Virus record (IMG/VR): IMGVR_UViG_3300021961_000019
Length of the DNA stretch: 64,000 nt
Source of the DNA: a virus
Reading direction: 5' to 3' (one strand)
Of this stretch, positions 1 through 64,000 are shown one piece after another; position 1 is the first letter of the stretch; each line of letters starts with the position of its first letter. A program made the translations under genes and the position numbers. Below the pieces are notes generated by a model. That model searched no databases and was not told the DNA's origin. It saw nothing but the letters and a program-made list of their open reading frames with translations.

Positions 1-3000
1 TTCTTTGCGCTACTGGATCCACATTCAGTATTTTGACTTGCTCGGGACCAAATTGATAGATATCGTTTTCTCTAACGGTTGGATATGTTAATTTACCAAC
101 AACGTTTAGATAGGTCACTGGACCAGAGGTTGTTGATGCTGTGGAAACGGAAGATAGGAATAGGCGATTCTCTTCAAATCTAATATTATCAAATGTTGTT
201 CTTTCGCCATCAATATCAATCTGAACCTCATCAAGATTTGTCAGATTGTGAATTTCACTAGCGAAACCAACGTAACGATACGGAACATTACCTGTTGATC
301 TAATGAATTGGATGTTAGATATGGTTGTTGCTGCCAAACTTACTTGAGATACGGTCTTACCATATACAAGTTCAACCTCAGCATCTACTCCATTACCACC
401 ACTTCCACTTTCATCAAATACAAGTTCATCCTTAACGGAATAATTTGATCCGCCATTTAGAACCTTAATTGCTTCAACACTTCCAGATCCAATATATTCC
501 ACCTTGCCGAAGGAAGACCTGAAGATTTCTGGCGGTGGTAAGAATTCGTAGATACTATTCTCACTTAGAAGATTGAATGGGGTTGAATTTCTCAGCAGAC
601 GATTTGATGAGAAATCATATAAATCTTGATTGTTTGTTGTGAGGAAATTAAATGCAATTGGTTTGGAATGATAAGTATCTCCAATTACATATGGGAATTG
701 TGGTTCTCTATAAAACTTAAATGGACCAGAGTTTGCAAGAGATCCAACGGTGCAGAAATATGCATACGTTCCGTTTGGATATTCTGGGGTAATGCAGAAT
801 CTTCCATTATGCTCATCAAGATCTCCACTTGCATCATAGACATAATCCTGAACAAAGAAACCAGATGGATATTGTGGGGGTCTATTTGAGTTTGCTTGAA
901 TTGTATAACTGGACAACATTCTCTTAATATCCCCAGGAGTTTGGGGATCTGAGTAACCATATGGACCATAAATTGGATTTCCATCGTATGCCCATCCCAA
1001 AATTGGAGAGTGGGAAGTTGGAGTTCTTTCAAATCCATTATCTTCAAATGTCAGATCTGGAACATATGATAATTGGCCAGATATGCGCAATTCACTCAAT
1101 ACAGTTCTTCTTAATAGTCTTGGCGCATATGCGTGGCAATACTGCAGACCAATTTCAGCATTCAATCCCTGGTCAATAATTCCATCATCATCAGTAATAT
1201 TATTCTTTTCGATCAATCTTCTAACAATATTGATAGTCCATGGAGTGATCTGTGCCTGGAATTTCGCACCTTCTCCAGAAGTTGTGACTACAATAAAAGT
1301 ATCATTAATACTATATCCGCCACCATTTTCGTTAATGATGACATCAACTATTTGTCCATTCTGAATAATAGGTGTAAGTAAAGCACCAGAACCAGAACCG
1401 GAAACAACGGTTAGTAGTGGATTTGTATTATAATTTTTACCTTTGTTTGCAATAATAACATCAACAACTCTTCCATTAGAAATGATTGGAGTAATTTGTG
1501 CATTTTCTCCAGATACAATATTGAATTCTGGTTGGCGATTGTGATTTATAATATCAGCTGATCCATATCCAGATCCATTATTTGTTAGATGGACGCCATA
1601 AACTTGCCCTGAGAAGATTGGAATCAATTTGGCGTTAAAATCTTGTCCAGATTCTGTAGATACACCAATTCTACCTCTCACCGTTAGGGTAATTGGTTCA
1701 TAATTAAAGTCATGATTTCCTGACCCAATTGAAGTTAGGTCAACATATTGCTTTGAAATATAGTAGAAATCTTTCGCAGTATTTCCAACACCAATTTCAG
1801 ATAGTCTGATATTATCCTCATCAACCACAGTTACATAGTAACTGGAACCAGATACCAATCCCCCGATTGGAGTTGTGGATGGATAGTATGAAATTTTTTC
1901 ACCACTATTATAATTGTGTGCCTTGATGTTGATAATATTTCCATTAATATCAATATTGCTGGGAGCACATCTGGTTAATCTATTTCTATAACCAGATCCC
2001 GGTTCTTCAATTGTTACTGAACCAATTTTAGTCTTCTTTATAGTGGATTTGAATGTCTGTACTCCATATCCGTAAGAACCCAGGGAAATTGTATTAATTC
2101 CTGTGGATGCATCTGATAATGACTTGTGGAGGCGAATTTTCTTTCCAACATGACCAGATGGGAATGAAACAAAATATGATGCATTCGTAGTCAATCCACT
2201 AATGATTTGTTGATTTTGTGGATTGTAAATTACCTGTTCATAATTTCTAAATCCATGATATGTTGAAAAACCAATAGTATTTTCAGTAAGATCAACTCCA
2301 GATGTTGAACCTGCATCGAAATTAACAACATGATTAAAATCAACTAAGTTTGCAACAGCTCTAGCATTTCCATTAATCTCTGATCCACCACCACTAATTT
2401 CAATAATTGGTTGCTCAACGAAGTCAAATCCAGGATTTTCAACATCGATTCTTACCAATTTTCCAGAAATTGATAGATTTCCTGTTGCAGCAATACCTGT
2501 TGAATCACTAATGATGAGTGATGGCGGATTGATAACATCATATCCATCGCCACCAGCAGTTACAACAACATCCTCAATTGGACCATAATATACAAAATTT
2601 CTAGATTTATAGTTCAACAACTCAACGCCGTTGATGAACATACCAATTTGACCTGGCAGAGTCTTATTCTCTACACTATCAGATTCGGGTGCTGTGAGTT
2701 TTCTAACTAGTCTTTGAGATTCAATTGGTTGCCTTGATAGATTTCTGAAAGAAAATGCTGTCAATTCTACTGTACTTTCATATCCTGGATTGATTGTTCC
2801 AGAGAATGAAACATAAAATGAATCATCACCAGTTAAGTCAGCATTAAAAATATTGTCCCTCGACTTAGCAAGACGAATAGATGTGGATGAAATTACCTTT
2901 ACGAAGTAAATTCCTTCGGGAGCGACCGCATTATCTTCATCAAATGGTCTGTAAATTACGGAATCGCCAGTATAAAATGAGTGGGGTGTTGGGAAAACAA

Positions 3001-4786
3001 GATCTTTTCCGTTAAATGTGCCCGAAAATGAAACAGAACGATCCTCAAGATCTAATTGTTGGTCAAGATATGATGGAATTGAACTGGATGTTACATATAA
3101 TTCATTCTTATTGATTTCATCACAGTAAATATTTTGAACATTTGTTACATACTTGAGAATATCTGGATATTTTTCTGGCTGCCTTACATAAGTTTTGAGT
3201 AGATTATTTTGAATTGATTTGATTAAATTCTTATTTGGGATCAGACTATTCTGTGTTACTTGAATGGTCTTTGGTCCAACAACGGAGGAGACGTATCCCC
3301 CAGTAAATGTATCACCATTTGTGGCAATAAATGTTACTCTATTACCAATCACGAAAGAATGTTCATCAATAGTAGTAACTGTATAGATGAATGATGTTCC
3401 GGATGGATCTGAAATGCTGGAGATATTATAAACTAATGGAATATTGAAGATCCAATCGTTCGCTTTTTTGGAAGTTAGATCTTCACCAAGACTCTTAATA
3501 TAAATTCTATCATTAGGAGTTAATTCTTCTGGTTGATCCCCAGTAACAACAAGATCCGAGATTACCCCATTTACTCTAACTTCAATCCTTTCTCTCTCTA
3601 CACCACCAAAACCATATACATAAATTTCCTTTCCACCGACAGCATGAAGCTTCACTTCAGTTGCAGTTGGAATTATGTCATCAATTCCAGTACAACCAAA
3701 GAATTGTGTGGTGGATTTTGATGTATAAGTGATGTATTGAGTTGCCCCATTTTCAAGATCAACTCTCAATTGTCCAGATTCTGGGAACCCAATTGTACTG
3801 TCAACCTCAATTGTTTCTGCTGCGGCAGCAATATCAATAATATTCTTGGTCTTGGGATGAATTGAAAATGTACCAGCAACCGTACCGCTGGATACGTTAA
3901 TATCTCTGTTATAATCTGAGTCTAAACTGATAATGTAGAGTTCTTTATTTTCACGTAAAATTCTTTCTACATGAGTTACTGCACCACTTGCTTGGAAGAT
4001 GAAGTCATTTTCATCTTGAAAAATTGTTGAATTCAGCAGTTTTTCAGGATCTCCAGTAATAGCTTCTACTACAAGATCCTTAGTAATGCGATATTCTGCA
4101 TCGGATGGTTCAATTAGAAAGTCCCTAGGGCGGATCAGTTCAACTTTCTTCCCATACAACGCATTAAAAAGAATCTTGAAAGATACTTCAGTACCTTTTG
4201 ATGAATAAAAATCCTTAATATGTGATAGGAAAATTTCCTCATTCAGATTATCTGTCAGTTCCCTCTTTCTAAATCCGGGAGCAATTAGGGATTTGATCTT
4301 GAATAAAAACTGTTGAAGGAATAAGATGCTAAGATTTTTAACTTCAGATCCGGAGATGTGTGTAGACGCAACGGTTTCTGAGAATACCAATTCGTCGGGA
4401 ACGTTTGACTCTAGGGATGAAACTCCACTAAATCCGCGAGTGCATCCATAAAAATAGTTACTTTCCTTTCCATCATATAGGATGATCTCGTCATCAATCT
4501 GAATTAGACCATGGCGAAGAGGGAATCCATATGTGGAGTCAACATAGATCGTATCATCAGATGCACTCACACTTGAAGTGGTTGTTGTGCCCTCAGTTAG
4601 ATTTGTTACAGCATCAAGCGATACATGTCTATCAATATTATGGAGGATGTCTAGTGGTCCCCCAGCATATTCATTAGAGATGTAGTATTGAGATAGAAAT
4701 TCCTCAGCAACTGGGAATTCTTGTTTGATGAAGTCAGGAAGTTGACTTTCAAGGATAGAACTTATCTTAACTCTTGTATCGTTCAT
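1..4786 (-). CDS. Large baseplate wedge protein (gp7-like), runs off window edge
   Basis: ATG at 4786 (MNDTRVKISSILESQLPDFIKQEF...) 4 nt after gp6 stop. Absent from ORF track, consistent with no stop before base 1. Position and N-terminus fit cyanophage gp7-like wedge. Confidence 0.75.
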   Translation of the reverse strand, partial: MNDTRVKISSILESQLPDFIKQEFPVAEEFLSQYYISNEYAGGPLDILHNIDRHVSLDAVTNLTEGTTTTSSVSASDDTIYVDSTYGFPLRHGLIQIDDEIILYDGKESNYFYGCTRGFSGVSSLESNVPDELVFSETVASTHISGSEVKNLSILFLQQFLFKIKSLIAPGFRKRELTDNLNEEIFLSHIKDFYSSKGTEVSFKILFNALYGKKVELIRPRDFLIEPSDAEYRITKDLVVEAITGDPEKLLNSTIFQDENDFIFQASGAVTHVERILRENKELYIISLDSDYNRDINVSSGTVAGTFSIHPKTKNIIDIAAAAETIEVDSTIGFPESGQLRVDLENGATQYITYTSKSTTQFFGCTGIDDIIPTATEVKLHAVGGKEIYVYGFGGVERERIEVRVNGVISDLVVTGDQPEELTPNDRIYIKSLGEDLTSKKANDWIFNIPLVYNISSISDPSGTSFIYTVTTIDEHSFVIGNRVTFIATNGDTFTGGYVSSVVGPKTIQVTQNSLIPNKNLIKSIQNNLLKTYVRQPEKYPDILKYVTNVQNIYCDEINKNELYVTSSSIPSYLDQQLDLEDRSVSFSGTFNGKDLVFPTPHSFYTGDSVIYRPFDEDNAVAPEGIYFVKVISSTSIRLAKSRDNIFNADLTGDDSFYVSFSGTINPGYESTVELTAFSFRNLSRQPIESQRLVRKLTAPESDSVENKTLPGQIGMFINGVELLNYKSRNFVYYGPIEDVVVTAGGDGYDVINPPSLIISDSTGIAATGNLSISGKLVRIDVENPGFDFVEQPIIEISGGGSEINGNARAVANLVDFNHVVNFDAGSTSGVDLTENTIGFSTYHGFRNYEQVIYNPQNQQIISGLTTNASYFVSFPSGHVGKKIRLHKSLSDASTGINTISLGSYGYGVQTFKSTIKKTKIGSVTIEEPGSGYRNRLTRCAPSNIDINGNIINIKAHNYNSGEKISYYPSTTPIGGLVSGSSYYVTVVDEDNIRLSEIGVGNTAKDFYYISKQYVDLTSIGSGNHDFNYEPITLTVRGRIGVSTESGQDFNAKLIPIFSGQVYGVHLTNNGSGYGSADIINHNRQPEFNIVSGENAQITPIISNGRVVDVIIANKGKNYNTNPLLTVVSGSGSGALLTPIIQNGQIVDVIINENGGGYSINDTFIVVTTSGEGAKFQAQITPWTINIVRRLIEKNNITDDDGIIDQGLNAEIGLQYCHAYAPRLLRRTVLSELRISGQLSYVPDLTFEDNGFERTPTSHSPILGWAYDGNPIYGPYGYSDPQTPGDIKRMLSSYTIQANSNRPPQYPSGFFVQDYVYDASGDLDEHNGRFCITPEYPNGTYAYFCTVGSLANSGPFKFYREPQFPYVIGDTYHSKPIAFNFLTTNNQDLYDFSSNRLLRNSTPFNLLSENSIYEFLPPPEIFRSSFGKVEYIGSGSVEAIKVLNGGSNYSVKDELVFDESGSGGNGVDAEVELVYGKTVSQVSLAATTISNIQFIRSTGNVPYRYVGFASEIHNLTNLDEVQIDIDGERTTFDNIRFEENRLFLSSVSTASTTSGPVTYLNVVGKLTYPTVRENDIYQFGPEQVKILNVDPVAQR

Positions 4787-4789
4787 TTT

Positions 4790-6700
4790 TTATAGTCTAA
4801 CGAGAGCGCCGTTTGCGTAACTTGAAGTAACTGTATATGTTGAACCAGAAATATCTGATCCTGATGAAATAGGATCTGCCAGCATATTGACAGAAGTGTT
4901 ATTAATATCTAGCTGCAAATAAAGATCCTGTAATCCGATCACATCGTTCGATTTTGGTGTGACCGAAATCTGAACAATTGAATCTGCGGAATCGAATTTC
5001 GCAGTCTCAATAATATTTAATGGATATAAAAGAATCTCTCCTTTTACATAATCAACCTTGCCAGCATTCTTTCTAACAATTGTTGGAGTGGTGCCGGTTG
5101 CATCAAGTTTAAAGAATACAATTTTTCCGGTCTCAAGATCCGAATTTGGAATATCAGTTAGGTAAACAAACTCAGATACTCCACTAATTTTGAATCCCGA
5201 TGACTTAATGTTGTATCCAGTATTATTTTTGATGTGGAACGCATTACCATAACAAATTTCATAATCAGCATATTTTCCAAGGGCAATACGAAGATCTCTC
5301 CTCATGGATACTGTTGTGATGTTGGATGTTACAGAGGAGTCACTTTCATCAACGAGTTTGAGGAATTTACTATATTTAAATCTTGCGCCATAACGGTTCA
5401 GTTCAGTTGAATCTGCATATCTTTCAACGTTCTTAATTACCTTGCTGCGAACAGATGCTGCACTCAAACTTGTATTGGTATTGTAGTATGCTGTGCAATC
5501 AATCTCAACATAAAGATACTTGAGATCTAGAATTTCTGGCACAATTCCCGCAACAGAATATCTGCGAAGAGTTCTCTTTAAATTATCTTTAATTGAGGAT
5601 GGTATATATGTACCATTTAGTGGTTTAATCGTAATGAACACCTTTCCAAACTGTGGGGGATTCAGATCTTCACCACCAAATACAGAGATGGATTCTGTTT
5701 CTGGGAAGATTGTGGGAATGATTGATTCATAGTCAGTTGCTGTAACTGCTCTATTATGTGCCTCATAAATTTTTGGCGCATATTTGCGAATTGACTCAAC
5801 AGATTCAATTGGTGTGCCGAATCTGGAGACAGCATCTGCAGTCAACGCAGAAATTCCACCGGAGATTACTGTATCGTTATTATCAAGAAGTCTTCCATTA
5901 AATGTAAATCCTGCAACACCATTTCCATCTTCGCCATTAGACAGGTGATATGAGATTTCAATTCTACTTCCATCAATTAATTTATTACCAAAGATGCCAT
6001 CACCAAAGATGATTTCATATCGTTCATCTGCAATTTCTTGTAGGAAGAAGACTCTAGATGTTGAAGTTACATCAAGTAGATTGTTTGAAAGTTGATATCT
6101 TACTCCAGTATTGGAACCGGGATCAAATACACGAACTCTGATTAGGGAAGTATCAACTCCAGCATTATCAAGAAGGAATCTTTGGTTGGGATCATTATAG
6201 TTTACTGTATATTCTGCTGTTACATATGAACCCTCATACACATAAACATTATTGAAGGATGCCACTCCAGAAACGACTGGAACGGTCACTTCATCCTGAA
6301 TGGCAAAGGTATAACTCTGACTACCGAAACGGGCGTTAGAGGTGCATACAAGACCCTTCTGGAGGGTGATTGTGGTTGGGTTGTTTGAGTATCCGGTCGT
6401 ATCAACAGTAAAGGATATTGCTGCCCTCGCTGCCCTTCTGGATCGAGGAAGATATCCAATTTGCTTTGCCAGAGAAACGACATTTTCCCTTAGCGTAGCA
6501 CTATCGATGAATACCTCATTACTCAACATGTTGGCATTATATGCCGAGATATAGGTATTAAACGCTAAAACGTCTATAAGAGTTGCTAGATTGGATCCTT
6601 CAAAATCGAAATCGGTAAAATCTGAGTTTGACCTCAGATAATCGACAATTGATTTTTTTATTTGATCAAAATCCAGGTTTGTGAAGTTAACTAGTGCCAT
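4790..6700 (-). CDS. gp6: Baseplate wedge subunit gp6
   Basis: N-terminus (NLDFDQIKKSIVDYLRSNSDFTDFDFEGSNL) and RAVTATDYE motif typical of T4 gp6; follows gp25. Confidence 0.92.
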   Translation of the reverse strand: MALVNFTNLDFDQIKKSIVDYLRSNSDFTDFDFEGSNLATLIDVLAFNTYISAYNANMLSNEVFIDSATLRENVVSLAKQIGYLPRSRRAARAAISFTVDTTGYSNNPTTITLQKGLVCTSNARFGSQSYTFAIQDEVTVPVVSGVASFNNVYVYEGSYVTAEYTVNYNDPNQRFLLDNAGVDTSLIRVRVFDPGSNTGVRYQLSNNLLDVTSTSRVFFLQEIADERYEIIFGDGIFGNKLIDGSRIEISYHLSNGEDGNGVAGFTFNGRLLDNNDTVISGGISALTADAVSRFGTPIESVESIRKYAPKIYEAHNRAVTATDYESIIPTIFPETESISVFGGEDLNPPQFGKVFITIKPLNGTYIPSSIKDNLKRTLRRYSVAGIVPEILDLKYLYVEIDCTAYYNTNTSLSAASVRSKVIKNVERYADSTELNRYGARFKYSKFLKLVDESDSSVTSNITTVSMRRDLRIALGKYADYEICYGNAFHIKNNTGYNIKSSGFKISGVSEFVYLTDIPNSDLETGKIVFFKLDATGTTPTIVRKNAGKVDYVKGEILLYPLNIIETAKFDSADSIVQISVTPKSNDVIGLQDLYLQLDINNTSVNMLADPISSGSDISGSTYTVTSSYANGALVRL

Positions 6701-7102
6701 TTATCGCGTTGGCTGAAGGGCAAATGATATTTGTTGCGCTGGAATATCGATTCCAACAATTTCGTAAGAAATTGTCACGTTAAATTCATTATTATCGTAG
6801 TCCGGACTGACAACTACTTCAATTAATTTGACTCTGGGTTCATATTGGTTGATAGTATCTTCAATTTCTTGCTGAATAAATCCCGCAGTAACAGGATCCA
6901 TGTTCTCAAAAAGTGCAGCACTTACTCTAGAACCCAAATTTTCATTAAAAAACCGCTCTCCGGGTTGAGTAAGGACAAGATTTCGCACGGAACGTGCAAT
7001 AGCACTCGCATTTTTAAGTGCGATGAGGTCATAATTGATGGGATTCACCAAAAATGACATGCTCAAATCTTTAAATCCTTTACTTACCCTTTGAATCGGC
7101 AT
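6701..7102 (-). CDS. gp25: Baseplate wedge subunit gp25
   Basis: SVRNLVLTQPGERFFNENLGS...YEPRVKL gp25 signature. Confidence 0.92.
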   Translation of the reverse strand: MPIQRVSKGFKDLSMSFLVNPINYDLIALKNASAIARSVRNLVLTQPGERFFNENLGSRVSAALFENMDPVTAGFIQQEIEDTINQYEPRVKLIEVVVSPDYDNNEFNVTISYEIVGIDIPAQQISFALQPTR

Positions 7103-7123
7103 GTAGGTAGAACAAATCTACCT

Positions 7124-7131
7124 TATTTATG
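7124..7131 (-). promoter_or_regulatory. T4-type late promoter (CATAAATA)
   Basis: ATAAATA core about 22 nt upstream of gp25 ATG. Confidence 0.6.
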
Positions 7132-7136
7132 ATGAT

Positions 7137-7415
7137 TTATTGCAACCAATCTTTACCATAAATCGCTTCTGTGCCGTAATCCCAATCATCATAGTCCTGA
7201 TCGTTGCGAATACGTTCATGAAGCTCATTTTGAGCCTGAAAATCATGTCTTTTGGGTGTTTGATCGTCTTCGTTGATCTCACGAAGCATTCTTGCCTTGT
7301 GAAAACCCACTCCATGAGCAAAATGATTACCCTCAAGTGTGGTTTCATTTGCCTCCAGACTCTGAATTTCCCGTTCAGACCACATTCGTTGGATATTTTC
7401 GGAATTTTTGGTCAT
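7137..7415 (-). CDS. Hypothetical protein
   Basis: 92 aa ORF; late-like GTTAAATA upstream at 7436-7443. Confidence 0.65.
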   Translation of the reverse strand: MTKNSENIQRMWSEREIQSLEANETTLEGNHFAHGVGFHKARMLREINEDDQTPKRHDFQAQNELHERIRNDQDYDDWDYGTEAIYGKDWLQ

Positions 7416-7443
7416 ATTTTTTCACCATTTATAGGTATTTAAC

Positions 7444-7465
7444 AAAAAACCGGGTTTCCCCGGTT
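7444..7465 (-). terminator. Rho-independent terminator
   Basis: AACCGGG-4 nt-CCCGGTT stem followed by U-tract on minus strand. Confidence 0.75.
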
Positions 7466-7485
7466 CATTTTTTATCTAATTTTGA

Positions 7486-7626
7486 TCAACCTTGACCACG
7501 ATAACGCTTATTTCTGCCATTTCGGGACGTTGCACTGAGTTTTGTGTTAGGACCACGCCCTTGGCGAGTTTTTTTCGGCTTGGACTCAATCTTGTGATCA
7601 CCAGTAAACGAGGGACGCTTAGCCAT
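7486..7626 (-). CDS. Small basic protein (46 aa, MAKRPSFTGDHKIESKPKKTRQGRG...)
   Basis: Read manually; Lys/Arg-rich ORF of a type seen at this locus in cyanomyophages. Confidence 0.7.
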   Translation of the reverse strand: MAKRPSFTGDHKIESKPKKTRQGRGPNTKLSATSRNGRNKRYRGQG

Positions 7627-7661
7627 AATAAAAATCTCCTATAAGAAACGAGAAAAAATAA

Positions 7662-8438
7662 TCAAATGATACGAGTCTTTTCATGACCCACTCTGATACG
7701 AGGATCGCACCAGATTTCAAAGCCTTGATCCTTGGCATCAAGACAGAAGGACACGTCTTCTCCACACATATCCTGAACCGCACCGGACTCAAAGACTTGC
7801 ATCTTTGGAGCAAACCAGGGGTATTCAAGATTCTCAAAGACACCCTTCTTGATGAGAACCCAACCAAAACCAGTATAGTCTACTGTGAAGGGCTTCTTAC
7901 GACGTGCCATGGTCTCTGTGGTCTCATGATTCATGACACCGCCATTGTTGCGGAAGTCTTCTTCTTCCAACCAGTGTGCTACTGAGGTGGTGTGACCATC
8001 CTCTGTTGCATACCATCCTGCGGTGATCTCACGTTCCGTGCCATCCTCAGACAGTGCAAGATCGCACAATTGCCAGAATTTTTCTGTGTTGAATACAATG
8101 TCGCTGTCAATCCACAGTTGATAATCGTAGGGAAGTTTGCCATCCCACGGCACCTGCTTTGGACCGCGAAGGACGTTTGCGCCCAGACACTTACAACGTG
8201 CGAAGTTTACCATGGACGAGTAATCCTGAGAGATCTGAATACTCAGACCACTCTGTACCATATCAAAGCAGAGTTGTACAAATGCTTTTAGAAATGTAAA
8301 TGAGCATCCTCGCCCCGGAAGACAGAACACGATAGTCTTTCCGCGCATACGCTCTTTAATGGCTGCGTAGTCCCAGGAAGTCTCTGGCTTCGCAGTTGCA
8401 GTGGGCGGTTTCGCCTTAACTCTAAATCCTTTTGCCAT
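7662..8438 (-). CDS. Conserved cyanophage protein, GT-A glycosyltransferase-like
   Basis: YDYQLWIDSDIVF (DxD) motif; GEDVSFC and DPRIRVGH motifs of GT2-like proteins. Confidence 0.65.
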   Translation of the reverse strand: MAKGFRVKAKPPTATAKPETSWDYAAIKERMRGKTIVFCLPGRGCSFTFLKAFVQLCFDMVQSGLSIQISQDYSSMVNFARCKCLGANVLRGPKQVPWDGKLPYDYQLWIDSDIVFNTEKFWQLCDLALSEDGTEREITAGWYATEDGHTTSVAHWLEEEDFRNNGGVMNHETTETMARRKKPFTVDYTGFGWVLIKKGVFENLEYPWFAPKMQVFESGAVQDMCGEDVSFCLDAKDQGFEIWCDPRIRVGHEKTRII

Positions 8439-8477
8439 AACTGTTAGTACACTTCAAGTTCAATTTTATCGTTCTAT

Positions 8478-8894
8478 TTAGGTTTTGTCAACCCTCAAAA
8501 ATCTCCCCCCTTTCCCTCTTGGAATATCTGTATTTCGGAAGTTTTCCGCGTGATCACACCATCTCAGATTTGTGACCTCGTTGCAGAGTTTGTCTCTGTT
8601 GATGTGGTCCACCTCTGAGAGATTGTGGGGGTTCTCTAGGAGGGTCTCCGCAATCAGTCTATGAACATAGTATCTGATCTGCTTGATGAACCTTCCAGAC
8701 TCATCTCTGAGGGATATATTGACTGCCGCATACAGTCGCTTATTCCCTCCTGCGCCCCCTCTAAGGTGCTGTGCCACCTCAACCTTTTCTGTGAGAATTT
8801 TTTCCCCGGATTTTTTTTGCGCATCTCTAAACACCTTTCCGTCTTCTGTGACGTAGTATCTGGGAAATTTTGTGGGGAAAAATATTTTTTGCAT
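8478..8894 (-). CDS. HNH homing endonuclease (HNH_3-type)
   Basis: VHRLIAETLLENPHNLSEVDHINRDKLCNEVTNLRWCDHAEN motif. Confidence 0.85.
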   Translation of the reverse strand: MQKIFFPTKFPRYYVTEDGKVFRDAQKKSGEKILTEKVEVAQHLRGGAGGNKRLYAAVNISLRDESGRFIKQIRYYVHRLIAETLLENPHNLSEVDHINRDKLCNEVTNLRWCDHAENFRNTDIPRGKGGRFLRVDKT

Positions 8895-9071
8895 GAGCTC
8901 GATATCACTCTAAGGGGTATATACTTTTATAGATTGGGGGGACCCTTCAATTTAGCTTTAGGGGCGCTATGCCCGCATATACGCGGCACATCCGCATCGG
9001 TATAACTGCCAATCACGAATGGTCATCACGAATACAGTATGGGGGCCATTCGTGACCCCCATAAGTATCAA

Positions 9072-9230
9072 TCACAGACCCGGAAAAGGATGAGCAGAAA
9101 GACTCACCGAATCAGCAGTCTCAGAATCGGAAGCATTATCGCCCCCATCAACAAGTGCATCCAGAATTTGAAGAATTTGGTTGCCATCTTGACCTTTGGA
9201 AAGAAGTGACAGAAGAACTTCGCGGGACAT
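9072..9230 (-). CDS. Small hypothetical protein (MSREVLLSLL...)
   Basis: ORF track frame; start moved to internal ATG. Confidence 0.55.
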   Translation of the reverse strand: MSREVLLSLLSKGQDGNQILQILDALVDGGDNASDSETADSVSLSAHPFPGL

Positions 9231-9296
9231 GTTAATAACAAAAAGAAGAACGATTTGAAAGATGTGTGACTTTGGGGCAAACACATTCCCATGAAT

Positions 9297-9431
9297 TCAG
9301 ATTACAATTGATGCCTTAGTTCCACATGCGATGAAGAAGTCAACCATGGAACATGCCTCAGAGTAAGTTACAAACCAGAGGTTCTTCCACATGGCAGAGG
9401 TAGGACACCAGAAGCGAACTTGTGTTTTCAT
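9297..9431 (-). CDS. Small hypothetical protein (44 aa, MKTQVRFWCP...)
   Basis: Manual ORF, packs into cassette. Confidence 0.55.
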   Translation of the reverse strand: MKTQVRFWCPTSAMWKNLWFVTYSEACSMVDFFIACGTKASIVI

Positions 9432-9440
9432 GATTCAATC

Positions 9441-9620
9441 TCAGTTGGAACATGCAGGGGGAACATATGAAGAATCGATCTGTACAACACCATCGATGAC
9501 AAACTCTTGAAGAATGTAATTGATAGAAATGCCATACTGAATGCTCATTGCCTCTAACTCCCTTCGAATGTCTTCAGTACCTTGAAAGGGGCGAAAGTGA
9601 GTGGGTTGATAGTCTTTCAT
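9441..9620 (-). CDS. Small hypothetical protein (MKDYQPTHF...)
   Basis: ORF track frame; start moved. Confidence 0.5.
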   Translation of the reverse strand: MKDYQPTHFRPFQGTEDIRRELEAMSIQYGISINYILQEFVIDGVVQIDSSYVPPACSN

Positions 9621-9634
9621 GATTCGAAGTGAGA

Positions 9635-9763
9635 TTAACGAACAGGGCGAACAGGAGCAGGTTGAAGAACAGGTTTTGCCTTGATGATTGCGTTCTTGCA
9701 TTGTGCTTCAATCTCAGAAAGAGTGAAGCGAGTGGGAGTGTTCAGACGTTGACGCTTGTTCAT
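9635..9763 (-). CDS. Small hypothetical protein (42 aa, MNKRQRLNTP...)
   Basis: Manual ORF directly downstream of a class-1 promoter element. Confidence 0.55.
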   Translation of the reverse strand: MNKRQRLNTPTRFTLSEIEAQCKNAIIKAKPVLQPAPVRPVR

Positions 9764-9803
9764 GATTTGAATGGGAATGGTGTGGGAGAGTTGTTCCCCT
9801 CCC

Positions 9804-9857
9804 GTATCTTCATCATAGGGTGCTGAAGACCGTTGGAGGGTTTTTCAGCGTATCTGC
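9804..9857 (-). promoter_or_regulatory. Class-1 promoter element, copy 1
   Basis: GCTGAAAAA box, then TATGAT GAAGATAC; CAGC end 32 nt from first base of -10. Confidence 0.75.
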
Positions 9858-9858
9858 T

Positions 9859-10110
9859 TCAGACTTCTTCATCCAGCAGATTGGGGACTTCTTTAATCTC
9901 AACCCCGAAATCTTCCAACACTTCATCACCATAAACATCACGAATCTCATTGATAAGTTCCGACTCGGAGTAGTTGTTAAGATTCTCCACAAGAGTATCA
10001 AACACAAACTGTTCCATCGATTTCGTGTCCATGCTGTCCATAATCTGTTCAGCATACTTCTCAACCAGTTCGGAGAAGTTGTCAGTCCAGGTGTAAGCGT
10101 TGTTGTTCAT
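9859..10110 (-). CDS. Acidic hypothetical protein
   Basis: 83 aa ORF in cassette. Confidence 0.65.
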   Translation of the reverse strand: MNNNAYTWTDNFSELVEKYAEQIMDSMDTKSMEQFVFDTLVENLNNYSESELINEIRDVYGDEVLEDFGVEIKEVPNLLDEEV

Positions 10111-10114
10111 GGTT

Positions 10115-10330
10115 TCAGTTCAGAATGATACGATAGTCGATTTCCAGGATGCACCAACCGGTTGCACAACTAATCTCTTCGATTAGATCCTCTTCATCAT
10201 CTGCCTCCCAGATTTGACCAACATACTCTTGATTGAGTTTTTCTTCAGTACAGATCTGGTCACTCAAAGACCAATCATCTTCACAATCAAGAGAGCAATC
10301 AAACTCAATTTTGGTGATTTGGAATTGCAT
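10115..10330 (-). CDS. Acidic hypothetical protein
   Basis: 71 aa ORF in cassette. Confidence 0.65.
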   Translation of the reverse strand: MQFQITKIEFDCSLDCEDDWSLSDQICTEEKLNQEYVGQIWEADDEEDLIEEISCATGWCILEIDYRIILN

Positions 10331-10333
10331 GAT

Positions 10334-10513
10334 TCAAACCAGTTCGGATTGCATTTCGACCTCTAAGGTCTTGAACTTGAAGTAATCATAACCGTCAACT
10401 TCTACCACCTCTTGCATGTACTTTTCAGCAGCAGAGAGACAGTCAAACAAACGAAGGGAAGAGAAATCTTCACCTTCATAATCGAATCCACCGATCACAG
10501 AGTAGACTTTCAT
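10334..10513 (-). CDS. Hypothetical protein
   Basis: TGATG coupling with upstream ORF. Confidence 0.65.
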   Translation of the reverse strand: MKVYSVIGGFDYEGEDFSSLRLFDCLSAAEKYMQEVVEVDGYDYFKFKTLEVEMQSELV

Positions 10514-10683
10514 CACAGATCAATCACGACGGAGTAGTATGCAACAGAGGAAGGAACTCCGCTTAAAGCAAGCGAACCGTTCCGGGAATCGCAATAGTCT
10601 TGCGCTTCATCATAGGACTCAAAAGGTCCAACGTACTCTGGGGATTCCAGAGACAGAGAATCAAATCGAACGGTGTGGGTCAT
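10513..10683 (-). CDS. Small hypothetical protein (56 aa, MTHTVRFDSL...)
   Basis: Manual ORF; RBS AAAGGAAA inside class-1 element. Confidence 0.6.
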   Translation of the reverse strand: MTHTVRFDSLSLESPEYVGPFESYDEAQDYCDSRNGSLALSGVPSSVAYYSVVIDL

Positions 10684-10697
10684 GGGTGGTTTCCTTT

Positions 10698-10752
10698 GGT
10701 ATCTTCATCATAGGGTGCTGGAACCCATTGAAGGGTTTTTCAGCACATGTGC
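10698..10752 (-). promoter_or_regulatory. Class-1 promoter element, copy 2
   Basis: GCACATGTGC palindrome, TGAAAAA, TATGATGAAGATACC; 32-nt spacing. Confidence 0.8.
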
Positions 10753-10753
10753 A

Positions 10754-10903
10754 TCAGAGTTCATCCCTCATTTCAGAAAGTTTATCGTAGATCAGAGATA
10801 CATCTGCACCCACGATTTCACTTACCTCAGACCAATCATCATGAAACTCAATGAGGGCAAGCAGAGCATCAAGTTCATCAAACGTGAGAGTTACTTTTTC
10901 CAT
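10754..10903 (-). CDS. Small acidic protein (49 aa, MEKVTLTFDELD...)
   Basis: Manual ORF. Confidence 0.6.
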   Translation of the reverse strand: MEKVTLTFDELDALLALIEFHDDWSEVSEIVGADVSLIYDKLSEMRDEL

Positions 10904-10905
10904 GA

Positions 10906-11076
10906 TCAGAAACCGTTGAGAAAGTTAGCAAGTGCTTCATCATACTCCTCTTTGGAGTTAAACACCTTTCCACCAACTGTGCGGGGATAGGTAGACTCTT
11001 TAGCAGGAGTTTGCGTCTCAGCGACACTGTAACCCTTCTCCAGAAGGGTCTGAACGTAGGGGTTGGAATGGGTCAT
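10906..11076 (-). CDS. Small hypothetical protein (56 aa, MTHSNPYVQTLLEKG...)
   Basis: Manual ORF downstream of class-1 element. Confidence 0.6.
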   Translation of the reverse strand: MTHSNPYVQTLLEKGYSVAETQTPAKESTYPRTVGGKVFNSKEEYDEALANFLNGF

Positions 11077-11088
11077 GGGTCTTTCTTT

Positions 11089-11143
11089 GGTATCTTCATC
11101 ATAACCCCTCCAGGGCGGTTGGAGGGGTTTTCAGCACTTGTGC
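11089..11143 (-). promoter_or_regulatory. Class-1 promoter element, copy 3
   Basis: Same architecture; perfect 10-bp inverted repeat 11103-11129 in spacer. Confidence 0.8.
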
Positions 11144-11144
11144 C

Positions 11145-11459
11145 TCAGTTGAGACGCATTCCGCTGAAGAAGGGAATTGCGGATCCGTCATACTGAACGA
11201 ACCACTCACCTTTCTTTTGGAACACATACTCACCAGGCATTCCGTGTGCCTGAAGAATAGCGTTCAGACGGGATTTGGTGGTGTTGGTCCTCCAACCACC
11301 ATCAAACAATTCGACGAACGTTTCACCAATCCGAGCGATCAGATTGTCGTACAGATACACATCAGAAACATGAGAATATGCGATCACTTCAGTGTTATCT
11401 TTCTTCCAATCCTTGTGCTGCAGGATTGCATCGTTCATTTGGGATTCGATCTTACGCAT
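11145..11459 (-). CDS. Hypothetical protein (MRKIESQMN...)
   Basis: ORF track frame; start moved. Confidence 0.7.
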   Translation of the reverse strand: MRKIESQMNDAILQHKDWKKDNTEVIAYSHVSDVYLYDNLIARIGETFVELFDGGWRTNTTKSRLNAILQAHGMPGEYVFQKKGEWFVQYDGSAIPFFSGMRLN

Positions 11460-11508
11460 GGTGCGCATGGTGGGAAAAGCGATGGGATGATGGGAGGTCT
11501 TCCCCCCT

Positions 11509-11563
11509 GGTAACTTCATCATACCCCCTCAGGGGTCGTTGGCGGGTTTTTCAGCAGAAGTGA
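11509..11563 (-). promoter_or_regulatory. Class-1 promoter element, copy 4
   Basis: GCTGAAAAA, then TATGATGAAGTTACC; 32-nt spacing. Confidence 0.8.
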
Positions 11564-11581
11564 TGCAGATCTTCACAATAT

Positions 11582-11609
11582 AAAAAATCCGGGGTTACCA
11601 GCCCCGGAT
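11582..11609 (-). terminator. Rho-independent terminator
   Basis: ATCCGGGG-7 nt-CCCCGGAT stem plus U-tract on minus strand. Confidence 0.8.
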
Positions 11610-11726
11610 CATTAACCCAACACCTATCCACTATTGATATCATTATCTCCGTTCAACTTCGATTCGGTTCCCATCCGAATCGGGGTGACTTTTCTTATAG
11701 CAGCGGCAAACCCTTTCCGCTCTTAC

Positions 11727-11987
11727 TTAGAAGTCGAAGACCTCAGAATTCAGTTCAATTGTATTCACCTTCTTGCTGTTATACTTAACGCCGTCCGGAG
11801 TTTCTTTTACTCCACACTCATAGAGTGCTTCCACGACATCTTCATAGTTGCCGAGTTCACCCGCAAGAGCATAGAGACCTTCATCATTCTGCAACCAGAG
11901 TGCAACATTCCAGGTTTCATAGTTGGTCCAACCATTATAACCTTTGTCGAAAACATTGGTCTTGTGAATGTCAAAGATGGTGTTCAT
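11727..11987 (-). CDS. Hypothetical protein (GYNGWTNYETWNVALW motif)
   Basis: Motif common in small phage proteins; start moved to 11987. Confidence 0.7.
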   Translation of the reverse strand: MNTIFDIHKTNVFDKGYNGWTNYETWNVALWLQNDEGLYALAGELGNYEDVVEALYECGVKETPDGVKYNSKKVNTIELNSEVFDF

Positions 11988-12088
11988 GATCTTAGAAACA
12001 ATTGGGTTGGGGTTGGGGGGTGCCCTTAGTTCCCCCCGTTGTGGCAGTTGTGCCACTTCCTAGAGCAGAGTGGAGGTCTTTCCCTCCC

Positions 12089-12142
12089 GTATCTTCATCA
12101 TACCCCCCGGAAGGGGTTCGGAAGGTTTTTCAGCAGATGTGC
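12089..12142 (-). promoter_or_regulatory. Class-1 promoter element, copy 5
   Basis: GCA-N4-TGC, TGAAAAA, TATGATGAAGATAC; 32-nt spacing. Confidence 0.8.
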
Positions 12143-12143
12143 A

Positions 12144-12371
12144 TCAGAAGTGAGATTCGGACCAATCAAGCATTTCGCTATACTTAGCGATGCCATCATA
12201 GCAACGCTTGCTCATCTCATGATCACCGTCTGCAACATAACCTTTCAGGAATTCGAAGCAATACTTGATACGCAGTTCAGGTGCGATTGCTTCCAGTTGT
12301 TGACGCTTACGCTCTTGATAGGAGTTGTAAGCAAACATTTCACGATCTTCGAATGACATTTGGTGAAACAT
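12144..12371 (-). CDS. Hypothetical protein (MFHQMSFEDRE...)
   Basis: Start moved to ATG after class-1 RBS. Confidence 0.65.
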   Translation of the reverse strand: MFHQMSFEDREMFAYNSYQERKRQQLEAIAPELRIKYCFEFLKGYVADGDHEMSKRCYDGIAKYSEMLDWSESHF

Positions 12372-12390
12372 GGTGTGGGTCCTTTCCTTT

Positions 12391-12445
12391 GGTATCTTCA
12401 TCATACCCCCCAGAGAGGGTCTGGAGGGTTTTTCAGCAGAAGTGA
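12391..12445 (-). promoter_or_regulatory. Class-1 promoter element, copy 6
   Basis: Same architecture; 9/10-bp inverted repeat in spacer. Confidence 0.8.
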
Positions 12446-12449
12446 TGCA

Positions 12450-12848
12450 TTACCACTTCTCCATCCACCCATGGCGGGTGCATTCTAAAGTAACGCCAGC
12501 ACGGTTGATGTTACGATCAAAATCAACATTTGCGGCACGAAGTGCATCATGATCAATCTTGGTTGCATCACAGTAGAATTTGATCGCACCATATGCAGTT
12601 TGAATCCTAGCAGCACCGTTGAGTTCATTATACTCAAGAACGGTATACTTGGTGAAATCAGTGCCGCCGCGGCCAACGGCTTTACCATCTACAACTGCAT
12701 CATCTTTGATGTCGATATAATGCTCCTGAAATCCGTATGCATCATAATAGCGACCATTCGGAAGTGCAACACCGGGAGCACATGCAGTGGTGAGAATAGC
12801 AAGACCAGCAACCAGAATGCCGGTGAGTTTGGTGAGAGTGGCAGTCAT
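12450..12848 (-). CDS. Putative lipoprotein
   Basis: Basic N-terminus, hydrophobic stretch, lipobox-like LTTAC. Confidence 0.55.
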   Translation of the reverse strand: MTATLTKLTGILVAGLAILTTACAPGVALPNGRYYDAYGFQEHYIDIKDDAVVDGKAVGRGGTDFTKYTVLEYNELNGAARIQTAYGAIKFYCDATKIDHDALRAANVDFDRNINRAGVTLECTRHGWMEKW

Positions 12849-12868
12849 GGTGTGGGTCCTCCCCTTTC

Positions 12869-12921
12869 TGTTATCAGTATAGGGTCCCGCAGGACCCCGA
12901 CTGAGTTTTCAGCACATGTGC
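12869..12921 (-). promoter_or_regulatory. Class-1 promoter element, copy 7
   Basis: GCACATGTGC, TGAAAA, TATACT; 32-nt spacing; 6-bp stem in spacer. Confidence 0.75.
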
Positions 12922-13193
12922 AGCACAGGTGCTGGTTGAACAGAAAAGGTGCCCAATCGGTCACAAGAGATAGAAACAGCGTGAGAAGGTGCTCCACACT
13001 CATCTACAACTTCCCACCAATCTTCACCTTCTTGAATCACAACATAACCGAAACATCCAGCGATGGAAAGAGACTTAAGGCCCCACTTTTCTGCATGAGT
13101 CTGATAATTCCACCAAGTCCTTTCGTTATAGAATTTGGAGGAATCATCAGAGCGAGGACCAAACGTGATGCAGGTGAATTTGAATTTGTCCAT
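12909..13193 (-). CDS. Hypothetical protein
   Basis: 94 aa ORF. Confidence 0.6.
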   Translation of the reverse strand: MDKFKFTCITFGPRSDDSSKFYNERTWWNYQTHAEKWGLKSLSIAGCFGYVVIQEGEDWWEVVDECGAPSHAVSISCDRLGTFSVQPAPVLHMC

Positions 13194-13195
13194 GA

Positions 13196-13351
13196 TCAGG
13201 AGATTGCACGAAGGTGTTTACGGGTGTCGAAACCTTTAGCATGTTCTTCCTTGCGCAACTTAGCAGCAAGTTCTGCAAAGGTATAGGGTTGATTTGCAGC
13301 AATCATGATTAATTGCTGAGATTGCAAATCACACGCCAATTGGTAAGACAT
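13196..13351 (-). CDS. Small hypothetical protein
   Basis: ORF track frame; start uncertain (13351 or 13306). Confidence 0.4.
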   Translation of the reverse strand: MSYQLACDLQSQQLIMIAANQPYTFAELAAKLRKEEHAKGFDTRKHLRAIS

Positions 13352-13358
13352 GGTGAAT

Positions 13359-13478
13359 TCAGTTGGCAAGAGCGTGACAATGAGCAAGGGCACCATAAGT
13401 CCTGAGAGCATACTGATATGCTTCAACTTTGGTGTAGAAGCACGCCACGGGACTTCCTTTGTAGTAGAGAGTGAACAT
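13359..13478 (-). CDS. Small hypothetical protein (39 aa, MFTLYYKGSPV...)
   Basis: Manual ORF after class-1 RBS. Confidence 0.55.
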   Translation of the reverse strand: MFTLYYKGSPVACFYTKVEAYQYALRTYGALAHCHALAN

Positions 13479-13495
13479 GGTGGGTCTCCTCCTTT

Positions 13496-13550
13496 GGTAT
13501 CTTCATCATACCCCCTCAGGACCCCCCGGAGGGTTTTTCAGCATCGATGC
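13496..13550 (-). promoter_or_regulatory. Class-1 promoter element, copy 8
   Basis: GCATCGATGC palindrome, TGAAAAA, TATGATGAAGATACC; 32-nt spacing. Confidence 0.8.
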
Positions 13551-13551
13551 G

Positions 13552-13836
13552 TCACATACGTTCACGCATCATCCGGTGAGCATGAGATTCTACAACTTTT
13601 AGTCCATCTTCTGTAGATGATACAAACCACGCTGCACATGTGCTTCCGTTGAGTGCAACTTCATCAGCAATCTTCCACGAATTCCCATAATATTGAATCA
13701 GCACGTAGTAATCATCAACTGCGCCAGCAATGAGTTGATTGAATGCATGGTAAACAGTATACTCATCTTCATGACGAACATGATGATTAAAAATATTTCC
13801 ATCTTCTAGAAGACGTGCGGTGATGATTTCAAACAT
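13552..13836 (-). CDS. Hypothetical protein
   Basis: 94 aa ORF between two class-1 elements. Confidence 0.65.
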   Translation of the reverse strand: MFEIITARLLEDGNIFNHHVRHEDEYTVYHAFNQLIAGAVDDYYVLIQYYGNSWKIADEVALNGSTCAAWFVSSTEDGLKVVESHAHRMMRERM

Positions 13837-13857
13837 GGTGGGTCTTTGATCTCAACA

Positions 13858-13909
13858 ATGTCAGCATATGCCCCTCAGGGCCCCCTGCAGGGTATTTCAG
13901 CAGATATTT
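13858..13909 (-). promoter_or_regulatory. Class-1 promoter element, copy 9 (divergent)
   Basis: GCTGAAAT, then TATGCT; 33-nt spacing. Confidence 0.55.
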
Positions 13910-14240
13910 AGCGGGAGAGCATCACCCGTGCAGCACGACCGCTGTTATAAGTCCACAGAACGGCAGATGCGAATCGATTCTTTACATCTTCACCGTTCAC
14001 TTCCCACCATAGTTGTACAGCAGCGATCACATCTTTCACGAATGAGTATACTTTATGCAGGAATGCTTTAATCTCAGTCTCATGCTCTTTTACATATTCG
14101 ATCACCACAGTTACAATCACTGCCACGAAGGCAACTAGTGTAACAAATTGATTCCAGAGATTCTTATAATCCACTGCCCGAAGATAATCATAAAGATCAT
14201 TCACAGGGGGAAAAGATTTGGCGAAAGGTTGAGTGTTCAT
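13908..14240 (-). CDS. Hypothetical membrane protein
   Basis: Hydrophobic segment FVTLVAFVAVIVTVVI. Confidence 0.65.
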   Translation of the reverse strand: MNTQPFAKSFPPVNDLYDYLRAVDYKNLWNQFVTLVAFVAVIVTVVIEYVKEHETEIKAFLHKVYSFVKDVIAAVQLWWEVNGEDVKNRFASAVLWTYNSGRAARVMLSR

Positions 14241-14374
14241 GATTTCAAAAGAATTAATTGTGTGGTGGCAATCCGTCTGCCTCCACGTTCACACCATAGC
14301 ACTCCCAGGACCACGTGACGTGCTGCAGATACGAATCTTAACCGCAGCATCATGCATCATGTTACACGTGTATA

Positions 14375-14536
14375 CTACCAGAGATCATCTGTGTTGAGTT
14401 CTTTTACATCTACCTCTAGATGTTCACCACCTTCAAGATTTAAAATAGTATCCCAATCTAAATCTTGAGGATCAAAATCATCCATAACTTCTAGATCTAG
14501 AGTAATTCTGTACCTATGCATCTGTGCGTATACCAT
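14375..14536 (-). CDS. Small acidic protein (53 aa, MVYAQMHRYRITLDLEVMDDFDP...)
   Basis: Manual ORF; RYRITLDLEV..DFDP..DW pattern recalled from cyanomyophages; own promoter. Confidence 0.7.
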   Translation of the reverse strand: MVYAQMHRYRITLDLEVMDDFDPQDLDWDTILNLEGGEHLEVDVKELNTDDLW

Positions 14537-14560
14537 AAGAACCATCTGAACTCTATGTGT

Positions 14561-14589
14561 ATTATACCGCGCTTAGATTAATAAGGCAA
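14561..14589 (-). promoter_or_regulatory. Sigma70-like promoter
   Basis: TTGCCT-17-TATAAT pointing away from the repeat array. Confidence 0.65.
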
Positions 14590-14619
14590 GCGTTGAATGT
14601 ATATATGCAGCATGTGTAA

Positions 14620-15110
14620 ATCTAGTGTACTTATGTGAAGTATGTACATGAATCTAGATGTGTATATGCAGCATACATGAATCTAGATGTATATGTGTAT
14701 GATGTGAATCTAGTTGCATATGTGCAGCAGATCTAGTGCAATCTAGTTGTGTATATGATGTGCTGTAATCTAGTTGCAGAAATCTAGTTGCATATGTGCA
14801 GCAGATCTAGTTGTGTTTCAGCGGACCCGTGGCATTTCTGCAGCGTCCCTGGGGCAAATTTTCCGCGTCCCGTGGTTGACAAACTGCGCGTCCGGTGCTA
14901 AGCTGTCCAAGATCACAAGACCTGGGGGCATTTAAATGATCATAAGTGTATTAAAGATCTAGTTACATGATGTATAGATGATTTAATACATGATGATGAT
15001 TAATCTAGTTGTGTATATGATGATTAATCTAGTACATGAATCTAGTTGTGTATATGATGATGAATCTAGTTACATCTAGTTGTATAATACATGATGATTA
15101 ATCTAGTTGT
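14620..15110 (+). repeat. Non-coding array of 16 same-orientation ATCTAG(TTG) repeats; putative origin/iteron region
   Basis: 9 copies in 14620-14810 and 7 in 14955-15110, split by a GC-rich island; no ORF. Confidence 0.8.
14876..14904 (+). promoter_or_regulatory. Sigma70-like promoter inside the array
   Basis: TTGACA-17-TAAGCT. Confidence 0.7.
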
Positions 15111-15310
15111 GTATACATTGTTTAAAGAGATAATAAGATCAATATAAGTATCGTACCCATCCATATACCCATTAAAGCAACAGTTAATTGAAACATAATA
15201 CTATCCATATCTAATGGTTTATACTCCTATTATAGCACACTTAAACCTTTTATTTATTCCTCTAAAACATATATATTTTTACGTTTAACACAAACATCAT
15301 ATTATTCATT

Positions 15311-16117
15311 ATGACAAATACGGGCACAATATACCTCATTCTCAATCGTGTCAATGGACATAAGTATGTGGGTCAAACTAGGCAACAATTGAACACCAGA
15401 TGGAAGGCACATCTGACTGAAGCACGTTCTTATCCTACTCGTCCTCTCTACTATGCAATTAACAAATATGGTGCAGATAAGTTTACCATTAAGGTATTAG
15501 AAGAATGTTCGGTAGATAAGTTAAATGAAAGAGAAGTGTATTGGATTTCTAAACTCAATACCTTTAAAAGTGGTGTCGATTATAATGCAACTGCAGGTGG
15601 TGATTTCTTTGAACATACAGAGGCTACTAAACAAAAGATCTCTGAAGGAATGAGAAAGGTAGAGCGTTCGGATGAATGGATACAGAACATGTCTACCTCA
15701 TTAAAGGAAAAGGCAAAGAAAGAACCTTGGGGGTTTTTGAATGCAAAGAATAGAGCAGATGGTAAACATACACGTCGTAGAGTTAAAGGTGTATGTGTCA
15801 CCACTGGAAAAGAGAGAATCTTTGAAAGTATGACTGAAGCAGCAAGACAGGTGAATGGAAAGAGTGGTAATATCTGTGCTGCGATCAAGAACAATTGGAT
15901 GGCATATGGTTACAGATGGGAAAAGATTGATACACGTCCCAGTAAGTTACAATGCTATGGTGTGAATAAGCATACTGGTGAACAAACAGTCGTCTTTCCC
16001 AGTATTAAAGCTGCATGTCGTTATATGGGTGGAGATCATGATTCTGGTATTCGCAAAGCATTAAAAGCACCAGGAGTGTCCACATGGTATGGATACTACT
16101 GGTTCTTTGTGGCATAG
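15311..16117 (+). CDS. GIY-YIG homing endonuclease (Seg-like) with NUMOD-type C-terminal modules
   Basis: GTIYLILN...KYVGQT...RWKAH; ELNEREVYWI-like segment and YN motif; repeated FESMTEAAR / FPSIKAAC modules. Confidence 0.88.
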   Translation: MTNTGTIYLILNRVNGHKYVGQTRQQLNTRWKAHLTEARSYPTRPLYYAINKYGADKFTIKVLEECSVDKLNEREVYWISKLNTFKSGVDYNATAGGDFFEHTEATKQKISEGMRKVERSDEWIQNMSTSLKEKAKKEPWGFLNAKNRADGKHTRRRVKGVCVTTGKERIFESMTEAARQVNGKSGNICAAIKNNWMAYGYRWEKIDTRPSKLQCYGVNKHTGEQTVVFPSIKAACRYMGGDHDSGIRKALKAPGVSTWYGYYWFFVA

Positions 16118-16560
16118 AGTAGCACAATACAAACACCAACTGCAATACCAATCAAAGTGAATGGTGCAATGTCATTCACTCCCAAAGGTAATCTTTGATA
16201 GGTCTCAGAATCATCAGATCCATTTCTACACTTAGATGAAGATGCATAATCCCAGATTACTCTTGGTCCTTCGGTGTAGAACATTTTTGGATAATCATAA
16301 TATCCAATCTCTGCCTTGCAGATCTTACCTGAAGAGATTACATATCCACCTGAACAGGAGACTTCAAATCCTTCTTCTGTTTCAATCAGATGAAGATCAG
16401 ATTGCTCAAAATGCTTGGCTTTGATGCCTCTTGACCTTGCATTAAAGTGAGATTGCATTTCCTTACACTCTGCCTTAAATGGAAGATTCGCAGCAGAAAC
16501 AGAACCACCTGTCGTAAGTGCAAGGAATGCAATTAAAGATGCAATAGTAGATTTAAGCAT
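16096..16560 (-). CDS. Secreted/membrane hypothetical protein
   Basis: Signal-like N-terminus MLKSTIASLIAFLAL; C-terminal TM segment. Confidence 0.6.
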   Translation of the reverse strand: MLKSTIASLIAFLALTTGGSVSAANLPFKAECKEMQSHFNARSRGIKAKHFEQSDLHLIETEEGFEVSCSGGYVISSGKICKAEIGYYDYPKMFYTEGPRVIWDYASSSKCRNGSDDSETYQRLPLGVNDIAPFTLIGIAVGVCIVLLYATKNQ

Positions 16561-17179
16561 GATACTCTTTTTCACAATACTGACATGTAAGAACATGTTG
16601 CATTTCATCATTTCTCACTTCACGAATCACATCCGCAAGTGTTTCCAGTTTGGGACGACGTTGAAGTTCGCATTGTGGTTGAAACTTGTCAAATAGATAC
16701 TGATTCTCCTCATTCACATAATAGGTGATTGCGGCAGCAGGAACTGGTCCTTTCAGCAGATCTGAGTCAGATTGAAGAAACTTATCATAGGTCCCATAGG
16801 CATGTTTCTCAATCTCTGCCATCATGTAGTATGCTGCTGGGGCATCTACCACATACAAAATCACAACTGCCCAGTAATACAGTAGAGCAGCATGATAGGC
16901 TATAAATCGATTGATCCATTGCTTGTTGCCACCCAGTTCTTCAAAGATGCGAAGATGATGTTCTTCATTATAGGATTCTGCATAATGCACACTCAGCCAA
17001 TCATAGCGATCCCACATACCCAGAGATTGATACAGGTGCAGAACACTCATCCATGAGAAATAAGGTACTCGCGCAACTGTTTCCAATACCCAAAATCGTT
17101 CGATTGGTGCATTCTTGTAAACAATATCCAGTAGAAATACAACTACTGACACCATAAGATTTGCAATTAAACGTGTCAT
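16553..17179 (-). CDS. ptox: Plastoquinol terminal oxidase (PTOX/AOX di-iron family)
   Basis: RFWVLETVARVPYF; E-x-x-H ligands (NEEHH, DEMQH); EKHAYGTY. Confidence 0.92.
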   Translation of the reverse strand: MTRLIANLMVSVVVFLLDIVYKNAPIERFWVLETVARVPYFSWMSVLHLYQSLGMWDRYDWLSVHYAESYNEEHHLRIFEELGGNKQWINRFIAYHAALLYYWAVVILYVVDAPAAYYMMAEIEKHAYGTYDKFLQSDSDLLKGPVPAAAITYYVNEENQYLFDKFQPQCELQRRPKLETLADVIREVRNDEMQHVLTCQYCEKEYHA

Positions 17180-17577
17180 ATCCACACTCCAATTTCTTTT
17201 CTGGTTGCAATTTGATAATCTTGAAGTTTTCCTCTTACAAAATGAAGCCTACAGAGTGGAGCATCATCATAAGATTCATTACCTCTGTAATTATACACCG
17301 TTACATAATCTGTCAACTCAACTGGTTTGACCTTTCCATGCTTTCCAGTTGATTTAACTTTGTATTTGAACAAGGCAGACTTCAGAGTTCCATCATCAAC
17401 CCAATTTGGATCTTCTTGAAGTTCACTCGTTCCTGTGTAATCTGTAATCCACAATTGACCAGAAGGATCCATCCAATAGTAATCCATGAAGGAATTTAGA
17501 TCTTTGGTCTGACACTCCACATTTGTAAAACGTGGGCCCAGATCATAAGATGACCTGAAAGTGTCGTACATACCCAT
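17176..17577 (-). CDS. Hypothetical protein (MGMYDT...CQTKDL)
   Basis: 133 aa; ATGA coupled to PTOX. Confidence 0.7.
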   Translation of the reverse strand: MGMYDTFRSSYDLGPRFTNVECQTKDLNSFMDYYWMDPSGQLWITDYTGTSELQEDPNWVDDGTLKSALFKYKVKSTGKHGKVKPVELTDYVTVYNYRGNESYDDAPLCRLHFVRGKLQDYQIATRKEIGVWI

Positions 17578-17580
17578 AAT

Positions 17581-17910
17581 TTAGATCTCCGTTGACTTAT
17601 AATGATTTAGCATGTGTTGAGTATATGTCTTCCAATAAGATAGAAGATCTTCATCGGATGCAGCATTCACAAATTCTTCACTGAATTCATCTCCAAGTGC
17701 GAACAACAGATCATCATTCAGATCCATTTCAATATGTCCGCGATTTAACTCAAACCAAAAGTCATCTGCAATTTCAACTTCTGTTTGTGCAGTTGAATAG
17801 AACATATATCGCATCCAGTGCCAGAATGGCGTCTTGTACAGAAAGATGGTGCGATAGAACAGACTATCCTTAAACTGCTGTAGAAAGGACTTGAACATTT
17901 TCAAATTCAT
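17581..17910 (-). CDS. Hypothetical protein
   Basis: ORF track frame; start moved. Confidence 0.55.
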   Translation of the reverse strand: MNLKMFKSFLQQFKDSLFYRTIFLYKTPFWHWMRYMFYSTAQTEVEIADDFWFELNRGHIEMDLNDDLLFALGDEFSEEFVNAASDEDLLSYWKTYTQHMLNHYKSTEI

Positions 17911-18033
17911 AATGAGGTACAACGATACGGACTTCTTCAGATGGATGTGATGCTTCGCGCATCAGAATTGAGATAGAACTTTGTGTTGCATATACAATCG
18001 GTCCCGTAATCTCTTTATATCTAACAAACGTTC

Positions 18034-18321
18034 CTATTGAAAACATAATTCTAAGGGAGATAGTTTAAGTGGCATAGAAGTATAATTCCTTGTGTCAGAG
18101 ATATTGACCTTCTTTCCTACTTTCGTTGCATTGATTGGGGCATAATATTCATCCTTTTTGAGAGAATAAAATCCCCAAATACATGAAACTGTCTCACCAT
18201 TGTTATAATCGAATTTGCGATGATGGCGAATCCAGATTGAAAGTACACCACGCTTAAACTCCTGAACTTCATATGAATATCCTTTTGGAGGTTTGTGATG
18301 AAATGATTTGGGAAGTTTCAT
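18034..18321 (-). CDS. Conserved cyanophage hypothetical protein
   Basis: HKPPKGYSYEV...IWGFY motif. Confidence 0.7.
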   Translation of the reverse strand: MKLPKSFHHKPPKGYSYEVQEFKRGVLSIWIRHHRKFDYNNGETVSCIWGFYSLKKDEYYAPINATKVGKKVNISDTRNYTSMPLKLSPLELCFQ

Positions 18322-18327
18322 GTTTAT

Positions 18328-18501
18328 TTACACGTCGTATTCTTTATCGGCAGACAGAAGTTCATTGTAATATCGGAGACTTCGAACCTCACTTTCCAGA
18401 CGGTGAACCTCATTGACAAGATCATCAACAACTGATCGAAGCCATTCTGGATTGTCACTATCAAAAGAATGTGCCAGCAAATCTACAAGTTTTTCATTCA
18501 T
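18328..18501 (-). CDS. Small hypothetical protein (57 aa, MNEKLVDLL...)
   Basis: Manual ORF; ATGA coupling. Confidence 0.55.
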   Translation of the reverse strand: MNEKLVDLLAHSFDSDNPEWLRSVVDDLVNEVHRLESEVRSLRYYNELLSADKEYDV

Positions 18502-18734
18502 GTCGTAAACTCTCCAAGAACACGGGAAACTTCTTCTTCAACTAGAGCAAACCTTGATGCTCTCACAACTGCTGCCATGATCAAATTGTCATAAGCATTG
18601 TCATAATAGAATTCTGATCGTTCGGCAAGAAGATCGTGACATTCAACATCACTCTCTGCGATGACGTTAATCATCCCACCATACTCGGAAGATGGAAACG
18701 GCACCCAATAATCAACCTCGTAAAGAAATTTCAT
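18498..18734 (-). CDS. Conserved cyanophage hypothetical protein
   Basis: VDYWVPFPSSEYGG motif. Confidence 0.7.
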   Translation of the reverse strand: MKFLYEVDYWVPFPSSEYGGMINVIAESDVECHDLLAERSEFYYDNAYDNLIMAAVVRASRFALVEEEVSRVLGEFTT

Positions 18735-18738
18735 TTGC

Positions 18739-18909
18739 TTAAATGTAACCCTCCTGAATAAGAATAGCAGCAGTTCTCTGGTAGGAACCCTGCAATGAAT
18801 TTATCATACCACTTGAGACCAACTCTGTAAAGAGTTCAAGGGTCTCATCAAAGTCAAGCTCACCATTCTCATAATCCATGATCAGATCAACAAGACTTGC
18901 AGTAATCAT
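18739..18909 (-). CDS. Small hypothetical protein (56 aa, MITASLVDLIMDYENGEL...)
   Basis: Manual ORF with GAGGAG RBS. Confidence 0.65.
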   Translation of the reverse strand: MITASLVDLIMDYENGELDFDETLELFTELVSSGMINSLQGSYQRTAAILIQEGYI

Positions 18910-18935
18910 TGGTGCTCCTCAACTCTCATATTGTT

Positions 18936-18991
18936 AGTATATGCGCCATATGCCCCCTGAAGCGACCCGATGTGACAGTTGCGTGAGTGGC
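18936..18991 (-). promoter_or_regulatory. Class-2 promoter element
   Basis: 18-bp pseudo-palindrome centred near -53.5, plus TATACT. Confidence 0.65.
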
Positions 18992-19087
18992 ACGTGTGAG
19001 TGGGGAAAGGGGTCCTGTGGGCGCTGCTGGGTGCTGCAGAGCGTCAGATCCCTGTCGTGGACTGGACGGAAACCACGATTTTCTTGC

Positions 19088-19123
19088 AAAAAAAGGGAGG
19101 AAGGACACTAGGACCCTCCTCCC
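19088..19123 (-). terminator. Rho-independent terminator
   Basis: GGGAGGAGGG/CCTTCCTCCC stem plus U7. Confidence 0.75.
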
Positions 19124-19147
19124 CATGAAATTGACGATTTTGGCAGA

Positions 19148-19510
19148 TTAACAGCCACCCAGACCAAGTGCAAATCCTTTGGTACGAATGCCCAGATGTG
19201 AGCATCCATATCCACGATATCCACGATAAGGAGTTCCGTAGTATGGACCAGGAACAGGTGCATAATATGGTGCAGGAGCAACAACCGGAGGTGGAGCAAC
19301 ATAACCACAGTTATGATAGACAGGTTCTCTAACTATTCCACCGCGAAACCAATTCCCGTATTGGTCATAATATCCGGGTCTGCTATATGTTCTCCAAGTT
19401 GTACATGTTTGCACATAAGTGCGAGTTCTACCATCATACCTAACCTCCTGCGCATTAGCAGAGAAAGGCATCGACAACAATAACAAAGGAAGTAGCAAAA
19501 GTGCTTTCAT
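19148..19510 (-). CDS. Secreted Pro/Tyr/Gly-rich protein
   Basis: Signal peptide MKALLLLPLLLLSMPFSANA. Confidence 0.6.
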   Translation of the reverse strand: MKALLLLPLLLLSMPFSANAQEVRYDGRTRTYVQTCTTWRTYSRPGYYDQYGNWFRGGIVREPVYHNCGYVAPPPVVAPAPYYAPVPGPYYGTPYRGYRGYGCSHLGIRTKGFALGLGGC

Positions 19511-19537
19511 AATCGATATGCAAAGGTACAATACTAT

Positions 19538-19942
19538 TTAATTGAATGTGAGAGCGAAGAACCTCTGCTCTTCAAGAGCACCAGGAACTTCAAAATATTT
19601 CCACCCATCATTGGTAAAGATGTATGCATATTCACATCCCTGATCATTTGCACACTCAAGATATTCATTCACATTATCATGAAGCTCAGGCTCAATATTT
19701 GTCTCGCCCCGGTCGCGGTAATAAAGTACAATATTTTCGTCCAGCGCCATATTATCCCAAGAAGAGTTGCTGTCGATGCAACTAATGTCGCCCCCATCAA
19801 TCAACGACTTGATCTTATCTACAGTGTCATACTTCTCAACAAGTCGCTTGCCCAACCATTCCGGATACGCATCCCAATGGTGGTACACAGATACTACATG
19901 TCCAGAGGGCAGTTCCAGACCAATCCGGCCGCGAGTTGCCAT
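19538..19942 (-). CDS. Conserved phage hypothetical protein
   Basis: MATRGRIG...YHHWDAYPEWLG motif. Confidence 0.75.
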   Translation of the reverse strand: MATRGRIGLELPSGHVVSVYHHWDAYPEWLGKRLVEKYDTVDKIKSLIDGGDISCIDSNSSWDNMALDENIVLYYRDRGETNIEPELHDNVNEYLECANDQGCEYAYIFTNDGWKYFEVPGALEEQRFFALTFN

Positions 19943-19958
19943 TTGAGAATCCTCCTTT

Positions 19959-20015
19959 GGTTCAATACCATCATACCCCCCACGGGGTCTCCGGAGGGGT
20001 TTTCAGCATACCTGC
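19959..20015 (-). promoter_or_regulatory. Class-1 promoter element, copy 10
   Basis: GCA-N4-TGC, TGAAAA, TATGAT; 32-nt spacing; AAAGGAGG RBS. Confidence 0.75.
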
Positions 20016-20022
20016 AGCATTT

Positions 20023-21009
20023 CTACACACCCATAGCGTCCAGAAGGGGTGAATGTTCTACCTCTGCCACATCAATCTGCAGGTTTTCTATTGACTTCTC
20101 AAACAACTTCTTGCCTTCTTTGTTAAGATCGAATAAAACGTAATTTCTGCCGGTCAGAAGGGCACTCCTGCCCACCGTCCCAGACCCAGCGCAAGGATCC
20201 AGAACAATAGAATCCTCATCGCTAAACATCCTCAGAATACGATTCAGTAGAGCAACAGGTTTCTGTGTGGCATAATCCAGTTTCTCAACACCCTGTATCT
20301 GCTTAATGTCTGACCACACATCTTTGACTGGAATTCCATCCATCTCATCAAGATACTTCTTGACCCTAGGAATACCAGTATTGGATGAGTATTCAAGGCG
20401 ATTGTCATCATGAAGCATCTGCATTCTCTCCTTTGATACATGCCACTGGAGATCATGTCCATTCCATTTATATCTCAGGTTGGGTCTGGATACAACGTTT
20501 GGTTGACGATTTACCAGGGCAGATGTGTGATACTTCTTCTTGCGATATGGACAAATCTTTGCCTTTCGAACTGTCTCATCATCATACTCTTTATGCTCTG
20601 GATGATAGATGGACTCGGCACCCTTTTGATAGACTATGATCGTATCATGATTGCGCTGCAGTTGTTTCTTTGACTTGTGATTGCCGCCAGAGACCCATAC
20701 AATCTCATTCTTAAATCTCTTCTCACCAAACACATCATCAAGAACAATACGAATATGATGTGAGATCTTTGGTTCAACATGCACAACAATATTACCACGA
20801 TCTGTGAGAATACGATGACACTCCTGTAGAAGTGGGCGCATCAACAAATCGCGGTAATCTGCACTTGATTTGAACCTATCATCAAAATGATAGAAGTCCC
20901 TACCGGTACAATATGGTGGATCAATGTAAACAAGATCTACAGTATTCGCTTCAACTTTCTGCAGCAAATCTCTACTGTCACCGATGTTGTACTCGTTTAA
21001 GATCTTCAT
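20023..21009 (-). CDS. DNA N6-adenine/N4-cytosine methyltransferase (beta class)
   Basis: Motif IV YIDPPY near N-terminus; TQKP; motif I VLDPCAGSGT near C-terminus. Confidence 0.9.
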   Translation of the reverse strand: MKILNEYNIGDSRDLLQKVEANTVDLVYIDPPYCTGRDFYHFDDRFKSSADYRDLLMRPLLQECHRILTDRGNIVVHVEPKISHHIRIVLDDVFGEKRFKNEIVWVSGGNHKSKKQLQRNHDTIIVYQKGAESIYHPEHKEYDDETVRKAKICPYRKKKYHTSALVNRQPNVVSRPNLRYKWNGHDLQWHVSKERMQMLHDDNRLEYSSNTGIPRVKKYLDEMDGIPVKDVWSDIKQIQGVEKLDYATQKPVALLNRILRMFSDEDSIVLDPCAGSGTVGRSALLTGRNYVLFDLNKEGKKLFEKSIENLQIDVAEVEHSPLLDAMGV

Positions 21010-21523
21010 AGATAAGAACCTCTTTCGCACGTCCTGTATACTTCTTACGAACTGCTGCTGGCACAGAACCAACACAGTATCCTGGCATATTCTTGTCTTC
21101 TAACTCATAACTGGGAATAGCAAGATACTCCCAATCAGAGATGTCCTCATAACCATTTGGTATGATGAACAGTATAACATCAAATGAATTGATTGCATAC
21201 CTCACCTGACCATTCTTTGCTCCCTGAGTAGCATTCTTACCCGTGGTCCTTCGGGTCTGTTCCATGTGAAGGGAATTGCCTCCACGATACTTCACTTGAA
21301 TGCGAAGATTGTTGGTAGATAGACGATCATACTTCTCCTGCTGACCATCAGCATCATTAGGAGATGGTTTTGTTTGAATTCCACACTCCTCACGCAACCA
21401 CTGGGGTGCGATAATCCTTTCCGTTGGAAATGCAAGAAACTTACCAATCTCTCTGGTGTCACCTTCGGTGATGAGTTCCTGAAACCCAAGGGCAACAATT
21501 TCTGAAAGTGATGATACTGACAT
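20978..21523 (-). CDS. Putative PD-(D/E)XK-fold endonuclease (restriction-like)
   Basis: KYD-x9-IQVK catalytic-like pattern; overlaps MTase start by 32 nt. Confidence 0.5.
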   Translation of the reverse strand: MSVSSLSEIVALGFQELITEGDTREIGKFLAFPTERIIAPQWLREECGIQTKPSPNDADGQQEKYDRLSTNNLRIQVKYRGGNSLHMEQTRRTTGKNATQGAKNGQVRYAINSFDVILFIIPNGYEDISDWEYLAIPSYELEDKNMPGYCVGSVPAAVRKKYTGRAKEVLIYEDLKRVQHR

Positions 21524-21524
21524 T

Positions 21525-21647
21525 TCAACCACCGTAGATCATTGCAAAGGTGAAAAGCACAAATAAAACAACTGTGAAAACCATCATACCAACACCTGCC
21601 CAGATTACCCAGTTGGGCATTGGTTCATAATTGTGATTGTGTGCCAT
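21525..21647 (-). CDS. Small membrane peptide (40 aa, MAHNHNYEPMPNWVIWAGVG...)
   Basis: Manual ORF; single TM segment; TGA-a-ATG coupling to nuclease. Confidence 0.65.
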   Translation of the reverse strand: MAHNHNYEPMPNWVIWAGVGMMVFTVVLFVLFTFAMIYGG

Positions 21648-21664
21648 GGTGTCTCATATCATAC

Positions 21665-21717
21665 AATAGTATTGTAGGGTCCAGAAGACCCTACGGCAGG
21701 TCAATCAGCAGATCCGG
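21665..21717 (-). promoter_or_regulatory. Class-1 promoter element, copy 11 (divergent)
   Basis: GCTGA, then TACAAT; 33-nt spacing; perfect 8-bp stem 21674-21694. Confidence 0.55.
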
Positions 21718-22470
21718 ATCAAATCCGTTGCTGTCACTCTCACCAGTATAACCTGATGGATTGCAAATTACCCTACATCCTTCAATCATGTAATCAAACC
21801 TAGAATGTGTATGACCATGGACCCAATACTTAATCTGGGGATGTGCCAAGATCAGATTATCCAAGTCACTCACATATGCACCATTTGACTCATTACGATA
21901 CTTAGATGCAATTGATTGCAAACTTGGTCCATGATGACTGATGACAAATACATTCTCTGTGAGAGATTGTAGTTGCTTCAGAAGATACTTCTTACTCTTC
22001 TTATGAAGATCAAGAGTATCATCAGGGTTCAACTTTCTATACTTTGAAGTAATCCTGATGCTACGATAATCATTCATGACTGTAGCAGCATCCATCATTT
22101 CAAGAACATTTTCATTCCTGAAGTCGGTCCAAAGTGTGAACCCAATGAAGTTCCAGACACCAATCTTTACTGTATCATTATCAAGCACTTGAAAGTTGCT
22201 TGGAAGATTGCTTAGGATCTTTTTCTTAGCACCCTCAACGTTGTATCCATAGTATTCATGATTGCCAAAAACGTAGAGAATCTTATCATAGTTCTTACTG
22301 CATTCATACAAGAAATTATCATAAATGGAATGAATATAACCATCCGTCTTGAAGTGCCTTGCACAGAGAATGTCACCAGCAAGAATGAGAACATCACCCT
22401 CACCAACAGGGAACACCTGACAGGCAGAGTAGTGCTCAAGATGTAGATCAGAGTAAACTTTGACTTTCAT
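21691..22470 (-). CDS. Calcineurin-like metallophosphoesterase
   Basis: SDLH, AGD, GNHE, SHH and HGHTH motifs. Confidence 0.9.
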   Translation of the reverse strand: MKVKVYSDLHLEHYSACQVFPVGEGDVLILAGDILCARHFKTDGYIHSIYDNFLYECSKNYDKILYVFGNHEYYGYNVEGAKKKILSNLPSNFQVLDNDTVKIGVWNFIGFTLWTDFRNENVLEMMDAATVMNDYRSIRITSKYRKLNPDDTLDLHKKSKKYLLKQLQSLTENVFVISHHGPSLQSIASKYRNESNGAYVSDLDNLILAHPQIKYWVHGHTHSRFDYMIEGCRVICNPSGYTGESDSNGFDPDLLIDLP

Positions 22471-22545
22471 GATGCTCCAATATCATAATTACGCAGGAGA
22501 CCCTTCCCAGTGGTCCAGGAAGGGCACTTTACTATGTTTCAGGTG

Positions 22546-22995
22546 TCAGCGGGAATACAAATACCCACCCGACCAATCAGCGTTCTGTAGAACCCACTCA
22601 CGATCTTTAATCAGACGGAGATCGTAACGAACACCTTTGGCAGGTGCTTTCCAAGATGCAGACTTGTAGACTTCACCAGTCTTCTTGTCCACAAAACAAT
22701 GCACAGAACGGGACGCCCCAGCATCAACAAAGATGATCTTGTGATACTTGCGACCACTCTCAATCACATAATCAATGGGCAGTTTACCACTCTTGAGTTC
22801 ATCAATAGAACGCTGATGATATCCATGGGCATCTTCTGGAGTGCCAACATAACGCTGATGACCACGAATTGCATACTCGCGATAGTTGTCACGCAGAGCA
22901 TCAGTAAGCATCCAGCACCACTTAACCACATTCAACTGAATGGTGTTGCGGGCATCCTGCTGCGCAGCGTAGTCGGCAAAGGTGGTGGCAGTCAT
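22546..22995 (-). CDS. Conserved cyanophage hypothetical protein
   Basis: VHCFVDKKTGEVYKSASWKAPAKGVRY motif. Confidence 0.75.
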   Translation of the reverse strand: MTATTFADYAAQQDARNTIQLNVVKWCWMLTDALRDNYREYAIRGHQRYVGTPEDAHGYHQRSIDELKSGKLPIDYVIESGRKYHKIIFVDAGASRSVHCFVDKKTGEVYKSASWKAPAKGVRYDLRLIKDREWVLQNADWSGGYLYSR

Positions 22996-23012
22996 GGCAA
23001 GGTCTCCCTCTC

Positions 23013-23067
23013 TTCAATACCATCATATCCCCCCAGAGGTCTCTGGAGGGATTTTAATCACATGTGC
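23013..23067 (-). promoter_or_regulatory. Class-1 promoter element, copy 12
   Basis: GCACATGTGA, TTAAAA, TATGAT; 32-nt spacing; 10/11-bp stem in spacer. Confidence 0.65.
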
Positions 23068-23073
23068 TGCAGA

Positions 23074-23184
23074 TCAACCGCGCCAACCATGTGGATATAG
23101 GATTGAAAGGACTACCATGAAGACGCCAAATGAAATGAACGCACCAAGCATCCAAAAGAATGCGATTCCATCAACTCCGGACAT
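23074..23184 (-). CDS. Small membrane peptide
   Basis: ORF track frame; start moved to MSGVDG. Confidence 0.45.
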   Translation of the reverse strand: MSGVDGIAFFWMLGAFISFGVFMVVLSILYPHGWRG

Positions 23185-23302
23185 ACTCTTGTGCTCCATT
23201 TTTAATTGAATCCACACCTCTATCAAGAATAGATGTGACGCCATTAAATCCAACAGTAGCAACAACTATTCCAATAAAGACGCCAAAGAAAAAATTGCTC
23301 AT
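23171..23302 (-). CDS. Small membrane peptide (43 aa, MSNFFFGVFIGIVVATVGF...)
   Basis: Manual ORF. Confidence 0.6.
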   Translation of the reverse strand: MSNFFFGVFIGIVVATVGFNGVTSILDRGVDSIKNGAQEYVRS

Positions 23303-23437
23303 TTAAAATACCTCCAAATCCATTGGGAAATCTTCAGTTTTTGACATTTCTTCTATGTATCCATCAATATCGAAGATTTCCCCAGACATGTCTTGAATTT
23401 CATCCCAAAGGGAAGTATCAAAATCAAAGTCGTCCAC
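23303..23437 (-). CDS. Small acidic protein (44 aa, GTG start)
   Basis: Manual ORF with CAGGAG RBS after a class-2 promoter. Confidence 0.55.
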   Translation of the reverse strand: MDDFDFDTSLWDEIQDMSGEIFDIDGYIEEMSKTEDFPMDLEVF

Positions 23438-23460
23438 TTGAATTGCTCCTGAACATCTTC

Positions 23461-23516
23461 AGTATATGTGCGGTATTGGTTCTGAATGGGAAAAGGGGCC
23501 AGTTTGCAAACTGGCC
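23461..23516 (-). promoter_or_regulatory. Class-2 promoter element
   Basis: Perfect 20-bp palindrome GGCCAGTTTGCAAACTGGCC centred at -52.5, plus TATACT. Confidence 0.75.
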
Positions 23517-23538
23517 ACAGGGAATAACAACTCCACCA

Positions 23539-23751
23539 TCAGACATCATACTCTAAAACAGTAACATACTTCACGTTGCAGTTGAATTTCAAATATCTAA
23601 TTAAATCGGAAACATTCAACTCAGAATTTAGTTTGAACGTATCCACAAGTAGACCATCGCGAATTGGCGTCCAATATTCAATTGTTACTTCATAATTGTG
23701 CTGTTTTTTAGGGGGTCGTTGGTACATTTGCGTAATGCAAAGGAATTTCAA
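23539..23751 (-). CDS. Hypothetical protein
   Basis: 70 aa ORF. Confidence 0.5.
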   Translation of the reverse strand: MKFLCITQMYQRPPKKQHNYEVTIEYWTPIRDGLLVDTFKLNSELNVSDLIRYLKFNCNVKYVTVLEYDV

Positions 23752-23919
23752 TCTTCCAACACAGACACCTCATCACCGGTCATTACAATACCACGCCCAC
23801 AAAAGGTTCCAATATCGCTGGTCAAAAGTTCTTGAAGAATGATTGCATCCTTCTCAGACTCCAGACAAACTTTGAGTAAGTAAGAATCCTTAAGAGATGT
23901 AGTAAATTTTATATAATAA

Positions 23920-24141
23920 TCAATCATGAAGAATGGTCTTCTCTAACGCATTTCGTAGTTTTTCAAAGTACAACCTAGGTGTATCATCCAAAGTATACCA
24001 GGGCATACTATATGCATTATCTATATGATGAAATAATCCAATAACATCATCTGTGGGTGGAATGCACATCAATTCCCCGCGATCATCCATATAGTACAAG
24101 CAATTAGATTGTTCGTCATAGTAAATTTTGGAGTTAATCAT
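23920..24141 (-). CDS. Hypothetical protein
   Basis: 73 aa ORF. Confidence 0.55.
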   Translation of the reverse strand: MINSKIYYDEQSNCLYYMDDRGELMCIPPTDDVIGLFHHIDNAYSMPWYTLDDTPRLYFEKLRNALEKTILHD

Positions 24142-24149
24142 AATTACAT

Positions 24150-24470
24150 TTACTTAATGAATTTGTTATAGAACCAACGTGCGGCATAAATTAGACCAAT
24201 GATGCCAAAGATCCACCAGAAGGTTGCAACCAACCAAAGACCAAACATGACAGCAAGTACAATACCCACCGTTCTAAGGTCTACGCCATCACCATCATCG
24301 TGGGATGAGGATGATCCAGATTTAACATCTTTCGCATAGATAACCTTTCCACCTTCCCTGCGCTCAACAATATTATGTGCATCACTGATGGTGTTGGCAG
24401 ATTGCTCCACCCAATATGCACTAGTGCCTTGACCATAGGGGGGTTGAACTTTGAATTTCCAAGTGCCCAT
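24150..24470 (-). CDS. Membrane hypothetical protein
   Basis: C-terminal TM segments; GAAGGAG RBS. Confidence 0.7.
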   Translation of the reverse strand: MGTWKFKVQPPYGQGTSAYWVEQSANTISDAHNIVERREGGKVIYAKDVKSGSSSSHDDGDGVDLRTVGIVLAVMFGLWLVATFWWIFGIIGLIYAARWFYNKFIK

Positions 24471-24492
24471 GAGGTCTCCTTCATCTACTAAT

Positions 24493-24550
24493 AGTATAGG
24501 GGATCCCCAATCGACTGACGGAATCCCCTATGACACTTATTCAACTGTCA
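24493..24550 (-). promoter_or_regulatory. Class-2 promoter element
   Basis: TGACAGTTGAATAAGTGTCA, GC stem, TATACT. Confidence 0.75.
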
Positions 24551-24772
24551 CATATCAACATTTGGTCCCCATGACCCGCGTTCACCACCCTTTCGCTGCT
24601 CAAGTTTATCAAGAAGTTCATCAGTTTTGATCAGAACATCAATATCAGCAACCAGAAGTGCAATCGTCTTTGCAACAAATGCAGGTTCCTGACGTGCAGC
24701 ATATGCTAGTGCATTTCGTAGGGATGATTCTGCTTCGCGCAGAGAGTCTTCTACAGATTTACTAAGTGCCAT
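24548..24772 (-). CDS. Conserved cyanophage hypothetical protein
   Basis: MALSKSVEDSLREAESSLRNALAYAARQE motif. Confidence 0.75.
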   Translation of the reverse strand: MALSKSVEDSLREAESSLRNALAYAARQEPAFVAKTIALLVADIDVLIKTDELLDKLEQRKGGERGSWGPNVDM

Positions 24773-24774
24773 AA

Positions 24775-25152
24775 TTACCCAAAAGAAACAACATGATTAT
24801 CATATTCGCGGACCATCTGATTATAGGTCTCTTCATCCAAACTGTATGGTTCATCGGGCAGATAATCTGACACAACATCTAAACCCACTTCACCATCAAG
24901 ATTGACACTTACAGATTCAATTGTTGAACCTGCTTCCATTACAACATCAAAGGCAGACATAAACTTATCCCTAAAGTCACCTTCAATGTCATCAAGAAGA
25001 TCAATAGCAGTAATCAAATTGCACACACTATCAAAATCGCCACTATTGCGGCGAACAGCAACATTCAGAAGATCACGTACAGAAGATAAGCGAACCATGC
25101 TTTCTTCAATATCGTTCATAACATTCCAAAGGCGATCACTAACAACAGACAT
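24775..25152 (-). CDS. Acidic hypothetical protein
   Basis: 125 aa ORF. Confidence 0.65.
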   Translation of the reverse strand: MSVVSDRLWNVMNDIEESMVRLSSVRDLLNVAVRRNSGDFDSVCNLITAIDLLDDIEGDFRDKFMSAFDVVMEAGSTIESVSVNLDGEVGLDVVSDYLPDEPYSLDEETYNQMVREYDNHVVSFG

Positions 25153-25154
25153 AA

Positions 25155-25367
25155 TTAATACCTCTTTTTTATTCCTTTAAGGTCATGTGAACATGGGTGA
25201 CAATAATAAGAATACCCATCACGAAAATGCTTCACAACCTCATAATTCTCAGTGTTTAAGAGTTTGTCCACTCCACACCTTTTACAAACTCTAGTCGTTG
25301 GAATTGTCCTTCCTAGACTTCTTGAGTTTTTTATAAAGTTTTTTAATTTCCTGATAAGCTTGGTCAC
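25155..25367 (-). CDS. Small zinc-ribbon protein (CxxC...CxxC)
   Basis: CKRC...CHPC; start uncertain, overlaps upstream ORF. Confidence 0.45.
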   Translation of the reverse strand: MTKLIRKLKNFIKNSRSLGRTIPTTRVCKRCGVDKLLNTENYEVVKHFRDGYSYYCHPCSHDLKGIKKRY

Positions 25368-25464
25368 TTGTAATTTTGTCCCCTAATTCCAAAGCAACAA
25401 TAATCTCCACACGGTCGCCAAAATAGGCCAGATTTCTTTCAAACTTTGAAAGATCTTCGTACAT
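25291..25464 (-). CDS. Small hypothetical protein (57 aa, MYEDLSKFERNLAYFGDRV...)
   Basis: Manual ORF. Confidence 0.65.
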   Translation of the reverse strand: MYEDLSKFERNLAYFGDRVEIIVALELGDKITSDQAYQEIKKLYKKLKKSRKDNSND

Positions 25465-25487
25465 AATGTCTTAACCTCCTACTTTAA

Positions 25488-25694
25488 TCATAGTAAAGGT
25501 TCCTGCTTTTTGTCAAGACGTGCTTGCAGTCTATTTACATCAGATCTGAGTTGATCATTCTCATTCATAAGAAATGAGACCTTCTTATCAAGTTCCATGA
25601 TCCAATCTACAATACTGTAACTAACCTCATCAGAATTGCGATTTCGAATATCATACTTTTCCAGGATGCCCTTCCACTTCTTATCTAAACTCAT
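25488..25694 (-). CDS. Coiled-coil hypothetical protein
   Basis: 68 aa; ATGA coupled. Confidence 0.6.
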   Translation of the reverse strand: MSLDKKWKGILEKYDIRNRNSDEVSYSIVDWIMELDKKVSFLMNENDQLRSDVNRLQARLDKKQEPLL

Positions 25695-25927
25695 AGTTTT
25701 CCTCCGACTGTTCCATCATTCAGAACTCTACTGTTTTCTTCACCCCACCCCTCTTGTCTACCTTTGAGGTAGAAGCGAGCGCCATCAATACATCCTTGCT
25801 CATCTAAAGCAGTTACTAACTCTTCTCCATCTTTTGTTGCACTGTGCCACAAACCATACTTAGTTTCATAGACGCGAAAGCAATCATCAATCCAATTGAC
25901 TTCGGCAATCTCCGGATGTTCAGACAT
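25691..25927 (-). CDS. Conserved cyanophage hypothetical protein
   Basis: WIDDCFRVYETKYGLWHS motif; start moved. Confidence 0.7.
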   Translation of the reverse strand: MSEHPEIAEVNWIDDCFRVYETKYGLWHSATKDGEELVTALDEQGCIDGARFYLKGRQEGWGEENSRVLNDGTVGGKL

Positions 25928-25928
25928 A

Positions 25929-26060
25929 TCAAAGATCCTCAAGACGTGCTTTATTCTCCAAGCAAGTCTGCCTGTATCTGTTAAGTGCTTCTAGGAATTC
26001 GGGTGTCTCCACCCACTCCCAAACATCACCATTCTTTGTTGTATGTGTCTTGGTTTCCAT
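25929..26060 (-). CDS. Small hypothetical protein (43 aa, METKTHTTKNGDVWEW...)
   Basis: Manual ORF. Confidence 0.6.
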   Translation of the reverse strand: METKTHTTKNGDVWEWVETPEFLEALNRYRQTCLENKARLEDL

Positions 26061-26183
26061 AATCATTTAATCAAATTAGTTAATAGTGCGGAAAAGTTTG
26101 CCTTTCCCTTCATCAGCATAGCACAGATGATCAGAATGTCAAACAATACAAAGGATAGAAATATGATTGACAGTTGAATGTGA

Positions 26184-26411
26184 TTATTTTTTTGCATCAT
26201 AATGTATTTCAATGACGAGTGGTGGTTTATCGTTCCAATGTCTAATTGCATTGGCAATAATGAATGCATTGGTGGCCAGATACGCGAATAAGATCACGGT
26301 TCGTATCACCGCAACATTATCAGATTCTTTACTGCAGGAAGATGCTTTTTCTCCAAGTGCCTTGCACCAGAGTCTCCAGATTAACCGAAGCTTCGATTTA
26401 AGTCGTACCAT
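26184..26411 (-). CDS. Membrane hypothetical protein
   Basis: IWRLWCKALGEKA motif; TM segment. Confidence 0.65.
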   Translation of the reverse strand: MVRLKSKLRLIWRLWCKALGEKASSCSKESDNVAVIRTVILFAYLATNAFIIANAIRHWNDKPPLVIEIHYDAKK

Positions 26412-26528
26412 CGATTTCCAAGTAAAACGCGATTCATAATTCTATGCAAAAGACTGGGCCTAACCTTTTTCATGATGTGAATTCCATCTCCACAATCATC
26501 ATTCAAAGACCAGTACCCAACGTATAAC

Positions 26529-26987
26529 TCAGACTCGGACTTCATAATACTGTCCAACTAAGAATACCTGACCAGTAGAGTCTTTCTTACCAACAGTTTG
26601 GCGAAGACGAATTGTGTCCCCATCAAGAAGTCTAATCTCTTCCCTAAACTTCATACCACTATATGCTGTGTTGAGCACAACGCAGTCATCATCAATCATA
26701 TGAATATTACACTCTGTCTCATCTTTGGTCATATAACCAATATCACGCTTAAGAACCTCACCATCAGTCTCTGTGATCATTTCGCCTTCAGAGATCAACT
26801 TTTCTGTATGAACATCGGAAGTTTTCCAAGCAAGTCTGGAACGCACAACATCTCCAGTATCGCTCAGAATTTCAACTTCAAGTTTTGATCGAGAGTTGTC
26901 AATAACCCCACTTTCAGTATACAAATATCTGCGATGAGAAACCCACTCTCCAGCAGTTCTTCTCAGAAAATTCCTAAAATCACTCAT
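26529..26987 (-). CDS. Phycobiliprotein (bilin) lyase, CpcS/CpcV-like
   Basis: FLRRTAGEWVSHRRY N-terminus; FREEIRL...RLRQTVG; GQYYEVR C-terminus. Confidence 0.65.
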   Translation of the reverse strand: MSDFRNFLRRTAGEWVSHRRYLYTESGVIDNSRSKLEVEILSDTGDVVRSRLAWKTSDVHTEKLISEGEMITETDGEVLKRDIGYMTKDETECNIHMIDDDCVVLNTAYSGMKFREEIRLLDGDTIRLRQTVGKKDSTGQVFLVGQYYEVRV

Positions 26988-26996
26988 ACATTTGCC

Positions 26997-27218
26997 TCAA
27001 TTAGAATCAAACCACACATGACCAAACATAACATGCATCACAACTCTTGTAATCCATGATGGTCTATTTTGCCTCACGACGCAGTATTTTGTTCCCCCGT
27101 CATCATGGTGCAGGCTCCAATATCCAGCTGGTCTTGCAAATCTTATTTTTGCTGGATGCCCCGTTTTATCCCCATGAAGGATCTTTTCAAGTATCGCCTT
27201 CATCTCCCCCAAATCCAA
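26997..27218 (-). CDS. Hypothetical protein
   Basis: 73 aa ORF. Confidence 0.5.
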   Translation of the reverse strand: MDLGEMKAILEKILHGDKTGHPAKIRFARPAGYWSLHHDDGGTKYCVVRQNRPSWITRVVMHVMFGHVWFDSN

Positions 27219-27393
27219 GTGCTCTTACCTTTTGAACATCTATAATAAGTTGTTGCTTTTGCTCATCAAACTGAACACCATCTCCCTTATCAAGGAGTGA
27301 TGCCAATCCAACGGCAATACAATATTCACATACCTTCCAACCAAAAGCAGATCCCAAAATAAATGACAAAATTACATAAACTGGTGTGGGCAT
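27187..27393 (-). CDS. Membrane hypothetical protein
   Basis: Hydrophobic N-terminus. Confidence 0.55.
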   Translation of the reverse strand: MPTPVYVILSFILGSAFGWKVCEYCIAVGLASLLDKGDGVQFDEQKQQLIIDVQKVRALGFGGDEGDT

Positions 27394-27395
27394 AA

Positions 27396-27710
27396 TTACC
27401 TCATTACACTAAAAGGATTTCTATCTGGATATGCATAAAATTGAACATAACGCGATAATCTATCCAATTTTGCGGGATCCATCAACATAGATGCTGGGAC
27501 CGCGTTTAATTGTTTGTTGTATTTATGCATCCACGTTTTTAGTCTACTCAAAAGAACCGTCTCACCATCACTTGTGTTTTTGTAGATGTGATGGAGATCA
27601 TAATACAATTGAATAACCTTGCTCTCATTGCATATCATGCTCACGGAGATACTTAACTCTGTGGCAATTGTTCTAATGTCTTTAAAGAATAATTCTGATT
27701 GGGTCATCTT
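27396..27710 (-). CDS. Hypothetical protein
   Basis: ATGA coupled with upstream ORF. Confidence 0.55.
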   Translation of the reverse strand, partial: KMTQSELFFKDIRTIATELSISVSMICNESKVIQLYYDLHHIYKNTSDGETVLLSRLKTWMHKYNKQLNAVPASMLMDPAKLDRLSRYVQFYAYPDRNPFSVMR

Positions 27711-27850
27711 ATACAAATTTTAACATTTTTTGCGCCATTTTCCTTGACGTAACTCTCCCACCGAATGGCATCTATAAGTTCAAAGAAGGTCGCTGATTGC
27801 TCAGAATACCCCTTTTTCTTTGGTTTCGTGTACATAACAACGTATCGCAT
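27704..27850 (-). CDS. Small basic protein (48 aa, MRYVVMYTKPKKKGYS...)
   Basis: Manual ORF. Confidence 0.6.
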   Translation of the reverse strand: MRYVVMYTKPKKKGYSEQSATFFELIDAIRWESYVKENGAKNVKICIR

Positions 27851-27919
27851 CAAAAGAAACTCCAAATCAAAAAGAAACCAAGAATTAAATTAACTGCGAT
27901 CCAGACCCTCAGGTGTCTA

Positions 27920-28093
27920 TCACTCATTATACTGCTCCATACACTGCAAGTAACCTGCTTCAAATGCAGATTTGAGCCATATCTTCATCGTTTTGTAGTC
28001 GCGGGTGTCAACAGAATGCTCATAATCATCCCAGAAACGCTCCGATCTAAATGCAAATCCTTCCAATTCCTCAAACCAAGCATCAAAATCCAT
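27920..28093 (-). CDS. Small hypothetical protein (57 aa, MDFDAWFEELEGFAFRSERF...)
   Basis: Manual ORF; TAATG coupling. Confidence 0.65.
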   Translation of the reverse strand: MDFDAWFEELEGFAFRSERFWDDYEHSVDTRDYKTMKIWLKSAFEAGYLQCMEQYNE

Positions 28094-28320
28094 TATCCGA
28101 ACCCCCCGGATTTCTTTCGGTGTTTGTTTTTCTTTTCTGGTTTTAGTGGTTCCACATCTACAACTTGCACATAACCTTTCAGATTATCTGGAATCATGCG
28201 CCAAAGTCCATACAAGTGCTCATAATCTTCAACCATCACCTTTTGTCCATCATTAAGAACAACTTTGTACGTGTGTCTGACGTAGGGTTCGGAAGAGGTT
28301 GCTGAAAATTGAGTTGTCAT
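28093..28320 (-). CDS. Conserved cyanophage hypothetical protein
   Basis: SSEPYVRHTYKVV motif. Confidence 0.7.
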   Translation of the reverse strand: MTTQFSATSSEPYVRHTYKVVLNDGQKVMVEDYEHLYGLWRMIPDNLKGYVQVVDVEPLKPEKKNKHRKKSGGFG

Positions 28321-28568
28321 GACTTGAAGAAATTATCTAAATCTGAGAAGAGTTTACGTTGATCCTTTTTAGTTTTTGATTCAACTGCAGTAAAGTCACC
28401 ACCATCCTTAATGGAAATCTTGTAATTACTTACAGAAGTTCTCTCCAAGTATTTTTGGAGATGCTCTTTACATTGAAAGAAGCACCTCTTTGCAAGTTTC
28501 TTTCCATCATACTCTTCCAGTCTAATTGGCATAGATTCGTATGGAAAGTAATCGTCAGAGTTTTTCAT
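28317..28568 (-). CDS. Conserved cyanophage hypothetical protein
   Basis: FPYESMPIRLE...CFFQCKEHLQKYL motif. Confidence 0.7.
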   Translation of the reverse strand: MKNSDDYFPYESMPIRLEEYDGKKLAKRCFFQCKEHLQKYLERTSVSNYKISIKDGGDFTAVESKTKKDQRKLFSDLDNFFKS

Positions 28569-28759
28569 AGTTCAGTATAATCTGATGCAACTTTTTGAAT
28601 GCGAATTGTCTGTGTTTTCTCATCCACACTCCATTCTACCACAGTTCCTTCACCCCAACCCAAACTACGAAGTAATTCTTCATGAAGATCAAGAACTAAT
28701 TCACCATTCACTTCACGAACTAGTGAATAATACAATTTGCTATTCGGATTCATCATCAT
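28565..28759 (-). CDS. AbrB/MazE-like (swapped-hairpin) DNA-binding protein
   Basis: GELVLDLHEELLRSLGWGEGTVVEW pattern. Confidence 0.55.
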   Translation of the reverse strand: MMMNPNSKLYYSLVREVNGELVLDLHEELLRSLGWGEGTVVEWSVDEKTQTIRIQKVASDYTEL

Positions 28760-29003
28760 CACCTCTGCCTTTTGGCCATGTGTGGCCGCATAGGTCAAAA
28801 GAGAACCCAAGCTTGCCAAGAACAAACAAGAAACTCAAAAGTCTACCATACCCACAACTCATTTGGAGGTATAGTCCACTACCATAAACAGACCAATCAA
28901 ATTCTACTTGAAGAAAGGAGAAATTCCGACCCTTCAATAGGGTCAAGTACCATTCACCACCAAAGTCTTCATTATATCCAAAATCAACAATTTTAAAGTC
29001 CAT
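28740..29003 (-). CDS. Hypothetical protein
   Basis: 87 aa ORF. Confidence 0.6.
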   Translation of the reverse strand: MDFKIVDFGYNEDFGGEWYLTLLKGRNFSFLQVEFDWSVYGSGLYLQMSCGYGRLLSFLFVLGKLGFSFDLCGHTWPKGRGDDDESE

Positions 29004-29241
29004 GTGCGCGATAATTTACTGGATTTGTTGTTTCATTAAATGCATTTCTATAATTCACCGGATCAATTGCTTGATTAGGAACTCTTCTATAATTCACATA
29101 CTCACTTCGTTCAATTAATTCTGCCTTTATAGCGTTGATGAAATCACTTTCATCCCACGTATTTAGAATTTGCCCCTCCAGACTATTGGAATCCCAATCA
29201 ATAAGTAAACTACCATCGGGATTTTCTGTGACGTTGATCAT
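28993..29241 (-). CDS. Hypothetical protein
   Basis: INVTENPDGSLLIDWD motif; AAAGGA RBS. Confidence 0.7.
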   Translation of the reverse strand: MINVTENPDGSLLIDWDSNSLEGQILNTWDESDFINAIKAELIERSEYVNYRRVPNQAIDPVNYRNAFNETTNPVNYRAHGL

Positions 29242-29266
29242 AGAGATTTCCTTTTGCTACATTCTT

Positions 29267-29323
29267 ATTATACGAAAAAAGGCACACCACCGAAGGGGGG
29301 GATGTGCCACTTTATGAACTGTC
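29267..29323 (-). promoter_or_regulatory. Class-2 promoter element
   Basis: GACAGTTCATAAAGTGGC, then TATAAT. Confidence 0.75.
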
Positions 29324-29324
29324 C

Positions 29325-29636
29325 TCACATATTCATGTGCAGTTGGCCTACATTCAATAGGTCCCAAAACAAAACACTAGAATCTGGATCACTACCCAAA
29401 TACCAATTCCACTCCGTGTAAGTTACTGCCAACCCATGAACACCACGGACAAATTCTATCCATGCTGGGTGTAAAGACTTATTTCTAACATCAAATACAT
29501 TATGAACATTCACCACAGGAACCCATAGACCATGCTCGTCATATTCTCCTGCAGGTGGCGTAGATGCAACCCAAGCGTCATATCTTGCTCTAATATCTGC
29601 AACAACCTTAGCAAACATCATACCTTTTACCTTCAT
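29325..29636 (-). CDS. Hypothetical protein
   Basis: 103 aa ORF. Confidence 0.55.
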   Translation of the reverse strand: MKVKGMMFAKVVADIRARYDAWVASTPPAGEYDEHGLWVPVVNVHNVFDVRNKSLHPAWIEFVRGVHGLAVTYTEWNWYLGSDPDSSVLFWDLLNVGQLHMNM

Positions 29637-29654
29637 ACTAGAGTATATATTGAA

Positions 29655-29897
29655 TCAAAAAATACCTTGTTCTTTAAGATACTGCAGCGACTCTTTCAAT
29701 CCACCAATATGTTTAAACCCAATTGAAACTTGTGGATATTCAGATTCACTTCCAAATTCTGCGCGAAACTGTCTATCACTAAAGTCAATACCCAATTCAT
29801 ACTCATGATATTCACCGCCAAGACTAGTCAAAAGCATACGAATACGCTCACATTCCTGGCTGCCATTTGAATATAAAACTACAGTTTCTTCAATCAT
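29655..29897 (-). CDS. Glutaredoxin-like protein (single Cys, SQEC)
   Basis: Grx fold motifs (YPQV..., HIGG); N-terminal Cys of CxxC absent. Confidence 0.7.
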   Translation of the reverse strand: MIEETVVLYSNGSQECERIRMLLTSLGGEYHEYELGIDFSDRQFRAEFGSESEYPQVSIGFKHIGGLKESLQYLKEQGIF

Positions 29898-30129
29898 TTG
29901 ATTTCTCACAGTGTAAAAAATACTTATATTCGGCAAGAGGGCCGTAGTGCCATTGAATTATATCACATCCTTTGTACTCTCCAACCACCTTAGTGGACTG
30001 TTCTTCAACTGGCGGATTCTGTACCGATCCAATAAAGATCAGTCCTCCGATGAAAACTCCTACAACAAAAACAATAATCCCAACACCCTCCACAAACTCT
30101 CTGAGTGCATGTTTATCATCTTCAGTCAT
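29890..30129 (-). CDS. Membrane protein, paralog of 31916..32170
   Basis: Shares 62-bp identical segment (VVGEYKGCDIIQWHYGPLAEY). Confidence 0.7.
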   Translation of the reverse strand: MTEDDKHALREFVEGVGIIVFVVGVFIGGLIFIGSVQNPPVEEQSTKVVGEYKGCDIIQWHYGPLAEYKYFLHCEKSND

Positions 30130-30427
30130 AGGTAGATACCAGAAATACTTTGATAGTTTGTCCATCATCTTGTAGTGACACCTGAACGTTAGAACATTCA
30201 TAACGAACATACTCACGTCCATCACTACCAATTACCTCTACACGGGTGACATCAGGATAACTCCTGATGACATCTTTGTGTTCAAGATCATCTTCATCCC
30301 ATGGTTTCTGCCCGAAGGTTTCGCGATCAATTCCAAGAGATTTCAATGCAAGATCCTCATTGAATCCATCATAGGTAGTGTCTAACCAGGGAGCATCATC
30401 TTTGTCAGGTAAATTGTGCTCAGTCAT
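30122..30427 (-). CDS. Hypothetical protein
   Basis: VTRVEVIG..GREYV motif; start moved. Confidence 0.65.
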   Translation of the reverse strand: MTEHNLPDKDDAPWLDTTYDGFNEDLALKSLGIDRETFGQKPWDEDDLEHKDVIRSYPDVTRVEVIGSDGREYVRYECSNVQVSLQDDGQTIKVFLVSTYD

Positions 30428-30611
30428 CAATTTGCCCCTCATAAGAGTAATTCACATATAGATTGTCTCCACCAATGTTTAGGTGGTACATTTTGCCATC
30501 TGCAAGATAGATTCCCATCCACACAGCACGACCTTCTTCCATGGTTTCAAAGTGAAACATTCTCACATTTTCCAGAACAATTTCGTCTGGATTCTTTATA
30601 AAGTGTGTCAT
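30420..30611 (-). CDS. Hypothetical protein
   Basis: 63 aa; coupled to neighbours. Confidence 0.65.
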   Translation of the reverse strand: MTHFIKNPDEIVLENVRMFHFETMEEGRAVWMGIYLADGKMYHLNIGGDNLYVNYSYEGQIDD

Positions 30612-31105
30612 TATGAATAATTATAATGGACTTGAGTATAAAAGTGAAAGAAACATTTTTTCCCAATTCTACTCAGTATTGGTGGTAGGTATTGAGACCA
30701 TTCGCGCAAAAAGTCCTCTTCTGTGTGAAAGTCCAATCCATGACAATGCCACGTGCCAAATTCATCCATAAACTCCCTTACAGCACGATACTCTCTATCG
30801 TTGCCAGGAACTCCATACGGATCTTCTGGACTAAGATCTTTGGCAGTTGGAAGTGCTTGCGTAATCATTAAGCAAACAGTTTGACCCTCTCCAGTTCCAT
30901 AATAACTGGAGGACATGAACATCCAAGGTTCATCAAGACCCTTAATACCGAATCGCATCTCATAATTAGTTTTTCGGTCTGCGGCAATATTTAGAATGTT
31001 TGTGTGACGAACTTCTTCCAATTGTGCAAGGGCATCGTCTCTCTCAATCAATCGTTCAATTCTCTCACCCTCAGGAAGATGCTTCAAAGATTTAATATCA
31101 GTCAT
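30611..31105 (-). CDS. Hypothetical protein, paralog of C-terminal part of 32177..32776
   Basis: YYGTGEGQTVCLMITQA...FGTW...VHYN shared. Confidence 0.7.
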   Translation of the reverse strand: MTDIKSLKHLPEGERIERLIERDDALAQLEEVRHTNILNIAADRKTNYEMRFGIKGLDEPWMFMSSSYYGTGEGQTVCLMITQALPTAKDLSPEDPYGVPGNDREYRAVREFMDEFGTWHCHGLDFHTEEDFLREWSQYLPPILSRIGKKCFFHFYTQVHYNYS

Positions 31106-31280
31106 AAGGCAATTGCACGTCTTTGTGCCATACTCTGGTGAATACTAACCATGGTTCAACTTGGTGTGACATTTCTGCCATCCAGTGCTGACCATTCTCA
31201 TCAATTGCATCCAAATAATGAATGCGACTTTGGGGATCAATCGTGCGGGTGACTGATGTAAATTTTACTCTCTCAATCAT
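31098..31280 (-). CDS. Hypothetical protein
   Basis: 60 aa; coupled to neighbours. Confidence 0.6.
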   Translation of the reverse strand: MIERVKFTSVTRTIDPQSRIHYLDAIDENGQHWMAEMSHQVEPWLVFTRVWHKDVQLPYD

Positions 31281-31504
31281 ACTCCGTCTCCAGTTTCTTG
31301 CCAGTCAGTCATGTATTCATGTTGGTGTGCCTGCCACCTCAAAAGTGTAGGAATACAAGAAGGTTGAATTCCAATTTGCTCCAAAACTTCTTCAAACCAA
31401 TCTGCTGTAGCATCAATCACTGCTTGTGCTTCTGCCTCCTCATTGGGTGGTGCTGTTTGAAGGGCATTTTCAATCATCTTGAGAAGTTTAGTTTTGTCAG
31501 TCAT
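31277..31504 (-). CDS. Hypothetical protein sharing N-terminus with 32177..32776
   Basis: 59-bp identical segment (MTDKTKLLKMIENALQTAP). Confidence 0.7.
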   Translation of the reverse strand: MTDKTKLLKMIENALQTAPPNEEAEAQAVIDATADWFEEVLEQIGIQPSCIPTLLRWQAHQHEYMTDWQETGDGV

Positions 31505-31761
31505 CAGTCCTGTCCGCTAAAGTTCCATTTACTATTAAAGAATACTCTCGTCCAAAATCTAATCCATCGATTTGGAATAGGAAAATTATCACTTTTATAA
31601 AATGAGATTACCAGTTGTTCCTGCCCAAACAAATCACACTTACAAATCACTTCTGGTTGATTAAAATAAGAAGCATTATAAGGATATGGTAGATTATCCC
31701 CCAAAGGTTTTACTGGTTGTCCTTCGTTGATTTCATTGTTCATCAGTTTTCTCATAAGCAT
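31504..31761 (-). CDS. Hypothetical protein
   Basis: 85 aa; start uncertain. Confidence 0.5.
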   Translation of the reverse strand: MLMRKLMNNEINEGQPVKPLGDNLPYPYNASYFNQPEVICKCDLFGQEQLVISFYKSDNFPIPNRWIRFWTRVFFNSKWNFSGQD

Positions 31762-31915
31762 CCTGAACCATCTCTGCGATTTCCATCACTTCTGCTTTGA
31801 ACTCTGGTTTTGCGGTCTTTGAAACCTCATCATAGAACAGAGTGAGGGCAGTTGTCAATAGAATCAGTTGGCGTTTTGTGAAATCCATTTTAGTTGTTTT
31901 CCTGATAAATGGCGT

Positions 31916-32170
31916 TTATTCGGAATCCTGATATTTTGGGCAATATAGGAAATACTTGTATTCGGCAAGAGGGCCGTAGTGCCATTGAATTATATCACAT
32001 CCTTTGTACTCTCCAACCACTTTGGTGGTCTGTTCTTTAACTGGCACAGTCTTAGTGCCTGATGCCCAAACGATATAGGAAAGCACTAAACAAAGACCAA
32101 TAAAAACAATACTAGCACTCCCAAAACCACGCAGAAACTCTTTCAAAAATTCTTTATCATCTTGTGTCAT
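31916..32170 (-). CDS. Membrane protein, paralog of 29890..30129
   Basis: 62-bp identical segment. Confidence 0.7.
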   Translation of the reverse strand: MTQDDKEFLKEFLRGFGSASIVFIGLCLVLSYIVWASGTKTVPVKEQTTKVVGEYKGCDIIQWHYGPLAEYKYFLYCPKYQDSE

Positions 32171-32176
32171 AGTAAT

Positions 32177-32776
32177 TTATGAGAAATTGTAATGAACACG
32201 GGTGTAGAAGTCTTTGAAGCAACTCCGATTGAGAAGCTTCATCATCGCTGGAGGAATGTAGTATGAATATTCACTAAAGAAATCTTCTTTAGTGAGAAAT
32301 CTGAGACCATGAAGATACCAAGTGCCAAACTGTTGGTGAAACTCTCTCACAGCACGATATTGTTTGGAGTTGATAGGCACATACTTATGCTCTTCATCAA
32401 AGTCATCACCATAAGGAGTTGCTTGAGTCATCATAATACACATAGTTTGATCTTCGCCTGTGCCGAAGTATTCACTAACCATATACACCCAGTATTCATC
32501 AACTGGGAATACATCACGCTGATACTTCTCCTCGTAATCTTTCATACAAGCATCAGCGACCAGTTGGAAGTTTTCTTTCTTCTTTGCTTCCAACTCGGCA
32601 CGTAGTTCTACTTTTTCAGTTTCAGCAAGTGCTTTGAGTGCATAATACTTATCAATAGCACCACAAGCAGTTTGAATCACTTTGTTTTTTGCTTCACGAC
32701 GCTCTGCTTCTTCATTAGGTGGTGCTGTTTGAAGGGCATTTTCAATCATCTTGAGAAGTTTAGTTTTGTCAGTCAT
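32177..32776 (-). CDS. Chimeric hypothetical protein
   Basis: N-terminus matches 31277 gene, C-terminus homologous to 30611 gene; ATGA start at 32776. Confidence 0.7.
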   Translation of the reverse strand: MTDKTKLLKMIENALQTAPPNEEAERREAKNKVIQTACGAIDKYYALKALAETEKVELRAELEAKKKENFQLVADACMKDYEEKYQRDVFPVDEYWVYMVSEYFGTGEDQTMCIMMTQATPYGDDFDEEHKYVPINSKQYRAVREFHQQFGTWYLHGLRFLTKEDFFSEYSYYIPPAMMKLLNRSCFKDFYTRVHYNFS

Positions 32777-32967
32777 ACATCCCACTCCCTTGCTTCCCAG
32801 TCCATCAAACACATTTCACCTTGCTCCTTGTCTGTGTAGTTTTCATAAGCATACTGACGGCACTCTTCTTCTGTGCCTTCAAACAGCAAATCCCACATTT
32901 TGTGGTCTCCATCATAGGTAATACGATAAAGTCCCCATTCATCATAACAATCAGGAAAGATTGGCAT
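32773..32967 (-). CDS. Hypothetical protein
   Basis: 64 aa; coupled to neighbours. Confidence 0.6.
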   Translation of the reverse strand: MPIFPDCYDEWGLYRITYDGDHKMWDLLFEGTEEECRQYAYENYTDKEQGEMCLMDWEAREWDV

Positions 32968-33256
32968 ACTTTGCCTCCACTTCTTTCACACGATCCATAA
33001 AACTATCATCACCATGGTCACCTGAATACAGATAATCAATGTGCCTCATAATCTCTGCCATCTTCCTCATCTTGGGAATTTGTGCTTTCATATACTCAAT
33101 GGATTCATCAGAATATTTGGGATAGTAATCAACACCATAGTATCCAGTATCATTACGCTCCTTACCATTGTTGAGGATCTCTTCCTCCAACTCATCAGCA
33201 AACTGATAAACTTTATAGTAATCGTATCCACAGTCAGTAAAGTGTCCGCCGCTCAT
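32951..33256 (-). CDS. Hypothetical protein (MSGGHF...IDYLYSGDHG)
   Basis: 101 aa. Confidence 0.7.
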   Translation of the reverse strand: MSGGHFTDCGYDYYKVYQFADELEEEILNNGKERNDTGYYGVDYYPKYSDESIEYMKAQIPKMRKMAEIMRHIDYLYSGDHGDDSFMDRVKEVEAKYANLS

Positions 33257-33465
33257 TTGCTGTCCTCCAGTTCATCAAGTTTCTCATTCATAATACCAGT
33301 CATGTCAAGTGTGCGTGGGTCAATACCAGCATCAGTGCAATCCATGATAAACTCCATGAAGGCACCTAGAATAAGACAGGCACGGCGTTTGTCATGCTCT
33401 GTGATGGTAGTGTGAGGCATGGCAACATAATTCACCACATGATCGTAGAGTTCGTCGTAAGTCAT
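33253..33465 (-). CDS. Hypothetical protein
   Basis: 70 aa; coupled to neighbours. Confidence 0.65.
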   Translation of the reverse strand: MTYDELYDHVVNYVAMPHTTITEHDKRRACLILGAFMEFIMDCTDAGIDPRTLDMTGIMNEKLDELEDSK

Positions 33466-33662
33466 TTGAATTGCTCTAATACATCAATGAAATGTTGGAT
33501 ACAATCTTTGGGAATGTGGATGGTTTGGTATCCAGGACCATTACCATCCTCTACACTCACAGTGCCACATTCATCAGCAGTGAAATCAAAACTCCAACCA
33601 TCTTCTTCTTGTTCAATTTTGATGTATTTGGTGATCGTGTAGGTCATCGGTCCTTTGCTCAT
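33462..33662 (-). CDS. Hypothetical protein
   Basis: 66 aa; coupled to neighbours. Confidence 0.6.
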   Translation of the reverse strand: MSKGPMTYTITKYIKIEQEEDGWSFDFTADECGTVSVEDGNGPGYQTIHIPKDCIQHFIDVLEQFK

Positions 33663-33678
33663 ACAGTCATCATAAGGT

Positions 33679-33705
33679 AAAAACCACCCCCAGAAGGAGG
33701 TGGTG
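33679..33705 (-). terminator. Probable Rho-independent terminator
   Basis: CCACC..GGTGG stem plus U-tract. Confidence 0.55.
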
Positions 33706-33724
33706 TGTCAGTTCTTCAACTGGA

Positions 33725-33913
33725 TCAGGATCGGCCGCGCAAATTCCAAGGATCAACACCAGGAGGAATCGGATCATCCCACGTGTCTTCTTCAAGTTCA
33801 ATAATTTGCTCTACAAGATCCATAATAGTTGGTTGCTTGTCCATGGGCCGAGCAAATACTGTATCCCACCACTCAGAGATGACAAAGTATAGTTCTTTTT
33901 CGCGATCAGTCAT
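33725..33913 (-). CDS. Hypothetical protein
   Basis: 62 aa. Confidence 0.55.
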   Translation of the reverse strand: MTDREKELYFVISEWWDTVFARPMDKQPTIMDLVEQIIELEEDTWDDPIPPGVDPWNLRGRS

Positions 33914-34241
33914 CTAACTCAACATCCTCCAAAAGATCCGAAAGTCTTTCCAATTCCTCCAAGTCCATCGGAATAACTTTTTCTTCACCCCGATCAATTC
34001 TATCACACATGTCCATCAAGTATTCAAGAAACTCTTTAGGTAGAGTTTCATCCATATTGATGCTTCCCCAGAACCATTCATAACATTCTTGGTATGGGTC
34101 ATCGGTTGGAAGTAAGGCATAACCATCATAGTTTCCACTAACCAGATCACGCCACATTTTGAAGTTATTCCACATCTCCCGCCAACCAGTTTGAAGGCAG
34201 TGTCCAAAGTAATATTCAAACCAATTCAATTTTGTTTTCAT
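33906..34241 (-). CDS. Conserved cyanophage hypothetical protein
   Basis: WFEYY...CYEWFWGSIN..ET motif. Confidence 0.7.
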   Translation of the reverse strand: MKTKLNWFEYYFGHCLQTGWREMWNNFKMWRDLVSGNYDGYALLPTDDPYQECYEWFWGSINMDETLPKEFLEYLMDMCDRIDRGEEKVIPMDLEELERLSDLLEDVELDD

Positions 34242-34441
34242 CGGACTTTATATGGTGAATTTGGACATTCTGGATGAAAAACACCCTCAATATAACAAGC
34301 TGGATATGGACCACTCTCCTTTTTTCTTGGCATCGCCATCTGAACTGCTCTGACAGGATTATCTACGACCCTGTTAAACTCTTCAAATGGGACATCCTGT
34401 AAACATCCCAGCAGAATACATGCGATGGGAAGTATAATCAT
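34238..34441 (-). CDS. Small protein with lipobox-like LLGC
   Basis: Hydrophobic N-terminus then Cys. Confidence 0.5.
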   Translation of the reverse strand: MIILPIACILLGCLQDVPFEEFNRVVDNPVRAVQMAMPRKKESGPYPACYIEGVFHPECPNSPYKVR

Positions 34442-34535
34442 TATTTCCGCAGTCCTTTAATAAGTTTAATAGCAATATCGGTCACATAATATCCGATAAA
34501 AAACCAGATAATAAAAGTGGCAACGTATGAAAGAA

Positions 34536-35102
34536 TCATGATTCATCTCCAAAATTATGACTACCGGGATGTTCGACTTCATTCAGGGGATCATGCTTTA
34601 TAAGAGGCATAACATCGCGCATAATTTCCTCAGTCATCGCTTCAACCTCTTCATCAGTATAATTTGGATTATCTGGATTTAAAGCACGTGAAAGTTGTGC
34701 CTTCAAGTCAAGAACAACCTCACTCAACTCCTTTACACGGGTCTCTGCTGCCAGAGCACGTTCTTCCACGGGAAGAAGAACTTCTACAATACGCTCACCC
34801 AAGTCCTCATCAAGAACAATATCGTTATTCTCAGCAACCTTACGCATATCTTCGACTCTGCGCATCTCATTAAATGCACATTGCGCTGCTCCGTCCATGA
34901 TAGTTTCGTCCGCAAATCCAACTGCGCGAAGAAAACTATTGAACAGATTGAAATACTGATGAATATTCAGATCTGTCACAGGAGATTGAATCTCAACTGT
35001 TTGATTATCGACTAGATCTTTATAGATGGAGTTATACTCAGAACCTGCTGTATGATACACAATCTTAACATAGCCATCAGAAATCATACTCTGTTTCCTC
35101 AT
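34536..35102 (-). CDS. Conserved cyanophage hypothetical protein (coiled-coil C-terminus)
   Basis: DLNIHQYF..F.SFLRAVGF motif. Confidence 0.7.
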   Translation of the reverse strand: MRKQSMISDGYVKIVYHTAGSEYNSIYKDLVDNQTVEIQSPVTDLNIHQYFNLFNSFLRAVGFADETIMDGAAQCAFNEMRRVEDMRKVAENNDIVLDEDLGERIVEVLLPVEERALAAETRVKELSEVVLDLKAQLSRALNPDNPNYTDEEVEAMTEEIMRDVMPLIKHDPLNEVEHPGSHNFGDES

Positions 35103-35112
35103 TCATATATTC

Positions 35113-35167
35113 AGTATAGCATCAACAGACGCCATATGGCAAGTGCCAGGACACTTTGATGATTGTC
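35113..35167 (-). promoter_or_regulatory. Class-2 promoter element
   Basis: GACAATCATCAAAGTGTC centred at -52.5, plus TATACT. Confidence 0.65.
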
Positions 35168-35170
35168 ACA

Positions 35171-35404
35171 TCATGGTAATATTCCGAAAACAGGATCATC
35201 GCCATCATCTATTTTACACTCTGTAAATCTGGATCGAATGCTTAAATCAGATTCAATCCAAAAATTAACACTTGCCTTTGCGTGAGATCCAGGTCTTTCA
35301 ATCCCAACCCAATAATGTTGAGAACCTAATTTTTCAATTCTTACATCAACATTTTTAAAATACAGTTTGCCAAAATCATTTGCTTCGGAAAAGGCCATTT
35401 GCAA
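35171..35404 (-). CDS. Hypothetical protein
   Basis: 77 aa. Confidence 0.55.
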   Translation of the reverse strand: MQMAFSEANDFGKLYFKNVDVRIEKLGSQHYWVGIERPGSHAKASVNFWIESDLSIRSRFTECKIDDGDDPVFGILP

Positions 35405-35554
35405 CTCCTGCGGTTAATCGTCATCGCGACCATGCAATCTTCCAATTAAATAACCAAGATACAATCCGCCAACGAAAAACACATAAAGATAAAAAACTTG
35501 TGTTAAAACTTTTAAAGTTTCTGTAAACAAGAACTCAAATTCACTTTGCATAAT

Positions 35555-35872
35555 TTAATCACGTGTTCTCCAATCATCTGTATCTTCACGCTTGAACCAA
35601 TCCACAATATCATCAGCACCATTAAATTGTGTGCGATGATTTCTTGGATCTGGATCACCCAAATCCATAATATTCATGAAATTGTCCAAACTATCTTCGT
35701 GCATATTTGGATTAGATGCTCTTCGCCTTGCTTGACGAAGCATTGTTCCTGCCGATCTATTTGACTTTGCAAGTTTCTCTGCCCAAATCATGTCTTCCAA
35801 TCCAACCGGTTCACCCGTGGCAATTCGGTTGCAAATTTCTTCTAATCTCAGACGATATTGTGTTGAAAGCAT
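35555..35872 (-). CDS. Conserved cyanophage hypothetical protein
   Basis: MLSTQYRLRLEEIC...DMIWAEKLAK motif. Confidence 0.8.
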   Translation of the reverse strand: MLSTQYRLRLEEICNRIATGEPVGLEDMIWAEKLAKSNRSAGTMLRQARRRASNPNMHEDSLDNFMNIMDLGDPDPRNHRTQFNGADDIVDWFKREDTDDWRTRD

Positions 35873-35892
35873 TTGTATTGTAGCCTCTTGAA

Positions 35893-36123
35893 TTATTTTG
35901 ATTGAGTATCGTGCAGCATCGATTCTAGCTCATTAAGTCTAGAAAATTCTGCATATGCCTTTTCTGACCGGGCAGAAAGAATACTATGAATATCACTCAG
36001 AATTATATTGTTGTCAACATAATCGTCCAAGTATTTGTCCAACGCCTCCTGTAGAAAACGTCTTCGATGCCACTCTTTGGAGTATGGTTTATAATGATTC
36101 ATTTTAGTCGTCACACACTCCAT
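35893..36123 (-). CDS. Hypothetical protein
   Basis: YKPYSKEWHRRRFL motif. Confidence 0.65.
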   Translation of the reverse strand: MECVTTKMNHYKPYSKEWHRRRFLQEALDKYLDDYVDNNIILSDIHSILSARSEKAYAEFSRLNELESMLHDTQSK

Positions 36124-36355
36124 GCATACTAAGCATTTCTTCTGCTATTTTCTGATATTTGCGATCCAAATGCCACTTAACAATGGGATTTTTTGGATTG
36201 TGGCGAATATGCCAATTTACAATGAACCACATTCGTTGGACATTGAGTTTAATCATCGCAACAACAAGCAGAAAAAATTCTGCAATAGAGTTGTCCGTCA
36301 CAATGAAATAACCTAGAACAGCAAAAATTGCTGTCCAAATGTATAATTGAATCAT
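36104..36355 (-). CDS. Membrane hypothetical protein
   Basis: TM segment; HPKNP-like motif. Confidence 0.65.
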   Translation of the reverse strand: MIQLYIWTAIFAVLGYFIVTDNSIAEFFLLVVAMIKLNVQRMWFIVNWHIRHNPKNPIVKWHLDRKYQKIAEEMLSMHGVCDD

Positions 36356-36516
36356 GAGTTCCGTTTTCCTCTGAGATACTCCAAAAGTTCATTCTTGATT
36401 ATGTCCAACTCCCTCTCACACGCATTTTCCTTCGCCATACTTCGAATTCTTGAATGAACTTCGCAAAGATCTTCAAACATTAAATCGCAGGCACTTAGAT
36501 ACGCTTCGTCAGTCAT
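36352..36516 (-). CDS. Small hypothetical protein (MTDEAYL...)
   Basis: Start moved. Confidence 0.5.
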   Translation of the reverse strand: MTDEAYLSACDLMFEDLCEVHSRIRSMAKENACERELDIIKNELLEYLRGKRNS

Positions 36517-36709
36517 TTTTTTTAGAATCCCCTTCAAGTAGGTTACAATGTGGCATTGATTCCTGTAATGTAATAACAATATCCATTTTTTGGGTCACGG
36601 TCATATTTTCAATAGACCATACACGATTAGTCATTTTTTGAGCATCAACACATGAGATGCCGGTTATGTAAGCAAATAATAAAGCGTGAATCATGAGATT
36701 AGATATCAT
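36509..36709 (-). CDS. Hypothetical protein
   Basis: 66 aa. Confidence 0.55.
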   Translation of the reverse strand: MISNLMIHALLFAYITGISCVDAQKMTNRVWSIENMTVTQKMDIVITLQESMPHCNLLEGDSKKND

Positions 36710-36718
36710 TCATAGTAT

Positions 36719-36970
36719 TTAGTCCTCAACACCATTTGCATCGCGCATAAACTCCATGCAGGAAACAAATTCCTCCCAGGATTTTTTAGGAACCTCACCC
36801 TTCTCATAAGGGATTCCCGATAATATTGCGCAGACACGATTTGAGTTAAATCGAACCATACGAACTTCTGAAGTGGGATCAACATATTCAAGACCACCCT
36901 TGGAGGTCTGTGCTGTCATGTCACCACCGAACAGAATTGAAATTGAAGACGCTAATGCCAGTAGTTTCAT
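36719..36970 (-). CDS. Secreted hypothetical protein
   Basis: Signal-like N-terminus. Confidence 0.6.
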   Translation of the reverse strand: MKLLALASSISILFGGDMTAQTSKGGLEYVDPTSEVRMVRFNSNRVCAILSGIPYEKGEVPKKSWEEFVSCMEFMRDANGVED

Positions 36971-37164
36971 GAAACAATCTCCCAGTCAGAATTTCCACCT
37001 TTACTCAACCAAAAAGAATGTTTTCGATTGATTGAGATCAAATACATTTCATCACGTTCAATTCTTACAACTTGGCAAGAATGAAGGCCATACATTTTAT
37101 AATGAAATGTGTCCTTTGCTCCCACAGATCTGGGAGACACGCACACGAATTTCTTTTTACTCAT
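36967..37164 (-). CDS. Conserved cyanophage hypothetical protein
   Basis: FVCVSP.S..AK..F..M..LHSC motif. Confidence 0.65.
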   Translation of the reverse strand: MSKKKFVCVSPRSVGAKDTFHYKMYGLHSCQVVRIERDEMYLISINRKHSFWLSKGGNSDWEIVS

Positions 37165-37239
37165 AAGTTTTTTCGGTACATTGTCATCATATCAACGTTT
37201 GAATACGATGACAAGCACGATGTGACACTTTTTAATGTG

Positions 37240-37443
37240 TCACATATCCTGAAACGTGCGATGCTTTTTAATAAAGTTCTTTGCCTGCAGTTGCGTGTTC
37301 ACAACTTCCAACTGCTGTCCATTGTAAATGATTACAAATTGTTTTTTACCATACCGAACAGCAGCATATCCATCCGGTGTTACAAATCCATCCTTAGAAT
37401 TTTTATAGAATTTGTAAATTTGCTTCAGTTCCTTTTCATTCAT
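37240..37443 (-). CDS. Conserved cyanophage hypothetical protein
   Basis: GFVTPDGYAAV..GKKQFVIIYNGQQL motif; ATGA coupled to prs. Confidence 0.7.
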   Translation of the reverse strand: MNEKELKQIYKFYKNSKDGFVTPDGYAAVRYGKKQFVIIYNGQQLEVVNTQLQAKNFIKKHRTFQDM

Positions 37444-38396
37444 TTGAACATACTGCTCATCGAAACTTCTTGATGAATGCGTGAAATTGCTTCTCCCATG
37501 ACGTTAGAAATTGATAGAACTTGCAAATTTGAAAAGTTCTTTTCTGGTGTAATTGGAAGCGTGTTTGTAACAACAACTTCTTCAAAGACTCCCGGTTCTG
37601 AAAGTCTTTCTACCGCAGGACCAGAGAATACTGCATGAGTTGCACATGCCAGAACCTTTCTTGCACCACAATTCTTTAAGAGTTTTGCTGCTCCGGAGAT
37701 AGTACCTGCAGTATCAATCATATCATCCACAAGAATTGCAATCTTGCCCCTCACATCACCAATCACGGTTAGGCTTTCTGCAACATTATGACCGGTGCGA
37801 CGTTTATCCACAATTGCAAGTGGAGCATTATTCAACAACTTGCCAAAAGACCTTGCTCTAGCAACACCACCAACGTCAGGAGAAACAACAACAACATCAT
37901 CCAATTGATCTTCATACTTTGTTCGAAGATACTTTGCCATGGATGGTGATCCATAGGTGTTGTCACATGGAATATCAAAGTATCCCTGAAGTTGTGCGGA
38001 GTGAAGATCCATCGAAAGAACACGATCTGCTCCTGCGGAAGTGAGAAGATTTGCAACCAACTTTGCTGCGATACTTTCTCTTCCTGCTGCCTTTCGATCA
38101 GATCGAGCATATCCAAAATATGGAATGACTGCGGTAATCTCTTTGGCAGATGCTCTGCGTAGGGCATCAATCAAAATCAAAAGTTCCATCAAGTTATTGT
38201 TTGCTGGAGCACATGTTGGTTGAACGATGAATACATTACAACCACGCACAGCAGAATTAACCTGAACATAAGTTTCGCCATCGGCAAATGACTTAATCGT
38301 TCGATCTGTGAGGTCAACATTCAAGTATTCGGCAATCTCTTGAGCAAGTTCTTCATTTGAAGTCCCACTAATCAGGCGAAACTTATCATTAATCAT
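37440..38396 (-). CDS. prs: Ribose-phosphate pyrophosphokinase (PRPP synthase), cyanobacterial type
   Basis: FADGETYVQV; PYFGYARSDRK; DLHSAQLQGYF; VSPDVGGVARAR; LVDDMIDTAGT. Confidence 0.95.
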   Translation of the reverse strand: MINDKFRLISGTSNEELAQEIAEYLNVDLTDRTIKSFADGETYVQVNSAVRGCNVFIVQPTCAPANNNLMELLILIDALRRASAKEITAVIPYFGYARSDRKAAGRESIAAKLVANLLTSAGADRVLSMDLHSAQLQGYFDIPCDNTYGSPSMAKYLRTKYEDQLDDVVVVSPDVGGVARARSFGKLLNNAPLAIVDKRRTGHNVAESLTVIGDVRGKIAILVDDMIDTAGTISGAAKLLKNCGARKVLACATHAVFSGPAVERLSEPGVFEEVVVTNTLPITPEKNFSNLQVLSISNVMGEAISRIHQEVSMSSMFK

Positions 38397-38464
38397 GAAT
38401 TCATGTCTCCATTTACACTTTACGAAAAGTCCATCATCTGAATGTCCTGGTGGTCCGTTGGTCC

Positions 38465-38493
38465 ATTCTACGGCAAAATGACGAAAAAATCAA
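38465..38493 (-). promoter_or_regulatory. Sigma70-like promoter for prs
   Basis: TTGATT-17-TAGAAT about 70 nt upstream of ATG. Confidence 0.6.
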
Positions 38494-38624
38494 TTTTCGC
38501 CCCTGTCCTCATCAGGGTTCTCAGCGATGCATTCTGCATCAGTCTCCTCAATCTCCGGCACCAGACCAGATAGGGCACGTTCCACAACCTCATCAGAGAA
38601 CAAAAAATCCAAAGGAATCGGCAT
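38490..38624 (-). CDS. Small acidic protein (44 aa, MPIPLDFLFSDEVVER...)
   Basis: Manual ORF. Confidence 0.35.
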   Translation of the reverse strand: MPIPLDFLFSDEVVERALSGLVPEIEETDAECIAENPDEDRGEN

Positions 38625-38656
38625 AATCTCAATACATCTAAGAACAGTATATAGAC

Positions 38657-38679
38657 AAAAAAAGGGAACCGAAGTTCCC
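38657..38679 (-). terminator. Rho-independent terminator with UUCG tetraloop
   Basis: GGGAAC-TTCG-GTTCCC plus U7. Confidence 0.9.
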
Positions 38680-38693
38680 CATGTGCCAGTTTG

Positions 38694-39245
38694 TCAAATG
38701 TCGTATCCTTCAAGAATGTGAACTGCTTCACTAAAGCGATCCACATAGTGAATCATCTTCATTTCATCATAATTCAGAAAGTGATTGTCCAGCATCTCAT
38801 CTTCCAACCAATGTCTGAATGATCTCCACATTCTTCCCACACAAATGACAGGTTTTCTTTTCAAGTGAGAAACCTGAATCAGTTGATAGACCAATGACAT
38901 TTCCAGAAGAGTTCCAATTCCTCCTGGTGTTACAATAAAGGCATCACACTCAGAGAATGTCTGCAGACGTGTGAAGAAGTCATCGTGCTTTGTGTGCTCT
39001 TGCACATAATCATTTACTGCTTCTTCAAATGGAAGATAGATCGCATGAGCAAGAGAACATGTTTCAGTATCTCCACATGCACTCATTGCACCTTTATTTG
39101 CTGCTTCCATCGTTCCTGGTCCACCACCAGTCACAATAATCCATCCCTTTTCAGATAGATTTTTTGCCATTCTCTCTACGGATTTATAAAGTCCAGATTC
39201 AACATCTGTTCTTGCAGATCCAAAAATAGCAACTTTCTTCTTCAT
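38694..39245 (-). CDS. LOG/PpnN-family nucleotide phosphoribohydrolase (Rossmann-like)
   Basis: IFGSAR; TGGGPGTMEAAN; PGGIGTLLE (PGGxGTxxE). Confidence 0.88.
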   Translation of the reverse strand: MKKKVAIFGSARTDVESGLYKSVERMAKNLSEKGWIIVTGGGPGTMEAANKGAMSACGDTETCSLAHAIYLPFEEAVNDYVQEHTKHDDFFTRLQTFSECDAFIVTPGGIGTLLEMSLVYQLIQVSHLKRKPVICVGRMWRSFRHWLEDEMLDNHFLNYDEMKMIHYVDRFSEAVHILEGYDI

Positions 39246-39281
39246 AAGAAGTACCTACTATACCTCTTTAGTTATATGAGT

Positions 39282-39965
39282 TTATGAGAAACTCAGTATC
39301 GTGGAGTATAGATGCCCGTGCTGGCCAGACTCACCCATATCCACCGTAACGTTTTCTGTAGTGTCTCCAATAGCAAACATTTTATATCTGGTATAAAAAC
39401 GAGCTGCAGGGGACTCCTCAGTAAAAGTGCCACCTGTCCAAGAACGGCCAGTGACGCTACCATCATATGCGAAATAAGTTGCTAGCAGGAGATGTGGAAG
39501 AGTTGACACTGCAGTTCCATTAATATTTTGTGAAGCGGGATCCCCGGTGCTGCCTCCACCTTGCGAATCCTCTATAGTGACAGAACATGTCTTCGAAGGC
39601 CTGAAAACTAAAGCCACAATACTATATGCAGCATGATCTGTTGCAGCAACGTTGAAGCTAGAACTTACATCACCAGATGTAATGAATTTATATGCACGAT
39701 CATGCACAGAGTCTTCTCCAGTTCCACCATCAAAAGACAGTCTATATAGTCTTGTCCAACCAGATGGTAAATAACTATCACTAGTATCCCCATCTCCACT
39801 ATTAAAACCGGAGCTAGTAGCATACATCACAAAATCTCCTGCTTGAGCAGATGCAGGAACCGTAAATGATCTTGTGGTAGAAGTTGTTGCGGCTACATAG
39901 GTCATAGTTAGGTCACGTATCTGCGCCCTTGAACCTAAACTAAATGTGGATAGTATTGGAGACAC
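39282..39965 (-). CDS. Putative virion/tail-associated protein
   Basis: Ser/Thr/Gly-rich beta protein; late promoter upstream. Confidence 0.55.
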   Translation of the reverse strand: MSPILSTFSLGSRAQIRDLTMTYVAATTSTTRSFTVPASAQAGDFVMYATSSGFNSGDGDTSDSYLPSGWTRLYRLSFDGGTGEDSVHDRAYKFITSGDVSSSFNVAATDHAAYSIVALVFRPSKTCSVTIEDSQGGGSTGDPASQNINGTAVSTLPHLLLATYFAYDGSVTGRSWTGGTFTEESPAARFYTRYKMFAIGDTTENVTVDMGESGQHGHLYSTILSFS

Positions 39966-39990
39966 AATATCACGTCTTAAGATCTTAGAG

Positions 39991-39998
39991 TATTTATA
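39991..39998 (-). promoter_or_regulatory. T4-type late promoter (TATAAATA)
   Basis: Exact consensus. Confidence 0.8.
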
Positions 39999-40058
39999 GA
40001 ACTTAAAGCTAAAGTCCCATTCAACCCTGACAAAGGTTATTGTACAGGGTTTTAGAGG

Positions 40059-40478
40059 TCATGTCAAGTCTTTCAAGTATTCTTTACACAACTTTACTTC
40101 AAGGTCATATGCTTCAACTTCCCAAGGTTGATCTTCATAATCAGTTTGACTATGATCCACACCTTTCCAGAGCCTTTTTGATCCCCGATCCTTTAACTCA
40201 CCGCGAACATGTTGACGTACATGAACTAACTCATGAAGCAGAGTTTGAATGTAAAACTCACGCTCCATCTTGTTGTGAAGTTCAATCAGAAAAGACCTAG
40301 GACGATGATCACAATCTTGAACGGTGCAAAGTCCATAGAAACCTTCCCTCATCATGCCACGATGAGATACTTCGATCTCCAGTTTGTGACGTGGAAGATA
40401 TTTTTTGATGAACCAAGTCACCACACTTTCACACAGTTTCTTGCTGTAGTTGTACCCACTCAGATCAAGATAGAGCAT
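40059..40478 (-). CDS. SprT-like/zincin metallopeptidase
   Basis: LLHELVHVRQ (HExxH) and QPWEVEAY. Confidence 0.8.
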   Translation of the reverse strand: MLYLDLSGYNYSKKLCESVVTWFIKKYLPRHKLEIEVSHRGMMREGFYGLCTVQDCDHRPRSFLIELHNKMEREFYIQTLLHELVHVRQHVRGELKDRGSKRLWKGVDHSQTDYEDQPWEVEAYDLEVKLCKEYLKDLT

Positions 40479-40572
40479 AGTTCAGAACCGAATGAACAAC
40501 ACGCACACCCCAGTTCATGAAGATGCAGAAGGATGATACGAAAATCAGTCTGTCAAGCGTTGTAAGTTGCAT
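40465..40572 (-). CDS. Small membrane peptide (35 aa, MQLTTLDRLIFVSSF...)
   Basis: Manual ORF downstream of class-2 promoter. Confidence 0.6.
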   Translation of the reverse strand: MQLTTLDRLIFVSSFCIFMNWGVRVVHSVLNYALS

Positions 40573-40596
40573 AGGGTGGTCCCTGGTCACATCCCT

Positions 40597-40652
40597 ACAA
40601 TAAGACCCTCCAGGGGGTCTGGAGGGTCCTCTGGGACACTTTGTGAACTGGT
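40597..40652 (-). promoter_or_regulatory. Class-2 promoter element
   Basis: ACCAGTTCACAAAGTGTC, perfect 10-bp stem 40604-40628, TATTGT. Confidence 0.7.
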
Positions 40653-40666
40653 TGGGACTATATTAA

Positions 40667-43600
40667 TTATGCTCCATACTGTGATTGGGATGCAAATACA
40701 GTAAATGTTGCTGATGCAGTCTTTACAATTGTCCAAGTATACATGTCATAGTTTGAACCAGACAATCCTGCAGTTGGTGCAGACCCACCCAACCACAATT
40801 CAGTTTGTGCAGCACTATCGATAGTTATATCAGTTGCATAGTGAGTGGTGGAACTCTTTTTGGCAAGAATTGTGACTACAATCGAATCGCCAATTGCCAT
40901 CGTACTGTTTAGTGATGTGCCAGAATCTCCGCGAATGTTATGAGTCCAGTTTGCAGATGCATTTGTTGTAAACATCCAAACGTTTGATGTATTAACATCA
41001 ATATTTGTGGTTCCATTTACAGTTCCTGCAACTACGTTCACATCTTCAAGAAGGGGTTTTGTTCCTGTTAGGTGTCCAAAAACACTATTTCCTGCCGCAT
41101 AGAACGCAGATGCATCCAATTGACCAGCAGAGGCATTATATGTTAGAGCACTTGAATCAGTTTTGGGTGCTTGGTTTCCAGTAGCAGCTGTGGTAAATAC
41201 CGGGAAGCAGGTAGTATCTGAAGATTCGTCCGCAACGTTAATGTTAGTGGCATTAGTTGCTGTACCACTTAAGGTTGCAGTAATTGTGCCTGCACTAAAG
41301 TTTCCTGATCCATCTCTGGCAACAACCTTGGATGCCGTATTGGCAGTATCTGCATCAACTGCTACGGTTTTTGTAGTAGAACCATTATATGTTTGTCCAT
41401 TCTGAGTCAGATATGCACCAATTGATAAGTTGCTTAAGTTATTTCCAAGAGAAACACCAGAAATTGTGGATGCTGCTAATTTGGAAATAGCAATCGCAGC
41501 AGAAGCATTAATATCGGCGTTGAGAATAGATCCTGTAAGAGCTAATTTGCTATATGCAATTGCTGCAGAAACACTAAGATCATCATTTACGATTGTGCCA
41601 TTTGCAATCATCGTGCTAGTGACTGTGCCACTATCTCCCGATGTGATTACAGTTCCAGTAGTTGCGGGAAGAGTGACTGTGTTAGACCCAGCAACTGCTG
41701 TTGCTTTGAGTGTTACTGTTCCGCTGGTTGATCCAGAATAGAATGCGCCAGTACCTTGAATTGTTGGTGTTGTGAGTGTTTTGTTGGTAAGTGTTTGTGA
41801 GTCTGTTGTACCAACAATTGATCCTGATGGAGCGGTTTTTCCACCAACATATTGAGCATTCAAGTTAGTAACCTGAACGTTCGAGTTTACAATAAATGGA
41901 GCGTAGACGTTAGTTCCTTGACAAAGGAATCTTGCTGCTTCCTCTTCGTATTTGGCGTAAACATCAAGAGTATACTCTGGTGGAACTGTTGTTCCCATAC
42001 CAACCAGAACGTCAGTTCTAACACCAATTTCTCCTAGACCATTGACAACTGTTCCCCATGCCTCACCAACTGCCGAACCATAGAGGTCAATTCTATAAAC
42101 ACCTGGGGTGACTTCTACGGCATCACTACCTGCACCATCGATGATGCTTGTAACAATACCTGGGCCACTAAATCCATCACTAATTACAGTTCCAATAACT
42201 TTGAGGTTTCCAACAACGTCCAATGCCTCAGATGGTGATGTGGATTTAACTCCAACAGAACCAGAAGCATATACATTATTAAATGTGGACATCCCAGATA
42301 CATTAATCTGAGTTGGATTGATGTTGGATGCTGTCAAAATTCCAGTAACGTTTACATTTGTCACTCCAAGTGAAGTTGCAGTTGTGACCGTTAAAGTTGA
42401 TACACCGGAGATATTAACATTATCAAGTTCAGTGTGTCCATCAACATCAAGACCAGCACCAGAACCAATCACAAGATTGGATCCGGTGAAAGTTAGATTG
42501 GCATTATCTTGAAGAGCACCAGAAGTTCCTGCAAGAACAACCCTAGTATTGGTAAGATCACTAACTGTGGCCGAAGAAAGGATGGTTTCTGCACCAGAAA
42601 TATTTGCACCAGCATTACCATCAATCAATCCAGCAACTGTAGTTATGCCGGAGATATTAACATTATCAAGTTCAGTGTGTCCATCAACATCAAGACCAGC
42701 ACCAGAACCAATCACAAGATTGGATCCAGTAAAGGTTAGATTGGCATTATCCTGAAGAGCACCACTAGTGCCAGCAATAACAACCCTAGTATTGGTAAGA
42801 TCTGATACTGTTGCAGAAGAAAGGATGGTTTCTGCACCAGAAATATTTGCACCAGCATTACCATCAATCAATCCAGCAACTGTAGTTACTCCTGAAATAT
42901 TGACAGCATCAAGTTCTGTAGCACCTGTGACATCGATTCCACCATTAGCATCAATCAATCCAGCAACTGTGGTGATGCCAGATACATTTACATTATCAAG
43001 TTCTGTAGCGCCAGTAATATCAACTCCACCATTACCATCAATCAATCCAGCGACTGTAGTTACTCCTGAAATATTGACAGCATCAAGTTCTGTAGCACCT
43101 GTGACATCGATTCCATCATTAGCATCAATCAGACCCGTAAAAGTGGATACACCTGTCACTCCAAGTTGAGATATATTAACAGCACCAATCGTTGTGACAC
43201 CAGTAACATTAATTTGGGAAACGTCTAATGGACCAGTTGTTGTGATGCCAAGAGTTGTATTTCCAGAAACACTCAATCTTGTTGCACCAGCAAATCCTAG
43301 TGTGCTAATACCAAGTACATTGAAATCTGTAGTCTCCAGATAAGTTGCATCTAAGTCTAGAAATGTGCTGACACCTGTTGAGTTGACATCACTATTAACA
43401 ACTAAAGCAGATAATGCTCCAGTAATATTTGCATCACCAGCAACTTCAAATCTCTTCGTTGGAATTGTTGTGCCTACACCCACCCCGTCAGATGTGACAC
43501 TAAACGATGTTCCAGCAACACCAATAGCAAGTCTGGTAGATTTTAACTCCCCACTAACATCAATATTAGAACCTGTGAGAGAGGTTACAACGCCAGCAAC

Positions 43601-43840
43601 CGCATACAAGTTGTCGGTGCCAACGTTCGTATAACTTAATTGCGACCCTTTCAGTTCTGTAAGTGTTGAGACTCCAGAAACAGTTAGATTATCAGCACTT
43701 ATTTGCCCACTAACCGATAAGGTGTCTTTGGGGACTGTTGATGCTATTCCAACGTGTCCTGTTACGTCATCCGCAAGTAAGAAATCGTTGCCGACTTGCA
43801 GGCCATTCTTAACGATGAAATTCTTGTTAATTGCGGTCAT
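40667..43840 (-). CDS. Tail fibre-like protein with internal repeats
   Basis: Gly/Ser/Thr/Val-rich; 29-aa and 81-aa tandem repeats; late promoter. Confidence 0.75.
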   Translation of the reverse strand: MTAINKNFIVKNGLQVGNDFLLADDVTGHVGIASTVPKDTLSVSGQISADNLTVSGVSTLTELKGSQLSYTNVGTDNLYAVAGVVTSLTGSNIDVSGELKSTRLAIGVAGTSFSVTSDGVGVGTTIPTKRFEVAGDANITGALSALVVNSDVNSTGVSTFLDLDATYLETTDFNVLGISTLGFAGATRLSVSGNTTLGITTTGPLDVSQINVTGVTTIGAVNISQLGVTGVSTFTGLIDANDGIDVTGATELDAVNISGVTTVAGLIDGNGGVDITGATELDNVNVSGITTVAGLIDANGGIDVTGATELDAVNISGVTTVAGLIDGNAGANISGAETILSSATVSDLTNTRVVIAGTSGALQDNANLTFTGSNLVIGSGAGLDVDGHTELDNVNISGITTVAGLIDGNAGANISGAETILSSATVSDLTNTRVVLAGTSGALQDNANLTFTGSNLVIGSGAGLDVDGHTELDNVNISGVSTLTVTTATSLGVTNVNVTGILTASNINPTQINVSGMSTFNNVYASGSVGVKSTSPSEALDVVGNLKVIGTVISDGFSGPGIVTSIIDGAGSDAVEVTPGVYRIDLYGSAVGEAWGTVVNGLGEIGVRTDVLVGMGTTVPPEYTLDVYAKYEEEAARFLCQGTNVYAPFIVNSNVQVTNLNAQYVGGKTAPSGSIVGTTDSQTLTNKTLTTPTIQGTGAFYSGSTSGTVTLKATAVAGSNTVTLPATTGTVITSGDSGTVTSTMIANGTIVNDDLSVSAAIAYSKLALTGSILNADINASAAIAISKLAASTISGVSLGNNLSNLSIGAYLTQNGQTYNGSTTKTVAVDADTANTASKVVARDGSGNFSAGTITATLSGTATNATNINVADESSDTTCFPVFTTAATGNQAPKTDSSALTYNASAGQLDASAFYAAGNSVFGHLTGTKPLLEDVNVVAGTVNGTTNIDVNTSNVWMFTTNASANWTHNIRGDSGTSLNSTMAIGDSIVVTILAKKSSTTHYATDITIDSAAQTELWLGGSAPTAGLSGSNYDMYTWTIVKTASATFTVFASQSQYGA
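42405..42890. repeat. 243-bp (81-aa) tandem duplication in tail fibre
   Basis: CCGGAGATATTAACATTATCAAGTTC at 42405 and 42648. Confidence 0.9.
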
Positions 43841-43870
43841 GGGTTTCCCTATCCACCCTACAGTTTTAGT

Positions 43871-43892
43871 TATTTATAAGATCTTATAAATA
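43871..43892. promoter_or_regulatory. Perfect 22-bp palindrome = back-to-back late promoters
   Basis: TATTTATAAGATCTTATAAATA contains TATAAATA on each strand. Confidence 0.85.
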
Positions 43893-43923
43893 TCTAAACA
43901 TGTGGCAATTGATGATCTAATCC

Positions 43924-44337
43924 ATGGCAACAACTATTATATCCGGACAATCTTCAAACGGTGCAACTCTGCTATACACAGCACCTTCACCAACCAGAAT
44001 TGTAATTCTATACATGGAAGGTGTTAGGACTGGTGGATCTGCTGGTCAGGTTGGTTTGTATTGGGGACCATCTGGTAGTCTTCTTTCGCAGACTACATCT
44101 TTATGCAGAGCATTTGGAAGAAATATTGCATATCAAATTCATTATGATCCAGATGATTTTGGCAACACCCAAATTAATGTGTGGGGTGAAAATTTCGTCC
44201 CAACAAATACAGAAACTTCAAATGCTGAAGACACTTATATTGATGCACTACCCACAGAAATATTTTTGAACACAAATGATCAATTCTATGCTCTTTGTGG
44301 TCCATATAATTGTGTTGCAATTCCGGAAAATGGTTGA
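43924..44337 (+). CDS. Small tail-associated protein, paralog 1 (divergent)
   Basis: C-terminal PTEIFL...CGPYNCVAIPE matches paralogs 2-4. Confidence 0.7.
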   Translation: MATTIISGQSSNGATLLYTAPSPTRIVILYMEGVRTGGSAGQVGLYWGPSGSLLSQTTSLCRAFGRNIAYQIHYDPDDFGNTQINVWGENFVPTNTETSNAEDTYIDALPTEIFLNTNDQFYALCGPYNCVAIPENG

Positions 44338-44343
44338 TGACTT

Positions 44344-44751
44344 ATGGCAAACGTAACAGTATTAAATGGAAACTCATCAACAGTTGGTGGAGCATCTTTA
44401 TTTACTGCATCAAGTAATACAAGATTGTTAATTGCATTTATACATTCAACGGGTTCATCAACTATTACTATGCGATGGGGACACTCAGTTAATTATAATC
44501 AAGTGACGAGTTCTGATGTACATGCAATTGGGTCAAAATTGGCACAAATTCGCATATCAAACGACGACGCTAATTCGGCCGGTTGGGGGTCCGCGTGGGG
44601 AGGATATAGATTGACAAAAGGATTTCTTTCCGAATATACAGTTGCAGGAATGACAACTACCATGGCATATCCTTTGGAGTTATATTTAAAGTCTGGAGAA
44701 ATATTTGATCTAACGTGCGACACTTATTCTATAACGGTTATTACGGAATAA
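44344..44751 (+). CDS. Small tail-associated protein, paralog 2
   Basis: Near-identical ends to paralogs 3 and 4. Confidence 0.8.
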   Translation: MANVTVLNGNSSTVGGASLFTASSNTRLLIAFIHSTGSSTITMRWGHSVNYNQVTSSDVHAIGSKLAQIRISNDDANSAGWGSAWGGYRLTKGFLSEYTVAGMTTTMAYPLELYLKSGEIFDLTCDTYSITVITE

Positions 44752-44759
44752 AATAAATT

Positions 44760-45158
44760 ATGGCAAACGTAACAGTATTAAATGGAACCTCATCAACAGT
44801 TGGTGGAGCAGCTTTATTTACTGCATCAAGTAATACAAGATTAATGATTAATTTCATTAAAGCATCTTCATCAACTATTACTATGCGATGGGGACACTCA
44901 GTTAATTATAATCAAGTGACCAGTGCTGATATGAATGCTATTGGAAGATCGCTAGGACATATATATATCTCCGACAATGATAGTGCCGGAGATTTTAATG
45001 AATATCCTAGCAAGAGATTGACAAAGGGATTTCAAGCAGCATCCGATGCTGCAGGAATGACAACTACCATGGCATATCCTCTACAAATATATTTGAAGTC
45101 TGGGGAAATATTTGATCTAACTTGTGGTGCTTACTCCATATCCGTTATTACAGAATAA
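44760..45158 (+). CDS. Small tail-associated protein, paralog 3
   Basis: Near-identical ends to paralogs 2 and 4. Confidence 0.8.
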   Translation: MANVTVLNGTSSTVGGAALFTASSNTRLMINFIKASSSTITMRWGHSVNYNQVTSADMNAIGRSLGHIYISDNDSAGDFNEYPSKRLTKGFQAASDAAGMTTTMAYPLQIYLKSGEIFDLTCGAYSISVITE

Positions 45159-45160
45159 TC

Positions 45161-45559
45161 ATGGCAAACGTAACAGTATTAAATGGAACCTCATCAACAG
45201 TTGGTGGAGCAGCTTTATTTACTGCATCGGGAAATTGTAGATTGCTGGTGAATTTCATTAAAGCATCTTCATCAACCATCACTATGCGATGGGGGCACTC
45301 AGTTAATTATAATCAAGTGACTAGTCCAGATATGAATTGTATCGGTAGAGAACTAGCTCAAGTTTATATCTCCGACAATGATACTAATGGAGATTTTAAA
45401 GATTGGCCAGCTAAAAGAATAACTAACGGATTTCAAGCAGCATCGGATGCTGCAGGAATGACAACTACCATGGCGTATCCATTGCAGATATACTTGAAGT
45501 CGGGTGAAATTTTCGATCTCACCTGCGGTGCATATTCTCTATCCGTCATTACAGAATAA
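45161..45559 (+). CDS. Small tail-associated protein, paralog 4
   Basis: Start moved to MANVTVLNG at 45161. Confidence 0.8.
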   Translation: MANVTVLNGTSSTVGGAALFTASGNCRLLVNFIKASSSTITMRWGHSVNYNQVTSPDMNCIGRELAQVYISDNDTNGDFKDWPAKRITNGFQAASDAAGMTTTMAYPLQIYLKSGEIFDLTCGAYSLSVITE

Positions 45560-45580
45560 AAACCCCCCGGAGGGGGGCAT
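45558..45580. terminator. Terminator between convergent genes
   Basis: CCCCCC-GGA-GGGGGG stem; U-tract on minus strand. Confidence 0.7.
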
Positions 45581-45583
45581 ATA

Positions 45584-48500
45584 TCATCCAATTGGGATAT
45601 TAAATCCTCTGGTTGCATATGGGAACGTTCCACTAATAACGTTGAAGTTGATGCGATTATTAGCATCATCATAATCAACTGTGATATTTGTCTGAATTCC
45701 CGCATTAATCGCAGCACCCACAGCATCTTGTGCTCTTTCTTGAGTGTGATACTGGTTAGATCCTTCTGGAAGAGATGATGTTGAAGAATTTGCCAGGATA
45801 TTGTTTGGCGTAATCCATCCCAACACTCCAGATGAGGATGTGTAAAGAATACTATTTGCGCCACCAACCTGAGTTGGAAGTGTTAGGGTATATGCGGTTC
45901 CAACAACGGAACTTGGTGCAGACAGAGTTATTCTGGCGTCTCTTTGCAAAGTGCTGAATGTAATTGCACTTGTTACGCCAACATTACCATTTACATCAAG
46001 TGTCAATCCATATGGTGTTGCATATCCAGAAATATCAGTCTTAATTCCAATATGACCATCATTATCCAACACAAATTTGATGTCATTGGTCACACCATTA
46101 TGTTCTGTGCGAACAATCATGGCATTTCCGGATCCGGATCTATATCTAAGATCAAATCCAGCACCAGGAGTGTTTGTTCCAACACCAATATGCTTTGATG
46201 TTGTAAAGACAATTGGTGCCAGATCCGAAGCAGACGCTCCTGCTTGAAGGATTTTTCCACTTCCAGAATTGACCAGATCCAGAGTATTGCCACCAGCACC
46301 CTGATTTATCTTGAATAGAGTTGTTGCGGTGTTGCTGGTTAGATCTAAGATGTTGTTGAAATATGTGAGTGCTGGAACATCAGAAAGATTTCCTGCAACA
46401 TCATATGCAGCAATAGCATTCTCAGTTCCGGTTGGAGTTCCACCACCACCACCAGATTCAGTTGCTCTGAAGTTTACAGTTGCAATACCAGCAGATACTG
46501 TTGCTGAGATTGATACACCCGCACCAATAAAGTTAATCTGAGTTGCAATACCAGCAAAGATGGTGTTTGCTGTTGAAATAGCAACTCTTGGGTTTGCAGC
46601 AATATTGAGAGTTGTAATTCCAGATGCACTTGTTGCTGCAGTAATGGAAACTGCAGTTCCTGTTATGTTGAGGTTTGTTGTAAACCCAATATATGTGCCA
46701 GCACTTGAAATACCAACACCCTTAATATCGGCTGGGTTTACACCAACATAACCATACTTCTCCCAGCTGTGTCCAGTTGTGAAGATCCATCCAAGATAAT
46801 TATCTACGGTTGGATTGGCTGTCCAGACAATATCACCAATACTTCCTGGTGTTACTGGTGTGGAGATTCCAACGGTAAGTTTTCTTGGTGTTGGTGCTTC
46901 ACCCTGAATGAAGAGTGATCTGACCTCAAGACCTTCTGGTGATTTAGATGCAACTTTGCTGTTGAAAATTACAGGGCCATCAAATTTGGATAGTGAGTCC
47001 TTATCCACACCACCACTTACGGACAGACCCTCATCAATTGTCAATCTGTCAAAAGATTCAACCGCATATCCAAGATCGCTCGAATTTTTCTGAAGCTTTG
47101 TTGCTGATGTTGTTTGAGATGGAACTCTGATCTTCTGAACTTCTCCAGAGGATCCATCTATTTTGGATCCACCACTGAACACATCACCATCTTGGTTAGT
47201 TCCGGAGAATACAACGGTTCCACCATCACCATCAATACTGTATGCATTAATTACTTCTTCACCCTTCAGTGTGCGAGATTGATAATCAAATTTGCCGGTG
47301 GAATAGTTGCCAGGACCAAAACCAACATGCTCAAAATAATGTCCACCAGATCTAATTGATGAACTTCTTCTCAATTCAATTGGAATTGGTGTAATTCTCT
47401 TGAGAAGCGAATTTGCTGAGTGTGCAGCAGCAGATGTTCCAAGCAATCCTCTAAATGCCAGAACAGTATTACTGGTCACAACTCTCTTCACTCTGAAGAT
47501 TTCAGAGTTAATTTGGAAGTAGTCCCCAAGTCTCAGACCAACATTAACAGCGTTGGAAACTGTAATACCACTTGTTTCAGTATCAGTAGATGATGTGATT
47601 GGTGCCAAAATGCAAGTGGTTAGACCTGCATATGATACAACCAATCTACCAGAAGTTGCCTCCACATCATACTTAATGCCACCACCATATGATGATGTTA
47701 ATTGTGCATATGCCTCAATAGTTCCTGCAACAATTGGATAATTTGTTCCAATTCCAAGCGATACTTTTGCAGTTGATAGTCCAACAACATCTGTAACAAT
47801 TACGTCCTTATTGTAGAAACTTTGTGTTGCCCCACCAAATCTAATTTTAGTTCCAACTCTATATCCATGTGCAGTAGTAAATCCTACAGTTGCAATACCA
47901 GTTGCATAGTCATAATTAATTGTGGACACCCCAACAACTTTGCCAGCGACAAATGCTTGTCCAGTTGCTGTTACAACATTACCAATACCAGTTGAAAGGG
48001 GTGATATTAGTGTGGACGATGCCTGTAGTTCAATCTGCTTAGTATTTCCTACAGAAACTCCAGTAATCTTGTAAAGATTGTTGAGGTGATTTGTTGTAAT
48101 GCTGGAAATGCCGGAAATAATTAGAGTTTCTCCGACAGCATTTTCAATTCCTTCAACCTGAACAACACCATAATCAGCAAGATCATCATGTCCAACATCT
48201 GTAGTAATACCAGATGCAATTTGTAGAGTGTTTCCAATACCATAAGCACTACCATTATCCATAATTCTGATAGAACTGATGGATCCAGCACTTACGGTTA
48301 GTCTTGCTGTTGCATAATCACCTGTGATTGATGCTCCAATTGCAGTTAGTGGAACGTTGTAGTATTCACCATCAACATAATTTGCACCAGGAGAAACGAT
48401 GCTTAGATTTGAAATTCCTTGGAGTCTATGATCTATACTTGTATAAACGGTATGTGCTAGACCAGTTGGTGATGATTTAAATTCTGTAATACCAACACCA

Positions 48501-51500
48501 AGATTAGTATCATATAGTGCTTTTGATACTGCTTCTTTGGTTAAGCTATACTCCCTATCATTTACTAAGACTCTACCAATGTTATTGGATTCTGCAAAAG
48601 ATACTGATGTATTTGGGTCAGAATTTCTATTGTCTCTATCAATTACTGGATATAGGTGAGTAGTATCCTGCGCAAATCTCTCACCAGAGAAATAACTATC
48701 TGTTGGAGAAACACTGGAATTTACAATCGTTAAGTGATAGATGCCATCCTTAACTCCACTTTCATATTCCTGAATAGTAGTAACCTCATAAACTTTATGC
48801 GTTAGACTAAAATCCTTTCTCTTGTAATATGGAAGTTGGGCATTTCTGAGGGAGTTATTGTTTGTGTATGCTCCGGGATTTGTGGCCAAAGCATAAGTGA
48901 ATTGCTTAGCTGAACCAATATTAATTACAACATGCTTTCCGTTAAATCCTGTTTCTGGATCTCCAGTAGTGTTATTTGTGCTAGTAACATTCAGAACCTG
49001 AACGCTGGATCCAAGAGTTAGGTTGTGTGGAAGTTCGGTTGTAATTGTTGCGTTTCCAGACAACCAAGACGCATCTGCAATAACTCTTGTATTTCTCAGA
49101 TCTGTTGCAGCAGCAAGTTCTGTGGAATTTGATGCATTCCATTGCGAAGACATTTCTGAGGTTGATCCAATTGAAGTATTGGATTCTTGAATAACAAGGT
49201 CACGTGTTGGTGGAGATGCATTTGCAGATTCTTTTGGAATTACATAACGAACTTGGTAGATAGTATCACCATCAGATCTTTGGTCTGGATATCTGGTGAC
49301 ATAAGAATATGATGTTCTTGTAGCACCAAAATTCGCCAAAGCTGAGTAAATGGTGTTCTCTGTTGCAGCAGCAGAAACATTTACATACCACTGACTATTT
49401 GTAGTATCCCATTGAATTGGGTGTCCAATATCACCACTTTGCTTATCAGATACTCTACTTTCAACCAACAACAATCCACCTTTGTTGTTAATTACAACAT
49501 CGGTTCCGGATAGTGCGTCATCCAAAGTTTTTGCAACTTTGAGTTGATTTGCTGATACTCCAGAAACAATTGCGAAGTAAATCCTATCCGTTTCAAGGCC
49601 ATCAGGAATTTCGCCAGTTACGCCAACAATTCTAATTTTTTCACCATCAATTAGTGCGTGGTTAGTGGTGAGAGTGATTATGTTGCTGGAAATTGCATTA
49701 CCACTACCAGTTCTGGATACAACGAAGGATTTCTTAGATGAAATTTCTGCACCAGTTCCTTGGGTATTTGGCATCACAATTCTTGCCGAATACTCTGTAG
49801 TAATTCCACCCTGTCCAGATAGAGTTACAAAGAGGGTGTCATTCTCCTTTGCACCAAGTCTATAACCGTCAACAATATATGCTGGTGGATATGCTTGAGA
49901 TGTTTTGTCTGCAAAGAATAGTTTGTTTGTAGATCCTACGGAAACAGTCTTTGTTTTATCCAGGTTGTCGAACTTAATAGAAACTTTTTCTGCAGTTTCT
50001 TCTTTAGGTGCAATAACGTGAGAAACGTATCCAAGATCATTTCTTGCATATGCCTCTTCTTTATACCCCCTAGCAACTAGAGCTCTTGATCCAAACTTAG
50101 ATGCAACGTTGATAAGAGAAATTTCGGATCCAGATTCTGCTATAAATTGTTCCGCATATCCAACTACTTGACTGTTGGTAATTGTAATCTCTGCATCGTT
50201 CTGAGTATTTGCAAAGAAATTGACATAATCTGGCTTATATTTTGAATTAATATTTGAGTGTAGATTTTTTATTGGTCCAGTAATGTCATTATATGTGCCA
50301 TTTGTTGCGTTGTAGATGACAAAAGCATTATCATCGTTTTGAAGTCCTATCGCATGGCAATCATGAATTTCAATAGATTTAAATCCATTTACTTTATCAC
50401 CATTTGCAGAAACTCCACTCATTCCATAAGATGTGCGGAATGAACAATTGTGAATTTCTGGGGATGTTGTAATTGTAGTATCTACAGAAACGTTTACTGT
50501 AGCACTTCCGATTTCTGCCGTTGATGGCGCTACAGTTGTTGGTGCGTTTGCTGCAATATACTTAAATGATGTTGAGTTTACAACCTCTGTTACAACATAT
50601 TGTCCATCATAACCACTAACATTAATGCCACTAATTTCAATTAATGTGTCAATTGCAATATCCGCAAAAGGTGCTTTCGTTACAACAGTAATCTCAGTTG
50701 TGGAAGTTACTCCATCACCAGCATAAATGTCATCAATAGCATAGGTTGCACCAAGAGCACCAATAATCTTATATTCATCTACAATTGGTTCAATATCTAC
50801 TGCAGCAGGATAGTCTGGACTAATTGCTCGACTGGTGCTATTACCATAAATGATGGATAGTTTTTGGTAATATCCTTCAAGATCTGTCCTATCTGTGCTA
50901 TAAGTTTGGAAACTATCCTCGATGGAAATGTCATTTACACCATCAGCATATTCAAATGCAGATAGTTTGTGGTGGGAGAAATTTGGAATTGTAAGATTTG
51001 ATGTGTAATCAACATACACACTTCCTTGTGGGTCTGCGTCAAGGAGTGTTACATTCCAGATGTGCGAAGATCCGGTTAAACGGAAAATTGCGGATCTCTC
51101 AACAGCACTATTTTCTGGATTTGGAATATACTTTGGTCTGATGATTGTCTTTTTCTCATCTAAACCAATGATGGAAGTTCCGCGTGGGACAATTGCACCA
51201 CCATAGAAACTATTCAGTTTGAAAAGCGTGTTGGCACTGCTGTTGATGTTGAAGTTAGTAACGAGGTCCCATTCAAAAAGATCAGTTACTGTGGTGCCAA
51301 GTCTTGTTTTAAATGAACTTCCATCTGGAAAATATCCAGGTCTGTTGTCAATAGTGTGAATACCTGGGTAAACCAGAATGGTTGTTTTTGAAAACCTGTC
51401 GTTATTTACACCCCTCTGATAAGAAAATCTTGCAGCTTCAATAAGAGCTCTTTGGATTGTCTTAAATGGACGGGTTAATGAATTTCCTTGGTTGTCAATA

Positions 51501-51589
51501 CTATCGGTAGAATCCAGGCTGCTGGGGTCAACGTATAGAATTGTACCAGTTGTTGATTTCAGAAAATTATCTAATCTGGAGAGACCCAT
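45584..51589 (-). CDS. Giant virion/tail fibre-like protein (2001 aa)
   Basis: MGLSRLDNFLKS...NQGNSLTRPFKTIQRALIEAARFSY N-terminus typical of cyanomyophage virion proteins. Confidence 0.8.
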   Translation of the reverse strand: MGLSRLDNFLKSTTGTILYVDPSSLDSTDSIDNQGNSLTRPFKTIQRALIEAARFSYQRGVNNDRFSKTTILVYPGIHTIDNRPGYFPDGSSFKTRLGTTVTDLFEWDLVTNFNINSSANTLFKLNSFYGGAIVPRGTSIIGLDEKKTIIRPKYIPNPENSAVERSAIFRLTGSSHIWNVTLLDADPQGSVYVDYTSNLTIPNFSHHKLSAFEYADGVNDISIEDSFQTYSTDRTDLEGYYQKLSIIYGNSTSRAISPDYPAAVDIEPIVDEYKIIGALGATYAIDDIYAGDGVTSTTEITVVTKAPFADIAIDTLIEISGINVSGYDGQYVVTEVVNSTSFKYIAANAPTTVAPSTAEIGSATVNVSVDTTITTSPEIHNCSFRTSYGMSGVSANGDKVNGFKSIEIHDCHAIGLQNDDNAFVIYNATNGTYNDITGPIKNLHSNINSKYKPDYVNFFANTQNDAEITITNSQVVGYAEQFIAESGSEISLINVASKFGSRALVARGYKEEAYARNDLGYVSHVIAPKEETAEKVSIKFDNLDKTKTVSVGSTNKLFFADKTSQAYPPAYIVDGYRLGAKENDTLFVTLSGQGGITTEYSARIVMPNTQGTGAEISSKKSFVVSRTGSGNAISSNIITLTTNHALIDGEKIRIVGVTGEIPDGLETDRIYFAIVSGVSANQLKVAKTLDDALSGTDVVINNKGGLLLVESRVSDKQSGDIGHPIQWDTTNSQWYVNVSAAATENTIYSALANFGATRTSYSYVTRYPDQRSDGDTIYQVRYVIPKESANASPPTRDLVIQESNTSIGSTSEMSSQWNASNSTELAAATDLRNTRVIADASWLSGNATITTELPHNLTLGSSVQVLNVTSTNNTTGDPETGFNGKHVVINIGSAKQFTYALATNPGAYTNNNSLRNAQLPYYKRKDFSLTHKVYEVTTIQEYESGVKDGIYHLTIVNSSVSPTDSYFSGERFAQDTTHLYPVIDRDNRNSDPNTSVSFAESNNIGRVLVNDREYSLTKEAVSKALYDTNLGVGITEFKSSPTGLAHTVYTSIDHRLQGISNLSIVSPGANYVDGEYYNVPLTAIGASITGDYATARLTVSAGSISSIRIMDNGSAYGIGNTLQIASGITTDVGHDDLADYGVVQVEGIENAVGETLIISGISSITTNHLNNLYKITGVSVGNTKQIELQASSTLISPLSTGIGNVVTATGQAFVAGKVVGVSTINYDYATGIATVGFTTAHGYRVGTKIRFGGATQSFYNKDVIVTDVVGLSTAKVSLGIGTNYPIVAGTIEAYAQLTSSYGGGIKYDVEATSGRLVVSYAGLTTCILAPITSSTDTETSGITVSNAVNVGLRLGDYFQINSEIFRVKRVVTSNTVLAFRGLLGTSAAAHSANSLLKRITPIPIELRRSSSIRSGGHYFEHVGFGPGNYSTGKFDYQSRTLKGEEVINAYSIDGDGGTVVFSGTNQDGDVFSGGSKIDGSSGEVQKIRVPSQTTSATKLQKNSSDLGYAVESFDRLTIDEGLSVSGGVDKDSLSKFDGPVIFNSKVASKSPEGLEVRSLFIQGEAPTPRKLTVGISTPVTPGSIGDIVWTANPTVDNYLGWIFTTGHSWEKYGYVGVNPADIKGVGISSAGTYIGFTTNLNITGTAVSITAATSASGITTLNIAANPRVAISTANTIFAGIATQINFIGAGVSISATVSAGIATVNFRATESGGGGGTPTGTENAIAAYDVAGNLSDVPALTYFNNILDLTSNTATTLFKINQGAGGNTLDLVNSGSGKILQAGASASDLAPIVFTTSKHIGVGTNTPGAGFDLRYRSGSGNAMIVRTEHNGVTNDIKFVLDNDGHIGIKTDISGYATPYGLTLDVNGNVGVTSAITFSTLQRDARITLSAPSSVVGTAYTLTLPTQVGGANSILYTSSSGVLGWITPNNILANSSTSSLPEGSNQYHTQERAQDAVGAAINAGIQTNITVDYDDANNRINFNVISGTFPYATRGFNIPIG

Positions 51590-51620
51590 TTTATTAAATC
51601 TTATAGTTTCCGTTATGGAT

Positions 51621-51628
51621 TATTTATC
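51621..51628 (-). promoter_or_regulatory. Late promoter (GATAAATA)
   Basis: ATAAATA core about 32 nt upstream of ATG. Confidence 0.65.
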
Positions 51629-51635
51629 ATACAAC

Positions 51636-51655
51636 AAAACCTCCCGTAGGAGGTT
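51636..51655 (-). terminator. Rho-independent terminator
   Basis: AACCTCC-4 nt-GGAGGTT plus U-tract. Confidence 0.75.
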
Positions 51656-51711
51656 CTGAAGTCACACTTTTTGGGTCACTAGCGAATTAGTATCACATAT
51701 CTATGTATATG

Positions 51712-52335
51712 TTAAGTTCTGAGCACTTTAATCAGAGTTTCTGCACCTTCCATTGTGTGATCAACCCAGAATGTTGTTCCACAGTAAGAATCTTCACGGT
51801 GAATTTCTGTGTAATTGTCGGGCACATTCACAATATTGTATCCATAGACATATGGAATTACTCTTCCTGTCCTATCACTATCGTGGCAGGCAACAATAGG
51901 TGCTCTTCCAAATGCAAGATTTACAATATCCCCACGATTATGAATGCCAGGATCAACAAAAATAACATCATATTCGCGCTCTTCCATAAATGGAACAACA
52001 AGACCTTCAAGAACGGGAAGGTAAGAAAGATCCTCTAGAGGATATTGGTTGTTGATTGCGTCCTGATTTGCTTTTTGAATTTCATCAGGAATATTCACAT
52101 AATGAAGTGTCCAGTTTTTATAATCCTTCAGTTGTTCTTTGGTTTGATTTGTCCATTGAAGATTATAATCCCCAGTTGAAAGTTCTACTGAGGTGACGTT
52201 CTCGGCATGATCGCAAAGAAATTCTGTCCCAACCCCAAGACCAAATTCTAGAAAATTTTCAACTTCAACAGTTCTAAACAGTCTATCAAAGTATTGTACC
52301 CAGTCTTGGGCACAGGTCAGATTATAATTTTTCAT
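51712..52335 (-). CDS. Class I SAM-dependent methyltransferase-like protein
   Basis: FLEFGLGVGT (motif I-like); YDVIFVDP; VACHD. Confidence 0.55.
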   Translation of the reverse strand: MKNYNLTCAQDWVQYFDRLFRTVEVENFLEFGLGVGTEFLCDHAENVTSVELSTGDYNLQWTNQTKEQLKDYKNWTLHYVNIPDEIQKANQDAINNQYPLEDLSYLPVLEGLVVPFMEEREYDVIFVDPGIHNRGDIVNLAFGRAPIVACHDSDRTGRVIPYVYGYNIVNVPDNYTEIHREDSYCGTTFWVDHTMEGAETLIKVLRT

Positions 52336-52517
52336 AATAGAATTGATGTGTTTTGTTGATGTATTTTATCCACCCTGGTATATATGGCATTGGTAGCTTC
52401 CTTTAAATGGTGGTGACTATCGCCATACATTTCGCGATCTGCGCCAAGATCATAACACAATGTCCACCTCCACCTCTTCATATTTTCACTCCACCACAAA
52501 TTAACTTTAACGTTCAT
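52332..52517 (-). CDS. Hypothetical protein (MNVKVNLWW...RWRWTL)
   Basis: Start moved; ATGA coupled. Confidence 0.6.
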   Translation of the reverse strand: MNVKVNLWWSENMKRWRWTLCYDLGADREMYGDSHHHLKEATNAIYTRVDKIHQQNTSILL

Positions 52518-52660
52518 TGTTGTTCCTTGGCGTATTGTAGTTTTACCCAATTAAGAAGATTTAGATACTCGTTTTTTTCCTGAGGATTTTTAACCCAAGA
52601 AGAATAGTATTCGAGAGCCCTAATAGTTAGTTCACGATCACGTTGGGAGATCAAAGACAT
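52514..52660 (-). CDS. Small hypothetical protein (48 aa, MSLISQRDRELTIRALEYY...)
   Basis: Manual ORF. Confidence 0.65.
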   Translation of the reverse strand: MSLISQRDRELTIRALEYYSSWVKNPQEKNEYLNLLNWVKLQYAKEQQ

Positions 52661-52679
52661 TTTTTTATACCTCAATAAT

Positions 52680-52958
52680 TTAATTGCAGTCTGGCATACA
52701 CTCTGGATTTACTAGATCAAGTTCATTAAAGCATGGATGACATTCTTCTTGAATTAAATAACAAGAACCCCTATAAAGATCTTCGGGGCCAAACGTCAGT
52801 TCTTGATCGGCAATTTTGATTACTTGTGGGTCATTCCAATACTCTTCGTCAAGATCATCAAATGTGAATGGGACAGTATTTAAAAAATACATCAACACAA
52901 GGTGTTTTGCTCCATCACATACATACCAACAAAACTTTTGTTCTATGTAATAATCCAT
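52680..52958 (-). CDS. Conserved cyanophage hypothetical protein
   Basis: LMYFLNTVPFTFDDL motif; late-like TCTAAATA at 52979-52986. Confidence 0.7.
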   Translation of the reverse strand: MDYYIEQKFCWYVCDGAKHLVLMYFLNTVPFTFDDLDEEYWNDPQVIKIADQELTFGPEDLYRGSCYLIQEECHPCFNELDLVNPECMPDCN

Positions 52959-53000
52959 GGAATTGACCCCAAGTTAATGTATTTAGAACTGGATTTCCCA

Positions 53001-53081
53001 TGCGAGAGAGGGGAGTCGAACCCCTACACCTTTCGATACTGCGTTCTAAGCACAGCGTGGCTACCGTTACACCACTCTCGC
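53001..53081 (-). tRNA. trnL: tRNA-Leu (anticodon TAG)
   Basis: Acceptor stem GCGAGAG/CTCTCGC-A; anticodon arm CTGTG-CTTAGAA-CGCAG; long variable arm; GGTTCGACTCC T-arm; no encoded CCA. Confidence 0.93.
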
Positions 53082-53285
53082 TTACTCATCATTATATATC
53101 AATTCAAGTTGAGTTCCCTGCTCTTTGAATGTCGGTGGATGATACTTCAAGAACTCCCTAAATGTCATTTTCATTTCTTTAATCGTCATTCCACAATGAT
53201 CTGCTGCTGTTGGCAAATTCCACTTTGCTTTGAATAGTGATTGATTTGCCTCATTGACATTTTGGGGAGTTGTCTTGTTTGCCAT
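53082..53285 (-). CDS. Conserved cyanophage hypothetical protein (HTH-like)
   Basis: WNLPTAADHCGMTIKEMKMTF motif. Confidence 0.7.
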   Translation of the reverse strand: MANKTTPQNVNEANQSLFKAKWNLPTAADHCGMTIKEMKMTFREFLKYHPPTFKEQGTQLELIYNDE

Positions 53286-53287
53286 AA

Positions 53288-53503
53288 TTAACGTTGAAGA
53301 ACGGGGGGTTCAGCGAAGACAATATCATCTTCCTGAAGTGAATTGCGAATGGTATATAGAACATTTAGAAACTCATCAATGGTGCTGCACGCCACAGTCT
53401 TTTCAGTTCCCCGATTAGAATAAATTCTCACAGTCCTACAGGCAGTATCTACGACACATCGTGTAAGATACTCTTCATCATGTTCTTGAAATTTTTCGTT
53501 CAT
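53288..53503 (-). CDS. Conserved cyanophage hypothetical protein
   Basis: EYLTRCVVDT..R.V.IYS motif. Confidence 0.7.
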   Translation of the reverse strand: MNEKFQEHDEEYLTRCVVDTACRTVRIYSNRGTEKTVACSTIDEFLNVLYTIRNSLQEDDIVFAEPPVLQR

Positions 53504-53526
53504 GGAGATTTCCTGATTACCCTAAT

Positions 53527-53581
53527 AGTATAGGGTGTTTCTGGGAGGAAGTCAAGGTGAGTGGACAGTTTTTAAACTGTC
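53527..53581 (-). promoter_or_regulatory. Class-2 promoter element with canonical -35
   Basis: GACAGTTT-2 nt-AAACTGTC palindrome (-52.5), TTGACT-17-TATACT. Confidence 0.8.
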
Positions 53582-53584
53582 ATA

Positions 53585-55333
53585 TTATGCTAAAAGGAGA
53601 GTGTGAGTTCCAATTCCAGCAACCTCAAACACAAGATTCGAGTTTTCAACTCTTATTTGAACGGGTCCAGACCCATTGGTGCTAAAATTGCCAATAAATG
53701 TTGATGCAGTTAGTGTATTGGATGATGGGTTATAAGTAATGCCATCATCAGTATAAACGGTTTCCGCAATTGAACCTACATTATTACTATCTACAAATGT
53801 GGGATAGAATGTTGCATTAGTGCTATTGGATTGTACGCCAACTTGAGATGCTGTTGATGCGTTTCCACTTAGAGATCCGTTGAAAGTTGTGCAACTTAAA
53901 GTGTTTGATGAGGCGTTATAAGTCAATCCCGTATCATAAAGTGGTGATTGATTTCCTGCAGTTCCCCCAACCAAAACTACCCAACACGTACTATCTGATG
54001 TTGATGTTACTGGAATGGTGGATGCACTTGATCCAGAAACATTTGTCAATCCACTCCCATCGCCTGAGAAAAATCCAGCAGTTAGTGTATTGGATGATGG
54101 GTTATATGTAAGTGAACTATCTTCACTTAATCTCTTATATCCAGCAGTTGAGTTATCAACAAATGTGATGTACCTAGATGCGTTTGTTGATTCGTCATTA
54201 TCAATATATGGTTCAACTGTAATGTTGGAGGATCCATTAAAAGAAACGCCATTAATATCTCTAGCAGTCTGTAATGTCGTTGCAGTCGATGCATTTCCAT
54301 TCAAAGATCCACTAAATGTTGATGCAGTTAGTGTATTGGATGATGGGTTATATGTAATGCCAGCATCAGTATAAATGGTTTCTCCAGTTGCAACTCCATT
54401 ATTACTATCCACAAATGTGGGATAAAATGATGCATTAGTTGCTGTTGATGTTGTTTGGACCTGTGTTGCTGCGCCACTAAATGATGATGCAGTCACGACA
54501 CCAGTAATATTAGCACCAGAACCAATAAAGGTGGTTGCAGTCACGACACCAGTAATATTAGCACCAGAACCAATAAAGGTGGTTGCAGTAACAATACCAC
54601 TCAGTGATGCATGTACCCCACTAAATGCATTTGCAGTAACAATACCACTCAGTGATGCATGTACCCCACTAAATGCATTTGCAGTAACAATACCACTCAG
54701 TGATGCATGTACCCCACTAAATGCATTTGCAGTAACAATACCGGTAGCGTTTAATCCAGATGCACCAATTATTCCGGCAACACTAATCCAATTTGAAAAT
54801 GTACCAATACCACCAATGGAAGCATTATTGTCAACTGTCAATGTTCCAGTTGTAGTTTTTAGTGCAAATACATCATCCCATCTTCTACTGGATGAACCGA
54901 GATCATAAGTATTTGTTGCGTTTGGAATTAGGTTGGAAGTGAATTCCCCCAGAACTTCTACATCATCTGAAGCGGATCTTCCGACAGTAATTGTTCCATT
55001 GCCGAGACTAACATTTCCAGTTGCATGAATTGCACTATCTCCACTTACTATGAGACCAGATGTGTCTCCAACTGCAACAATTGCCGATGTTCCTGTTGCA
55101 TAAAGAGCAGTTCCAACACCTGTATGTTCTGCATGAATAATTGATCTAAAATCATAATCATATATTGCATCAAGTCCCCGATAAGTTCCAACACCGGTAA
55201 TAATAATCTCAAAATTGGGGTCTGGTGATGGTGGCCCAGGCGGTATTGCAGTAAAGTATGATGAACTTAAATTTTCATCAACATTGGAGGAACCACTACC
55301 AGCTGGTTTGGGAATTATATATTGTTCTGCCAT
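53585..55333 (-). CDS. Tail fibre-like protein with tandem repeats
   Basis: 16-aa tandem repeats; recurring TYNPSSNTLT modules. Confidence 0.7.
   Translation of the reverse strand: MAEQYIIPKPAGSGSSNVDENLSSSYFTAIPPGPPSPDPNFEIIITGVGTYRGLDAIYDYDFRSIIHAEHTGVGTALYATGTSAIVAVGDTSGLIVSGDSAIHATGNVSLGNGTITVGRSASDDVEVLGEFTSNLIPNATNTYDLGSSSRRWDDVFALKTTTGTLTVDNNASIGGIGTFSNWISVAGIIGASGLNATGIVTANAFSGVHASLSGIVTANAFSGVHASLSGIVTANAFSGVHASLSGIVTATTFIGSGANITGVVTATTFIGSGANITGVVTASSFSGAATQVQTTSTATNASFYPTFVDSNNGVATGETIYTDAGITYNPSSNTLTASTFSGSLNGNASTATTLQTARDINGVSFNGSSNITVEPYIDNDESTNASRYITFVDNSTAGYKRLSEDSSLTYNPSSNTLTAGFFSGDGSGLTNVSGSSASTIPVTSTSDSTCWVVLVGGTAGNQSPLYDTGLTYNASSNTLSCTTFNGSLSGNASTASQVGVQSNSTNATFYPTFVDSNNVGSIAETVYTDDGITYNPSSNTLTASTFIGNFSTNGSGPVQIRVENSNLVFEVAGIGTHTLLLA
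54480..54745. repeat. 48-bp tandem repeats (GIVTANAFSGVHASLS x3; VTATTFIGSGANITGV x2)
   Basis: Near-identical nucleotide copies. Confidence 0.9.
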
Positions 55334-55337
55334 TTAT

Positions 55338-56156
55338 TCAACCCTCATCTTTTCGAACGTCATAGTTATATCCAACAATTGATCTCTGAGAATTATCTCC
55401 GGGATAATCTTCAATATTTCCTTTATATTCTGGAATCAATTTTTCGGTGTCCATTCTCTCACCGAAAATGTGGTAGAAGCAATGAATAGGAATACCACCT
55501 TTTGATTGCAAATATACCTTATTATCTCCAATCCTCTTCACAATAATATCCTGATGCGCTCCAATTGGAGTTAATGATACAGTAATTGATTGTGGATCTA
55601 CAAGTTTTTTCCAATATTCTGGCAACTCAATCTCCATTTTATTAATAACCTTTCCCCTCACGTAAACTGCTGCCTCTGGACCTTCCACACAGCTATGTGC
55701 AAGTCTCCATCCATCTTTTGTTGGGTGTGGAATATCAAAATTTTTCTTTACGGAAAGAACGTGTGCGCCACAATTTGAAATTACATCTCCTTGAGCAAAT
55801 ACAGTTCCACTCGATAGAACTCCACCACCAGTTGTGAGAGTTCCATTTACATCAAGATTTTGAAAAATTGCAGCATCTCCAATCACTGCCAGTGCATATG
55901 GAGAATTGTTTATTTTTGCGCCACATACACTAAGGTATCCAGGAATATTTGCAGGAGGAGAGTCTTTATTTTGCATCGGACCAACCATCAGCGATGCCCA
56001 AATTCCTGGGAATGCCTTATCAGATCCCACATTCATGGGAGATTCGACGTAGGCACTACCTCTAATTTTAGTTGGACCTAGCCCATGTGGCATAGGATAT
56101 CCCTCACCAACAAGAAATTGGTGGGAGACACACAAATCATCTAATTGAAAAGCCAT
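55338..56156 (-). CDS. Tail spike/fibre-associated protein, possible chaperone-like C-terminal domain
   Basis: KNFDIPHPTKDGWRLAHSCVEGPE motif; lies in gp5 operon. Confidence 0.5.
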   Translation of the reverse strand: MAFQLDDLCVSHQFLVGEGYPMPHGLGPTKIRGSAYVESPMNVGSDKAFPGIWASLMVGPMQNKDSPPANIPGYLSVCGAKINNSPYALAVIGDAAIFQNLDVNGTLTTGGGVLSSGTVFAQGDVISNCGAHVLSVKKNFDIPHPTKDGWRLAHSCVEGPEAAVYVRGKVINKMEIELPEYWKKLVDPQSITVSLTPIGAHQDIIVKRIGDNKVYLQSKGGIPIHCFYHIFGERMDTEKLIPEYKGNIEDYPGDNSQRSIVGYNYDVRKDEG

Positions 56157-56161
56157 TCTTA

Positions 56162-56818
56162 TTAATTGTAAAGCGATTTATTGTCAAATTCTGCTGTTGA
56201 AGGATTATACTCTTTATTATTCTTTGTTGCCGATGCTGCTGTTAATCCATTCATGAAGTTGCTTACAATATGCATAGAAGTATTTGCAACCAAATTCATA
56301 GTTTTTGGAGTAAAGATGCGAGCACCAACGTTTGCCTGAACATCAAATGTTCCGGTTTTGAGATTAATTGATTGGTTTGAGTCTAGGTTAATAGAACCCT
56401 TTTTGTTATTTGGACCATCTGCTCTAATATCTATATCCAAAGCACTAAGGCGAATTCTACCTTTTGGTGCTCTGATTACAACATCACCTGTTTCACACAT
56501 TACAAAATATCCAATACCCTTTTCAGAGTTTACTGTTCCAGCATTATCCGTGGCACACTGAACACCATAGACACTTGGACATCTATTTAGTGTCCATCCT
56601 TGTCTAGGTCCATCATTATCCAAAGTTACATAATGTCTGGAGTCAAATGCCTGAAGCATAACTCCAGAAGTCACATCAGACTTTAAAGATTCTGAAGGAT
56701 CGCCAAGGTGAAGATGTCCGAATTCAATCTGACCATGACGATTGCCGTATTTTGTGGCTTCATCATTTTCCTTTTTTCCACCATCATGGCGATTTCTATT
56801 GATTAATTGCCCTGCCAT
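56162..56818 (-). CDS. Baseplate spike-associated protein (gp5 C-terminal-like beta strands)
   Basis: Directly downstream of gp5; repeated short beta-strand pattern. Confidence 0.5.
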   Translation of the reverse strand: MAGQLINRNRHDGGKKENDEATKYGNRHGQIEFGHLHLGDPSESLKSDVTSGVMLQAFDSRHYVTLDNDGPRQGWTLNRCPSVYGVQCATDNAGTVNSEKGIGYFVMCETGDVVIRAPKGRIRLSALDIDIRADGPNNKKGSINLDSNQSINLKTGTFDVQANVGARIFTPKTMNLVANTSMHIVSNFMNGLTAASATKNNKEYNPSTAEFDNKSLYN

Positions 56819-56839
56819 TAAAGTTCTCAGTCAGTATTA

Positions 56840-59716
56840 CTAGTTATTAGGGATTGTATTACCTCTGCTATCAGTTGTCACTTTACCAACACAATCAACA
56901 ACGTTGATTAGTTGTACATCTGGTGGTAGAGTGTCATCTTCTTCAGAAAGATCACCTACTCTAATTATATTGAATAGGGGAACCATTTTTGCATTCACTC
57001 CTTGACGTGATCGAATAATGATTTCTGGCCACTCAACAAATCCAATTCCCTTCTGAATTACATTTACATATGCCAATGCACCAACACTATCAAAGACTGG
57101 TTCAAGAACTGCTCCTCTATCTGGAGTGATTGTAATTGTATCTCCGGGAGCATAATTCACACCAGAATTTGTAACCACAACTTCACCAAGTTCCAGAACT
57201 ACTGGATAAGAACCATTGGAAGTTGGACTTGTTGGTTGTGGAAGTGTTGGTGGAGTATAATCTGGAGTTGTAAATGATCCACCAGTTTCTACTGGAATTC
57301 GTACCAATGGACCCTGACCAACAATTATCTGAGTGATTTCCCCATCATTATCATAAATCTCCACTTGAGTATTTGGTGGCGCAGCGACTGTATCACCAGG
57401 AAGAACAGAGATTGGTGTGAATGGCGGCAGAACTTTATATCCATCAATATCATTACCAACAATAGTGTCAACTGATTTTGCATAAACATCACCATTTGCA
57501 CCAACATCTCCATCTGGTCCTGGTAGGTAAGCAATTCCAGGATCAAGAACAAGAACCCCAGTAACAGAAAATTCCTCAGTCGTTTCAGAATCAACAGTTG
57601 TGAGATTATTTTGTGCTCCAATTACATTATTTCCGGTGAACGTTCCAGTTCCCACTGTTTGCCCTGTCGAATCTGTAACTGTACCAGTTCCACTAAATGC
57701 TGCATTATCATAATTTCCAGTTCCCTTAAATGGTTGGGTTCCAGTTCCGGTTCCAGTTCCTGTAATTTGACCACCACCAGTAAATCTTCCATCATCGCTC
57801 AGGAAAGTTCCTGATCCGGTCATATTTCCTTCATCATCAAATGTCACTTGACCGACGAAAGTTCCAGTGCCTTTTGGTAATTCCTGCTGTGGAGTTTCTG
57901 TTCCTGTTGTTGGTGTTGTTCCTGTTGTTCCTGTTGTTGGTGTTGTTCCTGTTGTTGGTGTTGTTCCTGTTGTTGGTGTTGTTCCTGTTGTTGGTGTTGT
58001 TCCTGTTGTTGGTGTTGTTCCTGCATCTGCGAACCCAGGCAATCCACCCAATCCAGTTCCACTACCTTGATCACCAAGACCCTGCACTTCTCCAACAACG
58101 GGTGTTGGTCTCTCTGGATTTTCTGCAAATTGTTGTTGAGCTGTTGGTTGTGGCTGTGCAGCGGTGCCAGTTGGTGCAACCAATGCAGCCATTGTTGCGC
58201 CATTACCTTTACCACAATCATCTGCAGCAGTAACTGCTGGTGGATTTGTATATCCAGATCCACCATCAACAACATCAACTGCAAGCAGAGATCCATCGGG
58301 ACCAATAACAGGATTTCCTTGGGCCGGTGTTCCACTGGGCCCAGTATCTCCAGTAAAATTGACCTGTGGTGATGTGCATGGTTTTGGTTGAGTGTTACAT
58401 CCACCACCACCTCCTCCACCACCATTGGCGAAGCTTTGTGCCAAACTAGCAAGATTTTGTCTCACCTCATCCGACTTTTCTTTTGAACCATACCAGAAAC
58501 TCCATTGATCATTCATCGTACAATCAAGTTTCTCATCACAAGAAAGAAACCCAAGAAGACCCCAAAGAATATCTAAAATACTCATTGGATTTCCTGCAAT
58601 CTGCGCAGCTGCACCAGCAGCGGCAGAAATAACATTCATGATAGAATCAACTGTATTGGCTATTGGACCAATAATATCACCAAAAACAGCACCAGCCATT
58701 GCTTCGGCAGCACACATTGGTGCATCCACCAGACTGTTAACGGCATTTTGAACTAATCCTTTAACAAGTTCTAAGAGTCCATCGATTAATTTATTAAATA
58801 GACACTGTAGAATATCTTGTTGCTGCTCTACAACACGATTAAATCTTGCCCTTTGATTCGGAATAACAGTATTGACAATGGGTTTAATCGCTTTATCAAC
58901 AATATTATTTGTATACCCACGAAGTTTATCAATTAATGTTTTGATTAATTCCGCGATAAAAGCTGATGCAGTATTGATTAGGGATGGAATTGCATTTTGT
59001 AAGTCAGATGCAGCGCCAAAGAAACTACTTGCTTCAGATCTGATTTGATTGACAAGTTTTAATAGATTTCTAAGTGCTCTTTGAACACCTTTCATTTCAC
59101 CATTAGGTCCATCACACTCTCTGGTCTTCGGCACAAAGTGTGAATATGCACCGTCCTTAAGTTGGTCAACATGAGCAACACGACCAACAAATGGGTGAGG
59201 ACTTTCTTCTAATGGTGGACCTCCTTCAGATGGACCCTCAAGGAGTAAGTTTTTGGTGGATGAAGTTTTTGTTTTATCTAATCCAATATATCCTGTTCTT
59301 GGAATATATCCCTCATTTGGATCACCACCAAACAGTCTTGTCTGAGATTGATTCCCAAGAGTGCCCATAATAATAGGCTCAGTGCCATCAATCCCATCCT
59401 TATAAAATCCAATAACATAGTTTCCCTGACGCAAGTTTGGCGTCATCGCAGATCCCGTATGTCCACTTCCTCCGGTTACTGGATACAAAACCTCCGCCAT
59501 GGGAAGTTGATCGTCTTCAGTATCTTGGAACTTCTCTTTAGTATCTCTACCAAAAATGCGAACCTTATAACGATACCCCCAACCATCTTCTTCGTCACGT
59601 TTGTGAACTTTATGTGAGTGATTTTTTACCCAGTTTTTTTCATCAACAATCTGCCCCATCCACCAATGGAATTCAGATGTTCCGGAAAATTCGGGATTAA
59701 AAAGATCTCTTGTCAT
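56840..59716 (-). CDS. gp5: Baseplate hub/spike protein gp5 (N-terminal OB domain)
   Basis: FHWWMGQIVD...GYRYKVRIFG...GNYVIGFYKDG..EPIIMG. Confidence 0.8.
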   Translation of the reverse strand: MTRDLFNPEFSGTSEFHWWMGQIVDEKNWVKNHSHKVHKRDEEDGWGYRYKVRIFGRDTKEKFQDTEDDQLPMAEVLYPVTGGSGHTGSAMTPNLRQGNYVIGFYKDGIDGTEPIIMGTLGNQSQTRLFGGDPNEGYIPRTGYIGLDKTKTSSTKNLLLEGPSEGGPPLEESPHPFVGRVAHVDQLKDGAYSHFVPKTRECDGPNGEMKGVQRALRNLLKLVNQIRSEASSFFGAASDLQNAIPSLINTASAFIAELIKTLIDKLRGYTNNIVDKAIKPIVNTVIPNQRARFNRVVEQQQDILQCLFNKLIDGLLELVKGLVQNAVNSLVDAPMCAAEAMAGAVFGDIIGPIANTVDSIMNVISAAAGAAAQIAGNPMSILDILWGLLGFLSCDEKLDCTMNDQWSFWYGSKEKSDEVRQNLASLAQSFANGGGGGGGGCNTQPKPCTSPQVNFTGDTGPSGTPAQGNPVIGPDGSLLAVDVVDGGSGYTNPPAVTAADDCGKGNGATMAALVAPTGTAAQPQPTAQQQFAENPERPTPVVGEVQGLGDQGSGTGLGGLPGFADAGTTPTTGTTPTTGTTPTTGTTPTTGTTPTTGTTGTTPTTGTETPQQELPKGTGTFVGQVTFDDEGNMTGSGTFLSDDGRFTGGGQITGTGTGTGTQPFKGTGNYDNAAFSGTGTVTDSTGQTVGTGTFTGNNVIGAQNNLTTVDSETTEEFSVTGVLVLDPGIAYLPGPDGDVGANGDVYAKSVDTIVGNDIDGYKVLPPFTPISVLPGDTVAAPPNTQVEIYDNDGEITQIIVGQGPLVRIPVETGGSFTTPDYTPPTLPQPTSPTSNGSYPVVLELGEVVVTNSGVNYAPGDTITITPDRGAVLEPVFDSVGALAYVNVIQKGIGFVEWPEIIIRSRQGVNAKMVPLFNIIRVGDLSEEDDTLPPDVQLINVVDCVGKVTTDSRGNTIPNN
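57899..58021. repeat. 18-bp VNTR encoding GTTPTT x6
   Basis: (TGTTGTTCCTGTTGTTGG)n with one 9-bp half unit. Confidence 0.92.
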
Positions 59717-59724
59717 TTATACTA

Positions 59725-59943
59725 TCAATCTTCGTAAATACGACACTCTAATGCATCTGGATGTGTATCACAATACAATTCCAGATTAGTGGGATCGTGA
59801 TCATCATCTGGATGATTTGCTTGATATCTTTCTAGACTATCAAGTTCATCTTCAATATGGCGACGACGTTGAGCACTGATCCTAGGATCATCCAACTCAT
59901 CTCTATCGTCATTAATATGTTGTTGTAAAGATCTTTCTGTCAT
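59725..59943 (-). CDS. cp12: CP12 Calvin-cycle inhibitor (phage type)
   Basis: RRRHIEDEL and C-terminal ELYCDTHPDALECRIYED; only C-terminal Cys pair. Confidence 0.88.
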   Translation of the reverse strand: MTERSLQQHINDDRDELDDPRISAQRRRHIEDELDSLERYQANHPDDDHDPTNLELYCDTHPDALECRIYED

Positions 59944-59954
59944 AGTTTTATTCC

Positions 59955-61295
59955 TCATTTTCGACCAAGTGATTCTCTTACGAGATGTAATGATGTGTAA
60001 GAGCTGTTTTTACTAATTCGATGTCCGATATCTACTATCATATATATACCACCTTTGTTCTTACTTACATCCTGGTTCTCCTTATTTGATTGCTCTGGAA
60101 AGTCTGCATATATCAAATCACCAGCATGTAGACTAAAATCTGCTGGAACCGTAATGGTCATCTTAGTATTAAAGAGATTATTGTATCTTGCGGATGATTG
60201 TCTTAAAATTTCATTAATGTTGAAATTAACTTCTTCCTTCGAATGTTCCAGTTGTTCCTCCAGATTATTTCCTGGGGGTAAAACTCCAGTATCATCAAAC
60301 TTTGTATAGACTTTTGCAATTTCCTGATGAATCGGATCACCAATATTTGGTCTATAAATTCCACCAATATTCTGTTCTTGGAATTGATTTTGCGTATCAA
60401 ATTCAGTCTCTCTATATGCATTACTAAAAGGTTCAAATCCTTTGTGCTCTTGCTTCATAAGACTTCCAATCTTTAGAGATCTTTCAATATCAATTCCACT
60501 ATCAAAATGGTAGTTCAAAATTTTCGCATCATATCCAGAAGGCAGTTCTGTGGACGAATTGCTAATAAATCTCTTTTTTGGACCAACTGTAAATAATTTG
60601 TCGATTGATCTGAATTGATATCCGCCTAATCCATTACCATCTTGTGCAATTTCATAGAAGAAATATCCAGCAAGATTTCCATAAGCATTTGGCATATCTG
60701 GCACAGTTCTTTTTGCCAACCATGGAATAATGTGAAATGGCTTCTGACTATACCCCAAGAAATTGAAATCATTTAATCCAGGATCAACAGTGACATTTTT
60801 TGTAGTTTGCAGAACTTCTTGCAAAATTCTATTCACGTTCTCAGGAATCTTTCCATCATATCTTTTAGTGACTCTTGTTTTTTGCAATTCATTTTGAATT
60901 GATTCTGGAGAAAAGAAATCAATTGTATAGACACTTTTTCTTGCATGTTCTGCGATTGCTCGCATCTCTTTTACGGCAAGGGCATATTCTCCTTGATACA
61001 ACAACTGATTTCCATACGAATCTTCAACAGAAAGCTCTGTCTTTTCGCCAGAAGTTAAATTCAACGCATAGGCATTTCCATGCTCCTGTGTCATAGCAGC
61101 GTTGCCTTCAGTATTTGAATAGCCAGTATCAGCAATCGTTGCAGACGTTCTTACTGTGGTGTCCAATAGACTTTCATATATGCCCAACTCAGCAATACCA
61201 CCAGAAATTTCGGTAGTCTGCCCGGTGTAATTTGATGTAATTTCAAACTGGGTTACATTAGCTTCCCCACCTTGACCGTGGATGTTACTTGGCAT
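59955..61295 (-). CDS. Baseplate hub protein (gp27-like)
   Basis: Synteny before gp5; DFSLHAGDLI C-terminus. Confidence 0.55.
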   Translation of the reverse strand: MPSNIHGQGGEANVTQFEITSNYTGQTTEISGGIAELGIYESLLDTTVRTSATIADTGYSNTEGNAAMTQEHGNAYALNLTSGEKTELSVEDSYGNQLLYQGEYALAVKEMRAIAEHARKSVYTIDFFSPESIQNELQKTRVTKRYDGKIPENVNRILQEVLQTTKNVTVDPGLNDFNFLGYSQKPFHIIPWLAKRTVPDMPNAYGNLAGYFFYEIAQDGNGLGGYQFRSIDKLFTVGPKKRFISNSSTELPSGYDAKILNYHFDSGIDIERSLKIGSLMKQEHKGFEPFSNAYRETEFDTQNQFQEQNIGGIYRPNIGDPIHQEIAKVYTKFDDTGVLPPGNNLEEQLEHSKEEVNFNINEILRQSSARYNNLFNTKMTITVPADFSLHAGDLIYADFPEQSNKENQDVSKNKGGIYMIVDIGHRISKNSSYTSLHLVRESLGRK

Positions 61296-61297
61296 CT

Positions 61298-64000
61298 TTA
61301 ATGTCTACTCAAACTATTACGTTTATATGTTTTATTTAATCCCGCACCACCAGCGCCACGCGCACCGCCATGACCGAAACTTGCAGTTCCTGATGGCATC
61401 TGCATAGGAATAAAGTTGTCAATAATAACCGGTTGTATCATTACTTGCGAATCTGTTCCCTCATATGATGCATGAGTCTTAAGGGAATCAAATGAATTTC
61501 TTGATGGTGTTGGTGCAATTCTTCCACCTTCTTCCTTACCAACCCAACCACGTGGATCATACCAATCTCGTTTTGGTGCAGGTTTCGCTGCAGGTTTTGG
61601 TCTATTTTTTTGTATCTTTGCTCTGTTTAGTTGTTGTTGAGTTGGTTTTCTTGCTGTTGGTTTCGCAGCAGGAGTGCTAGGGGGTTTCTCTGCAGCAGCT
61701 GCTTTTGGTGCAAGAGATTCTGCAATTTTGGAAAGTAGACCCTTCTCTTTTGGTTTCCAGTTCTTTCCATCCCAAACAACAGGTTTTCCATTCAACACAG
61801 ATTCAGTTCCTGGTTTTCTACCAGCAACTCCACCACTCTTTTCTTGCTCTCTCAACTTCGCGGTTAATTTTGCACCTTGACCCGATATAAGGGAATTTGC
61901 AAATGTTCTAATAACTGCGTCAGGATTCCCCCCACTATCAATAGCGTTGACGTGAAAAGATACGTGATCATATAATCCACCAGCACCATCGTCACTTGAT
62001 CCTGATGCACCCTGCCACCCAAGAACAGTTCCTGGTGCAATTTTTTCACCATTTTTGAATGATCTGAATGGTTTATTTCCATGAGCCATCATAATCTCAT
62101 ATCTCTTTCCATCTTTCGGATCTGTATAAACGTAGGAACCGATATGTCCAAATCCCCCAGGTCCAGTACCTTTGACTACTCTACTTGTACTTCCTTGTGA
62201 TGTGATTGCCCTTTGACCGGCATTTCTTCCGCCAGGAATCTTATCAAAATACTGCAGTTCATATGGGAATGAAATTTCTACACCCCTATTTCCATAAGGT
62301 CCCTGTACAGCATTGTTGCCAAATTGCTTTCCAATTTTACCTCTTGTGCCAAACAATTCAATATCAGTACCAGTATCTTGACCATCTCTATCACCATATC
62401 CACTTGAAATTTGTGCATATGCACCACCAGAAGATCCTGCAAGTTGCTGCCCCGACTCAACACCCTCGGCTTTCCCAGCACGTGCTAGTGGTGATCCCGG
62501 TGAGGGTTTTGGTTTAGCTCTTGAGAATACAATAGGATCTTTTCTTGCTGCTTCAACGATTTGTCTTTCAGCTTGTGTCGCATGATCTGCTGGACCAATC
62601 CACGCACCTATCCCCCTCTCCTTCATATATTGAACTGCCAACAAGTCCTGAACTTCTTTGGTGAACTTTGCATCATGCGGAATGCCTGCTCTTGCAACTA
62701 CACCAGGAAGAGTGTTGCCAATAAATTGATAGCGCCCAACTGCGTGAAGTCTTCCTTGCTTGATCCATTCAGCATCACTCATCTTACTAGGTGCTTGCAG
62801 AGCCATGATCTCACCAACAGTCATGTCAGTAAGAGACTTTCCACCATGCTGTTTCATTTTCCTAAAGTCGCCAGCATAACCCTTGACCCCTCTACCACCA
62901 GAAATACCAATTTGATTTACCGCATTATAACCACCACTACTAGCAGATTCATACTTACTGAGAATATCTAACGCTTTCTTTTGGTTGGGTGACAATTTGA
63001 CGGAAATATTTCCTCCAGCCCCTCCACCTCCACCTCCAGGGGGTTGTGGTGTTGGAACACCAGGAGCTTTTGGTTGGGTTGGTTGCACACTTCCTGGCGA
63101 TGATCCTGCACCCCTTGTACCTCCCTGCCCTCTTCTACGACCTTTAGGGGCTTTGGGTGCTCCAGGGGGTCCAGGGGGTTCGGGTGCTCCGGGTGCTCCG
63201 GGTGCTCCGGGGGCTGCTGGTTCTCCGCCATCTCCTGCTCCATCACTTCCATCTCTCTGAGATCCATCCCTATACTTGCCAGATTCGGTTTGAATATTTC
63301 GAATTGCAATTGCGGATTCAATACCAATTGCATGTTTAAATGCTTTTCCTAATGATGCTCCAAGACTACTTGTATCTGTTGCCGGTCTTGTGGTTTCTGT
63401 TATAACACCACCAGATGCATATGCTGAAACGATTTGTCTTAAAGCTTCTGCTGAAGATCTTTCTCCTGCTGACTGAATGATGGCAGCAATTGATTCACCC
63501 AACTGATTATAAACCATGTCATGTGGTTTTTGACCGAGGGCAATATCAATCGATGCTCCCATAATTCCACCGACCACAGGAATCTTCTTCAGAATTTCTG
63601 AGGTCTCTGTAAGTGCCTTGTATGGATTTCCCCTCTTTCCTTTCTCTTTGGATTGCTCATCTAAACCAAGAATCCTCTTAGCCCATCCAAGAACACCACC
63701 ACCTTTTTGTCCACCACCCCCATCAGGGGAATCAGTATCTGGGAAGAGCTTTTGAATGATATTTTTTCCACCAATATCCTTTCCAGGTTCAGTTCTCTGC
63801 TTCTGCTGAGTTTTTGAATTGACCTTTAAACGTCTTCTTCTGGTGACAGTTCTTGCAACAGTTCGAGCGGGACTTCTAGAAATTGTGCCACCAGTTGCTT
63901 TCTTTTGTGGCTTGGTAGTCTTTGATCTCTCAAAGATCATATCATAGAGAGCAGTTCCGATGGCATCACCAACGAAACCACCAATCACAGAACCGATAAG
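61298..64000 (-). CDS. Large virion/hub (tape-measure-like) protein with lysozyme-like and M23-like domains; 5' end outside window
   Basis: KYESASSGGYNAVN...AVGRYQFIGNTL; AHG...GTVLGWQGASGSS...DHVSF; Pro/Gly-rich linker. Confidence 0.65.
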   Translation of the reverse strand, partial: LIGSVIGGFVGDAIGTALYDMIFERSKTTKPQKKATGGTISRSPARTVARTVTRRRRLKVNSKTQQKQRTEPGKDIGGKNIIQKLFPDTDSPDGGGGQKGGGVLGWAKRILGLDEQSKEKGKRGNPYKALTETSEILKKIPVVGGIMGASIDIALGQKPHDMVYNQLGESIAAIIQSAGERSSAEALRQIVSAYASGGVITETTRPATDTSSLGASLGKAFKHAIGIESAIAIRNIQTESGKYRDGSQRDGSDGAGDGGEPAAPGAPGAPGAPEPPGPPGAPKAPKGRRRGQGGTRGAGSSPGSVQPTQPKAPGVPTPQPPGGGGGGAGGNISVKLSPNQKKALDILSKYESASSGGYNAVNQIGISGGRGVKGYAGDFRKMKQHGGKSLTDMTVGEIMALQAPSKMSDAEWIKQGRLHAVGRYQFIGNTLPGVVARAGIPHDAKFTKEVQDLLAVQYMKERGIGAWIGPADHATQAERQIVEAARKDPIVFSRAKPKPSPGSPLARAGKAEGVESGQQLAGSSGGAYAQISSGYGDRDGQDTGTDIELFGTRGKIGKQFGNNAVQGPYGNRGVEISFPYELQYFDKIPGGRNAGQRAITSQGSTSRVVKGTGPGGFGHIGSYVYTDPKDGKRYEIMMAHGNKPFRSFKNGEKIAPGTVLGWQGASGSSDDGAGGLYDHVSFHVNAIDSGGNPDAVIRTFANSLISGQGAKLTAKLREQEKSGGVAGRKPGTESVLNGKPVVWDGKNWKPKEKGLLSKIAESLAPKAAAAEKPPSTPAAKPTARKPTQQQLNRAKIQKNRPKPAAKPAPKRDWYDPRGWVGKEEGGRIAPTPSRNSFDSLKTHASYEGTDSQVMIQPVIIDNFIPMQMPSGTASFGHGGARGAGGAGLNKTYKRNSLSRH

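Follow-up and report, generated by a model that had tools for sequence, protein, structure and literature searches.

A control unit of about 75 bases precedes small accessory genes in the uncultured T4-like cyanobacterial virus from which the analysed stretch of DNA derives (64 kb, hereafter the window). This cassette is composed of a conserved upstream box, a hairpin under selection, a -10 promoter box and a short leader. An nhmmer profile constructed from 36 cassettes was used to search the window and detected 11 minus-strand copies with E<=1e-9 (5' ends at 23073, 20019, 13912, 13555, 12926, 12449, 12148, 11569, 11148, 10758 and 9863; copy counts refer to the 64-kb window only). These copies are intergenic in position and all point in the same direction as the genes. 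Nine of them are packed in 4.1 kb, each before 1-4 small ORFs, an arrangement already described in the initial annotation and borne out here by the positions and the ORF listing. The ORFs located behind the cassettes encode 40-150 aa and have no assigned function, and T4-like baseplate and tail genes are found on the flanks of the array. The initial annotation had counted 12 minus-strand elements. Eleven are significant by profile, whereas the twelfth (about 21.7 kb) falls below the threshold and is doubtful because its box-like part sits within coding sequence: the GCTGA-like box lies within the 3'-terminal part of phosphoesterase ORF 21691-22470, and only the hairpin and TACAAT are intergenic. 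The features are the following.

23003..23073, minus strand: isolated variant copy with TTAAAAT for CTGAAAA, before the 149-aa ORF 22546-22995 (phrog_818)
21645..21713, minus strand: doubtful twelfth copy, missed by the profile; hairpin and TACAAT before a 40-aa ORF
19951..20019, minus strand: isolated copy behind a DNA methyltransferase gene, before the 134-aa ORF 19538-19942 (phrog_1987)
13841..13912, minus strand: variant copy with a TGAAAT box, a 25-nt spacer and TATGCT, before ORF 13552-13836 (nhmmer E=1.3e-9)
13482..13555, minus strand: copy with a perfect 10-bp palindrome, a 24-nt hairpin spacer and TATGAT, before 2-3 small ORFs
12855..12926, minus strand: copy with a TATACT -10 and its own hairpin, before the 132-aa ORF 12450-12848
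12377..12451, minus strand: copy with a 9-bp hairpin, before ORF 12144-12371 (phrog_15469)
12074..12148, minus strand: copy with a long leader and a 5' hairpin at the leader start, before ORF 11727-11987 (phrog_871)
11578..11730, minus strand: conserved non-coding segment within the array, with one canonical terminator per strand, 89% identical in the related contig L127
11495..11569, minus strand: copy before the 107-aa ORF 11145-11468 (phrog_554); left boundary of a module absent from L127
11077..11148, minus strand: copy before ORFs 10906-11076 and 10754-10903; right boundary of the module absent from L127
10685..10758, minus strand: CAGCACCC-type copy with a weak spacer hairpin, before four small ORFs
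9789..9863, minus strand: last copy of the array, with no spacer hairpin and a long leader with a 5' hairpin, before ORF 9441-9701 and the next ORFs

A variant orthologous to copy 13841..13912 is present in L127, where the segment 11578..11730 is also conserved despite a different upstream gene. In copy 12855..12926, the TGA within GCTGAAAA is the stop codon of the upstream ORF. The possibility that the cassettes supply stop codons in three frames was rejected, because the internal TGA is used by this one upstream ORF only.

The pattern GCTGAAAA-N24-34-TATNNT gave 10 minus-strand matches in the window against 0.24 expected. The match at 10385 is located within an ORF and was discarded as due to chance. 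A strict pattern scan detected cassette arrays in other IMG/VR and metagenome contigs; a loose scan of IMG/VR recovered about 119 single matches, all of chance type, so that only the strict pattern is informative. The motif is absent from eight cultured cyanomyophages, Syn9 included, and k-mer enrichment in Syn9 returned only late-promoter-like words and coding repeats. One cassette used as query with blastn against 50,697 phage records had no match, and megablast with the array found two short matches only (76-78%, in S-PRM1 and S-CREM1). No Rfam family matched across 8-24 kb.

The comparison set of 40 distinct copies was drawn from the window together with six to eight contigs of related uncultured phages. 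The spacer between GCTGAAAA and the -10 box measures 24 nt in 36 of the 40 copies, despite its diverged sequence. The -10 box fits TAnnnT in all 40 (mostly TATGAT), with T1, A2 and T6 invariant and positions 3 to 5 variable, and an AT-rich discriminator is next to it. The ATG is located 22-28 nt from the -10 in most copies, after a leader of 15-21 nt that carries a strong SD; three copies of the window have a long leader that opens with a 5' hairpin. On the upstream side, a block spanning about -52 to -29 consists of GCA-N4-TGC, which is continued by CTGAAAAA and CCCTCCA. Upstream ORFs terminate 6-23 nt before the box, and at -12 in 21 of 36 copies. Promoter scoring revealed no sigma70 -35/-10 pair in any cassette, CCCTCC being found at the -35 position, in agreement with the lack of TTGACA reported in the initial annotation. 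The spacing reported there was exact on recheck: the G of GCTG precedes the -10 by 32 nt in 10 copies and by 33 nt in two. Its description of a fixed-geometry family without a -35 also holds: position, strand, the invariant T1, A2 and T6, the leader and the SD fit promoters.

The arms of GCA-N4-TGC, first described as a pseudo-palindrome, are indeed conserved columns (89-100%), though located past the stop codon; however, no covariation between them was detected beyond these columns. A distance of 30 nt separates the end of the pseudo-dyad from the -10. Three canonical promoters with the dyad TGTGACA-N10-TGTCACA are present in the window (at 24550, 37245 and 53582), their dyads ending 28-30 nt before the -10, which is about the same register. 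Of the features of this class (a dyad of 22-24 bp, TGTGACA-type half-sites, a distance of about 28-31 nt from the -10), the cassettes have only the 30-nt register in common, and since both kinds of promoter reside in the same window, the cassettes constitute a second class. The dyads of the window, and those seen in Syn9 by direct inspection, presumably correspond to the early-gene regulatory element that Doron et al. 2016 (ISME J 10:1437) reportedly described in T4-like cyanophages (Syn9).

That one genome contains two promoter classes suggests that each has its own reader. Together with the conserved arms, the common register and the absence of a -35 hexamer, this would favour an activator-dependent class, in which a dimeric phage or host protein on the pseudo-dyad (centre about -47.5) would recruit RNA polymerase to an otherwise silent promoter, with a timing apart from that of the canonical dyad-type early promoters. 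Such an activator was proposed in the initial annotation, and we rather doubt it. The left arm is absent in about 5 of 45 copies, being missing or shifted in several good ones (GCATCAC- and CTAAATA-type), no sign of symmetry extends beyond the conserved columns, and a site of 10 bp is short for a dimer. The best conservation is found in the asymmetric GCTGAAAA-CC block, and no candidate protein was identified. An activator is compatible with the explanation preferred below.

The spacer had been described simply as GC-rich. GC-rich it is, but in most copies it corresponds to a hairpin under selection, as revealed by a swapped-halves test. Neither this hairpin nor the co-resident dyad class appeared in the initial annotation. 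The hairpin is variable in sequence and fixed in size, and abuts the A-tract on one side and the -10 box on the other. Its stem is GC-rich (6-9 bp), its loop measures 5-9 nt and a run of 4-5 A/T is directly beside it. Native spacers fold with a mean energy of -9.5 kcal/mol, while swapped halves reach -7.3 and shuffles -3.8; for 17 non-redundant spacers the value is -10.7 versus about -8.2 for swapped halves (p=0.0002). Three unrelated hairpins are found at orthologous positions. The spacer hairpin is kept by selection in most copies (about 28 of 36), and about 8 of the 36 cassettes, roughly a fifth, have none. As the stems shift register, column-wise covariation counted in one fixed register did not reach significance; the register-free swapped-halves test was used instead. 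The fold energies of the sense and antisense strands are equal.

On the sense strand, the stem is followed by UAUGAU, with only 3 U in 6 nt, so that sense termination is doubtful. On the plus (antisense) strand, TTTT(T) comes immediately after the GC stem in every hairpin-bearing copy, and two copies pass a generic terminator scan (copy 12377..12451 is terminator-like on this strand). The array also contains a dedicated plus-strand terminator at 11656-11686. These observations could indicate that the hairpin and its T4-5 act as an intrinsic terminator against antisense transcription across the early array, the sense promoter features being secondary. Such a role seems to us very unlikely as the main function: the A-tract is retained in roughly 8 hairpin-less copies, G-U-type pairs are equally frequent on both strands, and the fixed -10 spacing and the conserved leader would be left unexplained. 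Neither a plus-strand promoter nor a T4-type late promoter was found on this strand near the array, which leaves antisense termination without evident use.

The hairpin is located about 20 nt past the stop codon, its selection acts on pairing and not on sequence, and it is followed by an AU-rich conserved segment, then by a conserved leader, SD and spacer. The same succession would suit intercistronic RNA elements of long early transcripts rather than promoters: the hairpin would protect the 3' end of the upstream cistron, the AU-rich segment would be cut by a nuclease, and translation would begin from a standard leader. We consider this improbable, as the hexamer is conserved in the manner of a -10 box (T1, A2 and T6 fixed, 3-5 variable) and no RNA role is evident for the conserved block that precedes the hairpin. 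Furthermore, the isolated copies 20019 and 23073 come after unrelated larger genes, and the three long-leader copies have a hairpin just past the predicted start, as true 5' ends do.

The idea that the cassettes serve as recombination substrates receives direct comparative support. Between two of the related contigs (L002 and L004), an indel of 1010 bp has a cassette at each bound and L004 keeps one hybrid cassette. Similarly, the 420-bp module 11148-11569 of the window is bounded by a cassette on each side and L127 keeps one hybrid. Relatives also show one module replacement, the order of the modules varies among genome types, and a cassette moves together with its downstream gene. Two L127 cassettes from different loci are identical, and gene conversion is counted with the indels, replacement and reordering in this support. 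The comparison of gene content between repeats, advised in the initial annotation, gives differences bounded by cassettes, with hybrid cassettes left behind. The array genes have a GC3 of 0.44, against 0.31-0.35 elsewhere. As shown by this comparison, the cassettes are homology patches for the insertion, deletion, replacement, reordering and homogenisation of modules. A cassette and its gene behave as a mobile promoter-gene module, like the promoter/stem-loop cassettes (PeSLs) of RB49/phi1.

Taken from the sequence data, the elements are probably compact portable expression cassettes of an uncultured T4-like cyanomyophage lineage, doubling as recombination patches. From 5' to 3', such a cassette comprises the preceding stop codon, the upstream block, the hairpin, the TAnnnT -10 and the leader with its SD. 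The upstream block (GCA-N4-TGC/CTGAAAAA/CCCTCCA) stands in for the -35 hexamer, and transcription is predicted to start about 7 nt past the -10, by the host RNA polymerase with its primary sigma; the start site, the timing and the polymerase are all inferred. For sigma70-type enzymes, a -10 that has neither a -35 nor a TGn extension beside it is a weak signal; recognition would take a further, unknown factor or a tolerant host enzyme. The A-tract (UP-like) may aid initiation, and perhaps a factor on the pseudo-dyad too. The hairpin may insulate neighbouring units as a terminator, an attenuator or a 3'-end protector, and would be a canonical terminator for antisense transcripts only. A canonical terminator stands elsewhere in the same array, which is a point against sense termination by the hairpin.

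A bolder interpretation, for which we see little likelihood, is a second early-promoter system dependent on DNA structure. The spacer hairpin would be extruded or read as structure, and a dedicated factor, distinct from the reader of the canonical dyads, would bind the pseudo-dyad/A-tract box and switch on horizontally acquired, higher-GC takeover genes with their own timing. If true, the host multisubunit polymerase would have a structure-dependent promoter to which a portable regulon is linked.

How the infection programme starts in T4-like cyanophages, which have no Alt, Mod, MotA or AsiA of T4, is understood only in part. The cassette system is no new principle. It represents a natural experiment in which two promoter-cassette classes of one genome have a common register and different upstream boxes, with a selected hairpin exactly at the place expected for the -35 and the spacer. 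The junctions show at the nucleotide level that promoter-gene modules are the exchange units, and accessory genes are seen to spread among ocean and estuary phages. The cassettes also give constructs for probing the substitute of -35 recognition in marine Synechococcus. PeSL-type shuffling in print concerns enterobacterial and vibrio phages, and the one cyanophage study found on the subject saw no dense PeSLs in S-PM2 (Puxty et al. 2015, PMC4503421).

Concerning the known systems, the canonical dyad promoters resemble the cassettes by a symmetric upstream box about 28-30 nt before a TAnnnT -10, the absence of a -35 hexamer, a short leader with an SD of AAGG type and, before the ATG, a C/A-rich run (CACACC), and a location before small early-type genes. 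The cassettes differ by a shorter and different box (10-bp pseudo-dyad, A-tract and CCCTCCA), by their many arrayed copies and by the selected hairpin that fills the spacer. As far as can be told, the general layout is also that of the early element reported from Syn9.

The T4 middle promoters associate a MotA box with a -10, sigma70 being appropriated by AsiA/MotA, and there too the -35 is replaced by a conserved TGCT-containing box. The analogy drawn in the initial annotation fails on geometry, since the MotA box has its centre at -30, at a distance of 11-13 bp from the -10, whereas the TGCT-containing box of the cassettes is centred near -41 and lies 24 nt from the -10. Cyanomyoviruses have neither motA nor asiA (review PMC2984593). 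With intrinsic terminators, the cassettes have in common a GC-rich stem of 6-9 bp, a loop of 5-9 nt and a flanking run of 4-5 A/T; however, the T-run follows the stem on the antisense strand only and about a fifth of the cassettes are stemless.

The general layout is already known from the PeSLs of the T4-type phages RB49/phi1, T4/PST and KVP40/nt-1, cassettes with a promoter and a stem-loop that are proven to promote, terminate and recombine (Arbiol et al. 2010, PMC2839356; Comeau et al. 2014, PMC4122927). Both are short repeated intergenic units of hyperplastic regions of T4-like genomes, located between small ORFs, which in the case of the PeSLs are non-essential. In both, a stem-loop bearing C/G runs is combined with an A/T tract and a -10, and an SD with its start codon leads into small ORFs of unassigned function. 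Contrary to the PeSLs, whose strong sigma70-like promoter pairs a -35 hexamer with a -10 at about 17 bp, the cassettes have no -35 hexamer and possess in addition a conserved pseudo-dyad box. The PeSLs also form excised mini-circles when neighbouring units recombine. Their stem-loop is upstream of the promoter and stops or attenuates transcripts that arrive from upstream, whereas that of the cassettes is within it, between the A-tract and the -10; the A-tract thus precedes the stem-loop instead of following it, which again makes sense termination doubtful. Furthermore, the host of the cassettes is a cyanobacterium, and any promoter, terminator or mini-circle activity of theirs is putative. In the relatives of both, indels, replacements and reordering end at the units and hybrid units remain. 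This gain, loss and reordering of genes exactly at the units makes the cassettes a variant of the T4-type promoter/stem-loop shuffling cassettes.

The repeated unit of about 75 bases, termed here the class-1 cassette, is directly visible on the minus strand between positions 9700 and 14100. The pattern GCTGAAAA followed by 24-34 nt and TATNNT has 10 minus-strand matches in the window for 0.24 expected. One of these ten, at 10385, was set aside, being located inside an ORF. With a profile derived from 36 different cassettes, 11 copies were recovered in the window at E<=1e-9, every one of them on the gene strand:

13912 to 9789, minus strand: array of nine copies (profile search)
20019 and 23073, minus strand: two isolated cassettes (profile search)

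The initial annotation had counted 12 copies, of which these 11 stand. The twelfth, at 21.7 kb, escaped the profile; what resembles the box there belongs to the coding 3' end of a phosphoesterase gene, which leaves only a hairpin and TACAAT in intergenic DNA. The spacing of 32/33 nt previously given between the box and the -10 proved exact on reading the copies and, in agreement with the description of the units as devoid of a -35, a sigma70-type -35/-10 pair was found in no cassette. The cassette family is real and has the geometry first described.

The anatomy was drawn from 40 distinct copies of the window and its relatives. The stop codon of the preceding ORF is localized 12 nt ahead of the G of GCTG in 21 of 36 copies. 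The conserved block is composed, in order, of GCA, four variable bases, TGC, then CTGAAAA(A) and CC-t-CCA. Between GCTGAAAA and the -10 there are 24 nt in 36 of the 40 copies (25 in three, 23 in one). The hexamer is TAnnnT in every copy (TATGAT in 26, followed by TATACT, TACACT and others); since T1, A2 and T6 are invariant and positions 3-5 variable, it carries the signature of a -10 element. Most copies continue with GAAGATACC, then an SD of AAGGAGG type and a run rich in C/A, and reach the ATG 22-28 nt after the hexamer. The GCA and TGC arms are conserved columns for which no covariation beyond column conservation was found, and the left arm is missing from several otherwise good copies. 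The reading of the cassette as a putative promoter is well supported by this sequence logic; its dependence on an activator is hypothesized.

Three window copies (12148, 11569 and 9863) have long leaders that open, a few nt past the predicted start, with a GGGAGG...CCUCC hairpin:

12060-12095, minus strand: leader hairpin
11480-11516, minus strand: leader hairpin
9775-9810, minus strand: leader hairpin

This hairpin hides an SD-like run, the real start codon being 60-110 nt further on. Its position is consistent with a true 5' end just upstream, and it is possibly a 5' stabiliser.

Concerning the spacer, it is GC-rich as initially noted, but that description overlooked that most spacers form a hairpin, the C-rich 5' half pairing with the G-rich 3' half. 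The mean energy is -9.5 kcal/mol for native spacers, -7.3 for chimeras (5' half of one cassette joined to the 3' half of another) and -3.8 for shuffles, and none of 2000 permutations attained the native mean. In a non-redundant set (17 spacers, <70% mutual identity), the difference between native spacers and chimeras persists, at -10.7 and about -8.2 (p=0.0002). Orthologous positions, such as the cassette ahead of a 130-aa gene family, display three unrelated sequences, each with a good stem. Counting pairs column by column in one register gave no significance, since the stems are displaced by 1-3 nt relative to one another. In about 8 of 36 copies the stem is absent and the A-tract kept, so that the A-tract is not merely a terminator tail. 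The spacer folding energy is equal in sense and antisense. The plus strand presents the stem followed by T4-5, the canonical terminator form (a generic terminator scan accepts two copies), whereas the gene strand presents the stem followed by UAUGAU. The hairpin is thus a candidate insulator, terminator or DNA-level element.

A search for the usual cyanophage promoter dyad in the window revealed three promoters in which a TGTGACA-N10-TGTCACA-like dyad is separated by 28-30 nt from TATACT or TATGAT:

24490-24552, minus strand: dyad promoter at 24550, with a GC hairpin abutting the -10
37180-37246, minus strand: dyad promoter at 37245
53520-53585, minus strand: dyad promoter at 53582

Since these are co-resident in the window, the class-1 cassette represents a second promoter-cassette class of this genome. 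The class-1 pseudo-dyad ends 30 nt from the -10, versus 28-30 nt for the canonical dyads, so that both classes share a register with a different box. This search also yielded an identical 22-nt segment present twice, 2 kb apart (29946-29967 and 31978-31999, plus strand).

PHROG matches in the window include T4-type baseplate wedge gp6, hub/lysozyme and tail proteins, a plastoquinol terminal oxidase, a PRPP synthase-like protein and a homing endonuclease; by gene content, the source is identified as a T4-like cyanomyophage. Compared with the gp6 of deposited phages, its own reaches no more than 58% identity, and the DNA of the array region gave only two short matches (76-78%, S-PRM1 and S-CREM1), which indicates a lineage without a cultured close relative. 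The homing endonuclease gene (GIY-YIG/HNH-type, 15311-16117, plus strand, opposite to the array) adjoins the plastoquinol terminal oxidase gene, just past the array.

Exact-pattern scans detected cassette arrays in the IMG/VR contigs L002 (= L003) and L004 and in the metagenome contigs L127 (= L138), L142, L134, L135, L139 and L140. Events were deduced from module maps and blastn among contigs. A segment of 1010 bp (three genes' worth of modules), bounded by two cassettes, is present in L002 and missing from L004. The single L004 cassette is a hybrid, its 5' side being that of the left L002 cassette and its spacer onward that of the right one; the crossover maps within the conserved GCTGAAAA core. 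Likewise, two cassettes flank the window module 11148-11569, and a single hybrid cassette occupies the corresponding place in L127. In L127 an unrelated gene stands in place of the one after cassette 12148, and the break coincides with the end of the leader. The modules are ordered differently in the window/L127 and L002/L004 types, and a cassette tends to move together with its downstream gene. The L127 cassettes at 6024-6065 and 4758-4799 (minus strand), two separate loci, share one sequence along the full unit while the orthologues in the window differ, which points to gene conversion between cassettes. Through these hybrids, replacement and reordering, the junction-level comparison supports the earlier proposal that the cassettes may serve as recombination substrates. 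The GC3 of the array genes (9441-13836) is 0.44, against 0.31-0.35 for the other window genes; this suggests that the array has a history of its own, with phages richer in GC as its origin or as its partners in exchange.

Within the array, the non-coding segment 11578-11730 is 89% identical in L127 despite a different upstream gene. Two canonical terminators, one per strand, stand back to back in it; with a fold z-score of only -0.9, the segment is not obviously a structured RNA gene. The gene at 12450-12848 (minus strand), whose cassette has a different hairpin in each lineage, encodes a 132-aa product without PHROG match, with an N-terminal hydrophobic segment then a Cys, signal peptide- or lipoprotein-like.

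The Rfam search of 8-24 kb matched no family, and the class-1 motif is absent from the eight cultured cyanomyophages searched (S-PRM1, S-CREM1, Syn9, B3, RN05-S, P-TIM68, Bellamy and S-SM2). In Syn9, a few units were seen in which a TGTGACA-type dyad precedes a -10-like box by about 30 nt, with a leader that ends in CACACC-ATG. Doron et al., in 2016, reportedly found the early genes of Syn9 to have a novel regulatory element. The analogy initially drawn with T4 MotA fails on geometry. Early genes of S-PM2 and Syn9 have sigma70-like motifs, and motA and asiA are absent in cyanomyoviruses (2010 review, PMC2984593); dense PeSLs were not seen in S-PM2 (Puxty et al. 2015, PMC4503421). The PeSLs of RB49/phi1, T4/PST and KVP40/nt-1 are cassettes made of a promoter and a stem-loop, with promoter, terminator and recombination activity (PMC2839356, PMC4122927). 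The present cassette resembles them in its evolutionary behaviour but differs by the absence of a -35 hexamer, a stem-loop within the promoter, an A-tract ahead of the stem and an additional upstream box. Judged from its sequence, the family appears to be a variant build of this known kind of promoter/stem-loop cassette.

What the first reader, a model, noticed from the sequence alone, without database searches (positions are those of the whole stretch)
14540..15310. Origin-like locus: 16 ATCTAG iterons split by a phased GC island containing a promoter
Seen: about 770 bp without an ORF. There are 9 + 7 same-orientation ATCTAG(TTG) repeats in a low-complexity TGTATATGATG matrix. A central GC-rich island has GCGTCC boxes at 14843, 14865 and 14888 (22-23 bp phasing, about two helical turns) and a related box at 14821. 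These overlap a plus-strand TTGACA-17-TAAGCT promoter. A second promoter (14561-14589) points away on the left, and an AT-rich stretch lies at 15110-15310. Known: T4 origins are promoter-primed R-loop origins with a downstream unwinding element, and oriE carries iterons. Inference: a replication origin or genome-organising site. The plus-strand transcript through the right repeat block could be a primer RNA or ncRNA.
Basis: partly seen in the sequence, partly recalled or inferred. Interest (0 to 1): 0.75.

Follow-up and report, generated by a model that had tools for sequence, protein, structure and literature searches.

The report
Cyanophage origin-like module with 11-mer array
A gene-free 770-base stretch of this T4-like virus of marine cyanobacteria is its version of a control module kept by many related viruses; here 16 copies of a private 11-letter repeat are present and the host DnaA sites that about half of the relatives carry are absent, which makes it the best, still unproven, candidate for the virus's replication start.

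Summary
There are 16 same-strand ATCTAG boxes (9 + 7; consensus GAATCTAG(T/A)TG) in 490 bp where 0.1 is expected, around a GC-rich island with a TTGACA-17-TAAGCT promoter. A second promoter points left and an AT-rich tract lies to the right.

The window is an uncultured T4-like cyanophage (Kyanoviridae). The stretch is one form of a conserved non-coding module: back-to-back host-type promoters, a conserved 53-58 aa gene to the left (phrog_12516), a conserved untranslated leader and an AT-rich tract to the right.

Comparable arrays sit at the same place in 10 non-redundant related contigs. The 11-mer occurs nowhere else in three 85-108 kb contigs. Boxes vary less than the spacers between them.

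Of 33 array-less relatives, 18 carry the cyanobacterial DnaA box TTTTCCACA, mostly downstream of the promoter where the window has its right block. None of the 10 array loci does.

Best reading (about 45%): a promoter-activated, iteron-type replication origin, closest to T4 oriE, with an unidentified box-binding protein in place of host DnaA. Main rival: an operator array that only controls early transcription. No replication or binding data exist.

This scan had already noted the DnaA-box form of the module in other cyanophage genomes. The DnaA-free array form is the new element here.

The parts
14375..14536 (-). First gene of the leftward early unit: a 53-aa acidic protein of a family (phrog_12516, function unknown) that flanks the module in nearly all relatives
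   Evidence: PHROG hit E 1e-17. Homologues were found next to the module in 58 of 70 loci and in cultured Synechococcus and Prochlorococcus phages. The AF2 model has pLDDT 79 and no fold match.
14561..14589 (-). Leftward sigma70-type promoter (TTGCCT-17-TATAAT)
   Evidence: Promoter scan gives 10 of 12 matches. Equivalent TTGACA-type promoters sit at the same place in relatives, in several lineages with an ATCTAG box in the spacer. In the window that spacer box is degenerate (CTTAGAT).
14618..14813 (+). Left block: 9 co-oriented boxes, consensus GAATCTAG(T/A)TG, in a TGTATATGATG-like matrix
   Evidence: Consensus from 156 boxes in 12 loci. Box columns vary less than spacer columns.
14821..14893 (+). 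GC-rich island: four units of about 22 bp starting GCGGAC/GCGTCC, the last two overlapping the promoter
   Evidence: Read directly. The three GCGTCC boxes recur in the closest relative L004. Other relatives have a different repeat of about 22 bp (CTCGGAGTTTT...) at the same place.
14876..14904 (+). Rightward sigma70-type promoter TTGACA-17-(TG)nTAAGCT
   Evidence: Aligned with 50 distinct relatives. TTGAC is invariant and the extended -10 (GTGATAGAnT in most) is conserved. 65 IMG/VR contigs match the promoter-plus-leader pattern.
14905..14945 (+). Conserved untranslated leader (CTAAGATCACAAGACC...CATTTAAA)
   Evidence: Columns C62-G74 of alignment A1 are invariant or nearly so across 51 sequences.
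14955..15111 (+). Right block: 7 co-oriented boxes, +81 to +230 from the -35
   Evidence: This is the interval in which array-less relatives carry DnaA boxes (median +135, 10-90% +100 to +212). The block is absent from the closest relative L004, which has a 55-aa ORF there.
15112..15310 (.). AT-rich tract (60-84% A+T), ending in the motif AACATATATATTTTTAC (15266-15282), which resembles the AT-rich end of the module in relatives
   Evidence: Across 40 non-redundant loci, A+T peaks at 0.74-0.80 at +150 to +225 against 0.56-0.64 elsewhere.
15311..16117 (+). Flanking GIY-YIG/NUMOD homing endonuclease. It is a mobile neighbour, not part of the conserved module
   Evidence: Pfam GIY-YIG 1e-10, NUMOD1 1e-7. 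It is present next to the module only in L004 and L029.

Best explanation
The stretch is the window phage's copy of a non-coding module kept across T4-like cyanophages, upstream of the baseplate gp25-gp6 genes. It most likely serves as a replication origin that is switched on by early transcription.

Shown by sequence and comparison:
- Two back-to-back promoters of the host sigma70 type.
- The left promoter drives a conserved small acidic protein and a run of small early genes.
- The right promoter drives a conserved leader with no ORF, which runs into AT-rich, easily melted DNA.
- In about half of the relatives that downstream DNA holds cyanobacterial DnaA boxes.
- In this phage and a set of relatives there is no DnaA box, but 7-19 co-oriented copies of GAATCTAG(T/A)TG. 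The motif occurs at this one place per contig, and its boxes are conserved while the spacers drift.

Inferred:
- Host RNA polymerase fires the right promoter early. The transcript opens or primes the AT-rich tract, as at the T4 oriE and oriF/G origins.
- The repeat array binds many copies of one sequence-specific protein, not yet identified, which does here what DnaA bound to its boxes does in the relatives.
- The box that several lineages carry in the spacer of the left promoter lets the same protein feed back on early transcription, as plasmid iteron-binding initiators do.
For: Clustering and strand bias of the boxes.

Syntenic arrays in 10 non-redundant loci. On the tree of the neighbouring gene they need at least 3 gains or losses.

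The 11-mer is found only in the array in contigs of 95, 108 and 85 kb: 5 of 5 hits each, control pattern 0.

Box columns are variable in 36% of cases against 54% for spacer columns (odds ratio 0.47, P 1e-14).

Promoter and leader are conserved in 51 distinct sequences.

The strict DnaA box TTTTCCACA occurs at 0.76 per kb around the promoter against 0.014 per kb elsewhere in the same loci.

None of 10 array loci has a DnaA box, against 18 of 33 array-less loci (12 with two or more). A control pattern gives 1 hit against 36. Fisher P 0.002, not corrected for phylogeny.

The window's right block occupies the DnaA-box interval.

There is an AT peak downstream of the promoter in 40 loci.

In complete genomes, close pairs of DnaA boxes occur only at this module in Syn9, S-SM2 and P-TIM68.

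TTTTCCACA is the cyanobacterial DnaA box (PMC4674748).

T4 oriE has an early promoter and iterons and lies 1.7 kb upstream of gene 6. T4 origins tend to sit at points of transcriptional divergence.

Syn9 encodes gp59, the T4-type helicase loader.
Against: No initiator candidate was found. The neighbours have no DNA-binding family. The conserved neighbour is acidic, has no fold match and does not resemble T4 RepEA or RepEB. Two profile comparisons gave no array-specific DNA-binding protein.

Box spacing is irregular, unlike classical iterons.

Fifteen of 33 array-less loci have neither DnaA boxes nor an array, so neither element is essential to the module.

In most relatives the array lies upstream of the promoter, not where the DnaA boxes lie.

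One more distant lineage (L088/L089) has five ATCTAGTT boxes together with four DnaA boxes, two of the boxes overlapping a promoter, so the exclusion is not absolute and the boxes look like operators there.

GC skew is uninformative.
Confidence: 0.45

Rival explanations
1. The array is an operator array for early transcription only. The boxes are sites for a repressor or activator, of phage or host, that sets the output of the two divergent early promoters, for example shut-off of early genes. The module has no role in starting replication. In relatives DnaA would likewise act as a transcription factor or roadblock on the rightward transcript.
For: The array lies between two divergent promoters. 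Several lineages have a box in the spacer of the left promoter, 6-9 nt from its -35. In L088/L089 the boxes overlap the -35 and the spacer of a TTGACA promoter. DnaA boxes in relatives lie inside the transcribed region. DnaA is a known transcription factor (established knowledge; abstracts listed).
Against: 7-19 copies spread over 200-500 bp is far more than promoter control needs. The motif is absent from all other promoters of 85-108 kb contigs. The window adds 7 more copies downstream of the promoter. The rightward transcript has no conserved ORF to regulate. The conserved AT-rich tract is left unexplained.
Confidence: 0.3
2. The array is a protein sink or a genome-handling site. It would titrate a host DNA-binding protein (as a decoy), or serve as a centromere-like, packaging or DNA-entry signal, as the repeat-and-DnaA-box region of T5 does for its injection stop.
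For: One site per genome with many co-oriented copies. In the window, two blocks flank a promoter as in plasmid R1 parC (from my own knowledge). The T5 non-coding region with repeats and DnaA boxes works as an injection stop signal (bioRxiv 10.1101/866236, abstract).
Against: No partition or terminase-linked genes lie next to it. The two-block layout is private to the window; relatives have one block. T4-type phages package by headful without a unique site (established knowledge). No paired ATCTAGTT sites above the control level were seen in 401 cyanobacterial genomes, so no host array is being mimicked.
Confidence: 0.1
3. The array is a neutral minisatellite: a slippage-prone repeat in a tolerant intergenic gap, without function of its own.
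For: Copy number varies from 7 to 19. There are recent tandem duplications of whole units (a unit of about 103 bp is doubled in L004, and a 37-bp period runs through the window's right block). Spacing is irregular.
Against: The same 11-mer in the same orientation persists in lineages whose spacers no longer align. Boxes are significantly less variable than spacers. The array stays at one syntenic place and is found in at least 3 lineages on the neighbour-gene tree.
Confidence: 0.07
4. The rightward promoter makes a structured regulatory ncRNA, and the repeats are part of that RNA.
For: The promoter and the first 40 or so transcribed bases are conserved, and there is no ORF.
Against: Folding is no better than shuffled sequence (z -0.27 for 14911-15130 and +0.21 for 14811-14945). 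There is no Rfam match. Sequence beyond about +60 is not alignable among relatives. The inverted repeat around the -10 shows no covariation.
Confidence: 0.05

Closest known systems
Bacteriophage T4 oriE (Vaiskunaite et al. 1999; review Kreuzer and Brister 2010, PMC3016281)
   Same: Both are in T4-type phages. Both have an early (host-type) promoter whose transcript is thought to prime replication, and a cluster of short direct repeats. Both lie upstream of baseplate gene 6: 1.7 kb in T4, 1.7-3 kb in Syn9 and S-SM2, 7.8 kb in the window. Both have a small early gene on the origin transcript and a GIY-YIG homing endonuclease next door (segC in T4).
   Different: T4 oriE lies antisense inside gene 5, and its 12-nt repeats are evenly spaced and unrelated in sequence. 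Their role is itself unproven. No RepEA or RepEB relative was found beside the window's module. Here the module is a gene-free divergent-promoter region, and relatives carry host DnaA boxes, which T4 origins do not.
DnaA-box form of the same cyanophage module
   Same: The same neighbour gene family, the same pair of promoters, the same leader and the same AT-rich end.
   Different: The window and its array-bearing relatives have no TTTTCCACA box and instead carry 7-19 GAATCTAG(T/A)TG boxes.
Iteron origins of theta plasmids and phage-plasmids (RK2 oriV, P1 oriR, F oriS, pSC101; review PMC4980987, listed)
   Same: Co-oriented direct repeats, AT-rich unwinding DNA, a GC-rich segment, optional host DnaA boxes, and a repeat copy inside a nearby promoter.
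   Different: Plasmid iterons are 17-22 bp at regular spacing of about 22 bp, next to their Rep gene. Here the box is 11 bp, spacing is irregular and no Rep gene is evident.
T4 oriF (uvsY) and oriG (gene 34) R-loop origins
   Same: A promoter followed by easily unwound DNA. The helicase loader gp59 is encoded by cyanophages.
   Different: Those use MotA-dependent middle promoters and have no repeats. Cyanophages lack MotA (from my own knowledge).

Membership tests
Conserved cyanophage (Kyanoviridae) divergent-promoter module | Rightward TTGACA-17/18-TAnnnT promoter followed by the leader CTAAGAYCACAAG | tested here: met
   The window aligns with 50 distinct relatives; these columns are invariant or nearly so.
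Conserved cyanophage (Kyanoviridae) divergent-promoter module | Leftward neighbour gene of the phrog_12516 family with its own promoter | tested here: met
Conserved cyanophage (Kyanoviridae) divergent-promoter module | Host-type DnaA boxes (TTTTCCACA) near the promoter | tested here: not met
   No strict or loose box lies in the window's module or in any of the 10 array loci. Boxes are present in 18 of 33 array-less loci. They are therefore an optional part of the module.
Conserved cyanophage (Kyanoviridae) divergent-promoter module | AT-rich tract 150-225 bp downstream of the promoter | tested here: met
   Window 14951-15310 is 60-84% A+T. The peak across 40 loci is 0.74-0.80.
T4 oriE-type origin | Early-mode (host sigma70) promoter directed into the origin | tested here: met
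   Sequence match and conservation only. Promoter activity was not measured.
T4 oriE-type origin | Cluster of evenly spaced short direct repeats | tested here: inconclusive
   The repeats are direct and co-oriented, but spacing runs from 10 to 60 bp with no single period.
T4 oriE-type origin | RepEA/RepEB proteins encoded at the origin | tested here: not met
   The conserved neighbour shows no similarity to T4 RepEA or RepEB (hhalign probability below 1%). The rest of the genome could not be searched because no whole genome is held.
T4 oriE-type origin | Replication initiates there early in infection | not testable with these tools
Iteron-type theta origin (RK2, P1, F, pSC101) | Three or more co-oriented iterons beside AT-rich DNA | tested here: met
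   16 boxes, with the AT-rich tract adjacent.
Iteron-type theta origin (RK2, P1, F, pSC101) | Cognate initiator (Rep) gene adjacent and autoregulated through a repeat in its promoter | tested here: inconclusive
   Several relatives have a box in the spacer of the left promoter (degenerate in the window). No Rep-like or DNA-binding protein was recognised among the neighbours.
Bacterial oriC | DnaA-box cluster next to dnaN or dnaA | tested here: not met
   No DnaA box in the window's module. The neighbours are phage genes.
Plasmid R1 parC-type centromere | Two repeat blocks flanking the promoter of a ParM/ParR operon | tested here: not met
   The two blocks exist only in the window. The downstream gene is a homing endonuclease, and relatives have one block.

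The most novel reading that the evidence does not exclude
T4-like cyanophages share one origin module whose initiator-binding cassette is interchangeable. Most lineages dock host DnaA, while this lineage has swapped the DnaA boxes for an array bound by an undescribed sequence-specific initiator, of phage or host. That would make its replication start independent of host DnaA. The 11-mer array would be a ready handle for fishing out that protein.
Probability: 0.3. Interest if true: 0.8.

Novelty: new variant of a known kind. Interest (0 to 1): 0.6.

Why it matters
Where and how T4-like cyanophages start copying their DNA is unmapped. The papers I could reach give only a predicted single theta origin for Syn9, with no location. 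These viruses are major killers of the ocean's main photosynthetic bacteria.

This module gives a precise, conserved and testable candidate. Its two natural forms, host DnaA boxes or a private 11-mer array, make a ready-made comparison for asking whether the phage depends on the host initiator. The array is also a direct bait for finding a new DNA-binding protein.

Tried and rejected
1. Nucleotide searches of the 50,697 phage records with the region found nothing (megablast and blastn). Relatives were reached only through motif scans of IMG/VR.

2. GC skew. The window shows only a change of slope near 15-16 kb. The Syn9 whole-genome cumulative skew rises monotonically because nearly all its genes share one strand. 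It is uninformative and is not used.

3. Inverted repeat TGTGAT/ATCACA around the -10 of the right promoter, tested as a hairpin or cruciform. Covariation is no better than shuffles. The left arm is explained by the extended -10.

4. Structured ncRNA. Not supported by folding z-scores or Rfam.

5. The neighbour protein (phrog_12516) as the DNA binder. It is acidic, has no fold match and does not resemble RepEA or RepEB.

6. Array-specific proteins.
- ORFs shared by three array contigs and absent from Syn9, S-SM2 and P-TIM68 gave no DNA-binding candidate.
- A 92-aa protein (7137-7415) also occurs in array-less loci.
- A 63-aa protein (30420-30611, phrog_16148) was found only in array loci among IMG/VR loci. 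Its homologues in S-PM2, S-RIM8, S-RIM32, S-SZBM1 and DSL-LC02 sit in genomes without any array. The link is rejected.

7. Host counterpart of the array. Triple boxes occur in 32 unrelated bacterial contigs, none from marine picocyanobacteria. Paired boxes in 401 cyanobacterial genomes are at control level.

8. NtcA-type GTA-N8-TAC sites: none in the region.

9. DnaA-trio reading of the GATGATG matrix: rejected on strand polarity (reasoning only).

10. The Syn9 transcriptome and genome papers (Doron 2016, Weigele 2007) are not held, so published TSS data and the predicted origin position could not be compared.

Full report
WHAT THE WINDOW IS. The window encodes baseplate proteins gp6 (4790-6700) and gp25 (6701-7102), a plastoquinol terminal oxidase (16553-17185) and Kyanoviridae-specific families. 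Its gp6 is at most 58% identical to those of Synechococcus and Prochlorococcus myoviruses. It is therefore an uncultured T4-like cyanophage. No nucleotide match exists among 50,697 phage records, and no whole genome is held.

THE OBSERVATION.
- Sixteen ATCTAG boxes lie on the + strand, nine at 14620-14805 and seven at 14957-15101. About 0.1 is expected, and only three more occur on that strand in the other 63.5 kb.
- The box is wider than six bases. From 156 boxes in 12 related loci the consensus is GAATCTAG(T/A)TG.
- Spacing is irregular (10-60 bp).
- The GC island holds GCGGAC/GCGTCC units about 22 bp apart. The last two overlap TTGACA-17-TAAGCT (14876-14904), which has a TG one base upstream of the -10.
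- The leftward promoter (14589 to 14561) scores 10 of 12.
- DNA from 14951 to 15310 is 60-84% A+T.
- No conserved coding sequence lies in 14546-15310.

RELATIVES. Motif scans of IMG/VR found the same array at the same place in many contigs.
- The array always lies to the right of a homologue of the small gene 14375-14536 and always has the same orientation.
- Copy number is 7-19. In L004 a unit of about 103 bp has recently doubled.
- The closest relative, L004 (about 79% identical over the flanks), keeps the left block, the GCGTCC boxes and the identical promoter. It has a 55-aa ORF where the window has its right block.
- In three contigs of 85-108 kb the 11-mer occurs only in the array.
- In alignments of related arrays, box columns vary less than spacer columns (36% against 54%, P 1e-14). 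Selection therefore acts on the box and not on the repeat unit.

THE MODULE BEHIND THE ARRAY.
- The right promoter and the first 40 or so transcribed bases (CTAAGATCACAAGACC...CATTTA) are conserved in 65 IMG/VR contigs, 51 of them distinct.
- Cultured phages S-SCSM1, S-SM2 and P-TIM68 keep recognisable versions; in Syn9 the leader survives but the promoter is degenerate.
- The left neighbour, a 53-58 aa acidic protein (phrog_12516, function unknown), was found in 58 of 70 loci.
- Most of these loci have no ATCTAG array.
- Downstream of the promoter, many array-less loci carry one to six copies of TTTTCCACA, often 21 or 42 bp apart, sometimes with an inverted copy 13-14 bp further on. TTTTCCACA is the cyanobacterial DnaA box (PMC4674748).
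- These boxes occur at 0.76 per kb around the promoter against 0.014 per kb in the rest of the same loci.
- In complete genomes, close pairs of them occur only at this module.
- A+T content peaks at 0.74-0.80 at +150 to +225 from the -35 across 40 non-redundant loci.
- The module lies upstream of gp25-gp6 in the window (7.8 kb), S-SM2 (3 kb) and Syn9 (1.7 kb).

ARRAY VERSUS DnaA BOXES.
- Among 43 non-redundant loci, none of the 10 with an array has a DnaA box. Of the 33 without an array, 18 have at least one and 12 have two or more. A control pattern gives 1 hit against 36 (Fisher P 0.002, not corrected for relatedness).
- A tree of the neighbour gene is short and weakly resolved, but it needs at least three changes of the array state. 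It places the L001-L003 arrays as sister to DnaA-box loci.
- The window's right block spans +81 to +230, the interval where DnaA boxes lie in relatives (median +135).

Four caveats apply.
- Fifteen array-less loci have neither element.
- In most array loci the array is upstream of the promoter, not where the DnaA boxes sit.
- A close relative (L154) has a variant box (ATCTCGTCGAGAT).
- A more distant lineage (L088/L089) has five ATCTAGTT boxes together with four DnaA boxes, two of the boxes overlapping a promoter.

Both elements therefore look like optional protein-docking cassettes on a common core. They are largely, but not strictly, alternative.

HOW IT MOST LIKELY WORKS. The core is a host-type early promoter, an untranslated transcript, AT-rich DNA and a site of transcriptional divergence. 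That is the layout of the T4 origins that use a transcript as primer. T4 oriE in particular combines an early promoter with short direct repeats and lies 1.7 kb upstream of gene 6, with a GIY-YIG endonuclease beside it (PMC3016281; T4 annotation). Cyanophages encode the gp59 helicase loader. Docking cassettes for DnaA or for an iteron-binding protein next to AT-rich DNA are the hallmark of plasmid and phage-plasmid origins.

I therefore read the window's stretch as a promoter-activated origin in which an unidentified protein bound to the 11-mer array replaces DnaA. The box that several relatives carry in the spacer of the left promoter would give feedback on early transcription. None of these steps is shown; all are inferred from anatomy and comparison. 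I put this at about 45%.

RIVALS.
- Transcription control only (about 30%). The boxes sit between and inside promoters. However, the copy number, the uniqueness of the site, the lack of any ORF on the rightward transcript and the AT tract all fit this reading poorly.
- A protein sink, centromere-like, packaging or entry signal (about 10%).
- A neutral minisatellite (about 7%), argued against by box conservation.
- A structured ncRNA (about 5%), argued against by folding, Rfam and the lack of alignable sequence beyond +60.

WHAT FAILED.
- The binding protein was not found. Neighbours have no DNA-binding family. The conserved neighbour has no fold match and no likeness to RepEA or RepEB.
- Two comparisons of array carriers with array-less genomes gave nothing convincing. 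The one promising 63-aa protein (30420-30611) also occurs in five cultured phages without arrays.
- Host genomes show no matching arrays.
- GC skew is uninformative.
- The hairpin around the -10 has no covariation support.
- Published Syn9 transcript maps and the position of its predicted origin could not be read.

PRIOR NOTES OF THIS SCAN. After I had found the DnaA boxes, a look-up showed that the scan had already reported the DnaA-box form of this module in several other cyanophage genomes, with the same reading and the same closest known systems. It had also noted one other genome with a GAATCTAGTT tract. I found no paper describing either form in the library searched.

What this window adds:
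- the DnaA-free array form of the module;
- its near-exclusive relation to the DnaA boxes;
- the second block at the DnaA-box position.

VERDICT. The feature is real, conserved and non-random. It is an origin-like module of a known general kind in a new variant. Its function is unproven, and it is well suited to direct tests.

Noticed in passing
window 9804-13904 (copies near 9804, 10699, 11090, 11510, 12089, 12392, 13497, 13871): A repeated cassette of about 67 nt stands in front of many small leftward genes. Read on the minus strand it is CTGCTGAAAAA, a GC-rich hairpin, TATGATGAAGATAC, a ribosome-binding site and ATG. On the + strand the hairpin plus T-run looks like a terminator. The TATGATGA and GCAGCA words recur in the matrix of the ATCTAG array.
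   Followed up: partly
window 15311-16117 (+) and 8478-8894 (-): Two free-standing homing-type endonucleases flank the early region: a GIY-YIG/NUMOD enzyme directly after the module, and an HNH enzyme. T4 also has a GIY-YIG gene (segC) beside oriE.
   Followed up: partly
L128:2670-2900 (IMG/VR contig 3300044949_001148): Between the conserved promoter and the DnaA boxes this relative has about 20 tandem copies of a 10-12 bp unit (GGTTTATAAG / GGTATTATAAGA). Other relatives have 1-4 copies of CATTTA(A/T)AAG there; the window has one (CATTTAAATG, 14930-14939).
   Followed up: no
L154:4450-4790: A close relative of the L001 group carries a variant array (about 7 copies of GTCGAGAT, many as the palindrome ATCTCGTCGAGAT, some as AATCTAGTCGAGAT). 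It has no strict DnaA box (one loose TTWTNCACA match). The box appears to be evolving.
   Followed up: no
L089:30-330 and L088:1925-2215: A more GC-rich cyanophage lineage has five ATCTAGTT boxes flanking four DnaA boxes. Two of the boxes overlap the -35 and the spacer of a TTGACA promoter.
   Followed up: partly
L092:495-590: Six ATCTAG boxes (GTGTGAATCTAGTTGAGTTTT units) lie in an intergenic gap upstream of a small leftward gene in another relative, away from the main module.
   Followed up: no
window 20023-21532 (-): An N6/N4 DNA methyltransferase (Pfam 6e-40) overlaps the end of a 184-aa ORF of no known family.
   Followed up: no
window 30420-30611 (-): A 63-aa protein (phrog_16148, function unknown) has homologues in S-PM2, S-RIM8 and other Synechococcus phages, and weaker ones in Gordonia phages.
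   Followed up: yes
window 53001-53081 (-): A single tRNA-Leu gene, anticodon TAG.
   Followed up: no
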